Below are positions 1 to 64,000 of a DNA stretch of 64,000 nucleotides, one piece after another. The DNA is taken from the NCBI GenBank assembly GCA_963662795.1, contig OY759746.1:1632001-1696000 (forward strand), read 5' to 3'. Both the position numbers and the translations under genes were made by a program. Position 1 is the first letter of the stretch; each line of letters opens with the position of its first letter. Source of the stretch: Spirochaetia bacterium (lineage in GTDB: Bacteria; Spirochaetota; Spirochaetia; CADAEX01). A model generated the notes under the pieces. The model ran no database searches. It was not told the origin of the DNA and worked only from the letters and a program-made list of their open reading frames with translations.

Positions 1-670
1 TTGTCTTAGGGGGCCATATTTCACAATGGCGACACTTGGAATGACATTAGCTATCAGAAATGCATTTTTAAACTGGGAGATGATTGGTAAAGCAGAAGGA
101 CTGCTTCTCCCGTTTCGAAGTTCAAATTCCTGGTTCTGGTTCCAGTTTACCGATAAAAAACCTTACTATTTTACTGCTTTGCTGCTGGTTATTTCTTTTA
201 TTATACTAAGTCTTAAAATATCAAGGTCACGATTCGGTTATGCTCTTAAAGCCATAAAAGAAAATGAAAATACAGCTTCGGCAGTAGGCATTGACAAGAC
301 CAAGTACAAGTTATACGCCATGGTAACAAGTACTGTTATGATAAGTATATGCGGTAGTTTTTATGCAAACTATATCCGCTTTGTCGATCCAGATGTTATG
401 GTAATCCCCAGATCAATTGAAATTGTTCTGCCTGTAATAATGGGTGGAATCGGAACAGTTATAGGACCTGTTATAGGCGCGATTATTTTTACTCCGTTAG
501 CGGAAATATTAAGAACGACTCTTGGCGGTTTTATGGCAGGAGCTCATTATGTAGTTATTGCTGTCATTATGATTTTGATTATAGAATTTAAACCAGACGG
601 TCTTCATCATTGGTTTATGACACATTATGTTCAGTTGTTGAAAGCAATAACTGGCAGAAAAGAAAAATAA
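1..670 (+). CDS. Liv/HAAT-type ABC transporter permease (LivM-like), 5' end lies outside the window
   Basis: The frame is open from base 2 and reads CLRGPYFTMATLG (LivM LRGxYF motif). It also has SRFGYALKAIKENE and GGIGTVIGPVIGA, with multiple hydrophobic helices. Confidence 0.9.
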   Translation, partial: CLRGPYFTMATLGMTLAIRNAFLNWEMIGKAEGLLLPFRSSNSWFWFQFTDKKPYYFTALLLVISFIILSLKISRSRFGYALKAIKENENTASAVGIDKTKYKLYAMVTSTVMISICGSFYANYIRFVDPDVMVIPRSIEIVLPVIMGGIGTVIGPVIGAIIFTPLAEILRTTLGGFMAGAHYVVIAVIMILIIEFKPDGLHHWFMTHYVQLLKAITGRKEK

Positions 671-685
671 TTTTTTGGAGAAATT

Positions 686-1411
686 ATGAATTTGTTAAAA
701 ATACAAGGTGTTTCAAAAGATTTTAAAGGTCTGCACGCTGTTGTAAATGTAAGCTTCAATGTCAATGAAGGAGAAATCGTTGGACTTATTGGTCCCAATG
801 GTGCCGGGAAAACTACATTATTTAATCTGGTAAGTAGATTTTTACCTGTTAGTTCCGGACGGATTTTTTTTGAAAATACTGAGATAACGAAGAAAAATCC
901 TGCGACAATAAGCAATATGGGAATTGCAAGAACTTTTCAGATTGTTCAACCTCTTCTGGAGCTGACAGTTCTTGAAAATGTAATGATTGGAGCAATGTTC
1001 GGAAGAAGCAATATCATACACAGAAAAACTGCAGAAAAAAAAGCTGAGGAGATAATAGAATTTACAGGTCTTTCCAGACAAAAAAACGAGCTGGCAAAGG
1101 TTCTCGGAACACCTGGAAGAAAAAGACTGGAGCTGTCAAGAGCTTTGGCTGCTGACCCCAAAATAATGCTGCTGGATGAAGTAATGGCAGGCCTGACTCC
1201 AACAGAAGTAGAAGAGTGTATGGAGTTGATACAGATGATTAATAAAAGAGGTATTACAATCCTGATGGTTGAACATGTTATGAGGGCGGTTATGAATATC
1301 TCACACAGGATTGTTGTACTAAATTACGGAAAAATGATTGCTGAAGGAATACCGGAAGAAATCAGTACAAACAAGGAAGTTATTGAAGTTTATCTCGGAA
1401 AGGATGAGTAA
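686..1411 (+). CDS. Liv-type ABC ATPase (LivG-like)
   Basis: Walker A GPNGAGKT, ARTFQ, LLDEVMAG, VEH, C-terminal VIEVYLG. GGAG RBS at 676-679. Confidence 0.93.
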   Translation: MNLLKIQGVSKDFKGLHAVVNVSFNVNEGEIVGLIGPNGAGKTTLFNLVSRFLPVSSGRIFFENTEITKKNPATISNMGIARTFQIVQPLLELTVLENVMIGAMFGRSNIIHRKTAEKKAEEIIEFTGLSRQKNELAKVLGTPGRKRLELSRALAADPKIMLLDEVMAGLTPTEVEECMELIQMINKRGITILMVEHVMRAVMNISHRIVVLNYGKMIAEGIPEEISTNKEVIEVYLGKDE

Positions 1412-2120
1412 TATGCTTGATGTTAAAAAATTAAATGTAGCATATGGTGATGTGCAGGTATTGTGGGATATTGATTTTGAAATTAAACAGGGCGAATTAG
1501 TTGCCTTGATAGGTTCAAACGGAGCCGGGAAAACAACAGTTTTAAAAACTATTTCCGGAATTCTCAAGCCAATTAGCGGGGAAATTATTTTTGAAGGACA
1601 GAATCTTGAAAATACCGGTTGTCCAACAGTTACCAGGGCAGGCTTGACACAGGTTCCTGAAGGACGACAAATATTTTATGACATGACTGTTTTGGAAAAC
1701 CTTGAGTTGGGCGGTTATGTTATGAAGGATAAGGAAAATAGAATTGAAAATATTGAAAAAATGCTGAAAATGTTTCCTCGTTTGAATGAAAGAAAGAAAC
1801 AGTTGGCAGGAACACTGAGCGGCGGTGAGCAGCAGATGCTTGCAATTGCCAGGAGTCTTATTCCTAATCCTAAACTGGTTATGCTTGACGAACCATCACT
1901 GGGCCTTGCCCCAAATCTTGTAAGTATGATCTTCGATACAATTAAAATATTAAGAGATGAAATAGGTCTTACCGTATTAATTGTCGAACAGGATGTTAAG
2001 AAAGCATTATCCATAGCTGAAAGAGGTTATGTATTTGAAAACGGTAAAATAGTACATAAAGGCAGTACTGAATCTTTAATTAATGATCCAGACATAAAAA
2101 AAATGTATTTGGGTCTTTAA
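1404..2120 (+). CDS. Liv-type ABC ATPase (LivF-like)
   Basis: GSNGAGKT, QVPEGRQIF, LSGGEQQML, LDEPSLGLAP. Start taken as ATG 1404 (or 1413) rather than 1338. Confidence 0.93.
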   Translation: MSNMLDVKKLNVAYGDVQVLWDIDFEIKQGELVALIGSNGAGKTTVLKTISGILKPISGEIIFEGQNLENTGCPTVTRAGLTQVPEGRQIFYDMTVLENLELGGYVMKDKENRIENIEKMLKMFPRLNERKKQLAGTLSGGEQQMLAIARSLIPNPKLVMLDEPSLGLAPNLVSMIFDTIKILRDEIGLTVLIVEQDVKKALSIAERGYVFENGKIVHKGSTESLINDPDIKKMYLGL

Positions 2121-2145
2121 TTTAAATAATTAATGGAGGTTATTT

Positions 2146-3399
2146 ATGAAAAGAATTTTGATTATTCTTTTAGTGCTCTGTGTGAGCGCAGGTGCTTTTG
2201 CAGGTGGCACAAAAGAAGCCGCCGGTGAAAAAGCCGGAGCCGATGTTGTAAAAATAGGTGCTATCTATCCGCTTACAGGCGGAGTTGCACCAATTGGTTT
2301 AAACATCAAGAAAGGTCTGGATTTCGCTGTTGAGGAAATTAATGGAAGTGGCGGAATTATGGGAAAACAGGTTAAAATCATTTATGGTGATTCAACCGGT
2401 GATCCGAAAGTAGGTATGGCTGAAGCAGAGAGACTGATTACACGGGAAGATGTATCAATAATAATTGGTTCTTATCAGAGTTCAGTATCAAATGTAGTTT
2501 CTGAGGTAGCACAGAGATATGAAACACCTAATATTACTGCTATTTCAACAGCTGATGTCATTACAACAAGAGGATATGATTATTTTTTTAGAATGGCTCC
2601 TACAAATATGCTCTTCCTGCGGGACATGATTCAGTATTGTGCAGATGTAAACGATAAATACAAGCTGGGTTATAAAACTGTGGGAATTATTACCGGTAAC
2701 GACCTTCTTGGACAGGAAAGCAGAAAATGGGCAAAATACTGGAGCGAAAAACTTGGCTTGAATGTAATCAGCGAAGTACAGTACACAATTAATGCTGTTG
2801 ATCTTTCTTCTGAAGTTCTTACTGTCAAGAAAGCAAATCCAGATATACTTGTTATTGATCCATATATTTCTGATGCTATACTGATTACCAAAACACTTCA
2901 TGAACAGGGCTTTACACCAAAAATTGTCATTGGAAAAGCAACCGGTCTAATTGATCCAAGTTATATTCCAACAGTTGGGGCTCTTGCAAACGGTGTTACT
3001 ACAGCAACCGAATGGAATGTTGATATTGTGAAAGCAGAAGCTGTGAATGCAAAATTCAACAAGAAATATGGAATTAATATGAATGGGCACTCTGCTGAAG
3101 TTTATACAGCTATGTATATAGTAAAAGAAGCTATTGAGAAAGCAAAGAGCACGGATAGAAAAGCTATAAAAACTGCTCTTGAAGATCTTGAAATAAATGA
3201 AAAATTTTCAAATGGTCAAAAAATAATATTACCTTATGATAAGATTAAATTTGATGACTATGAAAACGCAGCAGGAAAAAATACCAATCAGAATAAATAT
3301 GTCAAGTTAACTGTTGTTCAGATTCAGGATGGTAAATATATAACGGTATGGCCTTTTGAAGCTGCAGCTAAAGAACCAATTGTTCCCTTGAAATGGTAA
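2146..3399 (+). CDS. ABC substrate-binding protein, leucine-binding (Peripla_BP_6) family
   Basis: Signal peptide ending AFAGG, KIGAIYPLTG, AVEEINGSGGIMG, GSYQSSVS, YFFRMAP. GGAGG RBS. Confidence 0.9.
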   Translation: MKRILIILLVLCVSAGAFAGGTKEAAGEKAGADVVKIGAIYPLTGGVAPIGLNIKKGLDFAVEEINGSGGIMGKQVKIIYGDSTGDPKVGMAEAERLITREDVSIIIGSYQSSVSNVVSEVAQRYETPNITAISTADVITTRGYDYFFRMAPTNMLFLRDMIQYCADVNDKYKLGYKTVGIITGNDLLGQESRKWAKYWSEKLGLNVISEVQYTINAVDLSSEVLTVKKANPDILVIDPYISDAILITKTLHEQGFTPKIVIGKATGLIDPSYIPTVGALANGVTTATEWNVDIVKAEAVNAKFNKKYGINMNGHSAEVYTAMYIVKEAIEKAKSTDRKAIKTALEDLEINEKFSNGQKIILPYDKIKFDDYENAAGKNTNQNKYVKLTVVQIQDGKYITVWPFEAAAKEPIVPLKW

Positions 3400-3418
3400 T
3401 TTGATTTTCATGTAAGTC

Positions 3419-3458
3419 ATGACCTTCCGGATATAATCCTGAAGGTCATTATTTTTTA
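3419..3458. terminator. Probable bidirectional intrinsic terminator between convergent genes
   Basis: ATGACCTTC(3419)...GAAGGTCAT(3449) inverted repeat followed by a T-run, between the SBP stop and the AraC stop. Confidence 0.6.
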
Positions 3459-3466
3459 AATAATAT

Positions 3467-4312
3467 TCAGTCAAGAATGTTTTTATAATTTTCCCTGTAT
3501 TGAAAGGGCGTGACCATATAGTATTTTTTAAATATTTTATAAAAATGACTTGTACTGTTAAAACCGCAGTCAAAAATTATATCTAAAACTTCAGTTGTAG
3601 TAAAAGCAAGTTTATAAGCAGCCCATGACATTCTTGCCTGTGTTACAACTTCAGTTATGGTTTTACCTGTTCTTTTTTTTAATTCTCTTTCTACATGCTC
3701 AGGCGATTTGTTACAAAGAGACACAAAACCCGGAACCCCTTTTGTGAAAAATTGAGGTTCCTGAATTCTTTTAATGGCATAGTTTAACCATTCTATTGCA
3801 CTGCCTGATTCTGATCCTGAAGCTGATTTAGCTATTACGCTGATCAGGTTGAGCAGGAATCTTTCAAGTTCAAATATTGATTTATCATTACTTGATAAAA
3901 GTCTGTTGAAATTAGTTTCAACCCAGCATTGCTGGAATAAATTCAGTTTAATTATGTCAGGATATTCAGGCTTGCTGTCAAAAAAAAATAATGAGTTATC
4001 GTGATACCTGGTTCTTATATGATTCATGGAATCAATCGGAAAAAAAATATGAAGCAATGAAAAACCTTCGTCATATTCCGGAAAACTATGTATATCAATA
4101 TTTGGTCTGATAAAAAGTAAATCGCCTTTTTTAATTGTCATTTTTTTGTTATTGATCAAGTGTGTTCCTGAGCTGTTTTCTGCATAAAGTATTTCAGCAT
4201 AATCATGTTCATGCGGCGGCAGAAAAGGTTTTATCTCTTTTCTAAGTTGATCAACTTTGTAATATCCAATCAGTGAAGAAGTAATTTCATTAGTCCAATA
4301 TAGTTTGAACAT
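3467..4312 (-). CDS. AraC-family transcriptional regulator (cupin sensor plus HTH), divergent from the transketolase operon
   Basis: N-terminal HEHDYAE cupin motif. C-terminal DCGFNSTSHFYKIFKKYYMVTPFQYR AraC signature. Confidence 0.9.
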   Translation of the reverse strand: MFKLYWTNEITSSLIGYYKVDQLRKEIKPFLPPHEHDYAEILYAENSSGTHLINNKKMTIKKGDLLFIRPNIDIHSFPEYDEGFSLLHIFFPIDSMNHIRTRYHDNSLFFFDSKPEYPDIIKLNLFQQCWVETNFNRLLSSNDKSIFELERFLLNLISVIAKSASGSESGSAIEWLNYAIKRIQEPQFFTKGVPGFVSLCNKSPEHVERELKKRTGKTITEVVTQARMSWAAYKLAFTTTEVLDIIFDCGFNSTSHFYKIFKKYYMVTPFQYRENYKNILD

Positions 4313-4467
4313 ATATGATATTTAATATTTATCTAGTGTTAAGTCAACTAAATACGTATATATATTTTAATAATCTCAATAAAGGATAATAAATAGTCAA
4401 TTAAAAATAAGATAAAAAAATAAGCCGGTTGTATATTTAATTAACTTAAATATACAAAGGAATACTT

Positions 4468-5301
4468 ATGCTAAAAGAAGATTTAGGTAAATTAATCAAG
4501 ATAGCTCAGGAAATAAGATTGCTGATATTAAAAACAACTCATACTGCCGGGTGCGGTCATACCGGCGGGTCATTATCTGAAGCTGATATCCTTACTGCAT
4601 TATATTTTAATATTATGAACATCGATCCTGCAAATCCGGGAAAAACTGATCGTGACAGATTTATTCTTTCCAAGGGACATGCGACACCCGGATTTTATTC
4701 TACTCTTGCAAGGAGAGGTTTTTTCCCCGTTGAGGTTCTTTCAACTTTTGATAAAGAAGAAAGTATTCTGCAGGGTCATCCTGATATGAATAAAACCCCA
4801 GGTGTTGATATGACAACCGGGTCGCTTGGGCAGGGGCTTTCCTGCGGAGTCGGGATGGCTATCGGCGGTGAAGACAGGAATAATAAATTTTATACATATG
4901 TACTTCTTGGTGACGGTGAATGCCAGGAAGGTCAGGTTTGGGAAACTGCGCTTTTCGCAGGCAGCAGAAAAGTAAAAAGAATAATAGCAATTACTGATTA
5001 TAATAAAGTTCAGCTTGCATCAACTGTTGATGAGACCTCATCTCTGGAACCTCTGGAAGATAAATGGAAAGCATTTGGATGGACTGTACTGAGATGTGAC
5101 GGACATGCTATGGAGAAACTGGTAGAGACATTAAACAGGGCAAAAAAGTTAAGTGAAACAGGACCGGTTGCGATTATTGCAGATACAGTCAAGGGTAAAG
5201 GCGTTTCCTTTATGCAGAATAAATGGCAATGGCACGGTAAGGCTCCGAACAAAGATGAATATGAACAGGCAGTTAACGAAGTATCTGGAGGTATAAAATA
5301 A
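4468..5301 (+). CDS. Split transketolase, N-terminal (TPP-binding) subunit, copy 1
   Basis: GHTGGSLS, LSKGHA, LQGHPD, TGSLGQG, GDGECQEGQVWE, TVKGKG, WHG. Confidence 0.93.
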   Translation: MLKEDLGKLIKIAQEIRLLILKTTHTAGCGHTGGSLSEADILTALYFNIMNIDPANPGKTDRDRFILSKGHATPGFYSTLARRGFFPVEVLSTFDKEESILQGHPDMNKTPGVDMTTGSLGQGLSCGVGMAIGGEDRNNKFYTYVLLGDGECQEGQVWETALFAGSRKVKRIIAITDYNKVQLASTVDETSSLEPLEDKWKAFGWTVLRCDGHAMEKLVETLNRAKKLSETGPVAIIADTVKGKGVSFMQNKWQWHGKAPNKDEYEQAVNEVSGGIK

Positions 5302-6242
5302 TGAAAATCGGAGAAGAGATTGCAGGCAGAGTAGCTTTTGGAAAAGCATTGGAAACGCTTGGAGAAAAATATCCGGATTTGGTTGTACTGGATTCCGATG
5401 TATGTGCATCAACGCAGACAAAATATTTTAAGGATAAATACCCGGAGAGATTTTATCAGATTGGAATAGCAGAAGCGACAATGATAGGTGTTTCTGCAGG
5501 ACTTGCAACAACAGGATTTATCCCTTTTGTCTCAGCGTTTGCGATATTTCTGGCGAAGAGAGCCGTTGATCAGATAAGGGTATCAATTGCCTATGCTGAT
5601 TTGAATGTAAAATTAAACGGAGGATATGGCGGACTCCCAACCGGACAGGCCGGGGCTACCCATTCATCGCTTGAAGATATTGCGATAATGAGAGCAATGC
5701 CTAATATGAAAGTATTTGTTCCCGCTGATCCAATGGAAACAGCCAAGGCAACAGAACTTTTAATTCAGACAAAGGGCCCCGCATACCTGCGGACTGTAAG
5801 GTGTCCGGTTCCTGTTATTTTTGACGATAATCACAAGCCCGAGTTTGGAAAGGCAACCGTTATTAATGAAGGAAAAGATATCGTAATAATTTCAACCGGC
5901 ATGATGACGCCAAAAGCGTTATTTGCTTCCGAAAAACTTAAAAAAAGCGGTATACATGCAAGAGTCATTCACATGGGAAGTATAAAACCGATTGACAGGG
6001 CTGCTGTTGTTAAAGCTGCCAAAGAGATAGGGACAATTATAACAATTGAGAACCACAGTATTTATGGCGGCCTCGGCAGCGCTATCGCAGAGATTGTCGG
6101 TGAGGAATATCCATGCAAGGTGAAAAGACTTGGTTTCAGGGATATATTCCCCGAATCAGGTAATGATGAATATCTATTCAGTAAATACGGGATGAATGTT
6201 GAAAACATTGAAGCTGCGGCTAAAAAAGAATTAGGTGTATAA
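5301..6242 (+). CDS. Split transketolase, C-terminal subunit, copy 1 (atypical active-site loop)
   Basis: GIAEATM, RAVDQIR, GATH, PAYLR, ENHSIYGGLGSA. Translationally coupled to the previous gene (TAATG). Confidence 0.92.
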   Translation: MKIGEEIAGRVAFGKALETLGEKYPDLVVLDSDVCASTQTKYFKDKYPERFYQIGIAEATMIGVSAGLATTGFIPFVSAFAIFLAKRAVDQIRVSIAYADLNVKLNGGYGGLPTGQAGATHSSLEDIAIMRAMPNMKVFVPADPMETAKATELLIQTKGPAYLRTVRCPVPVIFDDNHKPEFGKATVINEGKDIVIISTGMMTPKALFASEKLKKSGIHARVIHMGSIKPIDRAAVVKAAKEIGTIITIENHSIYGGLGSAIAEIVGEEYPCKVKRLGFRDIFPESGNDEYLFSKYGMNVENIEAAAKKELGV

Positions 6243-6243
6243 A

Positions 6244-7260
6244 ATGAAAGCGGTAGTCTGGGAAAATAAGGATGTAATAAACTTAAGTGAAGTTCCGGTT
6301 CCTGTCCCCGGGAAAGATGAAGCTTTAATAAAGGTCATAATGACCGGTATATGCGGATCTGATCTTACGATAATTTCCGGTAAACATCCAAGGGCTAAAA
6401 CTCCAACTGTTATTGGCCATGAATTTATCGGTATAGTTGAAGAAATAAATGGAAAATCAGATTCATTTAGTGTCGGCGACAGGGTTGCTGTCGAACCGCT
6501 GCTTTCATGTGGGCATTGCAAACATTGTCTGAACGGAAACGCCCATGTCTGCGGAACACTAAGGCTTCTGGGCATTGAAGCACCGGGTGCTTTCGCCGGG
6601 TATGCAACAGCACCGTTGAAAAAAATATTTAAGCTTCCTTCCAATATTTCTGATATTTCTGCTGTACTTTTAGAGCCGTTATCTGTAGCAGTGCATACTC
6701 TGAATTACAGCATGCTTCAGAAAGGAGAAGATGTCTCTGTAATTGGCGCCGGCCCCATTGGTTTATTGTGTGCTGAAGTCGCAAGAGCAAAGGGCGCAGG
6801 AAAAATATTTGTTTCTGAGGTTAATGCAGATAGAATTTTGATGGCTCAGAAAATGGGTTTTACAACAATAGATTCAAAAAAAACAGATCCGGTTGATTAT
6901 ATTCTGAAAGATACGAATGGAAAGGGTTCTGAAGTTACAATTGATGCTGCAGGTTCAAAACATACAGGAATGTTATTGATACCGATGACATCAATCAAGG
7001 GAAGAATAATGATGGCAGCCCTTCACAAGGAACCATGTGAAATTAATTTTCAGCAGTTGTCATACAGAGAACAAAAAATAATTGGCATAAGGATATATGC
7101 CGAAGGAGATTTTTCTGAATCTATTAAACTGCTTGAGAATAAAAAAATAAAAATAGAATCACTTGTAACAGGAATTTTCAGCATGGATGAATATCATCTG
7201 GCATTTGATAAAGCTAAAAATGATTCGGCAAGCTGCAAGATTGTAATTCGGCAGGATTAA
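6244..7260 (+). CDS. Zn-dependent medium-chain dehydrogenase (polyol/sugar-acid dehydrogenase-like)
   Basis: GICGSD, GHE, CGHCKHC..C structural Zn site, EPL, GAGPIG. Alternative start GTG 6235. Confidence 0.88.
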   Translation: MKAVVWENKDVINLSEVPVPVPGKDEALIKVIMTGICGSDLTIISGKHPRAKTPTVIGHEFIGIVEEINGKSDSFSVGDRVAVEPLLSCGHCKHCLNGNAHVCGTLRLLGIEAPGAFAGYATAPLKKIFKLPSNISDISAVLLEPLSVAVHTLNYSMLQKGEDVSVIGAGPIGLLCAEVARAKGAGKIFVSEVNADRILMAQKMGFTTIDSKKTDPVDYILKDTNGKGSEVTIDAAGSKHTGMLLIPMTSIKGRIMMAALHKEPCEINFQQLSYREQKIIGIRIYAEGDFSESIKLLENKKIKIESLVTGIFSMDEYHLAFDKAKNDSASCKIVIRQD

Positions 7261-7277
7261 AAATAATTATACAGCAG

Positions 7278-8126
7278 GTGAAATTTGTGAACAATGAATT
7301 ATCTGATTTATTAACTGAAAAAGCATTGAAAATACGACAAAACATCCTGAAAATGGTGGGCATTAAAAAAGCCGGACACCTGGGAGGGGCTGCCTCAATT
7401 GCGGAAATAGTCTCTGCGCTGTATTTTTACAAACTGGGTATTTCGATAAATAATTTTCAGCAATTGGACCGCAACAGGTTTATCATAAGCAAGGGTCATG
7501 CTGTTCTGACTCAATATGCGGCCCTTGCTGAACTTGGATTTTTCCCTGTTGAAGAACTGGGAAAAACAAAGACGCTGAGTGGTCTGTTGCAGGGCCATCC
7601 TGACTTGTCAATTCCGGGGATCGAGGCGGTTACTGGATCGCTTGGGCAGGGACTTTCAATTGCGCTGGGAATGGCATTGTCCATGCGGTTGGATAATATT
7701 GCTAAAAGAGTTTACGTAATTTTGGGTGACGGGGAACTGGCAGAAGGGCAGATTTGGGAAGCAGCCATGGCTGCTAATAATTTTAAAGTTAACAATATTA
7801 CGGCAATTATTGATTATAATAAAATCCAGTCTACAGGAAGAACAGAAGAAGTTTTCAACATACCTTATTTGCGGGATAAGTGGAGTTCCTTTGGATGGAA
7901 TGTTATTGAAATCAATGGACATGATATTAACGGTATTGTCACGGCATTTGATGAAAGTGAGAAAGCAGTTGAAAAACCAACCGTGATTATTGCTGATACT
8001 ATTAAAGGGAAAGGCTTTTCTTTCGCAGAGGACAGTGCCGCATATCATAACACAGAACTATCAGATGATTTGTTTAAAAAGGCATTTGATGAACTTGAAA
8101 TCCGTGCAGGGGAATTAAAGTCATGA
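7278..8126 (+). CDS. Split transketolase, N-terminal subunit, copy 2
   Basis: GHLGGA, SKGHA, LQGHPD, TGSLGQG, GDGELAEGQIWE, TIKGKG. Confidence 0.93.
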   Translation: MKFVNNELSDLLTEKALKIRQNILKMVGIKKAGHLGGAASIAEIVSALYFYKLGISINNFQQLDRNRFIISKGHAVLTQYAALAELGFFPVEELGKTKTLSGLLQGHPDLSIPGIEAVTGSLGQGLSIALGMALSMRLDNIAKRVYVILGDGELAEGQIWEAAMAANNFKVNNITAIIDYNKIQSTGRTEEVFNIPYLRDKWSSFGWNVIEINGHDINGIVTAFDESEKAVEKPTVIIADTIKGKGFSFAEDSAAYHNTELSDDLFKKAFDELEIRAGELKS

Positions 8127-9064
8127 GAGAAAACAAAAGTCTGAGAGAAGCCTACGGAAAAACTTTATTAAAACTCGGCAGTGATAATAAAAATATTGTA
8201 GTCCTTGAAGCTGATCTTGGAAAATCAACAAAGTCGAATATCTTCGGCGATAATTTCCCGGAACGTTATTTTCAGATGGGTATTTCGGAACAGAATATGG
8301 CCTCAACAGCTGCCGGTTTTGCATTATCAGGGAAGATACCTTATATACATTCATTTGCGGTGTTTGTTTCCGGAAGAACCTATGATCAGATCCGTAATTC
8401 GATTTGTGTGCCTGATTTAAAAGTGAGAATTTGCGGCTCTTCAAGCGGCTTGTCAGATTATGCTGATGGTAAAACCCATCAGGCACTTGAAGATGTAGCA
8501 ATAATGAGAGCCCTTCCCGCTATGAAGGTGTATTGTCCACTCGACTATCATGAAACTGAAATGATAGTTAAAAAAACCGCAGATATAGAAGGGCCGGTAT
8601 ATCTGAGAATCAATCGAAATGAACTACCTGTTTATTTTAATGGCAGTGAGAATTATGAACTGGGAAAGATTTCGAAAATCAGGGATGGAAATGATATAGT
8701 TGTCTTTGCAAATGGAATAATGGTTTCGCAGGCTGACTTGGCTGCCGGGTTACTTGAGTCTAAAGGACTTTCCGTGAAAATTATTAACGTTAGCAGCATT
8801 AAGCCTATCGATAAAGAAGGAATCATCCGTGAATCCAAAGGGATGAGGGCGGTCTTCGTTGCGGAAGAGCACAATGTTATCGGCGGTCTTGGCAGCGCAG
8901 TAGCAGAAGTCCTGGTGGGATCTTATTCCGGAAATTTTGAAATCATCGGTGTTAATGATGAGTATGGCAGATCTGCAGAAAATTATAATATTCTATTAAA
9001 ACATTATAAGCTGGATTCCATTAGCATTGTTGAAAGAGTAGAAAAAATATTTGGAGGAAAATAA
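8123..9064 (+). CDS. Split transketolase, C-terminal subunit, copy 2
   Basis: EADLGKST, GISEQNM, RTYDQIR, DGKTHQ, EEHNVIGGLGSA. ATGA overlap with the previous gene. Confidence 0.92.
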   Translation: MRENKSLREAYGKTLLKLGSDNKNIVVLEADLGKSTKSNIFGDNFPERYFQMGISEQNMASTAAGFALSGKIPYIHSFAVFVSGRTYDQIRNSICVPDLKVRICGSSSGLSDYADGKTHQALEDVAIMRALPAMKVYCPLDYHETEMIVKKTADIEGPVYLRINRNELPVYFNGSENYELGKISKIRDGNDIVVFANGIMVSQADLAAGLLESKGLSVKIINVSSIKPIDKEGIIRESKGMRAVFVAEEHNVIGGLGSAVAEVLVGSYSGNFEIIGVNDEYGRSAENYNILLKHYKLDSISIVERVEKIFGGK

Positions 9065-10443
9065 TGGAAGCGAAAGAAATGGTAGCTGCCCTGATAAAAA
9101 GAGGGAGGGCAGCTCAGAAGATAGCGGACGGATACAGCCAGGAAAAGGTTGATGAACTTGTAAAGGCGATATCATGGGCTATAGTAAAGAAGGAAAACTC
9201 GGAAAAAATAGCGCGCCTTGCGGTGGATGAATCGCAGCTCGGACACTATGAAGGAAAATACGGAAAGCTCCAGAAGAAAATCCGCGGTGTAGTTCGTGAT
9301 GTGGCCGGAGTAAAATCTGTAGGTATAATTGAGCGTGATGAGAAAAAAGGACTCCTTAAAATAGCAAAACCTGTTGGAGTAATAGGGGCGCTTGTCCCCT
9401 GCACAAATCCTGAGGCGACCCCTGTAATCAAGGCGATAAACTCGATCAAGGGAAGAAACGCAATCATCTTCGCGCCGCACCCGAGGACAAAGAAAACCAA
9501 TACCCTTATAGTAAACATTATGAGGGACGCGCTTAAAAGACACGGAGCGCCTGAAGACCTTATAATCGGAATAGAAGAGCCTTCGATGGACGCAAGCGGA
9601 GAGCTTATGGCCCAGTGCGACCTTGTTGTTGCAACAGGCGGGGCAGGGATGGTAAAAGCTGCATATTCTTCCGGTACTCCTGCATACGGAGTAGGTGCCG
9701 GAAACGTTGTAGTTGTAGTTGATGAGACAGCAGACTTTAAAGACAGCGCAAAGAAGATAATGCTGAGCAAGACATTTGATCTTGCAACCAGCTGCAGCGC
9801 GGACAATAATATCGTTCTTGTCGATGAGGTTTATGAAAAAATGCTTGATGAGCTTAAGGCAGTGGGCGGGTACATGTGCTCATCCGATGAGAAGGCAAAG
9901 CTTCAGAAGGTAGTCTTTCCAGATAATCATCTCGGACGAGACCATGTCGCACAGAGTGCACAGAAGATAGCATCCCTTGCGGGGTTTAAAATACCTGAAG
10001 GTGTAACCTTCATCCTTGTTGAGGAAGACGGTGTAGGGGCAAGCCATCCGTTCAGCAGAGAGAAGATGAGCGTAATCGCAGCTGTTCATAAAGTAGCTGA
10101 TTTTAAAGCCGCGATTGATAAGGTAAACGAGATAACATCCTATCAGGGCGCGGGGCACTCCTGTGGACTTTACTCAACTGATATGAAGCGGATAGAAGAG
10201 TACGGTCTTAAAACAAAGACAAGCCGCGTAATGATAAGGCAGCCGCAGGTGTTCGGGAACAGCGGAAACTGGGACAACGGTCTTCCATTTACTCTTACCC
10301 TCGGATGCGGGACATGGGGAGGCAACATCTCAAGCGAGAACATCACCTGGAAGCATTTTATCAACATAACATGGCTTTCGATGCCTATCCCTGAGGTAAT
10401 ACCCAGAGATGAGGACCTCTTCGGCGATATCATGAAGGAATAA
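9064..10443 (+). CDS. CoA-acylating aldehyde dehydrogenase (EutE/AdhE-N family; resembles sulfoacetaldehyde dehydrogenase SauS/SqwD type)
   Basis: KPVGVIGALVPCTNP, ATGGAGMVKAAYSSG, GVGAGN, SKTFDLATSCS (catalytic Cys), REKMS, GHS, NGLPFTLTLGCGTWGGN. Confidence 0.85.
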   Translation: MEAKEMVAALIKRGRAAQKIADGYSQEKVDELVKAISWAIVKKENSEKIARLAVDESQLGHYEGKYGKLQKKIRGVVRDVAGVKSVGIIERDEKKGLLKIAKPVGVIGALVPCTNPEATPVIKAINSIKGRNAIIFAPHPRTKKTNTLIVNIMRDALKRHGAPEDLIIGIEEPSMDASGELMAQCDLVVATGGAGMVKAAYSSGTPAYGVGAGNVVVVVDETADFKDSAKKIMLSKTFDLATSCSADNNIVLVDEVYEKMLDELKAVGGYMCSSDEKAKLQKVVFPDNHLGRDHVAQSAQKIASLAGFKIPEGVTFILVEEDGVGASHPFSREKMSVIAAVHKVADFKAAIDKVNEITSYQGAGHSCGLYSTDMKRIEEYGLKTKTSRVMIRQPQVFGNSGNWDNGLPFTLTLGCGTWGGNISSENITWKHFINITWLSMPIPEVIPRDEDLFGDIMKE

Positions 10444-10481
10444 TCAGGACAAGTATTATTTATAAAGTGTAAAAATATCAG

Positions 10482-10519
10482 GGCTGACATGGAAAAATAC
10501 TCCCTGTCAGCCATTTTTT
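10482..10519 (+). terminator. Intrinsic terminator closing the transketolase/ALDH operon
   Basis: GGCTGACA(10482-89)...TGTCAGCC(10505-12) followed by TTTTTT. Confidence 0.7.
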
Positions 10520-10733
10520 ATTCTGGAATATTTAAAAAAAATAGTCTTTCCTCTGAAGTACTTAAATCTAAACCTGAATCTAGTCAAGTATTGTTTTTAG
10601 AAAAATAGCATGGATAACCTCTATAGTATATTTTAATACAAATGGAAATTTTTGAGATCTTACTTTTCTAATTTATAATAGTCATTAAATGGAATCAAAT
10701 TAAAATAAGTCGATGTCTTTATGCAAAAAAAAG

Positions 10734-10785
10734 TTGACAAATAGTTTTATAGATTATACTATTTTACTGTTAAACAGTTAAACAC
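10734..10785 (+). promoter_or_regulatory. Sigma70-type promoter with downstream palindromic operator candidate
   Basis: TTGACA 10734-39, 17 bp spacer, TACTAT 10757-62. ACTGTTAAACAGT 10766-78, with a tandem GTTAAACA repeat running to 10784. Confidence 0.6.
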
Positions 10786-10797
10786 ATAGGGATATTT

Positions 10798-12282
10798 ATG
10801 GTCACTACTTGTAATTATGATTTGACAATTATTGGTGCTGGGATTATTGGAGCGATGATAGCGAAAGAATTGTCACAATATAATATTAAAGTCGCAATTC
10901 TTGAAAAGAAAACTTCACCTGGAAGTGATGTCTCAAAAGCAGGACTTTCAGCGCTTCATTCTCCTGATTTTTGTCCCAATAACTCACTAAAAGAAAAATT
11001 TTGTATTAATGCATTTGATAGATATAAAAATATCTCAGAAGAGTTAAACGTTAGATTTAAGGAATTTGATGAACTTAGACTTGCATTTAAAAATGAAGAT
11101 TTATTGAAATTAGAAAAATATAAAGAATATGGAGAAAGTCTTGGTCTTTATAATTATGAAATATTAAATCAGCAGAATATAAAAAAAATTGAACCTTTTG
11201 TTACAGAAAAAGCAATAGGTGCCTTAAAAATTAAAAAATTAGGAAGTATATATCCTCCTGAATGGTGTTTCGCACTTCTGGAATATGCACAGATAAATGG
11301 AGTAGAGGTTTTTTTAGACACCGAAGTAACAGGCATCGAAAAAATTGGAAATATAGATTGTTCATATGTTGTCAAAACAACAAAAGGTAATTTTCACACA
11401 AAAAGCATAGTTAACTGTGCCGGCCTTTATGTAGATAAAATAGCGGCTATGATTGGAGACAATTATATAAAAATAAATTATGAAAAAGCAACTATGGCAA
11501 TTCTGGATAAATCTGTTTCTTATTTAACAGATAATATGATTTATGGGTCCTTCTCCCCTACACACAGTCAGGTTATTGCTCCAACAGCACATGGGAATTT
11601 AATCATCGGGTTGGGATATTTTACTAAACCCGATAATAAGGAAGATGTAAGTATCGAAAGAGGGAAAATTAAAGAAATTGCAAATATGGCAAAACAGTTA
11701 ATTCCTGGAATTAATGAACGTGATATTATTACCAGTTTTTCAGGAATAAAATCAGAAAATGATTTAACAAATAAAGATTTTTATATTGATTATTCAAAAA
11801 CATCTCCTGGGATCATTCATGTGGTAATTGGTTCCCCCGGTTTGACTGCTGCTCCAGCAATCAGTGAATATGTGAGCAATTTGCTTAATTTTAAGTATTT
11901 TAAATTATTAAAAAAAGAAACAGCAGTTAAAAAAAGGGAAATAATAAAAAGATATTCTGAACTTGATAAAGATGAAGTTAAAAAAATAATAGAGACAAAT
12001 CCAAAGTACGCAAAGATAATTTGTAGATGCGAAAAAATCACTGAAGCAGAAATTATTGAAGCAGTGAGACGCGGTGCAGTGACAGTAGATGCTGTGAAAC
12101 ATTATACCAGAGCAGGTATGGGGAGATGTCAAGGCGGTTTTTGCGGGCCGGCAATATTAAATATTATTTCTCGGGAATTAGAATGTCCAATTATAAAAAT
12201 AAATAAAAACAATAATGATTCAGTGATTGTAAAGGGATACACCAAACAGACAGAAGAAGAGGTTTTGTATGAAAAATATTGA
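10798..12282 (+). CDS. FAD-dependent oxidoreductase with C-terminal BFD-like [2Fe-2S] domain (GlpA/LhgO-like), copy 1
   Basis: IIGAGIIG, VNCAGLYVD, PTAHGN, SPGLTAAPA, ICRCE...RAGMGRCQGGFC. Confidence 0.85.
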   Translation: MVTTCNYDLTIIGAGIIGAMIAKELSQYNIKVAILEKKTSPGSDVSKAGLSALHSPDFCPNNSLKEKFCINAFDRYKNISEELNVRFKEFDELRLAFKNEDLLKLEKYKEYGESLGLYNYEILNQQNIKKIEPFVTEKAIGALKIKKLGSIYPPEWCFALLEYAQINGVEVFLDTEVTGIEKIGNIDCSYVVKTTKGNFHTKSIVNCAGLYVDKIAAMIGDNYIKINYEKATMAILDKSVSYLTDNMIYGSFSPTHSQVIAPTAHGNLIIGLGYFTKPDNKEDVSIERGKIKEIANMAKQLIPGINERDIITSFSGIKSENDLTNKDFYIDYSKTSPGIIHVVIGSPGLTAAPAISEYVSNLLNFKYFKLLKKETAVKKREIIKRYSELDKDEVKKIIETNPKYAKIICRCEKITEAEIIEAVRRGAVTVDAVKHYTRAGMGRCQGGFCGPAILNIISRELECPIIKINKNNNDSVIVKGYTKQTEEEVLYEKY

Positions 12283-13513
12283 TCTAGCTATTATCGGTGG
12301 AGGTCCAGCTGGCTTGGCAGCCGCTATAAAAGCTAAAAAAATGGGAATAAAAGATATAGTAATATTTGAAAGAGATAGTTTCCCTGGTGGTATATTAAAA
12401 CAATGTATCCACAACGGATTTGGGCTTGAAATATTTGATGAAGAATTAAGCGGTCCTGAATATGCTGAAAGATATATTAAACTTGCAGAAAAGGAAAAAA
12501 TAAACATTGAACTTAACAGCATGGTTGTTGATTTAAATAAAGACAAGGAGATAACTGTTGTCAGCCCCTATAGTGGTTATAACGAGTATAAATGCAAGAC
12601 AATTATTTTGAGTATGGGGTGCCGGGAGAGACCACGTGGCGCAACCGACATTGCCGGGACAAGACCGGCTGGCGTATATACAGCCGGACATGCACAGCGG
12701 CTGATAAATATTGAAGGAATTATGCCAGGTTATAAAGTTGTTATTTTCGGTTCTGGTGATATTGGAATGATTATGGCGAGAAGAATGACACTTGAAGGCG
12801 CCAAAGTTGAAGCAGTTTTAGCCAGAAGGCCATATGCCAATGGTTTAACCAGAAATATTGTTCAATGTTTAAATGATTATGATATTCCTTTGCTTTTAAA
12901 GACAGGAATAACAGAAATATATGGCCAATCAAGAGTAGAAGGTGTTGCTATTGTTGAATATGATGAAGGTTTAAATCCAGTTCCTAATACTGAAAAATAT
13001 ATTGAATGTGATACTGTATTACTTTCTGTTGGTCTTGTTCCGGAAAATGAGTTGACGAAATTGACTGGACTAAAAATGGATAATAAAACAGGTGGACCTT
13101 ATATTAATAATTGGTTTGAAACCGCTATTCCAGGATTATTTGCATGCGGTAATGTCGTACATGTAAATGATATAGTTGATAACGTTTCACTGGAAGGAGA
13201 GATCGCGGCAATTGGTGCGTATAATAGACTTAATAATATTAATACGGATAAATCATCAATTAATATTGAGTGCTCGGAAGATACAATAAGCCAAATTATT
13301 CCTCATCAGATAGTCAATTTTGATTATGATGTCAACATCAATTTTAGAGTCCGTAAACCTATGGGAAAAAATATTATAAAGATTGGCAGGTATATGGAAA
13401 AAAAATATTCATTCCAGAAACCGGCTGAAATGATAAGAATAAAAATACCTAAAAAAATACTGAGAGAAATGAAAAATGAGAAAAATGTTAAAATATCCTG
13501 CCAGGAAGTATAA
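12269..13513 (+). CDS. NAD(P)/FAD-dependent pyridine nucleotide-disulfide-type oxidoreductase (partner subunit of the GlpA-like module)
   Basis: IIGGGPAGLAAA, GGILKQCIHNGFG, GCRERPRG, GSGDIG, ECDTVLLSVGLVPENEL, FACGNVVHV. Confidence 0.85.
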   Translation: MKNIDLAIIGGGPAGLAAAIKAKKMGIKDIVIFERDSFPGGILKQCIHNGFGLEIFDEELSGPEYAERYIKLAEKEKINIELNSMVVDLNKDKEITVVSPYSGYNEYKCKTIILSMGCRERPRGATDIAGTRPAGVYTAGHAQRLINIEGIMPGYKVVIFGSGDIGMIMARRMTLEGAKVEAVLARRPYANGLTRNIVQCLNDYDIPLLLKTGITEIYGQSRVEGVAIVEYDEGLNPVPNTEKYIECDTVLLSVGLVPENELTKLTGLKMDNKTGGPYINNWFETAIPGLFACGNVVHVNDIVDNVSLEGEIAAIGAYNRLNNINTDKSSINIECSEDTISQIIPHQIVNFDYDVNINFRVRKPMGKNIIKIGRYMEKKYSFQKPAEMIRIKIPKKILREMKNEKNVKISCQEV

Positions 13514-13525
13514 AGGGAAAAAATT

Positions 13526-13885
13526 ATGAAGAATGTTAAAGAAATCATCTGTGTAATATGCCCAAATGGATGCGTCATAGAAGTTGGTGAAGAAGATAAT
13601 GAAATTAAGATTAATGGTAAATGTTGTAAGAGAGGTAAAGAATATATTCTTCAGGAATATATAGAACCAAAGCGAGTAATTACAACCACTGTAAAAATAG
13701 TTTCTAAATTAAGAAAAACACTGCCTGTAAAAACTAGTTCAGGTATTTTGAAAAAAGACATCTTTATGTTTATGAACAAAATAAAAAATACTATTGCTGA
13801 ACCTCCGGTTGTTGTTGGACAGATAATATATAAAGATGTTTTTGAAGGAATTGATTTAATATCAGAAGATGAAATAAAAGAATGA
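13526..13885 (+). CDS. DUF1667-type small Cys-rich protein (third subunit of the GlpA-like module)
   Basis: ICVICPNGC...CKRG...PKRVITTTV...LPVKT, typical of this family in this position. Confidence 0.8.
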   Translation: MKNVKEIICVICPNGCVIEVGEEDNEIKINGKCCKRGKEYILQEYIEPKRVITTTVKIVSKLRKTLPVKTSSGILKKDIFMFMNKIKNTIAEPPVVVGQIIYKDVFEGIDLISEDEIKE

Positions 13886-13895
13886 GTAGGCTAAA

Positions 13896-15344
13896 ATGAA
13901 AGATCAAATATTTGATGTCGTGGTTATTGGCGCCGGCATTAGCGGAACTTTTCTGGCAAGAGAATTGAGCCGTTATAAGCTAAAAGTATTATTACTTGAA
14001 AAAGAAAAATCGCCAGGTTTCGGCGGGACAAAAGCGGGATTGTCCCAGATTCATGCCGCTGATTTTTGCCCGGTTAACACCTTGAAGGCAAAATTCTGTC
14101 TTAATGCTGCTTCCCGATTTGAAAAAATATCCAAAGATCTTGACTTGTATTTTAGAAAGACCAGCGAATTATGGCTTGCTTTTAATGATGATGATATAAA
14201 AACAATAAATAATGCTAAAGAAAGGGCGGAAAGCATTGGAACTGAAGGGTTATCAATAATAACCAGAGAAGAAGCTTTAAAAATAGAACCTGGTATCAAT
14301 CCCGCAATTATTGCTGCATTATATGCTAAAAATATGGGAGTTGTATATCCTCCCGAATGGTGTTTCGCTCTAGTTGAAAATTCCATCGAAAACGGGTTGA
14401 TTTATAAATCATCAACAGCTGTTGAAAATATTGAAAGATTACCGAAAGGAACATATAAGATAATTACAAATCAGGGAATATTTGAAACTAATTTTGTTGT
14501 GAATACTGCCGGGCTAAATGCTGATAAAATCGCACATTTAACCAGAGATGATGATTTAGAATTAATTTTCAGAAAAGGAACCATGGTGATTTTTGACAAA
14601 GCGGTATCAGGAATTGTTAATAGTATGATACTTGGTACACCATCTCCTCAGTATAGTAAAAATATTGCACCAACTGCTCATGGAAATATCATTGCTGGAC
14701 TCGGTTATTTTACAAAGCCTGAGAATCAATATGATACATCAATAGAACGCGGCATGATTAATGAAGTAATGAAATTTACAAAACAATTAGTTCCTGCTCT
14801 TTCTATACGCGATATAATAACTTCTTTTGCTGGAATATATGTACTTAATAACAAATGCGATAACGGAGATTATTATATAAATCATTCAAAAAAATCTCCA
14901 GGAGTAATTCATGCACTGATAGGAGCCCCTGGTCTCACCACTGCGCCTGCGGTTGCAGAATATATAATTAAACTTTTAGCAGAAGCAGATTTAAAATTGG
15001 AAAAGAAAAATAATTTTATAGAAAAAAGGAAAGGCATAAAAAAATTCAATGAACTGAATAAAAATGAAATAAAGCAATATATCAGTGATAATAAGATGTG
15101 GGCTAAAATAATCTGCCGTTGTGAAAAGATCAGTGAAGCAGAAATAGTTGAGGCAATCAGAAGGGGCGCAACTACAATTGATGAAATTAAGCATTACACT
15201 CGGGCTGGTATGGGAAGGTGTCAGGGAGGTTTCTGTACACCTGCAATTTTAAAAATACTTGCACGTGAAACAGGATTGCCGATAACTCAAATTACCAAAA
15301 ACAATAATAATTCTATTATGGTTAAGAATTTTACTAAAATATAA
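13896..15344 (+). CDS. FAD-dependent oxidoreductase with BFD-like [2Fe-2S] domain, copy 2 (paralog of 10798..12282)
   Basis: Shares YPPEWCFAL, IAPTAHGN..GLGYFTKP and KHYTRAGMGRCQGGFC with copy 1. Confidence 0.85.
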   Translation: MKDQIFDVVVIGAGISGTFLARELSRYKLKVLLLEKEKSPGFGGTKAGLSQIHAADFCPVNTLKAKFCLNAASRFEKISKDLDLYFRKTSELWLAFNDDDIKTINNAKERAESIGTEGLSIITREEALKIEPGINPAIIAALYAKNMGVVYPPEWCFALVENSIENGLIYKSSTAVENIERLPKGTYKIITNQGIFETNFVVNTAGLNADKIAHLTRDDDLELIFRKGTMVIFDKAVSGIVNSMILGTPSPQYSKNIAPTAHGNIIAGLGYFTKPENQYDTSIERGMINEVMKFTKQLVPALSIRDIITSFAGIYVLNNKCDNGDYYINHSKKSPGVIHALIGAPGLTTAPAVAEYIIKLLAEADLKLEKKNNFIEKRKGIKKFNELNKNEIKQYISDNKMWAKIICRCEKISEAEIVEAIRRGATTIDEIKHYTRAGMGRCQGGFCTPAILKILARETGLPITQITKNNNNSIMVKNFTKI

Positions 15345-15410
15345 TAATTATCAATATTACAAATTAATATTGATTTTATTAATATAATAATAGTTTCTAA
15401 GGAGTTATTT

Positions 15411-15788
15411 ATGGTACCAAAGTATCAAGTTAAGAAAAAGATCAGTGATGTCCCCTGGGAAGAGCATTTCATGGATGACGGGGGAAGTAGAATTAAATGG
15501 ATATATACTAGAGAAAATGACGGTACGCCAATTGCTGTCATGTATATTGAACTCAGGGAAGGCTTGTCACTTCCTGAGCATGTACACCGGGATCAACCGG
15601 ATTTAGTTCATGTTCTTGAAGGTGAGGCAACTATGTTTATTGAAGGAGAAGGGGAATTCCCTCTTGAAGCAGGAATGGTTGTAATGGTGCCTCCTAATAC
15701 AAAACACACAATAAAAAACATTAAAAAAACTGTTAAGTTATATAATGTTTTTGCACCTGCAATGCCTTATATGCCTGCGAAAAAATAA
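15411..15788 (+). CDS. Cupin-domain protein
   Basis: PEHVH..DLVHVLEG and GMVVMVPPNTKHTI cupin motifs 1 and 2. AAGGAG RBS. Confidence 0.85.
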   Translation: MVPKYQVKKKISDVPWEEHFMDDGGSRIKWIYTRENDGTPIAVMYIELREGLSLPEHVHRDQPDLVHVLEGEATMFIEGEGEFPLEAGMVVMVPPNTKHTIKNIKKTVKLYNVFAPAMPYMPAKK

Positions 15789-16250
15789 AAAGTTTGAGCT
15801 AATTTAAATATAAAAAACATTATATTACCTTTACTTAAAAAGATAATATAATTTATGAATCTTGATGTTAGCTGAATTATTACAAATTATTTATAACCAT
15901 TTTAACCTTAAAGATATTTGATAAAAAATATTTTTAAGTGTTAAGATGGATAATTGTAAATCCTGAAATATTTTAAAAAGGGTTTTAGCAAAGATAGAAT
16001 AACTATTTTTCTGCAAAATAAGTAAAAATATATTTTTAGTAAATTATTCAAATACAAAAAATATATTTAAAAAAGAAACTTAAATATGTCAACCATTAAA
16101 GTGAAAGATGTAAAGTCATGTTTGAAAGTTAGTGTATAAAAAACTTAATAAGAATAATAGTCTGAACAGCTTCTTGAAGTAATGATTAAAATATACATTT
16201 TATGTTTTACCGAAACGGATGATTTGACCTAAAGAACAGGAGTAAAGAAA

Positions 16251-17291
16251 GTGGATAAAACAATGAAGGCCTTTGTCCTTGAAAGATATAACATCCCATT
16301 GGTGTTGAAAGATGTTCCAATGCCGCAGATCGGCGATGATGATGTTCTTGTAAGGGTGAGGGCCGCAGGCATTTGCGGCACCGATTTGAAGATATATACA
16401 GGCAAACTTGACGGTATTATAAAACTGCCGCATATACCGGGTCATGAAGGGGCAGGTGAGATAGTTAAAACAGGAAAGAACGTTAAAAACATAAAACCAG
16501 GGGACCGCGGGATTGTATACCACTACATCCCGTGCAGGGACTGTGAGCTCTGCAGAACAGGTAAGGAGAATATCTGTTTTGAAATCAAAAGGACAGGGTT
16601 TGAACTTGACGGCGCTTTCGCTGAGTATATGGCAATCCCGGCATACAATTTCTGCCCTGTTGATGATGAAAAAGTGTCATGGTCTGAAATGGCAGTCCTC
16701 CCTGATGCGGCCCTTACCCCGTATCATGCGTTAAAAACCCTTGGCAAGGTGAAAAAAGGGGCTAAAGTATTAATTATCGGGCTTGGAGGACTTGGCCTTC
16801 ATGCGGTTATGCTTGGTAAAATGCTCGGCGCTGATGTTGCCGGCGCTGATATCAGGGATAACTCTCTCACTGAGGCTTTGAAGTATAAAGCGGATGTTGT
16901 TTTTAACCCTGTTTCACAGGACCCAGTTTCTGTGATCAGGGAATGGACAGGCGGACACGGCACTGATGTTGTGCTTGACGGGGTCGGAACCGGTTCCACA
17001 TTTCCATGGGCTCTCAAAAGCCTTAAAAAAGGCGGCAAGCTTGTTTTAATGGGATATGATCCGATTAATCCGGTCCCTCTTGACACTCTTGGGATGCACT
17101 ATAACGAATGGGAGATAATTGGGGCCCGGCTTGGGACAAAGCAGGAATTAATTGAGCTGATAAATTATACAAAAAACGGAACTTTAAAACCGATTGTTTC
17201 GTCTGAGTTTGAAATGGCCTCGCTTAACCGGGTTTTTACAGAATCGCTGCTTGACAGCATTTACGGAAGGATAGTTTTTAAAGGTTTATAA
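16251..17291 (+). CDS. Zn-dependent alcohol dehydrogenase (AdhP-like)
   Basis: GICGTD, GHEGAG, CRDCELC..C, PDAALTPYHAL, GLGGLG. GTG start with AGGAG RBS. Confidence 0.88.
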   Translation: MDKTMKAFVLERYNIPLVLKDVPMPQIGDDDVLVRVRAAGICGTDLKIYTGKLDGIIKLPHIPGHEGAGEIVKTGKNVKNIKPGDRGIVYHYIPCRDCELCRTGKENICFEIKRTGFELDGAFAEYMAIPAYNFCPVDDEKVSWSEMAVLPDAALTPYHALKTLGKVKKGAKVLIIGLGGLGLHAVMLGKMLGADVAGADIRDNSLTEALKYKADVVFNPVSQDPVSVIREWTGGHGTDVVLDGVGTGSTFPWALKSLKKGGKLVLMGYDPINPVPLDTLGMHYNEWEIIGARLGTKQELIELINYTKNGTLKPIVSSEFEMASLNRVFTESLLDSIYGRIVFKGL

Positions 17292-17413
17292 TTATTTATT
17301 AAACTTGTTGAATATAAAGATGATATTTTTTAAACGATGCAAAGTTTATAAAAGGATTAGATTTATTGGTATTGCTAAATACAAATTTAATAATTGAAGG
17401 AGAATAAAATCTG

Positions 17414-18490
17414 ATGGTTAATATACCTGAACATATGAAAGCGGTAGTTCTTATGGGGCCTGACAAACTTGAGGTTAGGGACATGAAGGTTCCCGTTCCC
17501 GGGCCTGTGGATGTCCTTATCAGGGTTGAGTCATGCGCATTGTGCGCTTCGGATACAGGGCTGATACACAAGCCTTTTCCGGGCCAGCCTCCATACGGGG
17601 AATTTATTATCGGACATGAGTATTCAGGTACAGTTGCAGCCCTTGGCGGGACTGTTGATGAGTTTGCAGTGGGCGACAGGGTAACGGTGGAAGCGCATAA
17701 CGGATGCGGAAGGTGCAGAAACTGCCGTCTTGGAAACTATACAGGTTGTCTTAATTACGGGGATACCGCCAAAGGCCACAGGGCCAACGGATTTACAACA
17801 AACGGCGGCAATGCCCAGTATGTGATAAACCATATAAATACGGTTCACAAAATAGCGGATAATGTCTCATTCGATGAAGCTTCCCTTGCGACAAACCTGG
17901 GATGTGTATTATACGGATTTGAGACACTCGGCGGATTCATAGCGGGCGATACAATTGTTATTGTCGGCCCGGGTCCTTTGGGCCTTAGCGCTGTACAGGC
18001 TGCAAGGGCACTTGGTGCCGGGAAGATAATACTGCTTGGAACAAGGGACTCAAGACTCAGGATTGCAGAGAATACAGGCGCCGATATTATCATCAATACA
18101 AAAAAACAGGATCCCATGGAAGTAATAATGAGGGAAACAGGCGGAAAGGGGTGCGATATCGCGATAGAGGCATCCGGTTCCGAGGCAGGACTTGGGCTTT
18201 CAATCAAATCAACAAAGAGAATGGGAAAAATCCTGCTTCTGGCTTTCCCCCATAAACCCTTTCCTGCTGATTTTGAAGACCTTGCGCTTAACAATAAACA
18301 TATCTTTACAGTAAGAGGGGAAGGATGGGCGAATGTAGGAAGGGCGGCTGTCTTTTTGAATAAGGGCATTGTTGACCTTAAACCGCTCATTACACACACA
18401 TTTCCTCTTGCAAAAATAAATGAAGCGTTTGACACATTCAACAACAGAATTGACGGCGCGATAAAAGTAATTTCAAAACCCCAGGAGTAG
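17414..18490 (+). CDS. Zn-dependent medium-chain dehydrogenase
   Basis: LCASD, GHEYSG, CGRCRNC..C, GPGPLG, ITHTFPL. Confidence 0.87.
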   Translation: MVNIPEHMKAVVLMGPDKLEVRDMKVPVPGPVDVLIRVESCALCASDTGLIHKPFPGQPPYGEFIIGHEYSGTVAALGGTVDEFAVGDRVTVEAHNGCGRCRNCRLGNYTGCLNYGDTAKGHRANGFTTNGGNAQYVINHINTVHKIADNVSFDEASLATNLGCVLYGFETLGGFIAGDTIVIVGPGPLGLSAVQAARALGAGKIILLGTRDSRLRIAENTGADIIINTKKQDPMEVIMRETGGKGCDIAIEASGSEAGLGLSIKSTKRMGKILLLAFPHKPFPADFEDLALNNKHIFTVRGEGWANVGRAAVFLNKGIVDLKPLITHTFPLAKINEAFDTFNNRIDGAIKVISKPQE

Positions 18491-18495
18491 GTGTA

Positions 18496-19728
18496 ATGTC
18501 TTCTGTTTTACTTATTGCAACCCTTGATACCAAATCGGAAGAAGCCGCCTACGTCAGGGCTCAGATTGAAAGCCATGGAGAGCAGGTGATACTTGCGAAT
18601 ACAGGTGTTTTTCTCCCTTTTGAGGAAAATGCCGAAATAAAAGGGGCAGAGATAGTCAAAGCAGGATGCGGACTTACGATAGAAGAACTTAAGGCGAGGG
18701 GAGACAAGGGACTGAGCATTGAAGCGATTACTAACGGAATAAAGATAATCACTAAAAAACTTTACAGCGAAGGCAGGATCGCGGCAGTGCTTTCAATAGG
18801 CGGGGCTCAAGGGACTGATATTGGAACAGCTGCGATGAGAGAGCTTCCGTTCGGGGTTCCCAAATTCATGGTTTCAACTGTTGCCTCGGGGAAGGCAACT
18901 TTCGGCCCGTTTGTCGGGACAAAAGATATTATCATGATGCATTCGGTATGCGATATTCAGGGACTTAATATAGTCACAAGAAGTGTTTTTGACAATGCGG
19001 CATCCGCTGTATGCGGTATGGTTAAAAACAGGAAGAAGAATCAGGATAAAAGAGCGGGAAAGGCAGGATCAATCGCGGTAAGCATGCTTGGAACGACAAC
19101 CCCCGGAGCCCTTTATGCCAAGGAACTTATTGAAAAAGAGAATTATGATTTTGTAGCGTTCCATCAGAATGGAACAGGCGGTATTGCCATGGAGGAAATG
19201 ATTGAAGAGGGGCTCTTTAAGGGGGTTCTTGATATCAACCTTCATGAAATCGGCGACAGGTATTTCGGGGGACTGCACGGATCGGTAAGGGAAGGGCGTC
19301 TTGAAAGCGCAGGAAAAACCGCTCTTCCCCAGGTTATCGCCCCGGGGAGCATCAACTATACAGTACAGGGCCCGTATGCTGAAGTAAGCGAAGAACTTAA
19401 AAAAAGGCAGCACATTATACATAATTCATTTCTCACCCTTGTAAGACTTACCCCTGATGAACTTTCCGGAGTAGGGAAAATTACAGCAGAAAAAATAAAT
19501 CTTTCAAGAGGCAAGGTGCATGTTTACATACCTCTTAAAGGATTTTCATTTCCTGATTCGGCCGGAAGGGAACACTGGGACCCGGAAGGGAACGCTGCTT
19601 TTACAGACGCTCTGAAGAAGAACTTAAGGAAAGATATTCCGTGTGACGAACTTGATTTACACATAAACGATACGGAATTTATTGATATTGCGGTTAATAA
19701 GCTTTTCAGTTTTATAAAGGAAAAGTGA
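18496..19728 (+). CDS. UPF0261 / Tm-1-like ATP-binding domain protein
   Basis: ATLDTKSEE, GGAQGT, MRELPFGVPKFMVSTVASG, DIIMMHSVCDIQGLN, FHQNGTGG..ME, LHIND - the UPF0261 motif series. Confidence 0.85.
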   Translation: MSSVLLIATLDTKSEEAAYVRAQIESHGEQVILANTGVFLPFEENAEIKGAEIVKAGCGLTIEELKARGDKGLSIEAITNGIKIITKKLYSEGRIAAVLSIGGAQGTDIGTAAMRELPFGVPKFMVSTVASGKATFGPFVGTKDIIMMHSVCDIQGLNIVTRSVFDNAASAVCGMVKNRKKNQDKRAGKAGSIAVSMLGTTTPGALYAKELIEKENYDFVAFHQNGTGGIAMEEMIEEGLFKGVLDINLHEIGDRYFGGLHGSVREGRLESAGKTALPQVIAPGSINYTVQGPYAEVSEELKKRQHIIHNSFLTLVRLTPDELSGVGKITAEKINLSRGKVHVYIPLKGFSFPDSAGREHWDPEGNAAFTDALKKNLRKDIPCDELDLHINDTEFIDIAVNKLFSFIKEK

Positions 19729-19763
19729 TTTACTTTAAAGCGGATAATATGCCAGGAGGAATA

Positions 19764-20660
19764 ATGAGCAAGGCTAAGGAAATGCTTTCAGGGGTCTACT
19801 CCCCGATGTGTACTCCATTTAAAAATGATGAAGTAGACTATGCAGGAATGGAAAAAAATGTTGATTTGATGAATTCATCCGGACTCAAGGGTTATTTTGT
19901 ACTTGGAACAAACGGTGAGTTCAAAACAATGTCAGAAGAGGAAAAATTCAAGCTGCTTGGTGTTGTAATAAAAAGAGCGGCGAAAGACAAGGTCGTAATG
20001 GCAGGAACCGGAGCAGAAAGCACCAGGGAAACAATCAGGCTCACAAAAAAAGCGGCAGATTTGGGGGCGGTTATGGTAAGCCTTTTGATGCCCAGTTTTT
20101 TCGCGAAGAAAATTACGGATGATGTGATAATAAGGCATATCACAGAGATTGCAGAGGCATCCCCTGTTCCTGTAGTGCTTTACAACAATCCTTCGGTGGC
20201 GGCGGGAGTCACAATAAGACCTGCTGTTATCAAGGTTGTATCGCAGCATTCCAATGTCGCGGGAATCAAGGATTCAAGCAAGGAAACATGGCCTTTAAAC
20301 GTAGTTTTTAACAGCAGCGGTTTTTCCGTACTGGCAGGCAGCGCGGGGTACTTTTTTGACCTGCTTGACAAGGGCGGTACAGGCGGAGTGCTGTCTCTCG
20401 CGAATGTTTTCCCCGATGCGTGCGCAAAGCTTTACAACCTTTATATTTCAGGTAAAAAAGCGGAAGCGGCAGAGCTTAACAATAAGCTGCTTGATCTCAA
20501 TAAAAAAGTATCAGGTACTTACGGAGTGGCGGGAGTAAAATACGCGATGGACCTTGCGGGCTTTGCAGGGGGAGTAATGCGCAGACCGCTCGGTACCCTG
20601 AATGCTGAACAGAAAAAAACACTTGAAGCTGACCTTAGGGGCAGCGGGTTTTTAAAATAA
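19764..20660 (+). CDS. DHDPS/NAL-family class I aldolase (HOGA-like GTNGE motif)
   Basis: TPF, GTNGEF, AGTGAEST, VVLYNNP, GIKDSS (Schiff-base Lys). AGGAGG RBS before ATG 19764. Confidence 0.87.
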   Translation: MSKAKEMLSGVYSPMCTPFKNDEVDYAGMEKNVDLMNSSGLKGYFVLGTNGEFKTMSEEEKFKLLGVVIKRAAKDKVVMAGTGAESTRETIRLTKKAADLGAVMVSLLMPSFFAKKITDDVIIRHITEIAEASPVPVVLYNNPSVAAGVTIRPAVIKVVSQHSNVAGIKDSSKETWPLNVVFNSSGFSVLAGSAGYFFDLLDKGGTGGVLSLANVFPDACAKLYNLYISGKKAEAAELNNKLLDLNKKVSGTYGVAGVKYAMDLAGFAGGVMRRPLGTLNAEQKKTLEADLRGSGFLK

Positions 20661-20686
20661 TAATTATAACCAATGGAGGTTAACAG

Positions 20687-21565
20687 ATGTCATCAGACGG
20701 AATGAAAAGAGGCAAAAGTCAGAATATCCTGGATCTCGGATATACAGATGTAAGGGAACATCTTAAGAAAAACGATACAATTATCGTAAGTATGGGATCG
20801 ATTGAAAAACATGGAGCGCACTGCCCGCTGGGAACAGACAGTTTTACAGCAATGGGTGTTATTGAAGAAGCTGCCAGATTAACAGACACACTTTATACAC
20901 CTTTAATACCTGTCGGATATTCCCCCCACCACATGGGAAGACAGGGCGAAGGAACAGGAACACTTACTTTCTCGGGAGATACTTACAGAAGAATAGTATA
21001 TGATCTTGCGAAAAGCCTTATATACCACGGCTACAACAAACTGGTTTTTGTTACACATCACGGAAGCAACTCCAAGGTAATTGATGATGTACTTAGAAAA
21101 ATCAGGTATGAAACCGGATGTTTTGTCGGATGGTTTAAAACTCCGACAGAAAGAAATTACAGATTTATCGCAGATATCCTTGAAGGAACACCTGAGGAAA
21201 CACCGGGCTGGCACGCAGGTGAGCTTGAGACATCAACAGCATGGGCATACAATCCTGAATCTGTTGCAATGGAACTCGCAAAAGAAGACAGAACACATGC
21301 GCCGAAGTGGATGACAAAAGAGTTTACAAAACATGACGGGTCAGGTTTTGTAACATTCAGGGGCGATGAATGCATGTGGGTACCGATGGAACACCATGAA
21401 TATTCAGATACAGCAACAATTGGAAATCCTTTAAGAGCTTCCAGGGAAAAGGGAGAGAAAATCCTTAAGAGAGGCGGAGAACTTCTCGCGGCTCTTATCG
21501 AAGAAATTAAAAAATTCGATATCAAGGTTCCGGAAGAAAAAAGAGCTTTCAACAACCGCGCGTAG
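20687..21565 (+). CDS. Creatininase-family amidohydrolase
   Basis: GSIEKHGAHCPLGTD, GYSPHH, HHGSN, HAGELETS, IGNP..AS.EKG. Confidence 0.88.
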   Translation: MSSDGMKRGKSQNILDLGYTDVREHLKKNDTIIVSMGSIEKHGAHCPLGTDSFTAMGVIEEAARLTDTLYTPLIPVGYSPHHMGRQGEGTGTLTFSGDTYRRIVYDLAKSLIYHGYNKLVFVTHHGSNSKVIDDVLRKIRYETGCFVGWFKTPTERNYRFIADILEGTPEETPGWHAGELETSTAWAYNPESVAMELAKEDRTHAPKWMTKEFTKHDGSGFVTFRGDECMWVPMEHHEYSDTATIGNPLRASREKGEKILKRGGELLAALIEEIKKFDIKVPEEKRAFNNRA

Positions 21566-21596
21566 TAATCGAGGTTTTTGTAAATAATCGACAATA

Positions 21597-21629
21597 CAGA
21601 TACCCCGAGCCGCAAGGTCGGGGTATCTG
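21597..21629. repeat. GC-rich REP-like palindrome (GCAA loop)
   Basis: CAGATACCCCGA-GCCGCAAGG-TCGGGGTATCTG: perfect 12-bp outer stem with no U-tract after it. Confidence 0.6.
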
Positions 21630-21760
21630 ACTGTTAAGAGGCATATCTTTCAGCCGGTCAGATATACTTTAAAAAATCCTGATTCAACTTGCCGAACCGG
21701 TGAGGATTTATATAGATGAATCCTGGTTAATCTTTAAGAAAATATCCTTAGGAGAAAAAT

Positions 21761-22531
21761 ATGAAAAGACTTGAAGGAAGGGTTGCAATTGTAACCGGAT
21801 CAGCGCAGGGAATGGGTCTTGCCATCGCAAAAGCGCTTGGCAATGAAGGCGCAACAATAATAATAACAGACATAAACAGCGAACAGGTTCAAAAAACTGT
21901 TTCAGCTCTTAAAACAGAAGGATATACCGCAGACGGATACAGCATGAACGTTACTGTTGATGCGCAGGTTGGGGAAGTATTTGACGCGGTTAAAAATAAA
22001 TACGGCAAACTGGACATTCTGGTTAATAACGCGGGAGGTGCGCTTAACACCCCGTACAAACTAAATGAGATTGAGGAAAAACACTGGAACCTTGTCCTTG
22101 ATGTAAACCTTAAAGGGGCTTTTTTCTGCTGCAGAAAAGCCATCAATATAATGGCAGAGCAGGGAGGCGGCGCAATTGTAAACATTTCAGCTCTTGCGGC
22201 TCACTACAGGGCAAGCCTCGCAGGCGTCCAGTATACAGCAGCAAAGGCCGGGGTTGAAGGACTTACGAGGCAGCTTGCCTACGACTGGGGCGATAAAAAC
22301 ATCCGGATAACCGGAGTCGCGCCGACTATCACCATGACAGGGGAGCGGGTTAAAGGGCTCTGGGATGACAAGGGTAAGGATGAGCAGGATAAGACACTTA
22401 AAAATATTCCGCTCCGCAGGCTCAGCACACCGCAGGAAATCGCAGCTGCTGTTGTATTCCTGGCATCTGATGAAGCATCATACATAACAGGAATTACACT
22501 TGATGTCAGCGGCGGCAGATATCTCAGATAA
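21761..22531 (+). CDS. Short-chain dehydrogenase/reductase (FabG-like SDR)
   Basis: TGSAQGMG, LVNNAG, catalytic YTAAK, ITGITLDVSGG. Confidence 0.9.
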   Translation: MKRLEGRVAIVTGSAQGMGLAIAKALGNEGATIIITDINSEQVQKTVSALKTEGYTADGYSMNVTVDAQVGEVFDAVKNKYGKLDILVNNAGGALNTPYKLNEIEEKHWNLVLDVNLKGAFFCCRKAINIMAEQGGGAIVNISALAAHYRASLAGVQYTAAKAGVEGLTRQLAYDWGDKNIRITGVAPTITMTGERVKGLWDDKGKDEQDKTLKNIPLRRLSTPQEIAAAVVFLASDEASYITGITLDVSGGRYLR

Positions 22532-22585
22532 CATAAGTCAATAATGGAGTCAAAGAATATATTTATTATGGGGAATATATATTAT

Positions 22586-22624
22586 TTGACAGTTGAACTA
22601 TTGCATAGTACAATTGTTAAACAC
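22586..22624 (+). promoter_or_regulatory. Sigma70-type promoter with palindromic operator candidate at the start site
   Basis: TTGACA 22586-91, 17 bp spacer, TACAAT 22609-14, then immediately TGTTAAACA 22615-23. Confidence 0.65.
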
Positions 22625-22640
22625 AAAAGGGGGAAGATGT

Positions 22641-23888
22641 ATGAAGAGATTTATTATTTGTTCAATGTTCTTTTTTATGCTTGCTGGCGCATATGCTGAA
22701 GGAGCAAAAGAAAAAAAAATGGAAAAACCTTCTGAAATTAAATTCGGATTTGGAACTTCATCAACTGGAACATTTGCAGCTGTTGCTCAAGATCAAAACA
22801 GAGGTGCTGAATATGCTACTGAAGAAATTAATACCTCTGGCGGAATTAGTATGCCTTGGGGAAAAGTAAAACTAAATACATTGTTCAGAGATGATGAAAC
22901 AAAGGTTGATGTTGCAGTAAGAAGATTTAGAGAATTGACAGAAGAGGGTATAGTAGGTTTTTCCGGAGCTGTCTATAATCCGATAGCCGGTGCCCTGAAT
23001 GAAGAAAACAAAATTGCAAATATTGTTTATCTACCCGGATGCGTACCCGCCTTGGATAGTTTTCGAAAAGGTAATCCATCAGATGCTACTTATTCACTCG
23101 TTTTTTCCCCATGGACGATTGGCTATGTTACTGTGAAAATAGCAGCTGAAAAGCTGAATGCAAAAACTATTTACTATGTAAACAGATCTGATTCCTGGGG
23201 ACGGACAATACGTGATGGAATGGTTGAAGCCATGAAAAAGTATGATGTTAAATTGATTGGCGAAAGAGAATTTTCAACTGGTACGGTAGACTGGTCAGCC
23301 GCAATTAATGAAGCAAATTCGTTATCTCCTGATGTATTTGCTTCCTGTTTTTACGGAGGAGATTCAGTATCTCTGATGAAACAGGCTCATGATGCCGGAG
23401 TTCAAAAAAGATCAGTACTTTTCAATATATGGACATCAACAGTCATTGGTGTGGCATTGCCAAATGAAGTACTTAAAGATATTCAGGGCCTTACGTTTTT
23501 TTATCATAATTTTGAGGGATATAAAGACAAAAAAGTCGCAGAAGCATCAAAGAAATTTGTAGAAGGATTTCAGAAGAAATTTAATCAGCCTCCTGATTCA
23601 TATGCAGCTATAGCATATATGGCATTTGATCTTTATAGGACAGCCAGTGAGAAAGCAGGATCATTTGAATCCGGTGCTATAGCAAAAGCTATAGGAACCA
23701 ATAGTTTTAATACTATCAAAGGGAAAGGATATTTTAGGGGAAGTCACGAATTTATTGGTGATAATATGGTTTTTTATGTCAAGGGCAAAGACGCTTCAGA
23801 TATGAAAGATAAATATGATGTTTTTAAGATTATAGATTCGTTTGGCGGGGAAGAACTTGTTCCCAGTATGAAATATTTAGGATATTAA
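22641..23888 (+). CDS. ABC substrate-binding protein, leucine-binding family (divergent)
   Basis: Signal peptide MKRFIICSMFFFMLAGAYA, EEINTSGGI, RDDETK, DWSAAI. Start moved to ATG 22641 after the GGGGG RBS. Confidence 0.85.
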   Translation: MKRFIICSMFFFMLAGAYAEGAKEKKMEKPSEIKFGFGTSSTGTFAAVAQDQNRGAEYATEEINTSGGISMPWGKVKLNTLFRDDETKVDVAVRRFRELTEEGIVGFSGAVYNPIAGALNEENKIANIVYLPGCVPALDSFRKGNPSDATYSLVFSPWTIGYVTVKIAAEKLNAKTIYYVNRSDSWGRTIRDGMVEAMKKYDVKLIGEREFSTGTVDWSAAINEANSLSPDVFASCFYGGDSVSLMKQAHDAGVQKRSVLFNIWTSTVIGVALPNEVLKDIQGLTFFYHNFEGYKDKKVAEASKKFVEGFQKKFNQPPDSYAAIAYMAFDLYRTASEKAGSFESGAIAKAIGTNSFNTIKGKGYFRGSHEFIGDNMVFYVKGKDASDMKDKYDVFKIIDSFGGEELVPSMKYLGY

Positions 23889-23899
23889 ATAAAAAATTC

Positions 23900-23933
23900 A
23901 TGAACAGGCGAATAAATATATTTGCCTGTTCAT
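23900..23933 (+). terminator. Stem-loop after the SBP gene (attenuator or mRNA stabiliser)
   Basis: ATGAACAGGCGAATA / TATTTGCCTGTTCAT 15-bp stem with one G-U pair. Confidence 0.6.
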
Positions 23934-23955
23934 TGCATAATTATTGGGAATTACT

Positions 23956-24723
23956 ATGAATACAGACTTTTTAATTGAAGGAAAAAATCTAACTAAAAAT
24001 TTTGGCCTTTTTACAGCTGTTAATGATGTCTCCATTTGTATTAAAAATAAAGAATCAGTTGGAATAATTGGTTCTAATGGTGCTGGAAAAACTACTTTGG
24101 TAAATTTGTTAACTGGTAAAATAATCCCTGATAGAGGTAAAGTAATATTTAATGGAGAAAATATTTCATCTTTTAATGTAGAGAGAAGAGTTAAACTGGG
24201 TATTGTCAGAACATTTCAATTGGTGCATGTGTTTAACAATTTGTCACTTTATGAAAATATTGCATTATCAGCATTTCGAAAAAAAGAAAATAAAAATTTT
24301 TCAGCAATGATGTGTTTTAAAAATCTGAACACCGATGCTAGAATTAAAGATAAAATAGAAGAAACAATAGAAATATTTAATTTTAAAAAAATAAAAAATA
24401 AATTAGTATCCGAACTTTCATTTGGTGTCCAAAGAAAAATTGAAATTGCCATGGCCTGGATAACAGAACCTTCTATTTTTATATTAGATGAACCATTTGC
24501 CGGTATTAATGATTTTGAAATTGATGAAATAATCGAAATCCTTAATAATCTTATCGGAAAAGAAACAATTGTAATTGTTGAGCATAAATTATCTAAATTA
24601 AAAGAAATTGTAGATAAGTTATTTGTAATGCATGACGGCAGTATCATTTGTGAGGGGTCATGTGATGAAGCATTAAATAATGCTGAAGTAAGGAAATCTT
24701 ACTGGAAACTAAATGATGAATAA
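23956..24723 (+). CDS. Liv-type ABC ATPase (LivG-like)
   Basis: GSNGAGKT, VRTFQ, LSFGVQRKIEIA, LDEPFAG, VEH. Confidence 0.9.
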   Translation: MNTDFLIEGKNLTKNFGLFTAVNDVSICIKNKESVGIIGSNGAGKTTLVNLLTGKIIPDRGKVIFNGENISSFNVERRVKLGIVRTFQLVHVFNNLSLYENIALSAFRKKENKNFSAMMCFKNLNTDARIKDKIEETIEIFNFKKIKNKLVSELSFGVQRKIEIAMAWITEPSIFILDEPFAGINDFEIDEIIEILNNLIGKETIVIVEHKLSKLKEIVDKLFVMHDGSIICEGSCDEALNNAEVRKSYWKLNDE

Positions 24724-24741
24724 TTGTCGTAAGGTGTCAAT

Positions 24742-25425
24742 ATGAATTTATTAACGGTAGATAAAGTTACAATCGGATATGGTGAATTATTAGTTGTATT
24801 TGATGCAGGAATAAATGTCAATAAAGGAGAGGTCGTTTTTCTTGTGGGACGAAATGGTGCAGGAAAAACAACTCTTTTAAGATGCATAAGCGGATTTATA
24901 AAATCCAGCAGTGGGAATATTGTGTTTAACGGTGAAGATATAAATAACTGTAGTTCTTATAATATTGCTAAAAAAGGATTAAAATATATCAATCAGGAGA
25001 AAAGAGTTTTTTCTGATCTTACAGTACGAGAAAATTTTGAATTAAGTAGTTATGCAACAAAAGATTATGATTGGGAAACAATTCTCAAGTATTTCCCTAA
25101 ATTAAAGATACTTTTTAGCAGAAAAGCTGGGAACCTAAGCGGTGGTGAAAAGCAAATGCTTCTTATGGCAATAGCATTAATCGGTAAACCTGAATTGATA
25201 TTAATGGATGAACCTACCGAGGGTCTCTCTCCTCAGATTATTTTAGATCTTTCCGAGACATTTAAAAAGGTCAGTAAGATAACAACGTTGTTAATTGTCG
25301 AACAGAATATTCCATTGATAACGGATATAGGTGATAGGGTTTATTGCATGCAAGAAGGAAAAATACTTCAACGCAGTTTTGATAAAAACGAAATAAAAGA
25401 ATTCGCTTTTGAAAAATATCTTTAA
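24742..25425 (+). CDS. Liv-type ABC ATPase (LivF-like)
   Basis: GRNGAGKT, LSGGEKQML, MDEPTEGL, VEQN. Confidence 0.9.
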   Translation: MNLLTVDKVTIGYGELLVVFDAGINVNKGEVVFLVGRNGAGKTTLLRCISGFIKSSSGNIVFNGEDINNCSSYNIAKKGLKYINQEKRVFSDLTVRENFELSSYATKDYDWETILKYFPKLKILFSRKAGNLSGGEKQMLLMAIALIGKPELILMDEPTEGLSPQIILDLSETFKKVSKITTLLIVEQNIPLITDIGDRVYCMQEGKILQRSFDKNEIKEFAFEKYL

Positions 25426-25451
25426 ATAGATTTAGTGGAGAAGAAACGAAA

Positions 25452-26447
25452 ATGAAAAAAATATTAAATATTTTAAATCCTATCATTATTGTTGTTTTTT
25501 TAATTATCTTAAGATATTTGTTCCCTTCGAAAATAACCTTTCTAACTCAAGTCATTATATTTACTGTCTATGTTATGGGCAACAATTTATTGATGGGATA
25601 TATGGGGTATACATCTTTTGGGCAACCAGTTTTTCTTGGAATCGGAGCATATACAATAGCTTTGTATTTTACATATTTTGGCGAGAATATCCTTGTTGCT
25701 TTTTCGTTAGTTTTAATAGTAAGCATTTTCGTTTCAATGGTTATAGGGCCAATATTTTTAAGATTAAAGGGGAATTATTTTACTCTAATTAATGCCGCTT
25801 TTTGTGCTTTGGGGGTTTTCTTTTTTCAAAGAGTTATCCTTACTTATACAAAAGGTGAAGACGGTTTATGGTTCAGAAGTGCAATTAAACCATTATTGAT
25901 AGATTTAAGAAATCCCAAAAGCTTTTTTGTTTTTTCTTTAATTGTTCTGCTGGCTGTTTTATATATATTTATATTCTTAATTGATAATTCTGTTTTTGGT
26001 GTTGCATTAAAAGCATCCAAAAACAATTCATTGAAACTGAAATATTTGGGTTATAGTATTTTTAAAATAAGATTACTTGGATATACGATTTCCATAATCT
26101 ATTCATGCTTAGCCGGGGCGTTATATGCTATTAATCTTGGGTTTGTAAATCAAAGTCTTGGCGATAATTCACGTGCTATTGAAGTACTTCTTGCAACATT
26201 AATAGGGGGAATCGGATCTGTATACGGGCCATTTCTCGGAGCATTATTTTTTACAGGCATTAAAGATATCCTTGGAGTGTTTTTTTCAAGGTGGGAATTT
26301 TTTATAGGATTATTTACTCTATTTGTCCTTTTCAGATTGGATAAAGGTTTTTATGGATATATAGAAAACAGTATAAAAAAATATTATTTAAAGATTTTAT
26401 CTAAAAATAAAATAATTGAAAAAACAGAGCAAGAGAGGGTAAAATGA
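25452..26447 (+). CDS. Liv-type ABC permease (LivM-like)
   Basis: GYMGYTSFGQ, LRLKGNYF, GEDG, GGIGSVYGPFLGA. Hydrophobic. Confidence 0.87.
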   Translation: MKKILNILNPIIIVVFLIILRYLFPSKITFLTQVIIFTVYVMGNNLLMGYMGYTSFGQPVFLGIGAYTIALYFTYFGENILVAFSLVLIVSIFVSMVIGPIFLRLKGNYFTLINAAFCALGVFFFQRVILTYTKGEDGLWFRSAIKPLLIDLRNPKSFFVFSLIVLLAVLYIFIFLIDNSVFGVALKASKNNSLKLKYLGYSIFKIRLLGYTISIIYSCLAGALYAINLGFVNQSLGDNSRAIEVLLATLIGGIGSVYGPFLGALFFTGIKDILGVFFSRWEFFIGLFTLFVLFRLDKGFYGYIENSIKKYYLKILSKNKIIEKTEQERVK

Positions 26448-27319
26448 ACATTTATATCTCGGCAATTATATATGGATTATCTGCAGCTGGAATATTTTTT
26501 ATGGTATCGCTTGCTATTTCTATAGGTTATGGATTGATGAGGATAGTAAATATTGAAGCTCTATTGTATTACTCAATTGGAGCATATGTTTGTTACACAA
26601 TAACGAGTTTGACAAGTAATTTCTTTTTAGGGGCACTTGCAGCAATGGTATCAGGCGGATTACTGGGCTTTGTAGTAGAAACTTTATTGATAAGAAAGAT
26701 ATATAAAAAAGAATCCATGTTTACGATGGTTGCTACTTTCAGTGTACTTATGATGGGAATAGGCATAATTCAATGGATATGGGGTCTGGATGCAAAACCT
26801 GTTACAACCCCAATAAATAAGGTTATTGAAATTGGATTAATGAATGTTCCAATTTACAGAATAGTTATTATTGGTATAGCTATAATCTCTTATATTGGAA
26901 TCGAATTGTTTTTGAATAAAACAATTGCCGGAAAGGCATTGAGGGCTGGAATAGAAAATAGAAATGATGTTGAAGGGCTTGGAATTAATATTAATAAAAT
27001 ATTTACGAGAACTTTTATCATTGCAAGTTGCTTTGCTGGTCTTGCAGGAGCCTTAAATTCTCCTTTAATAATGGTAACACCTTATATGGGCTATGATATG
27101 TTATTGTTTTCATTTATAACGGTTATTCTTGGCGGGTTAGGTAGTATTAAGGGAACTATGGTTGCATCATTAATTATAGGACAAGTTATTAACCTGGGTG
27201 GATTAATATCTGGGAATATTGCCTTTATTGGCCCATTTGTAATTATGTTTATAATAATAATACTAAAACCTAATGGCTTATTTGGAGTTAAATCAAAATC
27301 ATTAGGATATGACGATTAA
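26444..27319 (+). CDS. Liv-type ABC permease (LivH-like)
   Basis: YGLMRIVN, GKALRAG, VILGGLGSIKG, KPNGLFG. Confidence 0.87.
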   Translation: MNIYISAIIYGLSAAGIFFMVSLAISIGYGLMRIVNIEALLYYSIGAYVCYTITSLTSNFFLGALAAMVSGGLLGFVVETLLIRKIYKKESMFTMVATFSVLMMGIGIIQWIWGLDAKPVTTPINKVIEIGLMNVPIYRIVIIGIAIISYIGIELFLNKTIAGKALRAGIENRNDVEGLGININKIFTRTFIIASCFAGLAGALNSPLIMVTPYMGYDMLLFSFITVILGGLGSIKGTMVASLIIGQVINLGGLISGNIAFIGPFVIMFIIIILKPNGLFGVKSKSLGYDD

Positions 27320-27527
27320 AAACTGAAGAATGTTATTATTTAATTTGCATAGATAATATTATTGTATTTTTTTAAGATAAATTATTAATTATATAATATA
27401 TTTTATTGCAAACTTGAATATTAGAGTTAATAAAAAATAGACTTGAAAAAAAGTATAATATTGTCGATACTTTATTATTCTATAAAATATTGAGACTTAA
27501 AAAGATTTCTATATGGAATAAACAGTA

Positions 27528-28217
27528 ATGAAATATGAAAAAATGGGAAAAGTAATAATTTCAGAAGAAATTATTACTTATTTTAAAAATAAAATTTTAT
27601 TTAAAGAACTTAAACGTGGTGAAAGACTTCCTTCAGAAGATGAACTGGCTTCAATGATGGGTGTAAGCCGAGGAACAATGAGAGAAGCTTTGAAAGTTCT
27701 AATACACATGGGCCTTGTGGAACGAAAAAACAGAGGTACGTATGTTACGGAATCAAGCCAAAGCATAAGGGATTTATCAGAAGTAAAAACCTATAAAGAC
27801 ATTTTTGATATTATAGAAGTAAGAAAAATAGTAGAGCCAGCATTAGCTAAACTGGCGGCGGAAAATATCAATGCAGAAGTATTAAAAAAATTTGAAAATG
27901 AAATGGAATATATTAATAGTGTTGAAAATATAGAAACTGACGTATTTTGGAAGCATGATGTTGTTTTTCATGATCTAATCTTTACGGCTGCAGGAAATAA
28001 GATCCTTGAGGATTTTATTAAAAGTCTAAAAGACCTGGTCTATAAAAATCAATCTATAATTTTAAATAATGAAGAAGTAAATATTGTTAATAATTCAATA
28101 AAAAATCATAATAAAATATTTGAATCAATAAAAAAAAGAAATGGCAACGATGCATCGAAAATGATGTTAAAACATATAGCAGATATTGAAAAAGTATTAA
28201 AAAAAATTATTTCATAG
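27528..28217 (+). CDS. GntR/FadR-family transcriptional regulator
   Basis: GERLPSEDELASMMGVSRGTMREAL wHTH. FCD-like DVVFH..I..AAGN C-terminal domain. Confidence 0.92.
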   Translation: MKYEKMGKVIISEEIITYFKNKILFKELKRGERLPSEDELASMMGVSRGTMREALKVLIHMGLVERKNRGTYVTESSQSIRDLSEVKTYKDIFDIIEVRKIVEPALAKLAAENINAEVLKKFENEMEYINSVENIETDVFWKHDVVFHDLIFTAAGNKILEDFIKSLKDLVYKNQSIILNNEEVNIVNNSIKNHNKIFESIKKRNGNDASKMMLKHIADIEKVLKKIIS

Positions 28218-28336
28218 ATTTCAAACCGATAAATTCAATTCCTCTAGAAAAAATATAATTTCTCAAAGGTAAAAAATATATTCCATTTTACTTTATTCAT
28301 ATATGCTAATATTGATATAGATTTAAGGAAGGGATA

Positions 28337-28780
28337 ATGAAATATTTATTTATTTTTGCGGCATTCATTGCAGGAACGACAATGCCACTGCAAAGCGCTG
28401 TTAACTCAAAACTTAGCCAATATCTGGACGGTCCTCTTTATGCAGGCTTAATTTCATTTGTCGGAGGAATTGTCTTGCTTGTGGTTTTAATTCTAGCTTC
28501 CGGGGCTGGATTCCCGGCAATGGGCAGTTTATCAGGAATAAAATGGTATTATTATACCGGAGGAATCTATGGTGTAATTGTAATCACAACAATTATGTTT
28601 GCAGCTCCTGTAATAGGCATCGGAAGCACTCTGGTTATGATTGTAACCGGCCAGCTTTTAATGTCTGTCGTTTTTGACTATTTCGGATTTTTCGGTATGC
28701 CGGTCATAGCATTGAGCCCTGCAAGGATTGCAGGGGTGGTCCTTATAATCGCGGGTGTCGCTCTTGTTCAGACAAGGTGA
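28337..28780 (+). CDS. DMT-superfamily small transporter (YdcZ/DUF606-like)
   Basis: AG..MPLQSAVNSKL, WYYYTGGIYG, GQLLMSVVFDYFGFFG. About five hydrophobic segments. Confidence 0.82.
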   Translation: MKYLFIFAAFIAGTTMPLQSAVNSKLSQYLDGPLYAGLISFVGGIVLLVVLILASGAGFPAMGSLSGIKWYYYTGGIYGVIVITTIMFAAPVIGIGSTLVMIVTGQLLMSVVFDYFGFFGMPVIALSPARIAGVVLIIAGVALVQTR

Positions 28781-29963
28781 TTTTATTGCAAAGCTGCTGA
28801 AACAAATTATTTCGAAGTTTTTCTATCTTGCTGTGATATCAGTTTTCTGGATTTCACCGGCCAGTCTGTCTGCGCAGGCATCTGAAAAAAAAATTGAAAT
28901 ATCCTATTTCGGTGAAATCGGGTGCAGCCACTGCGATACCTTTATTGAAAAAACAGTCCCTCATCTTGAAAAAGAGTATGGACTTTCGATCAGCGTGAAT
29001 TCCTTTGATATCCTTGCCCCTGATATATATGAGGAATGCGGTAGAATTTTGTCAGAGAAGGGGTATGATTTTATTTATTTCCCGGTTGTCATAATTGGAA
29101 ACAATGTGTATCAGGGGGAAACCGAGATAAAAACATATCTCGGCATGGAACTTGAATACTACAGAATGAACTCTGCATATCAGCCCCGGAAACCCGTGCC
29201 TGCCGGCGGGAGAGATATTAAAAACAGCTCTCTTCCTGCATCAGGCAGATTAAATTCGGCAGCTGTGGTTTTTACGGCAGGGCTTGCTGATGGAATAAAC
29301 CCCTGCGCTTTTACAGTTTTACTTTTTTTCTTTTCATCCCTTACTTTAAGAAAAAAGCTTTATTCCGACTTTCTCAAGGCAGGAGCTGTCTTTATCTCTG
29401 CGGTTTTTATTACCTATATTATGATAGGGTTCGGGTTTTATACCTTCCTCTCTAAAGTTGTCGATTTAAGCGGCGCCAGGTTTGCAGTTAAAATTGCTGT
29501 AACTTTGATTACGGTTTTTTTCGCTGCGGCAAGTTTTTCCGATTATTTAAATCTTAAAAAAGGGAGCAGCTGCGGCAACTCTTCCGTTTTGCTTAAACTG
29601 CCGGATTCTCTTTCCCGCAGAATCCATGAAGCGGTGCGGACAGGGATTAAAAGCACCTCTTCACTTGCAGCTGTATTTGCGGCCGGTATAATTGTTTCTG
29701 TACTTGAGCTGGCCTGTACAGGACAGGTATACCTTCCCTCAATTATTTATATGCTTCAGAAGGGGGACTTGAAATTCGGATTAATTCTGCTGTTAATATA
29801 CAATTCAGGATTTGTTCTGCCGATTATTTCAGTCTATGCGCTTCTTGCCTCAGGATACAGGACAGAGAGAATAAGTTCATTTTTTCAGATGAATATTCAC
29901 ATGTCCAAGGTTTTTCTTGCTGCAGTTTTTGTACTTTTAGCTGCGGCAGTATGGTTTATATGA
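28755..29963 (+). CDS. Thioredoxin/glutaredoxin-domain plus CcdA-type membrane disulfide reductase
   Basis: Signal-like N-terminus, CSHC and FP motif, then DGINPCAF and ELACTGQVY in a multi-helix membrane domain. The exact start is uncertain. Confidence 0.75.
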   Translation: MSLLFRQGDFIAKLLKQIISKFFYLAVISVFWISPASLSAQASEKKIEISYFGEIGCSHCDTFIEKTVPHLEKEYGLSISVNSFDILAPDIYEECGRILSEKGYDFIYFPVVIIGNNVYQGETEIKTYLGMELEYYRMNSAYQPRKPVPAGGRDIKNSSLPASGRLNSAAVVFTAGLADGINPCAFTVLLFFFSSLTLRKKLYSDFLKAGAVFISAVFITYIMIGFGFYTFLSKVVDLSGARFAVKIAVTLITVFFAAASFSDYLNLKKGSSCGNSSVLLKLPDSLSRRIHEAVRTGIKSTSSLAAVFAAGIIVSVLELACTGQVYLPSIIYMLQKGDLKFGLILLLIYNSGFVLPIISVYALLASGYRTERISSFFQMNIHMSKVFLAAVFVLLAAAVWFI

Positions 29964-30161
29964 AAATTTTCGTAAGAATATATCCTTTTCCAGCCGAAAG
30001 ATTCGGAAAATACCAGTATAATGCATAAAATGCACTGTAAAATTGCAAAAAAACAAATAAAACATGGGAAAAGTATATTTTTAATGTAAATACCCTTTAA
30101 TCATTAAAATAATACCCGGAAATAGTATATTTTTACTATATATGGCTTGCATTTATTGCAA

Positions 30162-30190
30162 TTGACAGATTTTTTTATTACAACTATAAG
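30162..30190 (+). promoter_or_regulatory. Sigma70-type promoter of the liv operon
   Basis: TTGACA 30162-67, 17 bp spacer, TATAAG 30185-90. Confidence 0.5.
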
Positions 30191-30229
30191 TATTAAATCC
30201 AAATAAATTTTGGTAAAAAGGAGAAATCT

Positions 30230-31339
30230 ATGAAAAAACTATTCTTGATAGCCATGACTGTACTTTTAGTACTTGCTGGTTGCAGCAAGGAAAGTAAAAC
30301 CATAAAACTTGGTGTTGCCGGTGCTCACTCCGGAGACCTTGCTTCCTATGGTATTCCATCCGTACATGCCGCAGAGCTTGTAGTTGAAATGTACAATGCC
30401 GAAGGCGGAGTAGCAGGCAAGAAAATCGAACTTGTTGTAGAAGATGATCAGTGCAAACCTGAAATTGCTACAAACACGGCATCAAAGCTTGTCGGAGCTG
30501 AAGTAGTAGCTGTTATGGGGCATATCTGCAGCGGAGCTACAAAAGCCGCTCTTGGTATCTATAAGGATTCCAAAATACCAACAATTTCTCCTTCAGCGAC
30601 AAACCCCCCTCTTACACAGAACGGTGATTATCCCAACTTTTTCAGGACAATTGCGCCGGATGATGCACAGGCAAACCTTGCCGTTGATTTTATTATTAAA
30701 TCACTTAACCTTAAAAAGGTCGCAATTCTTCATGATAAAGCCGATTACGGTAAAGGATTCGCTGAACTCTGCAAAGCCGCTGCTGAAGCAAACGGTGTGG
30801 AAGTTGTTCTCTTTGAAGGTGTTAATCCAGGCGCTCCTGACTATTCCGCAGTTGTAAATAAGATCGGTAACTCAGGCGCAGCAGGCGTTATATGGGGAGG
30901 ATATCATCCGGAAGCTTCAAAGCTTGTTCAGCAGATGAAAGACAAGGGAATGAATATTCCTTTTGTTTCTGATGACGGCGTTAAAGATGATACATTTATT
31001 GAAGTAGCAGGAAAATATGCTGAAGGCGTTTATGCAACAGGCCCGATAGATACATCATCAAATCCGATGGCAGTCAAGGCTATTGCAGATCACAAGGCAA
31101 AATATGGCGACGAGCCGGGAGCTTTCTTTCTCAACGCATATGCTGCAACTGTAGCTGTTCTTAATGCAATCGAGAAAAGCGGAAAAACTGATTACGACTC
31201 TATTACCAATGCTCTTAGAAGCGAATATGTTGAAACACCGCTAGGCAAGATCAGTTTTGACAGCAGGGGCGATGCTATCGGTATCGGATTTTCAGTTTAC
31301 CAGGTTCAGAACGGCAAATATGTTGTTGTAAGCCAGTAA
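30230..31339 (+). CDS. livK: Branched-chain amino acid ABC substrate-binding lipoprotein
   Basis: Lipobox LAGC, EDDQCKP, GHICSGAT, SPSATNP, FFRTIAPDDAQ, HDKADYGKG, GGYHPE. Confidence 0.9.
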   Translation: MKKLFLIAMTVLLVLAGCSKESKTIKLGVAGAHSGDLASYGIPSVHAAELVVEMYNAEGGVAGKKIELVVEDDQCKPEIATNTASKLVGAEVVAVMGHICSGATKAALGIYKDSKIPTISPSATNPPLTQNGDYPNFFRTIAPDDAQANLAVDFIIKSLNLKKVAILHDKADYGKGFAELCKAAAEANGVEVVLFEGVNPGAPDYSAVVNKIGNSGAAGVIWGGYHPEASKLVQQMKDKGMNIPFVSDDGVKDDTFIEVAGKYAEGVYATGPIDTSSNPMAVKAIADHKAKYGDEPGAFFLNAYAATVAVLNAIEKSGKTDYDSITNALRSEYVETPLGKISFDSRGDAIGIGFSVYQVQNGKYVVVSQ

Positions 31340-31356
31340 AATAAATAAACTTTTAT

Positions 31357-31413
31357 AAGGCCAGACAATCATATCAGTTGAAAAAACTGAAAACCGGGTT
31401 GTCTGGTCTTTTT
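31357..31413 (+). terminator. Stem-loop with U-tract between livK and livH
   Basis: AAGGCCAGACAATC...GGTTGTCTGGTCTT followed by TTT. Confidence 0.55.
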
Positions 31414-31431
31414 GTGAAGCAGGAATCTTTA

Positions 31432-32334
31432 ATGGATTATTTTTTAAAACTGCTGTTGAGCGGAACAGCGAAGGGCAGTATATATGCTTTGATTGCACTG
31501 GGTTATACCATGGTTTACGGTATAATCAAACTTATCAATTTTGCTCACGGCGAAATATACATGATAGGAGCATTTGTTGCCCTTATGGTCGGAGGAACAC
31601 TGCAGTCCGCAGGGGTAAATCCGGCTGTTATACTGGTTGTATCAACACTTGCCGCAGTATTTTTTGCTGCTGCATATGGTTTGACAATGGAAAAAATCGC
31701 CTATAAGCCGTTAAGATCAGCCCCGCGGCTTTCAATTCTTATCAGCGCCATCGGAATGTCAATGTTCCTTCAGAATCTGGTGCTGCTTTCCCAGACGGAA
31801 AAATATCTCTCTTTTCCTTCCTTTCTGCCTGAGTTCCTTTTCCTGAAGCCTATAAGAGGCTATATAAATTCCACTCAGTTTATAATATTGATCATTACTT
31901 CATTGGTTATGGTTCTTTTAACCATTTTGATAAAATTCACCCTGATCGGCAAGGCAATGAGGGCAACCTCACAGGACAGGGAAATGGCACAGCTTGTAGG
32001 GATAAATATAAATAGTGTAATTACAGTTACGTTTATAATCGGTTCTGCAACCGCTGCAATCGGAGGAATACTTATCTGCTCCTATATGGGACAGATAAAT
32101 TATTATATAGGTTTTATAGCCGGCATAAAGGCTTTTGTTGCTGCCGTGCTCGGAGGAATAGGAAGTATTCCAGGGGCAGTTCTGGGGAGTTTTGTTCTCG
32201 GATGGACTGAAAGCCTTGGTACAGGCTACATCTCAAGTGATTATGAAGACTCTTTCGCTTTTATAATTCTGATATTGATTCTTACAGTCAAACCATCAGG
32301 TATTCTGGGACGAAAAGAGAACCAAAAGGTGTGA
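31432..32334 (+). CDS. livH: Branched-chain amino acid ABC permease
   Basis: GSIYALIALGYTMVYGIIKLINFAHGEIYMIGAF, KAFVAAVLGGIGSIPGA. Confidence 0.93.
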   Translation: MDYFLKLLLSGTAKGSIYALIALGYTMVYGIIKLINFAHGEIYMIGAFVALMVGGTLQSAGVNPAVILVVSTLAAVFFAAAYGLTMEKIAYKPLRSAPRLSILISAIGMSMFLQNLVLLSQTEKYLSFPSFLPEFLFLKPIRGYINSTQFIILIITSLVMVLLTILIKFTLIGKAMRATSQDREMAQLVGININSVITVTFIIGSATAAIGGILICSYMGQINYYIGFIAGIKAFVAAVLGGIGSIPGAVLGSFVLGWTESLGTGYISSDYEDSFAFIILILILTVKPSGILGRKENQKV

Positions 32335-32337
32335 CAC

Positions 32338-33621
32338 ATGGAAGATTTTAACTGGAAAGAATATTTAAAAAATTCTTTTATATCAATGATATGGTTTTCT
32401 CTTCTTCTTTTTCCCATGCTTGTAATGAAGATAAATGTAAAAGGCGGTATGGCAGATGTAACATACAGGTGGGGGTATCTGGTTATTGTGCCGGTCTCTG
32501 CCTTTATACTTTCCGCTCTCTGGAAATATTTCAGGGAAAGACAGCAGGGTGGAGAAAAAACCGATAAAAGAGGAGAAATTGCAGCATTATTCCGCAGGAC
32601 TTTTATTGAAAACAATACAATTAAGAAAGTCTTAATAATTTCTGCAGTCCTGATCATGGCGTTTTATCCGATTTTCTCCGGTATGTACAACACAAATGTC
32701 ATGATTTCGGCACTTATTTATATTATGCTCGGCCTTGGTCTCAATATAGTACTTGGTCTTGGCGGAATGCTCCATCTCGGCCATGCTGCGTTTTTCGCAG
32801 TAGGTGCATATACTTACGGTCTCTTTTTCCGGTATGCGGGGCAGTTTTTTGTTGACGCAGGAATCAGCACCGGATGGATGTTCTGGATTGCCCTTCCAGC
32901 CGGCGGAATAATGGCCGCAGTTTTCGGTGTGCTTTTAAGTCTTCCTGTTTTAAGGCTCCGCGGAGATTATCTTGCTATAGTAACACTTGCATTCGGAGAG
33001 ATAATGAGGATGGTCCTTCAGAACTGGGGCAATGTAACGGGAGGCGCAACAGGAATAAGCCTTATTCCCCGTCCATGGCTTTTCGGCATAAATGTTACTC
33101 CAAGACTTGCCGCAGTTTACATATATTATATTGTTTTTGCATTTGTCATTATAAGCATAATAACGGTCAGCAGACTTGAGAATTCAAGAATCGGCAGGGC
33201 CTGGGAAGCAATGAGGGAAGACGAGATAGCCTGCCAGTCGGTGGGTATAGATCTTGTAAGAAACAAGCTTACCGCTTTTGTGCTCGGATCTGTCTGGGCA
33301 GGCGTTGCGGGAGTTCTTTTCGCATCCCAGACAACCTATATAAATCCCGACAGTTTTACAATCTGGGAATCCATACTGATATTATGTATTGTAGTTCTCG
33401 GCGGAACAGGTTCAATCTCCGGGGTTATTCTGGGTGCGCTTATAATCAAGCTGCTTCCTGAATATATGAGGGCATTCGCCCAGTACCGGATGCTTATATT
33501 CGGGCTTGCTCTTGTTTTAATGATGATTTTCAGACCCGGCGGTATAATTATGAAGGTGAGAAAAGTTTACCGGTTCCCCCTTGATGAAGAAAACGATGCA
33601 GCAGCAGAAGGACAGAATTGA
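32338..33621 (+). CDS. livM: Branched-chain amino acid ABC permease
   Basis: LGLGLNIVLG, LRLRGDYLAIVTLAFGEI, GRAWEAMREDEIA. Confidence 0.93.
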   Translation: MEDFNWKEYLKNSFISMIWFSLLLFPMLVMKINVKGGMADVTYRWGYLVIVPVSAFILSALWKYFRERQQGGEKTDKRGEIAALFRRTFIENNTIKKVLIISAVLIMAFYPIFSGMYNTNVMISALIYIMLGLGLNIVLGLGGMLHLGHAAFFAVGAYTYGLFFRYAGQFFVDAGISTGWMFWIALPAGGIMAAVFGVLLSLPVLRLRGDYLAIVTLAFGEIMRMVLQNWGNVTGGATGISLIPRPWLFGINVTPRLAAVYIYYIVFAFVIISIITVSRLENSRIGRAWEAMREDEIACQSVGIDLVRNKLTAFVLGSVWAGVAGVLFASQTTYINPDSFTIWESILILCIVVLGGTGSISGVILGALIIKLLPEYMRAFAQYRMLIFGLALVLMMIFRPGGIIMKVRKVYRFPLDEENDAAAEGQN

Positions 33622-34400
33622 TGGTAAAGTTAATGGAAATAGATAACCTGTCCATGGTTTTCGGCGGCCTCAAGGCTATTGATAATGTAAACATGAGTAT
33701 CAATTCCGGTGCCATAACAGCTCTTATAGGCCCCAACGGAGCGGGGAAAACGACACTCTTTAACTGCATAACCGGGGTTTATAAACCGACGTCCGGCAGT
33801 GTCAGTATAAAGAAGCCGGGACAGAAGGAAAGTGAAAAAATCAGCGGGTTAAAGCCGCATATTATAAACAGAAAAGGACTTGCAAGAACTTTTCAGAATA
33901 TCAGGCTGTTCAGCAACATGTCTGTTCTTGAAAATGTTATGGTAGGACGCCATCATAAGCTTAACGCCAATATTATGGGTGCTCTTCTGCGCGACCGGAA
34001 AACAAGAGAGGAAGAAGAGAAGGTTGTAAATGACAGCTATGAAATACTGAAAAAAATCAACCTTCATAAATTTGTAAATGAGATGGCAAGGAATCTTCCT
34101 TACGGCGCCCAGAGGAGACTTGAGATTGCGCGCGCCCTGTCGACAGATCCTTTCCTGCTTCTTCTTGACGAGCCGGCTGCAGGGATGAACCCGCTTGAAA
34201 CAAGGGAACTGGAAGATACAATCAACAGGCTTCGCAGTGAAGAGAAAATAACAATCCTGCTTATTGAACATGATATGAGTCTTGTCATGAACATCTCTGA
34301 ACATATTTATGTTGTTGATTATGGAAAAATGATAGCAGAAGGATCTCCTGACGAAGTCAAAAGAAATCCGGATGTAATTAAAGCCTATCTCGGAGAATGA
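33618..34400 (+). CDS. livG: Branched-chain amino acid ABC ATPase
   Basis: GPNGAGKT, ARTFQNIRLF, LPYGAQRRLEIARAL, LLDEPAAGMN. Confidence 0.93.
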   Translation: MMVKLMEIDNLSMVFGGLKAIDNVNMSINSGAITALIGPNGAGKTTLFNCITGVYKPTSGSVSIKKPGQKESEKISGLKPHIINRKGLARTFQNIRLFSNMSVLENVMVGRHHKLNANIMGALLRDRKTREEEEKVVNDSYEILKKINLHKFVNEMARNLPYGAQRRLEIARALSTDPFLLLLDEPAAGMNPLETRELEDTINRLRSEEKITILLIEHDMSLVMNISEHIYVVDYGKMIAEGSPDEVKRNPDVIKAYLGE

Positions 34401-34403
34401 TTG

Positions 34404-35117
34404 ATGAGTATGTTAAAACTTGAAAATGTGGAAACATTTTACGGCAATATCAAAGCGTTAAAGTCTGTAAATATTGCGATAGATGAAGGGGAAATAATTA
34501 CACTTATAGGCGCCAACGGCGCGGGAAAATCGACTACCCTTATGTCTGTGTGCGGTATTGTTCACCCCAAGAGGGGGCATGTCTATTTCCAGGGCCAGGA
34601 TATAACACATTATGAGCCTGAAAAGATAGTATCCCTTGGTATTTCACAGGTGCCGGAGGGTCGGCGGATTTTCCCGCAGCTGACTGTTCTTGAAAATCTT
34701 GATATGGGCGCTTTCTTAAGAAAAGACAAAAAAAACATTAAAAATGATTTTGATGAAATATTCACCCTTTTTCCCCGGCTGGCTGAAAGGAGAACACAGC
34801 AGGGAGGCACCCTTTCGGGAGGCGAGCAGCAGATGCTGGCAATATCAAGGGCGCTGGTGGCTAAACCCAAACTTCTTCTTCTTGATGAGCCTTCTCTTGG
34901 TCTTGCTCCCATTATTGTTCACCAGATTTTTGAAATTATCGCAAGGATAAACCGTGATAACGGAACTACAATATTCCTTGTGGAACAGAACGCCAATATG
35001 GCTTTGAAAATCGCCAACAGGGGATATGTTCTCCAGAACGGTGCAATAAAAATTCATGATACGGCTGAAAACCTTCTGGCAAACGAGGAAGTGCGGAAAG
35101 CATATCTTGGGGTCTGA
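34404..35117 (+). CDS. livF: Branched-chain amino acid ABC ATPase
   Basis: GANGAGKST, QVPEGRRIF, LSGGEQQML, LDEPSLGLAP. Confidence 0.93.
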   Translation: MSMLKLENVETFYGNIKALKSVNIAIDEGEIITLIGANGAGKSTTLMSVCGIVHPKRGHVYFQGQDITHYEPEKIVSLGISQVPEGRRIFPQLTVLENLDMGAFLRKDKKNIKNDFDEIFTLFPRLAERRTQQGGTLSGGEQQMLAISRALVAKPKLLLLDEPSLGLAPIIVHQIFEIIARINRDNGTTIFLVEQNANMALKIANRGYVLQNGAIKIHDTAENLLANEEVRKAYLGV

Positions 35118-35135
35118 AAAAAAGTACCGGATGAA

Positions 35136-35180
35136 TAAAATGACCCCCATTAAGCAGAAACTTTATGGGGGTATTTTTAT
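35136..35180. terminator. Probable bidirectional terminator between livF and iolG
   Basis: AAAAT-G-ACCCCCAT...ATGGGGGT-ATTTTT, flanked by A and T runs. Confidence 0.65.
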
Positions 35181-35207
35181 GTTTACCCTGCTGTTTAAAG
35201 CGGGATT

Positions 35208-36221
35208 TTAGAACCTGAGAAGTTCTCCCTTTTCAAATGATTCCTTGCAGCGGTAGGCAATTTCAGAAACCCGTGTTCCATCGTAAACTGTTACATGAGG
35301 CTTCCTGTTTTCAAGAATACAGTTTACAAATTCCTGGACCTCATTGAGATAAGAACTTTCAAATCTCTCAAGGAAATTTTCACTGCATTCCTTTCTTACC
35401 CCGGTATTATCAAAAATCTCTACAAGATTTTTCTGAGGCACTGATGCTATCCGGAGTGTCCCTTTTGTCCCTATAATCTCTGTTTCGACATTGTAGCCGT
35501 GCGGGGCAGTCCTTCCCGCAAAAAGGAATGCCATTGAATCATTTTTGAATTTCATGAGGCATGATACGTTATCACCATCGTTTGATTTTGCAAACTCAGG
35601 GTGAGCGTAACAGCCGCCTATAGCATATACCGTTTCAGGTTCTTCCCCGATAAACCACCTTGCAAGATCAATATCATGCACTGCCATATCGAGAAACTGC
35701 CCGCCGCTGTGAGGTGCAAACGCTATGGCCCCGTCTATGAATTTTTCAGGGTCCTGGCTGTATGATCTGAAAAGCACAACCTTGCCGATTTCACCTGCTG
35801 CGACTTTCTTTTTTGCGTACATGTAGGATTCATCAAACCGTCTCATGAAGCCGAGCATGAATATCTTGTCAGGATGTTTTTCAACTGCCTTTTCAGCCAT
35901 TCTGCATTCACCTACTGTAACTCCGAGGGGTTTTTCTGAAAATACATGAAGCCCCGCATCAAGCGCGGATGCGATTTGCCCTGTATGAAGGGCTGAAGGA
36001 GATACAATAACAACTGCGTCAAGTTCTTCGAGCCTGATCATTTCATTGAAGTCTGTAAACCTGTGTTTTACATTCAGGCGGTCTGCAGTCTTTGCCAGCA
36101 TCTCCCTGTTAAGATCACAGAGAGCTGTCAATTCAGCATTTTCAATTTTACCCGCAATATTTTCCGCGTGGCGGAGGCCGAGACGGCCAAGTCCTACTGA
36201 ACCGATTTTAATTTTTTTCAA
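35208..36221 (-). CDS. iolG: Inositol 2-dehydrogenase-type Gfo/Idh/MocA oxidoreductase
   Basis: GLGRLG, SEKPLG, GFMRRFD, SQDP, GGQFLDMAVHDID, APHGY, FLERF..SY. TTG start. Confidence 0.8.
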   Translation of the reverse strand: MKKIKIGSVGLGRLGLRHAENIAGKIENAELTALCDLNREMLAKTADRLNVKHRFTDFNEMIRLEELDAVVIVSPSALHTGQIASALDAGLHVFSEKPLGVTVGECRMAEKAVEKHPDKIFMLGFMRRFDESYMYAKKKVAAGEIGKVVLFRSYSQDPEKFIDGAIAFAPHSGGQFLDMAVHDIDLARWFIGEEPETVYAIGGCYAHPEFAKSNDGDNVSCLMKFKNDSMAFLFAGRTAPHGYNVETEIIGTKGTLRIASVPQKNLVEIFDNTGVRKECSENFLERFESSYLNEVQEFVNCILENRKPHVTVYDGTRVSEIAYRCKESFEKGELLRF

Positions 36222-36359
36222 GTTGTTCTCCAGTTTTTAAGAGCAATTACGCGCTTTGTCTGATTTTTTTAAATCTATCCATTTACTAAAATAAAAAATA
36301 AATTCAAATCTGGAATTTGTGCACTGCCGGATAGAAGTCAGTAAAAGACCGTTCAATTA

Positions 36360-37178
36360 TTAATCAAGTATGAACCTGATTGATTCAGTAACCGCTTTCT
36401 TTAGCGCAGTCTTATCTGTTTTTTGTATCACATTTGAAAATGGTTCAAAGGAAATAATTCCTTTATATCCTTCTGCATCCATTTCTTTAACCTGTTTTTT
36501 ATTTCCTATCCTGTCTTTGTTTGTTACCAGGACTCTATGGCTGTCTCTCATTTCATTGTCAGCAATTATATTTTCAACTCCTGATATGTGTATAAGCCCG
36601 GTTTCGTGCGGATATAATTTCTTGTCTGTTCCAAGGTAATGATGAAATGTGTCGTGAACAACCTTGTAGCATCCGTTTCCGGAGAGGCTGATTGCTTCGA
36701 CTGCCTCTTTTTTTCCCCTGATTGAACATTCACTGAAACCCAGAGGTTCTACAAGTCCTGTTATCCCGGTTGCTTTAAAAAAAGGCGCATAGAGAGACAG
36801 TGCTTTGGCAGTATCTGCTGTAAACTGTTCCTTAGTCCTTCTGTCATTTGTGTCATTGTTTGGGCATAGAATTATCGCTTTGCAGCCAATTTCCGCGCAC
36901 AATTCCGCTGTTTTTTTAATTTCCTCTTCCGCTTTCCTGAAATTGGAAGGGAGATTGAATTTTTGTATTGCATTTATGGCTGCAATTTCTATACCTGCAT
37001 CGCTGCACATTTTTTTAACTTCACCCGGTTTAAGTTGATCAATTATATTTCCATCGCCAAGATCATTGCGTAGTTCAATATATTTCAAACCACAGTCTGC
37101 TGTTAAATCAATGAATTCTTTTATAGACAGTGCCGGCGATATTATCCTGTTTAAAGAAAAACGGTTTATTGAGAGCAT
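36360..37178 (-). CDS. Xylose-isomerase-like TIM-barrel protein (inosose isomerase/epimerase-like)
   Basis: IELRNDL, LVEPLGF, HDTFHH, IHISGV, D.HRVLV, SFEPFS. Lies directly upstream of iolG on the same strand. Confidence 0.75.
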   Translation of the reverse strand: MLSINRFSLNRIISPALSIKEFIDLTADCGLKYIELRNDLGDGNIIDQLKPGEVKKMCSDAGIEIAAINAIQKFNLPSNFRKAEEEIKKTAELCAEIGCKAIILCPNNDTNDRRTKEQFTADTAKALSLYAPFFKATGITGLVEPLGFSECSIRGKKEAVEAISLSGNGCYKVVHDTFHHYLGTDKKLYPHETGLIHISGVENIIADNEMRDSHRVLVTNKDRIGNKKQVKEMDAEGYKGIISFEPFSNVIQKTDKTALKKAVTESIRFILD

Positions 37179-37208
37179 CTATAAACTCCATGAATAGTAT
37201 TAATAATA

Positions 37209-37286
37209 ATTCTATCACATCTTTTCCGTAAGTCAAGAGATATTTACAACAAAGTTGCGTAACATAGTTTTATAACAAAGTTTGCG
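37209..37286. promoter_or_regulatory. Divergent promoter region with a direct-repeat operator candidate
   Basis: Minus-strand TTGACT (37236-31), 16 bp spacer, TG-N-TAGAAT. AACAAAGTTGCG 37248-59 and AACAAAGTTTGCG 37274-86. Confidence 0.45.
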
Positions 37287-37334
37287 AAATGAGATAAACC
37301 GTGCTATTATTAATAAGAATGGCGGACTGAATTT

Positions 37335-38645
37335 ATGACAAAAAAAACAGGAAACAGGCCCAGGACGATAAGAAACAGCAACCTCAAGCTGATGCTCAAT
37401 CTGTATGGTGAACAAAAGGCTCTTTCTGTTTCTGAAATAGCATCAAGAATAAATTTAAGCAGGACAACTGTTTCAAAGATAAATGAAAAGCTTCTTGCCC
37501 TTAATCTGGTTGCAGCCTGCGGAAAAGGCGACTCGACTGATGAAGGGGGAAAGAAGCCTGAACTATACTGCCTGAACCGGCAGTTCGGCCATATCATATG
37601 TTTTCATATTATAGAAGGCTTTATAAATGTAAAGATATTTGATCTTTCTCTCACTGCAATAAACAAAGAAAAAATACCGACCAGGGATGATGAGTCTCTT
37701 GAAAATATAATTTCTGTTATTGGAAAAAAAGTGGAGGAATATTTATCTGATTCAGCGGCTGATGAGGAAACGCAAATGCGCGCTGATTATAAATCCGGGG
37801 GCGGCTTAAACCGGGATGAAAAAAATAACAGGGGAAGCCGGCTCCTTGGAATATCTGTTTCGGTTCATGGAATTATTGATTCCGAGAAAGGGATATGCTA
37901 TACAGCTCCTCATTTCCCTTCCTGGGGGAGCAACAGGAATATAAAGAAAATGATTATTGAAAAACTCGGCCCGTCAATAACTGTTCACGTGGACAGCTGG
38001 ATCAGGTTTAAAGCCTACAGCGCAAAAATTGAGGGCGATGAGCCGGTATTTAAAAACTATGTGCTACTTGATGCCGGGCAGCACGGAATTGTTTCAGGTG
38101 TGGTAATAAACGGAGAACTTTTTTCGGGACATCACTATCTTTCCGGTGAAATCGGGCATACAATTGTTTCCGCGACAGATGTTAAACAGTGCTACTGCGG
38201 GGGATACGGCTGCCTTGAAACTTTTATAGACTGCAGGAGTCTTGTCGCTAAAGCAGTTTCCATGAAGAACAGATATCCCGAATCCCTGATTTTTAAAAAT
38301 AGTCAGAATGTTCCGGAACCGGAGATCTTTGATATTTTCAGGGCCTCCAATAATAACGATGAACTCGCCTGTCTTTTAATGGATGAAGCCGCCGGCTGGT
38401 TTGCCATCGGGCTTTCCAATGTTTTTCTCATGTTTGATCCTGAAGTCATATATTTTGAGGGCGACTATTCCAATGCCGGAGATTATTTTATCAACAGGCT
38501 TAATGAGAAAATTAATTCTGTTTCCCTTAACGGACTTGAAAAAAACTTCAGGATTATTTTTCAGGACTCAAGGCACAGTATGACCATGCTCGGCGCTGCA
38601 GCGTTTGCGCGGGATTACTATCTTTTCAATAAAATAGAAGCCTGA
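37335..38645 (+). CDS. ROK-family transcriptional repressor
   Basis: N-terminal HTH (LSVSEIASRINLSRTTVS, GGKKP) and ROK Zn motif GEIGH...CYCGGYGCLE. Confidence 0.88.
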   Translation: MTKKTGNRPRTIRNSNLKLMLNLYGEQKALSVSEIASRINLSRTTVSKINEKLLALNLVAACGKGDSTDEGGKKPELYCLNRQFGHIICFHIIEGFINVKIFDLSLTAINKEKIPTRDDESLENIISVIGKKVEEYLSDSAADEETQMRADYKSGGGLNRDEKNNRGSRLLGISVSVHGIIDSEKGICYTAPHFPSWGSNRNIKKMIIEKLGPSITVHVDSWIRFKAYSAKIEGDEPVFKNYVLLDAGQHGIVSGVVINGELFSGHHYLSGEIGHTIVSATDVKQCYCGGYGCLETFIDCRSLVAKAVSMKNRYPESLIFKNSQNVPEPEIFDIFRASNNNDELACLLMDEAAGWFAIGLSNVFLMFDPEVIYFEGDYSNAGDYFINRLNEKINSVSLNGLEKNFRIIFQDSRHSMTMLGAAAFARDYYLFNKIEA

Positions 38646-38704
38646 TGCGGGATTATCAAAAAAAACGGTTTCCAAAATAAAGCATTCTGTATCATAATAT
38701 ATAT

Positions 38705-39733
38705 ATGGGTACTCCTGAAAAACTTACAATCGATGATGTTGCGAAATACTGCGGATGTTCACGGGCTACTGTGTCCAGGGTGATGAATCATGATAAACGG
38801 GTAAGACCTGAGACTGCCGAAGCTGTAGAGGCTGCCATGGAGAAACTCGGTTATCATCCCAATTCCATGGCAAGGGCCCTTTCCGCCGGAAAGACAAACA
38901 CTGTAGCTGTTGTGGTCCCTGAAAAATGGCAGGATCAGCCTTATTATATAAAGCTGATCGATGCTATAGAAGATGTTGCAGATTCCAGAGGATATAATAT
39001 AATTTTAAAGAGACGCAAATATATCGACTCTGTTGCCGAACTTGTAAGCCGCAAGCAGGTTGACGGTGTTATTTTCAGGAATATGGAAGAAACGGGGAAG
39101 GAACTTGCCCTTTACGGAAAAATGGAAAGGATGGGGCTTCCTTTTATTCTTATAGGAAAACCGGTCTCAGCCTATCCTTTTATTAAGGTGGATAATGTCG
39201 GGGGGGCAAGGGCTGTCGCTTCATACCTCGCTGAACAGGGATATGAAAAAATCCTGTTTATAAAAGGGCCTGAAGATCATGTGGATTCAATTGACCGTCT
39301 TGCGGGACTTAAAATAGGTCTTTCAGAGAAAGGTTTTAACCTCGATAATCTGTTACTCTCTAACGGGGATTATTCAACAGAGAGCGGCTATCGCACGGCA
39401 AAAGAATATTTTACGAAAAACAGGGCTGATGCCGTATTTGCTGCCAATGACAGAATGGCGCTTGGAGTACTGCTTTACTGCAGGGAAAAAGGGATACAGG
39501 TGCCTGAAGAACTCGGCATAGTCGGGTTTGATGACAACTTCTTTGCCGAGTATTTAACCCCACCCCTTACAACTGTTAAACCGCCGATGTATGAAATCGG
39601 GATTGTCGCAATGGAATCACTGATCAGAATGATTGAAAACAGGGAGAGACCCAATATCCGGGTAATACTGCCGGCAGAGCTTATTATAAGGGAATCGTGC
39701 CGGACGGGGATGCGGCCGGAGAAAAAAACTTGA
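38705..39733 (+). CDS. LacI-family transcriptional regulator
   Basis: TIDDVAKYCGCSRATVSRVMN, LGYHPN..ARAL, VDN..G, ANDRMA, GFDD, PPLTTV. Confidence 0.93.
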   Translation: MGTPEKLTIDDVAKYCGCSRATVSRVMNHDKRVRPETAEAVEAAMEKLGYHPNSMARALSAGKTNTVAVVVPEKWQDQPYYIKLIDAIEDVADSRGYNIILKRRKYIDSVAELVSRKQVDGVIFRNMEETGKELALYGKMERMGLPFILIGKPVSAYPFIKVDNVGGARAVASYLAEQGYEKILFIKGPEDHVDSIDRLAGLKIGLSEKGFNLDNLLLSNGDYSTESGYRTAKEYFTKNRADAVFAANDRMALGVLLYCREKGIQVPEELGIVGFDDNFFAEYLTPPLTTVKPPMYEIGIVAMESLIRMIENRERPNIRVILPAELIIRESCRTGMRPEKKT

Positions 39734-39787
39734 CATCCTTTAATGTTAGGTTATAATGGAGTTGTTACTAAAATGTAATCGCTTCCA
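39730..39787 (+). promoter_or_regulatory. Sigma70 promoter plus LacI-type operator
   Basis: TTGACA 39730-35, 16 bp spacer, TATAAT 39752-57. TGTAATCGCTTCCA 39774-87 has the central CG typical of LacI-family sites. Confidence 0.65.
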
Positions 39788-39817
39788 TAATTATAACATA
39801 AAAAAACAGGAGGAATT

Positions 39818-40972
39818 ATGAGAAAAAGTCTTATTATCATGCTTGTTCTGCTGCTGACGGCAGGACTGGTATTCGCGGGCGGAAAAAAAGAAGCCGGAAA
39901 GATTGTTCTGATGACAGCTGGAGACACCAACATGCTTGCTATCCAACAGAATGTTTTAGGTCCCCAGTTTGCGGCATTGAACCCCGGCACAGGGCTGATC
40001 TCTGTTCATACCGGCCCGGGAAACGCCGGTTCCCAGAGAATTTATGAAAAACTTCTTGCGGAAAGTGAATCAAAGAAAGAAGTATGGGATATTGATGTGG
40101 CAATTGTTCATGAAATCTTCATGAAATGGGCAATGGACAAAGATCTTCTTCTCCCATACGCAAAAGAGAATGATTCCTGGAAATATGTAACATCGCCTTT
40201 TGCGAAAAATACTCTCGGAGTTAATATTGAAGGTTATGCCATTCCCATGTTCCACAGCCAGACCGCTATAGCCTACAATCCGCAGTTTGTGAAAAACCCG
40301 CCGAAAACCTATGCTGAACTTGAGAAATGGGTTAAAGAGAACCCAGGAAAATTCGGATACAACGGAGTCAAGGGCGGAGCTTCGGGCGTTTCATTTGTTG
40401 TCGGATGGGTTTACTGGAAAACCGGGAGATATGAAAAACTTGCCGTTACAGGTCCTGTAGAGCAGTCGGAAATAGCATCCTGGGAAGGAGCATACAAAGC
40501 TCTTGAGGATTTCAACCAGAATGTTACCTATACTGCCGGTAATGTCGGAACACTTGACGCGCTTAACAGGGGCGAAATATGGATGGGCCCGGTCTGGGTT
40601 GATATGTTTTTTACATTCATGAAGGAAGGAAAACTTAATCCTGAAACAAGAATGATACTTCCTGATCCGGGTATGCCTGGACAGCCGATGTATTATGTAA
40701 TACCAAAAAAAGCCGCCAATCCGGAACTTGCAAAAAAATATATAGCATTCGCAACTTCACCTGAAGTACAGGGAAAGGAAATTGTTGAGAAATTCAACTG
40801 GTATCCCGGTATTGACGGATCTTTCCTTGAAGGAAAAGTTCCGCCGGAAGTCTATAAAAAGATTTACAGTGATGTAACTCCGGCAGATTTGCAGAAAAAA
40901 GGCCTTTCATTTCCGCTTGCTGATTATCACACAGCAATGCTTGAATCATACGAGAAATGGGTCAGGAAATAA
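39818..40972 (+). CDS. ABC substrate-binding protein (PotD/YnjB-like cluster)
   Basis: Signal ending VFAGGKKE, AYNP..VKNPPKTYAEL..W.KENPGKFGY..GGASG. Confidence 0.82.
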   Translation: MRKSLIIMLVLLLTAGLVFAGGKKEAGKIVLMTAGDTNMLAIQQNVLGPQFAALNPGTGLISVHTGPGNAGSQRIYEKLLAESESKKEVWDIDVAIVHEIFMKWAMDKDLLLPYAKENDSWKYVTSPFAKNTLGVNIEGYAIPMFHSQTAIAYNPQFVKNPPKTYAELEKWVKENPGKFGYNGVKGGASGVSFVVGWVYWKTGRYEKLAVTGPVEQSEIASWEGAYKALEDFNQNVTYTAGNVGTLDALNRGEIWMGPVWVDMFFTFMKEGKLNPETRMILPDPGMPGQPMYYVIPKKAANPELAKKYIAFATSPEVQGKEIVEKFNWYPGIDGSFLEGKVPPEVYKKIYSDVTPADLQKKGLSFPLADYHTAMLESYEKWVRK

Positions 40973-41841
40973 TGGATAGTTCCGTAATCGGAAGGAAGGG
41001 AGCCTTTCGTCTCCCTTCCTATGTATTCCTTCTGTTTCCTGCAGTAGCATTTATTCTTATAATGTACGCTTATCCCTTTATCCTTTCTTTTGTTAAAAGC
41101 TTTGAACTGGACGGGGCTTTTTCTACAGCTAACTACAAAAAAGCTGTTGACCTTTATTATAAGGATATTACTTTTACCTTTCTGGTTACCCTGTTTAACA
41201 GTACTCTCGCGACATTGTTCGGTGTTCTGCTTTCTGTTTATTTCAGGCTGAACGATTCAGTAATTTCACGGACACTTATCAAGCTGTACAGGATTCCGAT
41301 TTTTATTCCGTTTGTTGTTGTTGCCCAGATGATGAACAGCTTCCTTGCTCCCCACGGAATATTGAATCTGTTCCTGGGAAAGGCCGGGCTTGTAAACCTT
41401 GATAATCCATTGCAGCTGTTTAACTTCGCAGGTCTTTCTTTCGGATTTGCATGGAAGCTTATTCCTTTTACCGTGATGATAATATTCGGCGGGTTTCAGA
41501 TGATAGACAACAGCTATATTGAGGCTGCAAGAAGCGCCGGCGCTAAACTGCATCAGATAATCATAAAAATACTTATTCCGATGAACAGTTCAAGCATTCT
41601 TGTCGCGCTTGTGCTTGTCTATTCACAGATTGTCGGCACTTTTACACTGCCCTATATGCTTATAGGGGGTAAAATACCTACAACCATTACTGTTGATATT
41701 GCACACAGGGTTAACTATTACAGGGATTTCGGGGTAGCAAATGCACTCGGGGTCTTTTCCTATATTATGGTTATAATTACCGCGGTTTATTATTTGAAAA
41801 TGAATATGAGGGATGCAAAGATTTCGCATCCCCAGGGCTGA
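40972..41841 (+). CDS. ABC permease (PotB-like)
   Basis: EAA motif YIEAARSAGA and six hydrophobic segments. Coupled start (TAATG). Confidence 0.88.
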   Translation: MDSSVIGRKGAFRLPSYVFLLFPAVAFILIMYAYPFILSFVKSFELDGAFSTANYKKAVDLYYKDITFTFLVTLFNSTLATLFGVLLSVYFRLNDSVISRTLIKLYRIPIFIPFVVVAQMMNSFLAPHGILNLFLGKAGLVNLDNPLQLFNFAGLSFGFAWKLIPFTVMIIFGGFQMIDNSYIEAARSAGAKLHQIIIKILIPMNSSSILVALVLVYSQIVGTFTLPYMLIGGKIPTTITVDIAHRVNYYRDFGVANALGVFSYIMVIITAVYYLKMNMRDAKISHPQG

Positions 41842-41851
41842 AAGGGAAAAA

Positions 41852-42682
41852 ATGAAGAGTAAAAAATATTATTTCAGATTTTCAATGGACCTGCTTCTGT
41901 TTGTGCTTTCACTATTAATACTTTTCGGGCCTATGTTAAGCCTTGCTCTCTGGTCTGTCGCAGAACAGTGGTACTGGCCCAATCTGCTTCCGCAGAAGGT
42001 GGGTTTTTCTTACTGGGCACAGGCCATGGGCTTGAAAATGAGTTATGCGATAGGAGCTGTAAGCATCGTCCCCGCATTCTTGAGAAGTATCGCAATCGCG
42101 GTTGTAACAGTTGTCATTTCAATGTCGATAGCCATCCCGGCAGGTTATGCCCTTGCCAAATTCAAGGTGCCGTTCGCAAGCCTGCTTCTGCTGCTGTTTC
42201 TGATGCCCAACGCGTTTCCGCAGCAGCCGATATTTGTAAACCTCTTAAGTATTTTTACCAAATGGGGGCTTGCCGGAACTGTTACAGGGGTAATTTTAGT
42301 CCACGTCCTTGTAGGGCTTGTGTACGGGATATGGATAACAAGTTCAACCTTCAAGGCAATACCGAACCATCTTATTGAGGCAGCCCGGAGTGTCGGGGCA
42401 GGCAGCAGAACTGCTTTTCTTAAAATTACACTGCCGCTTGCCGCGCCGGGGCTGCTTGCAAGTTCTGTATTTGTTTTTATAACATCGCTCGATGAATTTA
42501 CAGGAACGTTTTTTATCGGTCTTCCATTTGTAAATACCCTTCCGCTTACGCTTTATTCGGCAAGCGGAACAAACATGCAGTTTGCATCGGTAATAGGGGT
42601 ACTGCTCCTTATACCCAGTATTATATTTATGTCATTGGTCCAGAAGCTTCTTAAGGCAGAATATGTCGGGGGAATGGGTTAA
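41852..42682 (+). CDS. ABC permease (PotC-like)
   Basis: WYWPNLLP, LIEAARSVGA, ITLPLAAPG, SLDEF. Confidence 0.88.
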   Translation: MKSKKYYFRFSMDLLLFVLSLLILFGPMLSLALWSVAEQWYWPNLLPQKVGFSYWAQAMGLKMSYAIGAVSIVPAFLRSIAIAVVTVVISMSIAIPAGYALAKFKVPFASLLLLLFLMPNAFPQQPIFVNLLSIFTKWGLAGTVTGVILVHVLVGLVYGIWITSSTFKAIPNHLIEAARSVGAGSRTAFLKITLPLAAPGLLASSVFVFITSLDEFTGTFFIGLPFVNTLPLTLYSASGTNMQFASVIGVLLLIPSIIFMSLVQKLLKAEYVGGMG

Positions 42683-42700
42683 TGCAATCCGGAGAAAAAA

Positions 42701-43759
42701 ATGTCTGAGCTCAGATTAAAAAATATATATAAAAGTTACGGAAAAACAGCAGTTATAAACGGCCTCAGCCTTGATGTAAAGGACGGGGAGCTTGTTACGC
42801 TTCTCGGACCGTCAGGCTGCGGCAAGACAACAACGCTTCGCTGTGTCACAGGATTTTTAAATCCGGAAAAGGGAGATATTTTTATAGGTGAAAAAAATAT
42901 CACTGAAATTCCTCCGGAGAAAAGGGGGATCGGCCTTGTTTTTCAGAATTACGCACTCTGGCCGCATATGACAATATTTGAAAACCTGGCTTTCGGTCTG
43001 CGGCTGAGAAAAATGAAGGAAGGCGTGATTCAAAAAAAAGTTATGGAAGGACTTTCGATTGTTAAGCTTGAAGCATTCGGGGACAGATATCCGAGGCAGC
43101 TTTCGGGCGGCCAGCAGCAGAGAGTTGCGCTCGCGAGGGCTATTGTGCTTGAACCTGATATTCTTCTCCTTGATGAACCTCTATCCAATCTTGATGCTCT
43201 CCTCAGGGAGCAGATGAGGTTTGAAATCGGACAGATCCATAAAAATTTCAAAATTACAACAATATATGTTACACATGATCAGACAGAGGCAATGGTTATT
43301 TCCGACAGGATAGTTATCCTTAATAAGGGAATAATAATGCAGCAGGGATCTCCGACCGAGGTATATTCAAAACCTGAAAATAAATTTGTCGCAGGGTTCA
43401 TGGGGACAACAAACTTTATTCCGGGAGAAATTTCTGAAACGAGGGGTGAACGCCTTTTAATGACAACAGGGGGAGGCAGAAAACTGCTGTGCAGCGGGCC
43501 GGAAACAGAAAAAGGGAAAAAATGTGAAGCCGCAGTAAGGCCGGAAAACATCTTTTTTTGTCCGTCAGGCGAAACCGGCGAAAATATATTTCCGGCCCTT
43601 GTTACAAGGGCATCCTATACGGGTGACATGATTGATTATGAAATAGAATTCGACGGCATCAGGCTGAGGGCAAGGGGAAGCGTAAAAGAGAGAGCTGAAG
43701 CCGGGGATAAAATCAATATTAAAATTGATCCTGATCACACTCCAGTTCTCTTTGAATAG
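42701..43759 (+). CDS. ABC ATPase (PotA/MalK-like, with TOBE domain)
   Basis: GPSGCGKT, FQNYALWPH, LSGGQQQRVALARA, LLDEPLSNLD, YVTHDQ. Confidence 0.93.
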   Translation: MSELRLKNIYKSYGKTAVINGLSLDVKDGELVTLLGPSGCGKTTTLRCVTGFLNPEKGDIFIGEKNITEIPPEKRGIGLVFQNYALWPHMTIFENLAFGLRLRKMKEGVIQKKVMEGLSIVKLEAFGDRYPRQLSGGQQQRVALARAIVLEPDILLLDEPLSNLDALLREQMRFEIGQIHKNFKITTIYVTHDQTEAMVISDRIVILNKGIIMQQGSPTEVYSKPENKFVAGFMGTTNFIPGEISETRGERLLMTTGGGRKLLCSGPETEKGKKCEAAVRPENIFFCPSGETGENIFPALVTRASYTGDMIDYEIEFDGIRLRARGSVKERAEAGDKINIKIDPDHTPVLFE

Positions 43760-43764
43760 TTCAT

Positions 43765-44415
43765 ATGTACAGCAACAGCACAACACTCAATTCTCTTGAT
43801 GACATAATAAAAATTTCATATTCCGGGGAGATTGAGAAAATATCCCCGGAAATAGCGCAGCTTTCGGACATCCGGGAAAATGACGGGTTTCACGACAATG
43901 ATCCGGTGCTTGATCATGTTAAGCGTGTTGTGGAAAATATTATTCTGCTTCTGGAAAACAGTCAGCATAAAGGTGATTATTTTAACTCATTTATCGGAAG
44001 CTGCAGAAGAAGGGATCTTCTGGTTGTTTCTGCTGTTTTTCATGATATAGCCAAGGTAAAAGTATTCAGGGAAGATGACGGTATAACATCATGTCCAGGA
44101 CACGAGAGTGCGGGTGTTGAAATGATAAGGGAGTTCTTTGCGGACAGGCTTCCAGGGGACGCGGAACTTGATTATATCCTTCGTGTTGTTGAGGCCCACG
44201 GGATCCCTCATGTTTATCTTAAGCCGGATAACGTAAATATCGACAGGGATTTTGATATGCTTGCAGCAAGGTATTCCGGTATTTACCCCGATCTTCTTCT
44301 TTTTCTGAAAGCTGATGTTGCCGGTTCCCAGCTTGAAGCAAAAAACAGGAAGCTGTTTGATTTTATAAACAATTATCTTGACAAGAGAATTGAATCTTTT
44401 TTCAGCCTGAAATGA
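43765..44415 (+). CDS. HD-domain metal-dependent phosphohydrolase
   Basis: H..D.VLDH, FHDIAK, GHE..G, distal H and AD residues. Confidence 0.72.
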   Translation: MYSNSTTLNSLDDIIKISYSGEIEKISPEIAQLSDIRENDGFHDNDPVLDHVKRVVENIILLLENSQHKGDYFNSFIGSCRRRDLLVVSAVFHDIAKVKVFREDDGITSCPGHESAGVEMIREFFADRLPGDAELDYILRVVEAHGIPHVYLKPDNVNIDRDFDMLAARYSGIYPDLLLFLKADVAGSQLEAKNRKLFDFINNYLDKRIESFFSLK

Positions 44416-45118
44416 TTTCGAGCAGTTTTTTTACATTTCTTGTAGTTACTGAATAAACACCTGATTTAGCATAAGCCTTCATAAGGCCGATGTCATCAAT
44501 CGTCCAGAGGGAAACCGGTACATATCTTTTCCGGAGTATATCAACAATCTCTGCGTCACAGAAATCAAATCCCATATTAAGGCAGATGCCTCCGGACCTC
44601 CTGTATATATCTGTCAGATAATCTATATAGGATTTTTTATCAGATTTATAAAGCGCAATAACATTTTCAGGGATAAATTCCTCTGAAATGTTAACCATGA
44701 AGCCGGCGTCGGGGTAAAGGGTTTTAAGGGATGCCGCCTGCTGAGCTGTATATCCTGAAAATACGCACCTTCGCTCTGAACCTGTTTTTGCTAATATTCC
44801 CATCACTTCAGCGATACAGCTGAAATCCTTGATGTCCAGGTTTAACTGGATATTCTTCCCGGCTGTTTTTCCAAGTGCATCAGACAGTGAAACAATTCCC
44901 TTTAAATCAGCATAGCCGGTTTCTGCTATTGATTTTACTCCGGTAAAGTATGATGTCTTGTAATAGTTATCGTGGGACAATACCGGAATCCGGTCCTTTG
45001 TAATCCTCACATCAATTTCCGCGGCATCAGCCCCGCAGTCAATTGCGGCAAGAATAAATTCAAGTGAATTAGGTTTTGTATTTTCACATCCTGAGTGTGC
45101 AGTTACAAGCGGTCTCAT
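44402..45118 (-). CDS. Glycerophosphodiester phosphodiesterase (GDPD/UgpQ family)
   Basis: TAHSG, PNS, EIDVRITKD..VLSHD, NLDIK, WTID, GV..VTT. Confidence 0.85.
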   Translation of the reverse strand: MRPLVTAHSGCENTKPNSLEFILAAIDCGADAAEIDVRITKDRIPVLSHDNYYKTSYFTGVKSIAETGYADLKGIVSLSDALGKTAGKNIQLNLDIKDFSCIAEVMGILAKTGSERRCVFSGYTAQQAASLKTLYPDAGFMVNISEEFIPENVIALYKSDKKSYIDYLTDIYRRSGGICLNMGFDFCDAEIVDILRKRYVPVSLWTIDDIGLMKAYAKSGVYSVTTRNVKKLLEIISG

Positions 45119-45120
45119 TT

Positions 45121-45990
45121 TTATTTCATTCTTGCAAGGACATCTTCGATAGTCCCTGTAAATCTTCCGGGTTTCTCCATTTTTATGCTTGTAAGGGCTG
45201 CAGCATATCTAACCGCTTCTTCCGGGCCATGGGTAAGGTGTCTCGCAAGATATGACGCAAAACATGTGTCGCCCCGTCCTGTTCTTCCTGAAAGATTTTC
45301 AGGATTAAAGGGAGCCCTGTGGATTTTGCCTTCTGCAAGGACAAGTACTTCTGTGTTATGTGTTACCATTACCTCTTTTGCCCCGAGTTCTGCAAGTATC
45401 CTTGCGGCTTTTTCCCTGTCATCAGTGTCGGTCAGAATCTCGGCTTCAGCCGCGTCTGTTTTGAGAAATGTTATCATTGGAAGATATGTCTTTTTATTAT
45501 CCCAGTCGCGGAAAAGCAGTTTCCCGCCGTCGCTGCATCTTAATAGTCCCTGCGCGTCAATCGCAACAGCCGCTTTTTTTGAAAGGGGGGTAATAAGTGT
45601 TTCCGGCAGCTCATCCCTGAACAGCCCGGCAAGGTGGAATATTTTTGTTTCTTCATCTGGTATGTCTTTTTCTGTAAACGGCTGGGCACTTGAGAGCAGG
45701 GTAACTTTTCTTTTTTCCCTGTCTGCGGAGAGGTAAACATTTTCAATTGATGTTGATAAAGGGGACTCAATTATTTTAAGATCAATATTCTTCCCCCTGA
45801 TATATTCAATATCTTTCCAGTCTTCTCTGGCTGCCTTTGTTACAACCAGGACTTCTGCTCCTGTCTGCGATGCTGATGCTGAAGAATATACCACAGGACC
45901 AGCCGTAAACCTCTGTTCCTCGTTTATATCGGGGTAAATCATTATATCTTTTGAAACATGACCCATCATGATAATGTCATACTTTTTCAT
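45121..45990 (-). CDS. PfkB/ribokinase-family kinase with PPi-dependent signature (TM0415-like, possibly an inositol kinase)
   Basis: GHVSKD, DAQG, LKTDAAEA, F-x7-RTGRGDT, KME. Confidence 0.8.
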   Translation of the reverse strand: MKKYDIIMMGHVSKDIMIYPDINEEQRFTAGPVVYSSASASQTGAEVLVVTKAAREDWKDIEYIRGKNIDLKIIESPLSTSIENVYLSADREKRKVTLLSSAQPFTEKDIPDEETKIFHLAGLFRDELPETLITPLSKKAAVAIDAQGLLRCSDGGKLLFRDWDNKKTYLPMITFLKTDAAEAEILTDTDDREKAARILAELGAKEVMVTHNTEVLVLAEGKIHRAPFNPENLSGRTGRGDTCFASYLARHLTHGPEEAVRYAAALTSIKMEKPGRFTGTIEDVLARMK

Positions 45991-46078
45991 AAATGCCTCT
46001 TTTATTTGTTTACTGTTTTCAATGATACATGCAAATATTATTATAGTAAATATTCAATGATTTAAAATGTTAAAATAA

Positions 46079-46092
46079 TGTAACCGCGTACA
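46079..46092. promoter_or_regulatory. LacI-type operator candidate upstream of the kinase-GDPD operon
   Basis: TGTAACCGCGTACA, 11/14 identical to the site at 39774-87. Confidence 0.55.
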
Positions 46093-46163
46093 TGAGCTGC
46101 AGTTTTAAATTTATACAAAATCCAATATACCTGATTTCATAAATTTTCAGTATTCGATTATTA

Positions 46164-46189
46164 TGAAACTTATTTGTCTTTTTTGCATA
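46164..46189 (+). promoter_or_regulatory. ECF (SigW-like) promoter candidate upstream of the sigma gene
   Basis: TGAAAC-N16-CATA. Confidence 0.5.
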
Positions 46190-46264
46190 TATTCTGATGT
46201 AGAATGGTAAAAGAAAGGATATGTATGAATAAAATTTTTGATCATCAATTATAAAATATATTTT

Positions 46265-46855
46265 ATGGATACAAGTACCCGAATGAATGATGACGAACAG
46301 GATGTTAAAAGTATTCAGGCAGTACTCAATGGAGAGAGGAATGCATTTGCATCAATAGTATCCCGCTATACTCAGGTATTATTTTCCCTGAGTTATCATA
46401 TGACTGGCAACAGAGAAGAAGCCGAGGAAGCTGTTCAGGAAATATTTATTCTTATTTTTAGAAAACTGCATAAATATAATCAGGGAAAACGGTTTTATAC
46501 CTGGATGTTTACGGTTGCTGTAAACTATCTTAAAACACTTGTCAGAAAAAGAAATAGATTCCCGCAGCATCCGGATCAGCGCTTTGATGATTCTTTTCAA
46601 TACGAATTGAATACCCTGCCGGAAAGCACTCCTGAAAATGATTTAATCCGCAGAGAATCCGGAAAAGTTCTCCAGTCCGCCCTTAACCGCCTGCCGCTGA
46701 AGTACAGGGCTGTTTTCATACTCCGGGAAGTCGAGGGAATATCAATAAAAGAGACAGCCTTAATTCTGAGAATCCCTGAAAATACGGTTAAGACATTCAG
46801 CAGACGCGGTAAAGAGGAATTAAAAAAAATCATTGTTTCAATGAACTGGAATTGA
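46265..46855 (+). CDS. ECF RNA polymerase sigma factor
   Basis: EAEEAVQEIF, FYTWMFTVAVN (region 2). LPLKYRAVFILREVEG.S.KE.A.IL.IPENTVKT...RG (region 4). Confidence 0.92.
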   Translation: MDTSTRMNDDEQDVKSIQAVLNGERNAFASIVSRYTQVLFSLSYHMTGNREEAEEAVQEIFILIFRKLHKYNQGKRFYTWMFTVAVNYLKTLVRKRNRFPQHPDQRFDDSFQYELNTLPESTPENDLIRRESGKVLQSALNRLPLKYRAVFILREVEGISIKETALILRIPENTVKTFSRRGKEELKKIIVSMNWN

Positions 46856-46878
46856 AACTTTATCATTTAAAGCGAGTA
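46853..46878 (+). promoter_or_regulatory. Second ECF promoter candidate overlapping the sigma stop codon
   Basis: TGAAAC-N16-AGTA. The TGA is the sigma stop codon. Confidence 0.5.
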
Positions 46879-46898
46879 TATATATTTAAGGGGTTAAA

Positions 46899-47483
46899 AT
46901 GGAATGTGATAAGGTCAGAAAGATTATTTATGAATATCATAATCTGAAACCGGCATTTCCTGAGATATACAGGGAGCATCTTGATAATTGCATTTCATGC
47001 AGAACTTTTAAAAAAGCATTGGACATGGTTGAAGGCGGCGGCGAATTTAATTTACCGGTCACTGAAGGTCTTGAGGAGAAATGTTTGCGGGGTGTTGATT
47101 CTATCCGCGCAAATTCCCGGGGATTCTTTATAAACCGGACACTTCTGGCCGCGGCAGCTGTTCTTCTTGTGGTTTTAACAGTTTCGATCACGCTGCTGGC
47201 TGTTGGAAATACTGAAAAGTCTGTTGTCGTTTATCTGCAGTTTTATGCCCCTGATGCCGGTGAGGTCGCAGTTGTCGGCGACTGGAACGACTGGGACCCC
47301 GCCTCGGATGTACTTCAGGACAGGGACGGGGACGGAAGATGGGATATCCGAATCAAAGTACAACCCGGAAGGGAATACAGATATCAGTTCCTGATTGACG
47401 GTGAGCAGTGGGTCCCAGACCCGAATGCTCCGATCAGTTTAAATGACGGATTCGGGGGAGAAAACTCAATCCTGAATATTTAG
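46899..47483 (+). CDS. Zinc anti-sigma factor (ZAS) - TM helix - CBM48/AMPK-type glycogen-binding domain fusion
   Basis: Cys3 plus HLDNCISC. TM segment LLAAAAVLLVVLTVSITLLAV. APDAGEVAVVGDWNDW...GRW...YRYQFLIDGEQWVPDP...DGFGGENS. Confidence 0.85.
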   Translation: MECDKVRKIIYEYHNLKPAFPEIYREHLDNCISCRTFKKALDMVEGGGEFNLPVTEGLEEKCLRGVDSIRANSRGFFINRTLLAAAAVLLVVLTVSITLLAVGNTEKSVVVYLQFYAPDAGEVAVVGDWNDWDPASDVLQDRDGDGRWDIRIKVQPGREYRYQFLIDGEQWVPDPNAPISLNDGFGGENSILNI

Positions 47484-47513
47484 ATAAATATTATTTTTTA
47501 CAGGAGACAGAAT

Positions 47514-48077
47514 ATGAAAATTAAAAATGCTTTGCTGATTCTGACAGTTCTGCTTTTGCTTGCAGGAAAAATCCCGGCACAGGAAAATGAATTTCCTGAA
47601 AAACTGCAGCTTGAACTTCAGCAGAGAAACTGGAACAGGGAAGAGGTCCGTAATATGATTCAAATATGCCGGACGCTTGATTGGGAAGGGACAAATCCCG
47701 TTCATGCCGAGATATCAGCGCTGGCTTTACAGATGGGATTGGAAAAGAATGAGAATTTAAGTTTAAATGAACAGGCTCAGCTTGCTCTCCATGTCGCACT
47801 CCAGTCAAGAGAAATGGAAAGGGCAGGCCTTTCAGACCGGGAGATCGCAGGTGTTGTAATGCGCAGCACAAGAGAGATGTACCAGGAAATTAACCGCAAC
47901 AGGCATATGTATAATCCGGAAAATATCGGTGAGAATATTGACCAGTGTGTCAAGGCGGCAATACAAAATCAGCTGCGTATATCCAATAGCAACATTGTTC
48001 AGAAGAGGAACGGCAACAGTTCGGATACTTCCGCGTCACTGAACAGCGGAAGCGGAATGAAAAGGAAAAAGCCGTAA
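47514..48077 (+). CDS. Exported hypothetical protein (helical)
   Basis: AGGAG RBS, signal peptide MKIKNALLILTVLLLLAGKIPA. No recognised domain. Confidence 0.75.
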   Translation: MKIKNALLILTVLLLLAGKIPAQENEFPEKLQLELQQRNWNREEVRNMIQICRTLDWEGTNPVHAEISALALQMGLEKNENLSLNEQAQLALHVALQSREMERAGLSDREIAGVVMRSTREMYQEINRNRHMYNPENIGENIDQCVKAAIQNQLRISNSNIVQKRNGNSSDTSASLNSGSGMKRKKP

Positions 48078-48089
48078 TAAGATAAAATT

Positions 48090-48830
48090 ATGTCAGGAAC
48101 CCTGAAGCATGAAGAGGAACATGAAGTGGCCGGCGGTTTTATAAAAATGCCGGCCATGATTTGTTTCTTATTATTAATTGTGTATTACTCTCCGCAGGCA
48201 GCATGGACTCAGGAGCCGGAAAACAATGTTCTTAATACAGTTGTTGCAATGATGGAAAAATCAGGTTACAGCAGGAGTCTTATGGAGATTATATTGATAC
48301 CCTGCAGAGAAGCTGTTGATAATGGTATCCCGCTGGATTTTATTGAACCGCGTATCCAGGAAGGACTTGTGAAAGATATTTCAGCTCAGGGAATTGCAAA
48401 GGTGGTTCATAATGAAATTTTTCTTTATAGCCAATCCCGGACAGTAATTCAGAATATACAGGGAGCTGAAATATTTATTGAAAGGCATAATCTCTGGAGC
48501 AGAACAGCCAATCTTCTGTCTTCCGGTGTTTCAGTATCTGATATTGAAAAGCTGATTAAAATGACTCTCTCCGTGCCGGAGAATTATAATCAGTCAACCA
48601 GTCTGTACATCAGCCTTACAAAGTGGGGGCTGACAGAAACCCAATCGCTTCAAATTGTAGAGTCTGTTATTGGTTCTTCAATTTCTTCCGCCGAATATAG
48701 TGATTTAACTTCTTTATTTACTAAAGGACGGAGCAGTAATATACCCCCTGAGAAACTCATCAGCAGGATAGTAGATGAGCTTCCTAATGTGAGAACGCTG
48801 AGGCAGCTTGAAAAACGTGTATTACGATAA
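48090..48830 (+). CDS. Exported hypothetical protein (helical)
   Basis: Hydrophobic stretch ending QAAWT-Q (start may be ATG 48147). Operonic spacing with neighbours. No recognised domain. Confidence 0.7.
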   Translation: MSGTLKHEEEHEVAGGFIKMPAMICFLLLIVYYSPQAAWTQEPENNVLNTVVAMMEKSGYSRSLMEIILIPCREAVDNGIPLDFIEPRIQEGLVKDISAQGIAKVVHNEIFLYSQSRTVIQNIQGAEIFIERHNLWSRTANLLSSGVSVSDIEKLIKMTLSVPENYNQSTSLYISLTKWGLTETQSLQIVESVIGSSISSAEYSDLTSLFTKGRSSNIPPEKLISRIVDELPNVRTLRQLEKRVLR

Positions 48831-48841
48831 AGGATGTTGTA

Positions 48842-49903
48842 ATGTGCAATAAAATAGTTCTTTTTTTTATCCCTCTCATTCTGACTGTAATGAAAGCAGA
48901 AGCTTATGAACCGTCATATTCTTTTGGAACTTACGGTCAAATAGAGAAATATTCAGATACCGGCGGGGCAGATTATCCGGCGGGAATATCAGCCGATGCA
49001 TTCCAGCGTAATACTCTTCCGTCCGGATATTACTCATGGTACGCCGCGGCACTTTTTGAGTATTATCTGAATGATACTGATAAATACGAAGACAGGGAAA
49101 ATCTTGCAGCCGACCTTCATCTGGAAGGTGATTTATTTGCATATGAAGCAGGTTCTTCTTTAAGTTTTTCATTTAACAGTATTGATTATTCAACATATAT
49201 TCAGCCGGACTGGAGCGCCTCAATCCTTATGAATCCTTATGATTCCCCTTATTCAGCACGTCTGAACTACATCGGTTCCTGGATATATCAGGAGAGTTAT
49301 TTCGAAGACAGAATTATTAACAGGCTGCTGCTCTCGGGTGCATATGATCCGTCACTTGGATTTGGTGTGGAAATTTCCATCGAAGCTGCATTGGAGGATT
49401 ATTCCGAGTATTTTGTACTGGATAATAAAGGCGAAGATACTTCAGAAGAACGCAGGGATTACCTTTTATCAGCAGGTTTGTCCTTTGAGGGTTTGGCCGG
49501 ATATTTTGTCAACTGGAAGTTGTCGTCCAGAATGAAATTCCAGGACTCAAATGCAAACCGATGGCTTGAAACAAATGAACTGGAGAAAGACAGTGAAGAT
49601 TTAAAAAGTTTATTGCTGCAATCTGAAATAAACTGGTCTCCATTTATATCTTTTAAATTCGGGGCAGAATACTTTCTGGAGTATGTAATATATACATACA
49701 GAAAGGCTATTGACGGCAGCGGATTTATTACAGATGATAACCTTGTTGTCGTATACACAGGGGGATCCCTTGATCTTGGATGGACATTTAACAGTTCACT
49801 CTTTTACAATACATCATTTTTGCTGAACAGGGCATATTCATCAGATCCTGAATTTGATGAATGGAACTTCAGCATTAAAGGATGGCTCCAGTATTCATTC
49901 TAA
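48842..49903 (+). CDS. Probable outer-membrane beta-barrel protein
   Basis: Signal ending AEA, Tyr/Ser/Gly/Asp-rich alternating strands, and C-terminal FSIKGWLQYSF ending in Phe. Confidence 0.62.
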   Translation: MCNKIVLFFIPLILTVMKAEAYEPSYSFGTYGQIEKYSDTGGADYPAGISADAFQRNTLPSGYYSWYAAALFEYYLNDTDKYEDRENLAADLHLEGDLFAYEAGSSLSFSFNSIDYSTYIQPDWSASILMNPYDSPYSARLNYIGSWIYQESYFEDRIINRLLLSGAYDPSLGFGVEISIEAALEDYSEYFVLDNKGEDTSEERRDYLLSAGLSFEGLAGYFVNWKLSSRMKFQDSNANRWLETNELEKDSEDLKSLLLQSEINWSPFISFKFGAEYFLEYVIYTYRKAIDGSGFITDDNLVVVYTGGSLDLGWTFNSSLFYNTSFLLNRAYSSDPEFDEWNFSIKGWLQYSF

Positions 49904-50082
49904 CAGTTTGCACTGAATTTTGCTGCTCCGGGTTGTTATAAAGACAGAGGAAGACCGGGTTAAACAAATATCGCAGCGATTGTAAAAAAAGCGAAAATTA
50001 TTCCAGGCTGCCTCTATCCTGCCTGAGAACATCAAGGGCGTAAGTACTGTCCCCCCTTATCTCTTTTGCTGTCTGTTTCATC

Positions 50083-50952
50083 TTATGGCTGATCCCTTGT
50101 TTTTTTTATTAAAGATTCAATATCCTGTCTGATCTGTTTGAGGAAAGGCCTGTATAACTCTGAGTTGAATTCGCATAACACAATACCGTCATAGTCTTTA
50201 AGTATTTTAAATATCTCTTCATAGGGGATCCTTCCCCAGAGCGGCGGAATATGTATGTCGCCTCTGCCGAGTGCAATCCGGTAACCCATCGGTAGACTGT
50301 CATAAACACTGCGGTTTGTTATCCTGAGCGGCTCGAAAATACCGGTATTGTCTGAAATGTGAAGGTGTCCGAGTAAAGGGGCGGATTTTCTTATTGAATC
50401 AAGGTAGTCAAAGCCGATATGTGATGATGCGAGAAATCCATGGCCGGTATCATAATTAAGGACAAAGTTTTTCCTGTTTACTTTTTTTACGAATTCCATT
50501 ACAGGATCGGCGTACTCAACTTCTATATTTTCCATGGCAAGTGTTATGCCGAGTTTTTCAGCATATTCCGCTGCTTCTATATGAGATTCAAGAAATCTTT
50601 TTTCAATCTCCGCTGAATTGCTCTGTTTCTCATAATGAAGATTCAAAAGCACACATCCTGATTCCGCCGCCGCTTCGATTGATGAGAATAAAGTATTTCT
50701 GTGGGTGTCAAAATCATCTTCCGAGCGGAGGTCAACACCGTATCCGATATGCATAGTGTATGTAAAACTGTAATCCGCGAGAAGATTTTTCAAAACAGGA
50801 AGCCATCTTCTTTCAAGTTTTCCTCCGGTTATGAGGGGGAACATGTCAGCGTCAAATTCGACTGCCTGATATCCGGCATCCGAAAAGTCAGAAAGCCATT
50901 TTGAGGCAGTCTCCGGTCTTGTTACAGGTGGAAGGTTTATACCTATTTTCAT
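50083..50952 (-). CDS. Sugar-phosphate isomerase/epimerase (xylose-isomerase-like TIM barrel)
   Basis: TMH, LAMEN, YDTGHG, HLHISDN, GDIH, LCE. AAGGAG RBS before ATG 50952. Confidence 0.8.
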   Translation of the reverse strand: MKIGINLPPVTRPETASKWLSDFSDAGYQAVEFDADMFPLITGGKLERRWLPVLKNLLADYSFTYTMHIGYGVDLRSEDDFDTHRNTLFSSIEAAAESGCVLLNLHYEKQSNSAEIEKRFLESHIEAAEYAEKLGITLAMENIEVEYADPVMEFVKKVNRKNFVLNYDTGHGFLASSHIGFDYLDSIRKSAPLLGHLHISDNTGIFEPLRITNRSVYDSLPMGYRIALGRGDIHIPPLWGRIPYEEIFKILKDYDGIVLCEFNSELYRPFLKQIRQDIESLIKKTRDQP

Positions 50953-51195
50953 GTTTTTCTCCTTGCAGTTATCTTTTTCTCCGAATAAAAGATTTAGCAT
51001 TTAACGGAGGAATTGTAAATCAGCTGCGGCAGACTGCTGACATTAAGACTGGTTTTTGTGATAGAATAATTTTATTTTCAAAAATAAAACACTGTATCAT
51101 ACAGGGACTTTGTATTATATTCATTTGTGTTTTTTCAATATTGATTTAATTTTTATTTGATTGGATACTGTTTAAACGCAGATGGAGAGGAAAAT

Positions 51196-52050
51196 ATGGA
51201 ACTTACTTTTCTGGGAACAGGTGCAAGTGAAGGTATTCCGGCATTCAGATGCGTCTGCCCTGTTTGCCGCGAGGCGAGGGAACGGGGAGGCCGGCATATA
51301 AGGCAGAACGCCTCTTTACACCTGCAGTCAGACAGCGGGATAAATGTTCTGATTGACATGCCTCCCCAGATCAAGATGATGCTTGAAAAATACTCTTTAA
51401 GCGATACGGCGCTTGATATTATTCTTTTTACACACTACCACATTGACCATACAGGCGGGATTTTTCATCTTCTTGAGTCGATGCAGGAAAACGGCCATGC
51501 ATCAGGCAGGCCTGTAAGCGTTTACCTGCCTGAAGATTTTTATAAAACCATAATGGACGGAACGTATGCAGACCAGCCTGATATGGGTAAAACTGATTAC
51601 AGGGCATTTTACTCGCTTGAAATTTTACGCAGCCTTGAAAAAATATCGCGCGGTGAGCTTAAAATTTTGGCGCTTGATACGAATCACCTTACCGGCCATC
51701 CTGCCGTCCCCTATAAAAGGGAATGCCACGGCTACCTTTTTACAGAAAACGGTAAGAGCGCAGCTTATATGGTAGACTCATCCGCAACGCTTCCGCCTGC
51801 AACAGTTGAGGCTCTCCTCAGTCAGAACCTTGACTGCCTTATTTATGAATGCACATTTGACCGGTTCCCGGGAAATGGAAGGGGACATAGCGACCATGAG
51901 GGAGTGCTTGGTATCCGCGACCTGCTCAGGCCGGAGAGAATGATCATCACCCACATCAGCCACAGAAATTTCAGCCATGACAGGCTTGCCTCCTTTATGG
52001 AAAAACACGGTATTGAAACTGCTTATGACGGTATGACAGCTGAAATCTAA
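51196..52050 (+). CDS. Metallo-beta-lactamase-fold hydrolase (PhnP-like phosphodiesterase)
   Basis: FLGTGASEGIP..C.CPVC, THYHIDH, GHS, ITHISH, AYDGM. Confidence 0.82.
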   Translation: MELTFLGTGASEGIPAFRCVCPVCREARERGGRHIRQNASLHLQSDSGINVLIDMPPQIKMMLEKYSLSDTALDIILFTHYHIDHTGGIFHLLESMQENGHASGRPVSVYLPEDFYKTIMDGTYADQPDMGKTDYRAFYSLEILRSLEKISRGELKILALDTNHLTGHPAVPYKRECHGYLFTENGKSAAYMVDSSATLPPATVEALLSQNLDCLIYECTFDRFPGNGRGHSDHEGVLGIRDLLRPERMIITHISHRNFSHDRLASFMEKHGIETAYDGMTAEI

Positions 52051-52195
52051 TCTGATGACATGAGTCATGTTATTTGTTCATCTGCGTGTGCAGGAATAAA
52101 GTATTAGAATAAAATAATATTCAGTCTTCATCTCTCCTTCAGGGGCTATTAAAATGCTAATTGTCAGATTTTAACTATAAGACAAGGAGCTATTA

Positions 52196-53269
52196 ATGGC
52201 ACGATTAAGGCTGGTTAATATCCATAAACAATTCGGAAACCAGAAGGTCATTGAGGGAATCAGTCTTGACGTGGCAGAAGGTGAATTCCTGACCCTTTTA
52301 GGGCCTTCGGGATGCGGAAAGACGACAACGCTCAAGATAATAGCGGGATTTGTCCAGCCCGATGACGGTGAAATATATTTTGATGATGATCTTGTAAACA
52401 CTGTTCCTCCAAATAAAAGATTTGCCTCAATGTGCTTTCAAACCTACGCGCTTTTCCCTCACATGAGTGTCCGGGACAATGTTGCGTTCGGTCTTAAAAT
52501 GCAGAAAGTAAATGAAGAAGAACAGAAGGAAAGGGTTTTCAGCGCCCTTAAAATTGTCGGACTTGAAAGCCTTGGAGAGAGAAAACCATCACAGCTTTCA
52601 GGCGGACAGCAGCAGCGGGTTGCTCTTGCAAGGGCTATTGTTACAAGACCCAGGATTCTCCTGTTTGATGAACCGCTTTCAAATCTTGATGCGAAACTCA
52701 GGGACAGGGTGCGTGTTGAGATCAGGGAACTCCAGAGGGAACTGGGAATTACAAGCATATACGTAACACACGATCAGGCAGAAGCGCTTGTAATCTCAGA
52801 CAGAATTGTGGTGTTGAATGCCGGAAAGATAGAACAGATAGATGAACCATATGAAATATACCGCAGGCCGGCCAACAGCTTTGTCGCTGATTTCATTGGG
52901 GCCGCAAATATTGGAAAAGGTAAAGTGCTGGAGGTCTTTGAAAAATTATACAGGGTTGAAACGGAATACGGGATTTTTAATATGGAGAAGAATGAAGCGC
53001 TGCCGGACAAGAAAACAGGGGAAAATATTTCTTTTTCATGGCGCCCGGAAGATGTGGAATTTTATAAGGAAGGGGAAACAAACAGGATTGACGGAGTTAT
53101 TGATCAGGCCATATTTATGGGTAACATGACAGACCTTTTCCTGAGTGTTCAGGGTAAAAGACTGCGGGCACAGATGGCAGGCCGGATATATTTAAAAGAG
53201 GCTGAGAAGATTGTAATCAGGGTAGATGAAACTAATTTCCGTATTCTCGGAGGTTCGTCAGATGTCTAG
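52196..53269 (+). CDS. ABC ATPase (PotA-like)
   Basis: GPSGCGKT, FQTYALFPH, LSGGQQQRVALARA, DEPLSNLDAKLR. Confidence 0.93.
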   Translation: MARLRLVNIHKQFGNQKVIEGISLDVAEGEFLTLLGPSGCGKTTTLKIIAGFVQPDDGEIYFDDDLVNTVPPNKRFASMCFQTYALFPHMSVRDNVAFGLKMQKVNEEEQKERVFSALKIVGLESLGERKPSQLSGGQQQRVALARAIVTRPRILLFDEPLSNLDAKLRDRVRVEIRELQRELGITSIYVTHDQAEALVISDRIVVLNAGKIEQIDEPYEIYRRPANSFVADFIGAANIGKGKVLEVFEKLYRVETEYGIFNMEKNEALPDKKTGENISFSWRPEDVEFYKEGETNRIDGVIDQAIFMGNMTDLFLSVQGKRLRAQMAGRIYLKEAEKIVIRVDETNFRILGGSSDV

Positions 53270-54122
53270 AAAACCTGTCGGTGAAAAGATGAGTAATTTT
53301 CTTTTACTGCTCCCGGGGGCCGGTTTTATTTTTATTTTTCTCTCCTTTGCTTTTCTCCTCACAATTCTTCAAAGTTTCGGCCTTTTTTCCCTGATCGGAG
53401 AATCCCGTTTTACCTTTCGTTACTGGGGTATAATATTTGAACAGGAATTTATAGATTCCTTTCTCTTTTCACTTAAAGTCGGTATCGGAAGCGCTTTCGG
53501 TACACTTTTATTCAGCTATCCTATAGCGCTTTTTTTAAGGAAAAAAGGTTTTGGAAAAAAGACCCTCGGGTCACTCATAAAAATACCGCTTTTTATTCCG
53601 GCCCTTGTCGTAGCTTTTTTAATTGTCAATCTTATCTCTTATCACGGTCTGCTTAATTCCGCACTTGTTGCTGCCGGAATTATTAAGGAACCGTTAAGGC
53701 TGCTTAACGATCAGTTCGGATGGGGTGTTCTCTTTATTCAGATATGGAAAAACATCCCTTTTCAGCTGCTGATAATTTCATCATCCCTTGCCGTTATCAG
53801 GGATGACCTTGAAGACGCGGCGCTCAACCTCGGCGCAAACAAGCTCCAGGTTATAATGCGCATAATAATTCCGCTGTCAATTCCCGGAATTCTGGTTTCT
53901 GTAATACTGGTGTTCATAATGACATTCGGTGATTTTGCAATAACAAAAATTGCAGGCCCGGTATATCCCAACTCCATGAGTGTCCGGATGCTCACGGAAG
54001 CTATAGTGTTCCAGGAGTGGAACAGGGCTGCGGTAATGGGTGTGATTATCATGTCAACAGCTTTGATATTTGTTGCTTTCTATTCAAAGATCGCGAAAGT
54101 TATTCAGGAGAACAAACTGTGA
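53262..54122 (+). CDS. ABC permease (PotB-like)
   Basis: WKNIPF, LEDAALNLGA, IIPLSIPG. GGAGG RBS before ATG 53262. Confidence 0.88.
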   Translation: MSRKPVGEKMSNFLLLLPGAGFIFIFLSFAFLLTILQSFGLFSLIGESRFTFRYWGIIFEQEFIDSFLFSLKVGIGSAFGTLLFSYPIALFLRKKGFGKKTLGSLIKIPLFIPALVVAFLIVNLISYHGLLNSALVAAGIIKEPLRLLNDQFGWGVLFIQIWKNIPFQLLIISSSLAVIRDDLEDAALNLGANKLQVIMRIIIPLSIPGILVSVILVFIMTFGDFAITKIAGPVYPNSMSVRMLTEAIVFQEWNRAAVMGVIIMSTALIFVAFYSKIAKVIQENKL

Positions 54123-54970
54123 ATTTAATTACAGAAAGAATATTAAAAAAAAGAAGGCTTTTTTTTGGAATAATTACCGCCTTTTTTATTATCATGCAGC
54201 TTATCTGGATATTCACTCCAGTCATGTTTGCAGTGCTCTGGTCGCTTGTTGATCCTGACCATCCATGGTCATATCCGGACGCTTTTCCAAAAGTGCTCTC
54301 TCTTGCCCAGTGGAAATATGTATTTGATTATACCAATATCATAAGGGCACTGGCGACAAGCTATTCAATTGCTCCGCTGGCATCGCTGCTTGCCTTTATC
54401 CTCGCTCTTCCGACTTCCTATGTCCTCGGGAGAAAAAATTTCGCAGGAAAATCTATTATTTCAAATTTTATTCTCCTTCCCATAATTCTTCCGGGAATGG
54501 TTGTTGCTCTTTTTCTGAGCAGGGTTTTCGCAGTTTTCGGCCTTGCCCAGACCTATGCCGGCCTGGTAATAGGGCACTGCCTGATGGGTATTCCGTTCAT
54601 GATCAGAATATTGACAACAAGCTTCGCTTCCATACCGCAGGATGTGATTGATGCCGCGGAAAACCTGGGTGCGGGAGTATGGGAAAAGATAAGGTATGTT
54701 TTTATCCCCATGGTACTTCCCGGTCTTTTTGCCGGTACTATTTTTACGTTTATTACAAGCCTTGAAGAGTTTAACCTGACCTTTATCATAGGTACTCCGA
54801 CATTCGAGACTGTTCCGACAATACTGTATTCATTCCTCGGATATCATTTTATAAGAACAAACGCCGCTGTTGTCTCCCTTATTCTTATGGTTCCTAATAT
54901 TATCATGCTGCTTCTGGCTGAAAGACTTATGAAAACAGATTACTTGTCTGCTTCACTCGGTAAAATGTGA
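54119..54970 (+). CDS. ABC permease (PotC-like)
   Basis: WSYPDAFP, IDAAENLGA, SLEEF. GTG start overlapping the previous stop. Confidence 0.87.
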   Translation: MNLITERILKKRRLFFGIITAFFIIMQLIWIFTPVMFAVLWSLVDPDHPWSYPDAFPKVLSLAQWKYVFDYTNIIRALATSYSIAPLASLLAFILALPTSYVLGRKNFAGKSIISNFILLPIILPGMVVALFLSRVFAVFGLAQTYAGLVIGHCLMGIPFMIRILTTSFASIPQDVIDAAENLGAGVWEKIRYVFIPMVLPGLFAGTIFTFITSLEEFNLTFIIGTPTFETVPTILYSFLGYHFIRTNAAVVSLILMVPNIIMLLLAERLMKTDYLSASLGKM

Positions 54971-55062
54971 CAGAGGAGTTTTAATAAATAAACCCGGCAG
55001 AACCTGACCTGGTAAAAAACAGATGTTTTTTGGATATCTGTAAATAATATATGGAGGAAATG

Positions 55063-56217
55063 ATGAAAAAAAGAATTTTTCTTGTGTTAATCGGCATTTT
55101 GCTTTGCAGCCTTGCTTTCGCGGGGGGCTCAAAAGAGAAAGCTTCCGTGGAAAAAGATTACCTGTCCATGTCATGGGACAAAATAATTGAGGAAGCAAAA
55201 GCCGAAGGCGAGCTTGTTTTTTATACCTGGTGGGGAGAAGAACACTGGATAGAAGCAGGCAAGAGTTTTGAGAAAAAATACGGCATCAAAACCAAAATTA
55301 TTGTCGGTGATGCGGCTGCTAACGCAAACAAGGTTGTTGCCGAAGGAAAACAGGAAACAGGGACTATTGATGCGATCATGATCGGCGGCGATTATCTTAA
55401 GCCTGTTATGGACCTTGGTTTGTTTATGAAACCGATAACCAGGGTAATACCTGATGTAGACAAACTTGATCCCAAACTTCTCCAATTTGTTGAAGGGCTT
55501 AAAAATAACGGTGAGCTTATTCCTCTTTACAGAAACCAGACAGGCCTTCTCTATAATCCTGCAAAAGTACCTAATCCGCCGCAGACCTGGGCTGAACTAA
55601 CAGCATGGATAAAGGCAAATCCGAAGAGATTCGGCTTTAACGATCCCTCAAAGGGAGGGTCCGGGCAGTCTTTTGTGCATGCAGCCATTGGTGAGATTAC
55701 AGGAGGTCTTGATCAGTACAGGGGCGATCTTGAAGCAGTACCTGCCAAGATGGAGAGCTGGGGCAAAGTCTGGGACTGGATGAACAGTATGGAAGAATAC
55801 TGGACATATACGACATCCAATAACGATTCCATATCCAGGGTTAATTCGGGCGAATTCTGGATGACAGTAGCCTGGGACGATGATATGCAGGTAAACCTTA
55901 AAAAAGGAAGCCTCTTCAAGGACGCTGTCCTTTATATTCCTGAATTCGGGCTCGCAGGCGGAGGCGACTGCGCGGGTGTGCTTAAAAACGCGAAGCACAA
56001 GGCGGCAGGACTTCTCTTTCTGTCATTTCTCACACAACCTGACCAGCAGCTGTTAATGAATGAAAGGATTGGAAGCTATCTTGCAAGAACAGATGTCAGC
56101 GGAAAAATGCAGCTGCTTCCGGAAGAGCAGAGGCAGAAATACGGAGTACCATGGATTCCTGCTCCCTACAAGAGAGCGTTTATCGACCAGTTTGTAAAAA
56201 ATGTTTTAATGAAATAG
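55063..56217 (+). CDS. ABC substrate-binding protein (YnjB/PotD-like), copy 1
   Basis: Signal ending AFAGGSKE, SWDKIIEEAKAEG, YNPAKVPNPPQTWAEL..W...NP, GGSGQSF. Confidence 0.85.
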   Translation: MKKRIFLVLIGILLCSLAFAGGSKEKASVEKDYLSMSWDKIIEEAKAEGELVFYTWWGEEHWIEAGKSFEKKYGIKTKIIVGDAAANANKVVAEGKQETGTIDAIMIGGDYLKPVMDLGLFMKPITRVIPDVDKLDPKLLQFVEGLKNNGELIPLYRNQTGLLYNPAKVPNPPQTWAELTAWIKANPKRFGFNDPSKGGSGQSFVHAAIGEITGGLDQYRGDLEAVPAKMESWGKVWDWMNSMEEYWTYTTSNNDSISRVNSGEFWMTVAWDDDMQVNLKKGSLFKDAVLYIPEFGLAGGGDCAGVLKNAKHKAAGLLFLSFLTQPDQQLLMNERIGSYLARTDVSGKMQLLPEEQRQKYGVPWIPAPYKRAFIDQFVKNVLMK

Positions 56218-56225
56218 GAAAAAAG

Positions 56226-56252
56226 AGCGGAACCGTCGCTGGTTCCGCTTTT
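56226..56252 (+). terminator. Intrinsic terminator between the two SBP genes
   Basis: AGCGGAACC-gtcgct-GGTTCCGCT followed by TTT, preceded by an A-run. Confidence 0.7.
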
Positions 56253-56292
56253 AAATTTATTGTATTCTGGAAAACAGGGGATATTTATTTTT

Positions 56293-57468
56293 ATGAGCAT
56301 CAGGTATTTTCTGGTTGTCATTATTATTGTCTCACTTTTGGCCGGAATAATGGTTATAATCGGCAATGTAGACGGCCGTATTGATGAAAAGGAAGACGGA
56401 ATAACTGATATCAGTTCCATGAGCTGGGATGAAATAAAGGCAGAGGCTTTATCGGAAGGTAATGTGATAATTACAACCTGGTGGGCGGAATCATATTTCA
56501 ACCATATTGCCGGGCTGTTTGAAGATAAATACGGCATACATGCAGAGGTTGTAGTTCAGCAGAATGAAACAACACTCCAAAAGATAATTCTTGAGAAAAA
56601 ACTCAAGACAGGGAGTATAGATATATTTATAGCGGGTTTTGCCGGCCATCTGCAGAAGGCTCTTGATGAGAATATTTTTTTACCGGGACTGAAAAAAATT
56701 CCTGACTGGGATAAGCTTCTTTATCCTGACAGAAGCTACCAGAAAAACATGTTTATCGAAGATTTAATGATTCCAATTTACAGAAACCAGGTCGGGTTTT
56801 TATATAACCCCGCTTTTGTGCCTGACCCTCCCCGCAGCTGGGAAGATTTCAACAGATGGATCAATGAAAACCCCAGGAAATTTGTTTTCAGCGCAAAAAA
56901 TGACGGGTCCGGGGAGGCATTCAAGCATTCAGTTGTCTACAGGCTTACCGGCGGGGCAGCACAGTACAGAACAGGCAGCAGGCATCTTGATAATGAAAAA
57001 GTAAAAAACTGGAACATCGCCTGGGACTGGTTTAACAGTAACAGGGCCGTACTGGGATTCAGCTGTTCCAACCATGACTCGCTTAAAAGAATTCATTATA
57101 AAGATGCATGGATAACTCCGGCGTTTGTTGATGATACAATTATTGCGATGAACAATGGACTCCTTGATAACACTCTTAAGATGTATATTCCCGATTTCGG
57201 CCTGTTCAAGGGGGGTGACGGCGCAGGTATTGTTGCAAATGCACCGCACAAGGCAGCAGCTATTCTTTTTCTCTCGTTTTTGGTCGACAGGGATATACAG
57301 CTTTTGATGAAAGAGCTTATAGGATCAGACTGCATCAGGAGTGATATTGAAAAACCTGACAGTCCGTTTCTGACCGGAGCCGAGAGGACTCACGCAATTG
57401 CCCACACTGATCCGGTTTATTACATATACCTTGATTCAGAATTTAAAAAACATGTTCTTAAGGAATAG
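56293..57468 (+). CDS. ABC substrate-binding-protein paralog with N-terminal membrane anchor, copy 2
   Basis: Shares SMSWD.I..EA..EG, TWW, P.YRNQ.G.LYNP, YIP.FGL..GGD and HKAA..LFLSFL with 55063..56217. N-terminus is a long hydrophobic helix. Confidence 0.82.
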   Translation: MSIRYFLVVIIIVSLLAGIMVIIGNVDGRIDEKEDGITDISSMSWDEIKAEALSEGNVIITTWWAESYFNHIAGLFEDKYGIHAEVVVQQNETTLQKIILEKKLKTGSIDIFIAGFAGHLQKALDENIFLPGLKKIPDWDKLLYPDRSYQKNMFIEDLMIPIYRNQVGFLYNPAFVPDPPRSWEDFNRWINENPRKFVFSAKNDGSGEAFKHSVVYRLTGGAAQYRTGSRHLDNEKVKNWNIAWDWFNSNRAVLGFSCSNHDSLKRIHYKDAWITPAFVDDTIIAMNNGLLDNTLKMYIPDFGLFKGGDGAGIVANAPHKAAAILFLSFLVDRDIQLLMKELIGSDCIRSDIEKPDSPFLTGAERTHAIAHTDPVYYIYLDSEFKKHVLKE

Positions 57469-57470
57469 AA

Positions 57471-58739
57471 CTATATCTTTCTGATGTCATTTCTGTAATC
57501 TGACGGCCTCTTCCCTGTAAGTTTCCGGAATATACGGCTGAAGTAGCTTGGATTTTCATATCCGATCTGATAGGAAATTTCATAATTTTTCATGTCGGAA
57601 CCTGCGAGGAGCTCTTTTGCTTTTTCGATTCTGTATTCGGTCAGGAATTCCCAGATGCTTATGCCGGTTTCACTTCTGAACAGATGACAGAAATAATTTT
57701 TGCTTATGCCGGCATAGCTGCATATATCATCAAGATTTATATTTTCGCTGTAATGGCTGCCTATATATTTTTTAGCGCTTCTTATATATCTGGACCTGTC
57801 TCCCCCCGGATTAAAATCTGCCGGCTGGCCGTTCTTTGACCTGAACATTTCCGGTTTTAGAATCAGTGTATTCTCAAACAGGTATTTTTTTGAAATATAT
57901 GAGCACACCTCTTCATAGGCGCTGTGAAGGTTGAAACAGCTGTTGTATAAACTGCTAAGTGCTATAACCACTGAAATATCCTTTTCCTTCTGTACCGCCT
58001 CAAGACAGCCGGCAATAACTTTGTCCCTGGTAAGATTGCTGCATTCAGCAAGCAGCATAATGTACTCATCAGGCGTGTTTTCAAAGAAATAGGTTTTTCC
58101 TTCATAGTAAGTTTTCAGTATCCCGGTTATCTGTGTAATCATATCAACCGGTTTCCTGTTTTCAGTAGATGTAATGTAGTTGTTATAATCAAGTCTTGTT
58201 ATGGAAAGCAGAACCATCTGAAAATTGCCAAGGTCTAAATTTATTTCCAGCATGTTCATTATTTTCCTGTATTCCTCAAAGTCATTCCTTGGATAAAGAA
58301 GATTCCTTAACAGCCTTTCTGCAGCATAATCAAGAGATTTTTGATGGACAAGTTTTCTCGACATATCTGACTGAATTTCTTCAACAGATTCAATTATCAG
58401 CTGCTCAAGTTTATCTTCATCAAGCGGTTTAAGCAGATACCCTCTGACCCCGTAACTTATTGCTTTCTGGGCATATTTAAATTCATTGTACGCGCTTAAA
58501 ATTATTATCTGGATTTCAATTTCATCTTCCCTGATTCTGCTAATCAGTTCGAGGCCGTCCATTTCCGGCATTATGATGTCGGTTATCAAAATATCAGGAC
58601 TATAATCTTTAATAATTGATAAGGCTTCAGCACCGTCAGATGCTTTTCTTATTTCGTTGATTCCCAATGATTTCCAGTCGAGTATATTTTCAAGAAGCCT
58701 GAGCGTAGGCTCTTCGTCATCGCATATCAGCATCTTCAT
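57471..58739 (-). CDS. YesN-type response regulator (REC plus AraC HTH)
   Basis: LICDDE, ITDIIMPEMDG, YLLKP, C-terminal IGYENPSYFSRIFRKLTGKRPSDYR. Confidence 0.93.
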   Translation of the reverse strand: MKMLICDDEEPTLRLLENILDWKSLGINEIRKASDGAEALSIIKDYSPDILITDIIMPEMDGLELISRIREDEIEIQIIILSAYNEFKYAQKAISYGVRGYLLKPLDEDKLEQLIIESVEEIQSDMSRKLVHQKSLDYAAERLLRNLLYPRNDFEEYRKIMNMLEINLDLGNFQMVLLSITRLDYNNYITSTENRKPVDMITQITGILKTYYEGKTYFFENTPDEYIMLLAECSNLTRDKVIAGCLEAVQKEKDISVVIALSSLYNSCFNLHSAYEEVCSYISKKYLFENTLILKPEMFRSKNGQPADFNPGGDRSRYIRSAKKYIGSHYSENINLDDICSYAGISKNYFCHLFRSETGISIWEFLTEYRIEKAKELLAGSDMKNYEISYQIGYENPSYFSRIFRKLTGKRPSDYRNDIRKI

Positions 58740-60529
58740 ATTATCTCCTCCTCATTTTTTATGTCCGGCAGGAGGAGTTCAATCCTGAATCCCTTACCTT
58801 CTTCTGAAAACACGCTTGCTCCGAATGGCGAACCGAATTTGAGAACAATTCTGTTGTGAACATTTTTAAGTCCTATGTTTTCCCCTTTATCTTCCATTGA
58901 CTGATCTTTCATATAGTTCCTTATATACCTTAGTCTTTCTTCCGACACACCGCTGCCGTTATCATCAATAGAAATATTTAGTTTGTTGTCAGAGCCTGAT
59001 ATCCTGATACTTATATCAATGGCTTTTACCTTTAATTTGTTATGATTGATGGAATTTTCAACTATAGGCTGGAGTATGAGTTTTATGGTTTTCCTGTTTA
59101 AAAGTTCATCCGGACATTCGATGGAACAGCTGATAAGAGAGGGAAATCTTTTGGACTGGATATCGAGATAATTACCGAGATGATTTAATTCATCTTTCAG
59201 GTTAACAAGCTCTTCCTGATGATAGATACCGTATCTGAGCATGTTCCCGAGACTTGTTATGATATGTCCTGTTTCCTTGTTCCCTTCGCTTACAGCAGAG
59301 GATTTAAGCAGCTGTAAAGTGTTGAAGAGGAAATGAGGATTTATCTGAGCCTGCAGTGCTTTTATCTGTGCTTCCTTGTTCTGCAGCTGGAAAGAATATA
59401 TTTTCCTGTTGAGGGTAACGAGGTTCGTAACGAGGCTGTTGATCTTTGAGCTTAAAAGCCCTGTTTCTGTAGTTTCATTTTCATTGACGGTAATATCAAA
59501 ATTACCCTTTTCGATTTTTTCCATTACTCCGATAATATTTTCTATCGGTTTGGTAATCAGTCTGTTCATAAAGCTGTATGATACGTAAAGCATGAAAGCC
59601 AGAAACGCGACAATCACGGCAAATATATATTTAAGAGGAGTTATGTGGGAGACAAGTTCATCCCTTGGAATTACTGCAATTATTGACCACCCTGAAATAC
59701 GTGAGATGGTATGTACAACTGCCATTTCCCTTCCTCCAATAATTGTGAAAAAAGGATTATGTGTTTTTGTGATTTTTTCTTTAAGACTTTCTACTTCCCG
59801 GATATAAGAAGGAGTGTAATTGTTTCTGAATATTGATCTGCCGGTTCCGTCAAGCAGTATTATCTGTCCGTTTTTTTCAAGTGTAATATTCCTGAGTGCG
59901 TCAAACAGTTCATAGATATTCAGGTTGCATATAATTGACTCTCCATAAACCCAGTCCATGTTGAGAAAATTAAATACCGGTATGACCGCTGACACTGTTT
60001 CGTTGGAGCCGCCATAGTTCTCATAATAATAATTCTGATGGTGCATCCCGGTGAAGATAATTGATTTTTCATCTGCAGGCCTGGGATACCAGGGCTGTTC
60101 GAAAAAATTAAAGGAAGGAACGACCCCTTTACCTGAAGCCGCTATTGAGTGTCCTGATTTGTCTATTAAAATTATATCCCTGATCTTACTGTTGAATTTA
60201 ACAAGGTCCTGCAGATAATACTCTACCTTCCAGAGATTTTCCGCCGCAAGAGTGCTTTGCGTTCCGAGTATGTCGAGATGTGACAGTATTATCTGATTAG
60301 TCGCGGCTGAAGAACATATCATATTAATCTGCCACAGGTATGAATCAATATTCCGGCCTGTCTCAATAACAAGTTTGTTGGTGTAGGAGAAAATGTTGTT
60401 CATGAAAATGTTTGAAAATACTTTATAGCCGCCAAGGCCGAAAATTGAGAAGAAAAGAAATATGTAAAAAAAGTAGAAAAGGATAATTTTACCCTTGATC
60501 GACCTGTAGTGGTGCAGGATGCGGAACAT
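58736..60529 (-). CDS. YesM-type sensor histidine kinase (Cache, HAMP, His_kinase)
   Basis: Two TM helices around an extracytoplasmic domain. LQAQINPHFLFNTL, LQPIVENSI.H, DDNGSG, IGLKNV. Confidence 0.93.
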   Translation of the reverse strand: MFRILHHYRSIKGKIILFYFFYIFLFFSIFGLGGYKVFSNIFMNNIFSYTNKLVIETGRNIDSYLWQINMICSSAATNQIILSHLDILGTQSTLAAENLWKVEYYLQDLVKFNSKIRDIILIDKSGHSIAASGKGVVPSFNFFEQPWYPRPADEKSIIFTGMHHQNYYYENYGGSNETVSAVIPVFNFLNMDWVYGESIICNLNIYELFDALRNITLEKNGQIILLDGTGRSIFRNNYTPSYIREVESLKEKITKTHNPFFTIIGGREMAVVHTISRISGWSIIAVIPRDELVSHITPLKYIFAVIVAFLAFMLYVSYSFMNRLITKPIENIIGVMEKIEKGNFDITVNENETTETGLLSSKINSLVTNLVTLNRKIYSFQLQNKEAQIKALQAQINPHFLFNTLQLLKSSAVSEGNKETGHIITSLGNMLRYGIYHQEELVNLKDELNHLGNYLDIQSKRFPSLISCSIECPDELLNRKTIKLILQPIVENSINHNKLKVKAIDISIRISGSDNKLNISIDDNGSGVSEERLRYIRNYMKDQSMEDKGENIGLKNVHNRIVLKFGSPFGASVFSEEGKGFRIELLLPDIKNEEEII

Positions 60530-60658
60530 GATGATATAGTAGCATTAAAAGTTTTGAAAATAAATTATTGAAATAATATATTCGCAGAAAAAGATAATAT
60601 CTTTCCTTCTTCGAAAGTACTTAAAGGGAATATAAATAATATTCAGGACGGTGATCAT

Positions 60659-61540
60659 ATGAGCGGTAAATACAGTGTTAATACGGATATTGAAAATGAT
60701 AAGGGATATCCGTTCGGGGTATTCAGGCAGATAGCAGAAGCGGGGTTCACTCATATACACTGGGGGCATCAGTGGAACACCGATTTTATTTATACCTCAC
60801 CTGAAATCGATGAAATAAAAAAACATTTGAATATTTTCGGACTATCCCTTAGCGATACACATGCCAGCAGCGGTGTAGAGAAATGCTGGTATTCACCTGT
60901 CGAGCATGAAAGACTTGCAGGAGTTGAGCTCGTAAAAAACAGAATATTCCTGACCGCTGTTCTCGGCGGTGATGCGGTTGTCCTTCATCCGTTTGTACTG
61001 TACAACAGGGAGCTTTTGCCGGGGTTCAGGGAACAGGGGTTGAAAAGCCTTGGAGAAATTGAAAGTTTTGCTAGAAGCTGCGGTGTAAGGATTGCTCTTG
61101 AGAACCTCTTCCAGGCCGATGCTTCCGGTATAAAGGACTGCGAACTTGAAAATATTGATACACTTGAGTATTTTTTTGCCCGCTTTTCTTCTGATTATCT
61201 CGGTTTTTGCTGGGATATAGGACACAGTATTCTTCTTGGTGAAAAATCATTCATGAGATGCGAAAAACTTGCAAAAGAGAGACTTGCAGTAATGCATTTA
61301 AATGACAACAGGGGGGATTTTGATCAGCATTCAGCCCCTTTTACCTGGTGCGGACGATGGGCCTGGATAGCTGAGGTAATTGCCTCTTCTCCCTATCCGC
61401 CGGATAAACCTGTTTTAATTGAGGTTGATGTGAATAAAAATCCGGATTATTCACTTGTTGAATTTCTTGAAGTGAATTTCTCTGCCGGGGAAAAATTCAG
61501 TCGGCTTGTCGAAAGCTGCAGGATAAAAAATCAGGACTAA
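60659..61540 (+). CDS. Sugar-phosphate isomerase/epimerase (xylose-isomerase-like TIM barrel)
   Basis: DTH, VVLHP, IALEN, WDIGH, MHLNDNRGDFDQH, LIE. Confidence 0.8.
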   Translation: MSGKYSVNTDIENDKGYPFGVFRQIAEAGFTHIHWGHQWNTDFIYTSPEIDEIKKHLNIFGLSLSDTHASSGVEKCWYSPVEHERLAGVELVKNRIFLTAVLGGDAVVLHPFVLYNRELLPGFREQGLKSLGEIESFARSCGVRIALENLFQADASGIKDCELENIDTLEYFFARFSSDYLGFCWDIGHSILLGEKSFMRCEKLAKERLAVMHLNDNRGDFDQHSAPFTWCGRWAWIAEVIASSPYPPDKPVLIEVDVNKNPDYSLVEFLEVNFSAGEKFSRLVESCRIKNQD

Positions 61541-62964
61541 GCTTTATCCTGTTCCGAGCCTTTTTTCCCTGCAATTCTTCCAATAACAATGCATTCAGTT
61601 ATTGCACAGCTGCCGAGGCGTGAAGCACCGTGTACTCCTCCTGTGACTTCACCTGCCGCATAAAGCCCTTCAACGGGCCTGCCGTCAAGATCAAGCACCT
61701 GTGCGTTTTTGTTTATCAAAAGGCCCCCCATCGTAAAGTGCACCTTGGGCCAGAGCCTGATGCCGTATAAGGGGGGAGTTTTAATTTCTGATGCGGTTTC
61801 AATAATCGGTTTTCTAAAGTCAGCATCGATTTTTTCCAAAACAAATGAATTGAAGCGGTCAATTGTATTTTCAAGGGATAAAAGATTGATTCCGTAATTC
61901 GCAGCAAGTCCCGCAGGTGATGCAAACTGCTTTACAATTCCTTTTTTAAGGCATTTATCAATATTCCATCCGGAGTTCTTAACTGCTGTTGAGTCGGCGA
62001 TACCTATGCACGGGTGCCCTGCCGCAAGTATCGCATCCGAAAGTGTTTTCCTGTCTGCAAGTTCATTGGCAAATCTTTTTCCGGTATCGGGGTCTATTAC
62101 TATTCCTCTCTGAAAGACTATGTACTCTGAAAAGGATGGGCCGTCTCCGTATCCTTTTTCATCGGGAGATGCCCATGGCCCGAGCTGGATATGCGAAAGA
62201 TGGACGGGGCATGAGCCGATCTGCAGGGCTGCCTTAAGGCTTTCTGATGTTGCCGAAGGCTGGTTTGTTGTATCTATTTTTTCTGTCAGCCTCGGGTCCT
62301 GGGAAGATCTGAAATCAATATCACTTCCGAATCCTCCTGCTGCGAGAATAACGGCCTTGTCTGCCATGATATGCTTTACACTTCCTGTATCCCCTTTTTT
62401 ATAATTATAGTTTTCAGTAACTTTTACCCCGGTTACTTTTCCGCCGGTATCCCTGATGAAACCGGTGAAGTGTGTGTGAAACATAATTTTAATATTCTTT
62501 TCTTTTATCTTCTGCATCAGTTTTTTTACAATTACGGCGCCTGAAATTCCTTCAGGGGTGAAGCATCTCGGGACAGAGTGTCCGCCGAATATCTCGATCT
62601 TTTCGAGGAATGGAACGCCGATATAATCACGCAGCCATTCATAGGCTTCTTTTGAATTACCAGTTACAGTTTTTACAAGTTCAGGATGATTGATTTCAAG
62701 CCCTGCTTTCATCATGTCTTTGTAAAAGAGTCCTGGTGAATCAGTTATATCTGCTTTCTTCTGCTCTTCGGTGCCGGCAGCTGCAATACCGCCGTCGCTG
62801 ATCAGGGAGTTGCCGCCGGGGGCATGCATTTTTTCTATGATTACAACAGATGAGCCGGCATTATGTGCTTCTATGGCGGCGCTTAAGCCTGCAAATCCGC
62901 TTCCTATTACTACTACATCAGCCCTGACTGCAGAAACTGTTCCACCTGAAATCTGATTAGTCAA
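61537..62964 (-). CDS. Flavocytochrome-c-family FAD reductase (fumarate-reductase-flavoprotein-like, no heme domain)
   Basis: VVIGSGFAG, GGNSLISDGG, GGHSVPR, RFANEL.DR, KVHFTMGG, GEVTGGVHGASRLG. Probable TTG start at 62964 after AGGAG (ORF track starts at 63006). Confidence 0.85.
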   Translation of the reverse strand: MTNQISGGTVSAVRADVVVIGSGFAGLSAAIEAHNAGSSVVIIEKMHAPGGNSLISDGGIAAAGTEEQKKADITDSPGLFYKDMMKAGLEINHPELVKTVTGNSKEAYEWLRDYIGVPFLEKIEIFGGHSVPRCFTPEGISGAVIVKKLMQKIKEKNIKIMFHTHFTGFIRDTGGKVTGVKVTENYNYKKGDTGSVKHIMADKAVILAAGGFGSDIDFRSSQDPRLTEKIDTTNQPSATSESLKAALQIGSCPVHLSHIQLGPWASPDEKGYGDGPSFSEYIVFQRGIVIDPDTGKRFANELADRKTLSDAILAAGHPCIGIADSTAVKNSGWNIDKCLKKGIVKQFASPAGLAANYGINLLSLENTIDRFNSFVLEKIDADFRKPIIETASEIKTPPLYGIRLWPKVHFTMGGLLINKNAQVLDLDGRPVEGLYAAGEVTGGVHGASRLGSCAITECIVIGRIAGKKGSEQDKA

Positions 62965-63099
62965 AATAATGCGCTTCTCCTTTTGTCCTGATATGCAAAT
63001 CAGCATAAATAAATATTTATTAACCGCTTTAATTATAGTACTATTTATTTTTTAGATGTACCCTTAATCAAGTTGAGCCTTAAAAAAAGGATGGAGAAA

Positions 63100-64000
63100 A
63101 TGGAAAAAAGGATTATAGATTTCAGAAGCGACACTGTAACTAAGCCTGATGCAGGTATGAGGAAGGCGATGTACGAAGCTGAGGTCGGGGATGATGTGCT
63201 GGGCGACGATCCCACTGTCAAAAAACTTGAGGGGCGGATATGCTCCATGCTCGGCACGGAAAGCGCGCTGTTTGTCTCAAGCGGGACGCAGTCTAATCTC
63301 CTTTCCATAATGAGCCACTGCGGGAGAGGCGATGAATACATTTCCGGACAGAGCGCCCACTGTTATAACCACGAGGGGGGAGGGGCCGCCGTCCTTGGAA
63401 GCATTCAGCCGCAGCCGATAGAGTTTAAAAGCGACGGAACGCTTGATCTTGATGAAGTTGCCGCAAAGATAAAGCCTGATGATTTTCATTTTGCCAGGAC
63501 AAGACTTATGTGTCTTGAGAATACGCAGGACGGAAAAGCACTCCCTTTTGATTATATGAAAGAAGCCTCCCGCTTCAGCCGGGAGAGAGGGCTTTCCATC
63601 CATCTTGACGGTGCAAGGCTTTTTAACGCCGCAGTCTCTGCCTGCAAACCTGCATCAGAGATTGCAGCTCTTTTTGACACTGTTTCCGTATGTCTTTCCA
63701 AAGGGCTTGGCGCCCCTATCGGCTCACTTATGTGCGGGAAAAAGGAAAATGTGGAGACTGCCAGGCGGTGGAGGAAGGTCCTCGGCGGCGGGATGAGGCA
63801 GGCCGGTATTATTGCTGCGGCAGGGCTTTACGCGCTTGAGAATAATATTGAAAGGCTTGAAGAGGACCATCGGAATTTACAGCTTTTAAGGGAAAAATTT
63901 GAAGGGATTAAAGAGTTTGAAATTATTTCTGCAGCGACAAATATGCTTTTTGTAAAACTTCTTAAGGGAGACCCGGCATCTCTTGCCGGCGCCCTCAGGA
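63100..64000 (+). CDS. ltaE: Low-specificity L-threonine aldolase, runs off the window end (absent from the ORF track)
   Basis: Hand translation: MEKRIIDFRSDTVTKP...AEVGDDVLGDDPTV...SGTQSN...HEGGG...CLENT...HLDGARLFNA...CLSKGLGAPIGS...RK.LGGGMRQAG. Confidence 0.92.
   Translation, partial: MEKRIIDFRSDTVTKPDAGMRKAMYEAEVGDDVLGDDPTVKKLEGRICSMLGTESALFVSSGTQSNLLSIMSHCGRGDEYISGQSAHCYNHEGGGAAVLGSIQPQPIEFKSDGTLDLDEVAAKIKPDDFHFARTRLMCLENTQDGKALPFDYMKEASRFSRERGLSIHLDGARLFNAAVSACKPASEIAALFDTVSVCLSKGLGAPIGSLMCGKKENVETARRWRKVLGGGMRQAGIIAAAGLYALENNIERLEEDHRNLQLLREKFEGIKEFEIISAATNMLFVKLLKGDPASLAGALR

Follow-up and report, generated by a model that had tools for sequence, protein, structure and literature searches.

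A candidate kinase-free operon with two distinct split transketolases and a CoA-acylating aldehyde dehydrogenase in a Spirochaetia bacterium

The D-apiose transketolase route (AptA/AptB) depends on a kinase and on a phosphorylated donor, and in Bacillus-type myo-inositol catabolism IolA (MMSDH) converts malonate semialdehyde to acetyl-CoA. In the sulfoglycolytic transketolase (sulfo-TK) pathway, found in Clostridium sp. MSTE9 and as a variant in Acholeplasma, the portions of the published accounts drawn on here give the components as SqvD/SqvB, the split transketolase SqwGH and SqwI, followed by either SqwF or SqwD plus SqwKL (PMC9594981, PMC12890257, PMC11659671). The SauS dehydrogenase of B. 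wadsworthia (BwSauS) is NADP-dependent and acts reductively in sulfoacetate respiration, according to the excerpted description (PMC10413351). For E. coli transketolase, part of an engineering study reports that D469A raised activity with propionaldehyde and H461S raised activity with both glycolaldehyde and propionaldehyde; D469A/T and H461S open the laboratory enzyme to non-hydroxylated or non-phosphorylated aldehydes (PMC3657141).

The window analysed here, a 64,000-nucleotide stretch of the 98%-complete genome of a Spirochaetia bacterium (G000; its two congeners are G001 and G002), contains a six-gene operon at 4468-10443 encoding the two subunits of a first split transketolase (TK1), a Zn-dependent dehydrogenase, the two subunits of a second (TK2), and a CoA-acylating aldehyde dehydrogenase (ALDH). 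This gene content and order, and the divergent AraC gene upstream, had been claimed in a sequence-only reading and agree with the ORF list and with Pfam and NCBIfam scans. The intergenic spacings are −1, −8, +17, −4 and −1 nt in order, and the genes are therefore tightly, translationally coupled, as had been proposed; four of the five junctions have overlapping start and stop codons, and all six frames are intact. The AraC-family regulator (3467..4312, minus strand; HTH_18 61 bits, AraC_binding 27 bits, HTH_AraC) is separated from the first transketolase gene by an AT-rich stretch of 155 nt. Downstream of the ALDH, positions 10482-10512 fold into a hairpin (−18 kcal/mol, z = −3.3, matched by 1 of 200 shuffles), and a U-run follows. 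A consensus terminator scan of this region gave no match because of the hairpin's loop, but hairpin and U-run together indicate that the predicted intrinsic terminator (10482..10520, plus strand; sequence reading and fold) is real. Domain scans found no kinase, sulfoquinovosidase or CoA ligase within the operon, the last two having been noted as missing before, and no PF02502 isomerase, SqwKL-type ligase or sulfonate exporter.

TK1 comprises a ThDP-binding subunit, TK-N1 (4468..5301, plus strand; Transketolase_N 171 bits), which retains H26, H66, H100, D155, N185 and H261, and a Pyr/C subunit, TK-C1 (5301..6242, plus strand; Transket_pyr 127 bits, Transketolase_C 102 bits). In TK2 the ThDP-binding TK-N2 (7278..8126, plus strand; Transketolase_N 148 bits) also retains the catalytic residues and is paired with the Pyr/C subunit TK-C2 (8123..9064, plus strand; Transket_pyr 128 bits, Transketolase_C 70 bits). 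The pairs are distinct, as originally read, with 43.8% identity between N1 and N2 and 38.3% between C1 and C2. G000 also has a canonical full-length transketolase (47.6% identity to E. coli TktA), and the split pairs are therefore accessory; both are also non-canonical. The D-apiose cluster likewise carries an accessory split transketolase in a catabolic sugar setting (mentioned in PMC13753588, as far as that account extends); it had been named for comparison in the sequence-only reading and, compared by description only, differs in having a kinase, which this operon lacks.

The active-site signatures set the two enzymes apart. Housekeeping-type split transketolases read RSEHDHR, the same as E. 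coli, whereas TK-C1 has R358 S385 E411 Y461 A469 H473 R520 and TK-C2 has R358 S385 E411 S461 D469 H473 R520. TK1 and all 120 of its 120 database relatives share RSE-Y-(A/S/G)-HR (Ala in 112, Ser in 4 and Gly in 4), and TK2 and all 19 members of its clade share RSE-S-D-HR. Where D469 of the E. coli enzyme binds the 2-OH of the released aldehyde TK1 has Ala and TK2 has Asp, a difference that, at the level of sequence, fits the release of a 2-hydroxy aldehyde by one transketolase and of an OHC-CH2-X aldehyde by the other. The anion-site residues R358, S385 and R520 are retained in both. The engineered A469 and S461 are thus natural in TK1 and TK2 respectively (PMC3657141, in the part drawn on); unlike the E. 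coli variants these are clade-wide signatures in split, short-type transketolases, and we infer the effect here. TK-C1 groups with L049-L051 (SH-aLRT 97), and its closest database relative has 70% identity, with none above that in a set of 5.8 billion proteins. The TK-C2 clade (SH-aLRT 100) contains transketolases that precede tartronate-semialdehyde reductase: all seven loci fetched have TKN-TKC-reductase-SDR clusters, six of them with TRAP or TTT carriers, and the cluster of a G000 paralogue within this clade, TK3, has the identical layout. The TK3-cluster reductase, the sole one scanned, exceeds the tartronate-semialdehyde reductase equivalog cut-off (474/397), and the clade is therefore tied to carboxylated, non-phosphorylated substrates.

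The dehydrogenase between the two pairs (6235..7260, plus strand; ADH_N 106 bits, ADH_zinc_N 69 bits) is a Zn-dependent medium-chain enzyme of the polyol/aldonate type, with a Cys-rich CGHCKHC...C in its translation. It falls below all NCBIfam equivalog cut-offs (Tdh 231/380, IolM 208/450, IdnD 144/469), although it does hit the L-idonate 5-dehydrogenase model, and its nearest structure is E. coli RspB (177 bits). Homologues with 43-55% identity adjoin a transketolase in three of four loci (G478, G601 and G040), among which are one TRAP carrier and one aldehyde:ferredoxin oxidoreductase. An orthologue at E ≤ 1e-70 is absent from all 19 same-family genomes searched, and in the database no close TK-C1 relative lies beside either a 93% fragment or a 72% homologue. 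Conservation of the gene combination, whose absence had been named beforehand as refuting the sequence-only reading, was thus not found; the complete combination is seen in no other genome, and because the operon is a unique mosaic, conservation gives no guarantee of a coherent pathway.

The ALDH (CDS 9064-10443, plus strand) is copy B of a three-copy cassette of ribosome-binding site plus CDS (9052..10443); the other copies are at genome positions 1627567, in an iol operon, and 2254728. Differences among the copies amount to 2-7 aa and 18-34 nt (98.5% and 97.4% DNA identity, gene only), and identity begins about 12 nt 5' of the ATG and ends at the stop codon; in the junction alignment the final codons of TK-C2 overlap the shared ribosome-binding site. 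Other acylating paralogues in G000 have 43% and 38% identity. The ALDH shares fold and chemistry with SauS/SucD-type dehydrogenases (330 bits to the succinate-semialdehyde dehydrogenase 8cei), which act on short aldehydes that bear a distal anion, as proposed here also. It scores 552.1 bits on the SauS model (NF047625; cut-off 600), 435 on the AdhE N-part and 369 on EutH_ACDH; that SauS is its best NCBIfam match is a point against the reading we favour below. The motifs by which it had been likened to the SqwD/SauS subfamily lie at residues 235 and 405. NCBI's automatic names for the closest non-spirochaete relatives (63-71%) are acylating sulfoacetaldehyde dehydrogenase, and three that were scanned score 600.8-609 against the cut-off of 600. 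However, a sulfo-TK-context ALDH scores lower (532.7) than this one, and two iol-linked ALDHs score 572.5 and 551.3 (n=2), so motif or HMM likeness is not specific. In the tree the ALDH falls inside a clade linked to iol operons, apart from the one context-defined SqwD-like clade (G037/G025), and the subfamily assignment is not supported. ALDHs linked to mmdA or aminotransferase genes form two clades with a sulfo-TK-like pair in between, so context does not map cleanly onto a single clade, which counts against our reading.

Copy A is the last gene of LacI-iolB-iolD-iolE-iolG, in which IolD (931/715), IolE (424/290) and IolG (485/355) all exceed their equivalog cut-offs, and an orthologue closes the iol operon in all five related genomes examined (G001, G002, G005, G008 and G011). 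No MMSDH/IolA in G000 exceeds its cut-off (best 249/448.5), and the ALDH therefore takes the place of IolA. The genes mmdA-gamma-biotin carrier-beta begin 555 nt after copy C; mmdA is found in 5/5 relatives, and the eight class-level loci with 53-55% homologues all have mmdA (6) and/or a class-III aminotransferase (5), with ALDH and mmdA neighbours on the same strand in three. The iol, Na+-pumping (methyl)malonyl-CoA decarboxylase and aminotransferase contexts point to a substrate that is the carboxylate isostere of sulfoacetaldehyde, namely malonate semialdehyde. The position and expected substrate match those of the Bacillus-type IolA step, but IolA is an MMSDH whereas this family is AdhE-N/SucD/SauS-like, presumably non-decarboxylating and forming malonyl-CoA that is left to a separate Na+-pumping decarboxylase. 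IolC over the cut-off is missing from G000 (104/300), G001, G002 and G011, being present only in G005 and G008. With no IolC above cut-off in this genus, the steps by which the iol operon would lead to malonate semialdehyde are incompletely accounted for, a further point against our reading.

The operon lies on a 31.3 kb island (genome 1629005-1660336; window 1..28335) that is absent from both congeners and inserted directly behind the iol operon. When the G001 and G002 loci are compared with G000 by blastn, sequence corresponding to window 28336 onward, with its DMT_YdcZ gene, resumes within about 55-180 nt of the iol-operon ALDH; the ALDH-DMT_YdcZ order also occurs in genus g4. Ahead of the regulator in the window is a Liv/HAAT-type ABC transporter (26..3399, plus strand; Pfam and NCBIfam) with a permease (26-670), two ATPases (686-1411 and 1338-2120) and a Peripla_BP_6 binding protein (2146-3399; closest solved binding protein 8wch, 204 bits), in an operon whose first genes, for an aldo-keto reductase and a DJ-1/PfpI protein, lie before the start of the window. 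By position alone this is a candidate uptake system for the transketolase operon. A transporter of this type would be unusual as a sugar-acid carrier, which also weighs against our favoured reading.

The operon would have two features in common with the sulfo-TK pathway, as covered in the accounts drawn on: the kinase-free action of a split transketolase on a ketose that is not phosphorylated and bears a terminal anion, and an OHC-CH2-X end product whose oxidation falls to CoA-acylating ALDHs belonging to one broad family. In its sulfonate form, which we consider unlikely, a sulfonated ketose is shortened twice: TK2 would give a 2-hydroxy sulfo-aldose, the island's aldo-keto reductase and the Zn dehydrogenase a sulfo-ketose, TK1 sulfoacetaldehyde, and the ALDH sulfoacetyl-CoA. 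The D469/A469 difference suits such a serial scheme, the carbon count suits a C6 sulfosugar, SauS is the top model for the ALDH, and an aldo-keto reductase heads the adjoining transporter operon. Spirochaetes are reported to have both the pathway and its SqwD/SqwKL variant (PMC12890257), and the isomerisation of SE to SEu is described as apparently spontaneous (PMC9594981), in the excerpts drawn on. A sulfo-TK-variant-like cluster is present in the class member G037, but in the tree its transketolase groups with neither TK1 nor TK2. Moreover, the sulfo-TK pathway has one transketolase whereas this operon has two of different clades, and the Zn dehydrogenase stands in place of the PF02502 isomerase. 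No SqvD or GH31 sulfoquinovosidase was found in G000, and DUF4867 (SqvB) has a single marginal match (30.6 bits, about 105 kb away); ligase and exporter are missing too. Inositol and malonyl-CoA genes, rather than sulfo-TK clusters, go with the ALDH clade; these contexts are unlike those of SauS, and the SauS model does not tell the contexts apart. Tartronate-semialdehyde reductase accompanies the TK2 clade. A sulfosugar pathway is thus unsupported: what stands of the sulfo-TK-like proposal is a kinase-free route with two specialised transketolases and an acyl-CoA-forming ALDH, and what is not borne out is the sulfonate substrate and membership of the pathway. It is quite improbable that the operon supplies a lower half of myo-inositol catabolism otherwise missing from this genome, with transketolase cleavage replacing kinase and aldolase so that 5-deoxy-glucuronate or 2-deoxy-5-keto-gluconate is processed without IolC and IolJ. 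The latter compound, in established pathway chemistry, combines a HOCH2-CO-CHOH-CHOH- ketol and a carboxylate terminus and is suitable; the island sits immediately behind the iol operon, the two ALDHs are alike, IolC and IolA are below cut-off, and the Zn dehydrogenase weakly resembles the keto-inositol dehydrogenase IolM. However, we reason that transketolase cleavage of this C6 acid would give a C4 hydroxy-semialdehyde and not malonate semialdehyde, with a second step chemically blocked; the operon has its own regulator and transporter, and both congeners have the iol operon, likewise without IolC, but no island.

A deoxy-sugar pathway, in which a 6-deoxy or 5-deoxy ketose is cleaved to acetaldehyde or lactaldehyde and the ALDH is an ordinary acetaldehyde dehydrogenase forming acetyl-CoA, has a slim chance of being correct. 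The AdhE and EutH_ACDH scores are consistent with it, as are A469 of TK1, which suits an aldehyde without a 2-OH, and the RbsD/FucU mutarotase, transketolase and aldehyde:ferredoxin oxidoreductase near the G040 dehydrogenase homologue; the iol and mmdA contexts, the retained anion sites, the further acylating paralogues, and the TRAP/TTT carriers of the TK2 clade, which take acids, argue against it. We also doubt strongly that modules of three unrelated clusters were merely joined in the island by recent recombination, with no coherent pathway and untuned by selection. The closest relatives of TK1, the Zn dehydrogenase, TK2 and the ALDH each come from different contexts, the close dehydrogenase homologues stand without a TK-C1 relative, both congeners lack the island, and the ALDH junction falls exactly at the ribosome-binding site, but the intact frames, overlapping junctions, and dedicated regulator and terminator speak against this.

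Direct observation extends to the gene content and its coupling, the signatures at the active sites, the clades to which the enzymes belong, the number of ALDH copies and the genomic contexts. From these we tentatively read the locus as a recently assembled, kinase-free catabolic operon in which transketolases cleave a sugar derivative that is not phosphorylated and most likely carries a carboxylate (an aldonic or deoxy-aldonic acid, for instance), ending in malonyl-CoA; all of its substrates and reactions are putative. Only an odd C7 acid could be shortened to malonate semialdehyde by two C2 cleavages in series, and parallel roles are therefore proposed for the two transketolases, for which a 2-deoxy-pentonate and a pentonate (for example deoxyribonate and ribonate) are a candidate substrate pair. 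Oxidation by the Zn dehydrogenase at the penultimate carbon would yield a HOCH2-CO-CHOH-R ketol; a transketolase would then hand its C2 ketol unit on to a phosphosugar (for example glyceraldehyde 3-phosphate) as acceptor and release an acid semialdehyde. With Asp469 retained, TK2 would yield a 2-hydroxy semialdehyde of the tartronate-semialdehyde type, and TK1, with Ala469, a semialdehyde without the 2-OH, taken to be malonate semialdehyde. The ALDH would convert this with CoA and NAD(P)+ to malonyl-CoA, and the Na+-translocating (methyl)malonyl-CoA decarboxylase of the genome may then carry malonyl-CoA on to acetyl-CoA.

The genome is assembled as a single contig of 3.93 Mb (98% complete, 5.7% contamination), and every gene that the sequence-only reading described for the operon was matched in the ORF list and by family scans. 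Two split transketolases, TK1 (TK-N1, 4468-5301; TK-C1, 5301-6242) and TK2 (TK-N2, 7278-8126; TK-C2, 8123-9064), flank a Zn-MDR dehydrogenase (6235-7260) and are followed by a CoA-acylating aldehyde dehydrogenase (ALDH, 9064-10443), with junctions of -1, -8, +17, -4 and -1 nt from TK-N1 to the ALDH. An AraC-family regulator lies on the minus strand at 3467-4312, and the operon ends at a terminator hairpin with a U-run (10482-10520; -18 kcal/mol, z = -3.3) that was overlooked by a consensus scan and found by reading and folding the sequence. Upstream on the same strand is a Liv/HAAT-type ABC transporter (26-3399), whose operon opens, before the window start, with genes for an aldo-keto reductase and a DJ-1/PfpI protein. 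Right behind the terminator, between 10798 and 15788, are genes for two DAO+BFD flavoproteins, a Pyr_redox_2 protein, a DUF1667 protein and a cupin, a set that looks like GlpA-like, opine or proline dehydrogenases.

The decisive result comes from the ALDH, which is present in three copies in this genome. Their blastn identity (98.5% and 97.4%) is restricted to the gene, reaching from the ribosome-binding site, about 12 nt ahead of the ATG, as far as the stop codon; the proteins are 2-7 residues apart. Copy B is that of the window operon. Copy A closes a LacI-iolB-iolD-iolE-iolG operon (contig positions 1621566-1628946; 9566-16946 of locus L011) in which IolD, IolE and IolG exceed their equivalog cut-offs, and an orthologue occupies the same iol-operon end in all five relatives examined (96% and 90% identity in the same-genus genomes G001 and G002, and 75-77% in the further relatives G005, G008 and G011). 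No MMSDH/IolA above cut-off is found in the source genome. Copy C is preceded by TctCBA, an SDR, a ThDP enzyme and another SDR, and lies 555 nt ahead of the mmdA, gamma, biotin carrier and beta genes of a Na+-translocating decarboxylase. Homologues of 53-55% identity at eight loci in other families of the class have mmdA and/or a class-III aminotransferase nearby in every case (mmdA in six, the aminotransferase in five), and at three of the eight the ALDH and mmdA are direct neighbours on one strand.

The proposal that this enzyme is a sulfoacetaldehyde dehydrogenase of the SauS/SqwD type is not supported. The best NCBIfam model for the window ALDH is indeed SauS (NF047625), followed by the AdhE N-terminal model at 435 bits, but the curated SauS cut-off of 600 bits is reached by none of the copies in this genome (B 552.1, A 557.9, C 554.8). 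The model is moreover blind to genomic context, since the ALDH of a cluster resembling a sulfo-TK variant in another member of the class (G037) scores 532.7, and two ALDHs in iol operons score 551.3 (G005) and 572.5 (G011); three Clostridial ALDHs score 600.8-609. Among solved structures the closest match is to an acylating succinate-semialdehyde dehydrogenase (330 bits), and the nearest named relative is from a Spirochaetales MAG (96%). In the ALDH tree copies B, C and A fall within the iol-linked clade (SH-aLRT 99), the sequences of G037 and of G025, also of the class, form a separate clade (SH-aLRT 100), and next to the iol-linked clade, as its closest outgroups, stand Clostridial proteins annotated by NCBI as SauS. 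The mmdA- and aminotransferase-linked ALDHs are split over two clades, which is a point against a clean picture.

Taken together, the contexts, the tree and the model scores suggest that the most likely reaction is conversion of malonate (or methylmalonate) semialdehyde to its CoA thioester. The neighbours are those of malonate-semialdehyde pathways and of a malonyl-CoA decarboxylase, a placement that agrees with a malonyl-CoA-forming malonate-semialdehyde dehydrogenase. Malonate semialdehyde is the carboxylate isostere of sulfoacetaldehyde, and we know of no curated model for a CoA-acylating, malonyl-CoA-forming malonate-semialdehyde dehydrogenase. A literature search found no description in anaerobes of a catabolic enzyme of this kind feeding a decarboxylase.

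The operon as a whole resembles the sulfo-TK pathway in outline, but most of the features that define membership are lacking. The defining enzyme families, including SqvD (PF02952), are set out in passages of PMC9594981. SqvD and the sulfoquinovosidase YihQ (GH31, PF01055) have no matches anywhere in the 98%-complete genome, and SqvB (DUF4867, PF16161) is absent from the operon, its sole match in the genome, of 30.6 bits, lying about 105 kb off at 1747559. The PF02502 (RpiB/LacAB) isomerase SqwI adjoins neither transketolase, as TK-C1 is followed by the Zn-MDR dehydrogenase and TK-C2 by the ALDH, and the operon contains the ALDH alone, with no SqwF reductase, ADP-forming ligase SqwKL or exporter. 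An ADP-forming acyl-CoA synthetase is encoded next to the iol operon, at a distance of about 15 kb upstream from TK-N1 and about 20 kb from the ALDH. In four of the five relatives (G001, G005, G008 and G011) such a synthetase and a 318-aa protein with no Pfam match are likewise neighbours of the iol operon, both divergent from it.

The cluster in G037 (contig C48; 8934-19417 of L135) serves as a comparison. It encodes DUF4867, a DASS carrier, succinyl-CoA-synthetase-like alpha and beta subunits, an ALDH (47% identity), ROK, TK-N, TK-C and RpiB, adjoins a true IolG (430 bits, cut-off 355), and looks like the published sulfoacetate variant of sulfo-TK. The trees used context-defined proxies for SqwGH, SqwD, SauS, AptAB and EutE, and the G037 transketolase, which is the proxy for SqwGH, falls outside both the TK1 and the TK2 clades.

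The genome encodes one canonical full-length transketolase (47.6% identity to E. coli TktA over 655 residues) and four split pairs. These were aligned to TktA, and the residue numbers used were verified against the K-12 tktA translation. All of the aligned transketolases keep the cofactor and catalytic residues, with H26, H66, H100, D155, N185, H261, E411 and H473 retained in both TK1 and TK2, and the differences lie at the substrate site. The housekeeping site for the phosphate and 2-OH groups (R358, S385, H461, D469, R520) is incomplete in both enzymes, with H461Y and D469A in TK1 and H461S in TK2. Across positions 358/385/411/461/469/473/520, TktA and the canonical split transketolases read RSEHDHR (13/13 in one family, plus four others), TK1 and its database relatives RSE-Y-A-HR (Y461 in 120/120; residue 469 is A in 112, S in 4 and G in 4), TK2 and its clade RSE-S-D-HR (19/19), and the G037 enzyme R-A-E-D-N-H-R. 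According to sections of PMC3657141, D469A raised the activity of the E. coli enzyme with propionaldehyde, and H461S that with both glycolaldehyde and propionaldehyde. The fourth split pair of the genome (787730-789480 of the contig; 8697-10967 of L138) adjoins a canonical RpiB, and its anion site departs strongly from the usual one (S385G, H461C, D469L, R520S).

There are thus two large accessory transketolase clades, each with its own active-site signature. In a TK-C tree of 36 rows, from which 15 near-duplicate rows had been removed beforehand, TK1 groups with the enzymes of loci L049-L051 (SH-aLRT 97) and TK2, on a long branch, with the TK3-type clade (SH-aLRT 100). Relatives of TK1 (61-70%) occur in triads of TK-N, TK-C and a PRK09273 RpiB-like protein; this 210-aa protein comes after the transketolase at all three full-length loci (L049 8166-12476, L050 8145-11570, L051 5059-10579), each of which also has Gfo/Idh/MocA dehydrogenases, along with sugar ABC carriers and, at two of the three, IolD-like ThDP enzymes. 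Relatives of TK2 (52-57%) lie in clusters of GntR, TK-N, TK-C, a reductase and an SDR at all seven Spirochaetia loci fetched (L161-L167), with TRAP or TTT carriers at six. The source genome has a paralogous cluster of the TK2 clade with the same layout and the S461/D469 signature (534941-541000 of the contig; 3387-10730 of L137), and its reductase, which alone among those of the clade was scanned, exceeds the equivalog cut-off for tartronate-semialdehyde reductase (474 bits, cut-off 397). These clusters may represent an undescribed transketolase route from keto-aldonic acids to glycerate. Signatures, tree and neighbourhoods together argue that TK1 and TK2 both come from specialised accessory clades, and that the TK2 clade is tied to carboxylated substrates. 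Cleavage of acetoin or butanediol was considered and dropped, because Transketolase_N matches the N subunits at 171 and 148 bits, and E1_dh at no more than 31-33 bits.

The enzyme encoded between the two transketolases is a Zn-MDR protein and a predicted dehydrogenase that falls below all equivalog cut-offs (L-threonine 3-dehydrogenase, 230.8 against 380 bits; IolM, 207.9 against 450; L-idonate 5-dehydrogenase, 143.8 against 469), and its nearest structure is E. coli RspB. Homologues of 43-55% identity adjoin a transketolase at three of four loci (L131 183-6364, L133 5480-8606, L134 9644-15443), where the transketolases are fused proteins of about 700 aa that have A or S in place of R358, have lost S385 and H461, and carry N469. 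One of these loci has a TRAP carrier, and another a ribose-type ABC carrier, an RbsD/FucU mutarotase and an aldehyde:ferredoxin oxidoreductase. A metagenome scan with the dehydrogenase gave only relatives of at most 36% identity and added no context.

The whole operon lies on a 31.3-kb island (contig positions 1629005-1660336; from before the window start to 28335) that is missing from G001 and G002 by blastn. In these two genomes the iol ALDH leads directly into the DMT_YdcZ gene found here at 28337, the same order is present in genus g4, and no direct repeats were detected at either end of the island. The remainder of the island (16251-28217) encodes two Zn-ADHs, a UPF0261 protein, a DHDPS-family protein, a creatininase-family protein, an SDR, a GntR regulator and a second Liv-type ABC transporter in a stretch of 29% GC. 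ALDH copy C is on a second island of about 10 kb (2246490-2256490 of the contig; 2490-12490 of L012), also missing from G001 and G002, that contains DeoR, TctCBA, an SDR, an acetolactate-synthase-like ThDP enzyme, another SDR and the ALDH; it sits between the class-III aminotransferase gene and the mmdA operon, which are adjacent in both of those genomes.

Conservation of the gene combination, a point on which the sulfo-TK proposal had been staked, is not seen. Queries with TK-C1, the Zn dehydrogenase and TK-C2 found no second copy of the operon among 401 phylum-wide and 301 class-wide genomes, where the best matches were 53%, 55% and 57% respectively. The dehydrogenase is absent at E <= 1e-70 from all 19 same-family genomes searched, and its best database relatives, a protein of 72% and a fragment of 93% identity, are on contigs with no TK-C1 match; no case of co-location elsewhere was found. 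The protein set holds no TK-C1 relative above 70%. Because no other copy was found and the nearest relatives of each part are in different contexts, the combination is unique so far and probably of recent origin.

A pathway can be proposed in which an imported acid polyol would first be oxidised by the Zn dehydrogenase to its omega-1 ketone. TK2, with Asp469, would take donors whose product retains the 2-OH, of the tartronate-semialdehyde type, and TK1, with Ala469, would take 4-deoxy donors and release malonate semialdehyde, which the ALDH would convert to malonyl-CoA and the Mmd complex to acetyl-CoA with formation of a Na+ gradient. Each of these steps is inferred; pentonate and 2-deoxy-pentonate would fit the scheme. 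Serial cleavage of hexonate to glyoxylate and cleavage of 2,5-diketo-3-deoxygluconate are chemically possible, but were set aside as mismatched to the ALDH contexts. Against the proposed pathway, sugar acids are not usually carried by a transporter of the Liv/HAAT type, conservation of the operon is lacking, and IolC above cut-off is missing from the source genome, G001, G002 and G011, being present only in G005 and G008 (two of the five relatives).

Several rival explanations, each rated as improbable, bear on the same data. A sulfonate version of the pathway would share the outline and end in the isosteric aldehyde, and is to be set beside the absence of SqvD and GH31 from the genome and the position of the ALDH in the iol-linked clade. 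An interpretation of the operon as a lower inositol pathway would build on the ALDH copy that it shares with the iol operon and on the weak IolM score of the Zn dehydrogenase. A deoxy-sugar route to acetaldehyde would draw on the AdhE score and on Ala469 of TK1, which fits an aldehyde lacking a 2-OH, and has to be weighed against the mmdA and iol contexts of the ALDH orthologues. For a functionless mosaic there are the differing contexts of the parts, and on the other side the operon's own regulator and terminator and its tightly coupled genes. We favor a malonyl-CoA exit as likely, and would class the operon as a new form of transketolase-dependent, kinase-free catabolism; this much of the sulfo-TK interpretation is supported, and membership in sulfo-TK itself is not.

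Transketolase is commonly viewed as a phosphosugar enzyme, and to our knowledge sulfo-TK is the one catabolic pathway described so far in which it acts on anionic sugars that are not phosphorylated. A literature search found transketolase and malonic semialdehyde joined in a gene cluster only in one unrelated genome report, and nothing linking apulose and transketolase. A broader reading, which we put forward tentatively and rate as rather improbable, is that Spirochaetes and other anaerobes have an undescribed, kinase-independent route of sugar-acid catabolism, in which the Y461/A469 and S461/D469 clades would cut non-phosphorylated omega-1-keto aldonates and deoxy-aldonates to xylulose 5-phosphate and acid semialdehydes; of these, tartronate semialdehyde would yield glycerate and malonate semialdehyde malonyl-CoA, whose decarboxylation would pump Na+. 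The operon would then be a rare union of both clades and the malonyl-CoA branch in one transcription unit. The transketolase clades and the ALDH evidence suggest that the logic of sulfo-TK may apply also to carboxylated sugars, with an energy-conserving malonyl-CoA exit. If so, this would caution against taking a 'SauS' annotation as evidence of sulfonate metabolism, would offer natural transketolase scaffolds carrying substitutions that enzyme engineers make by hand, and would give anaerobes a further route for carbon from sugar acids and inositol.
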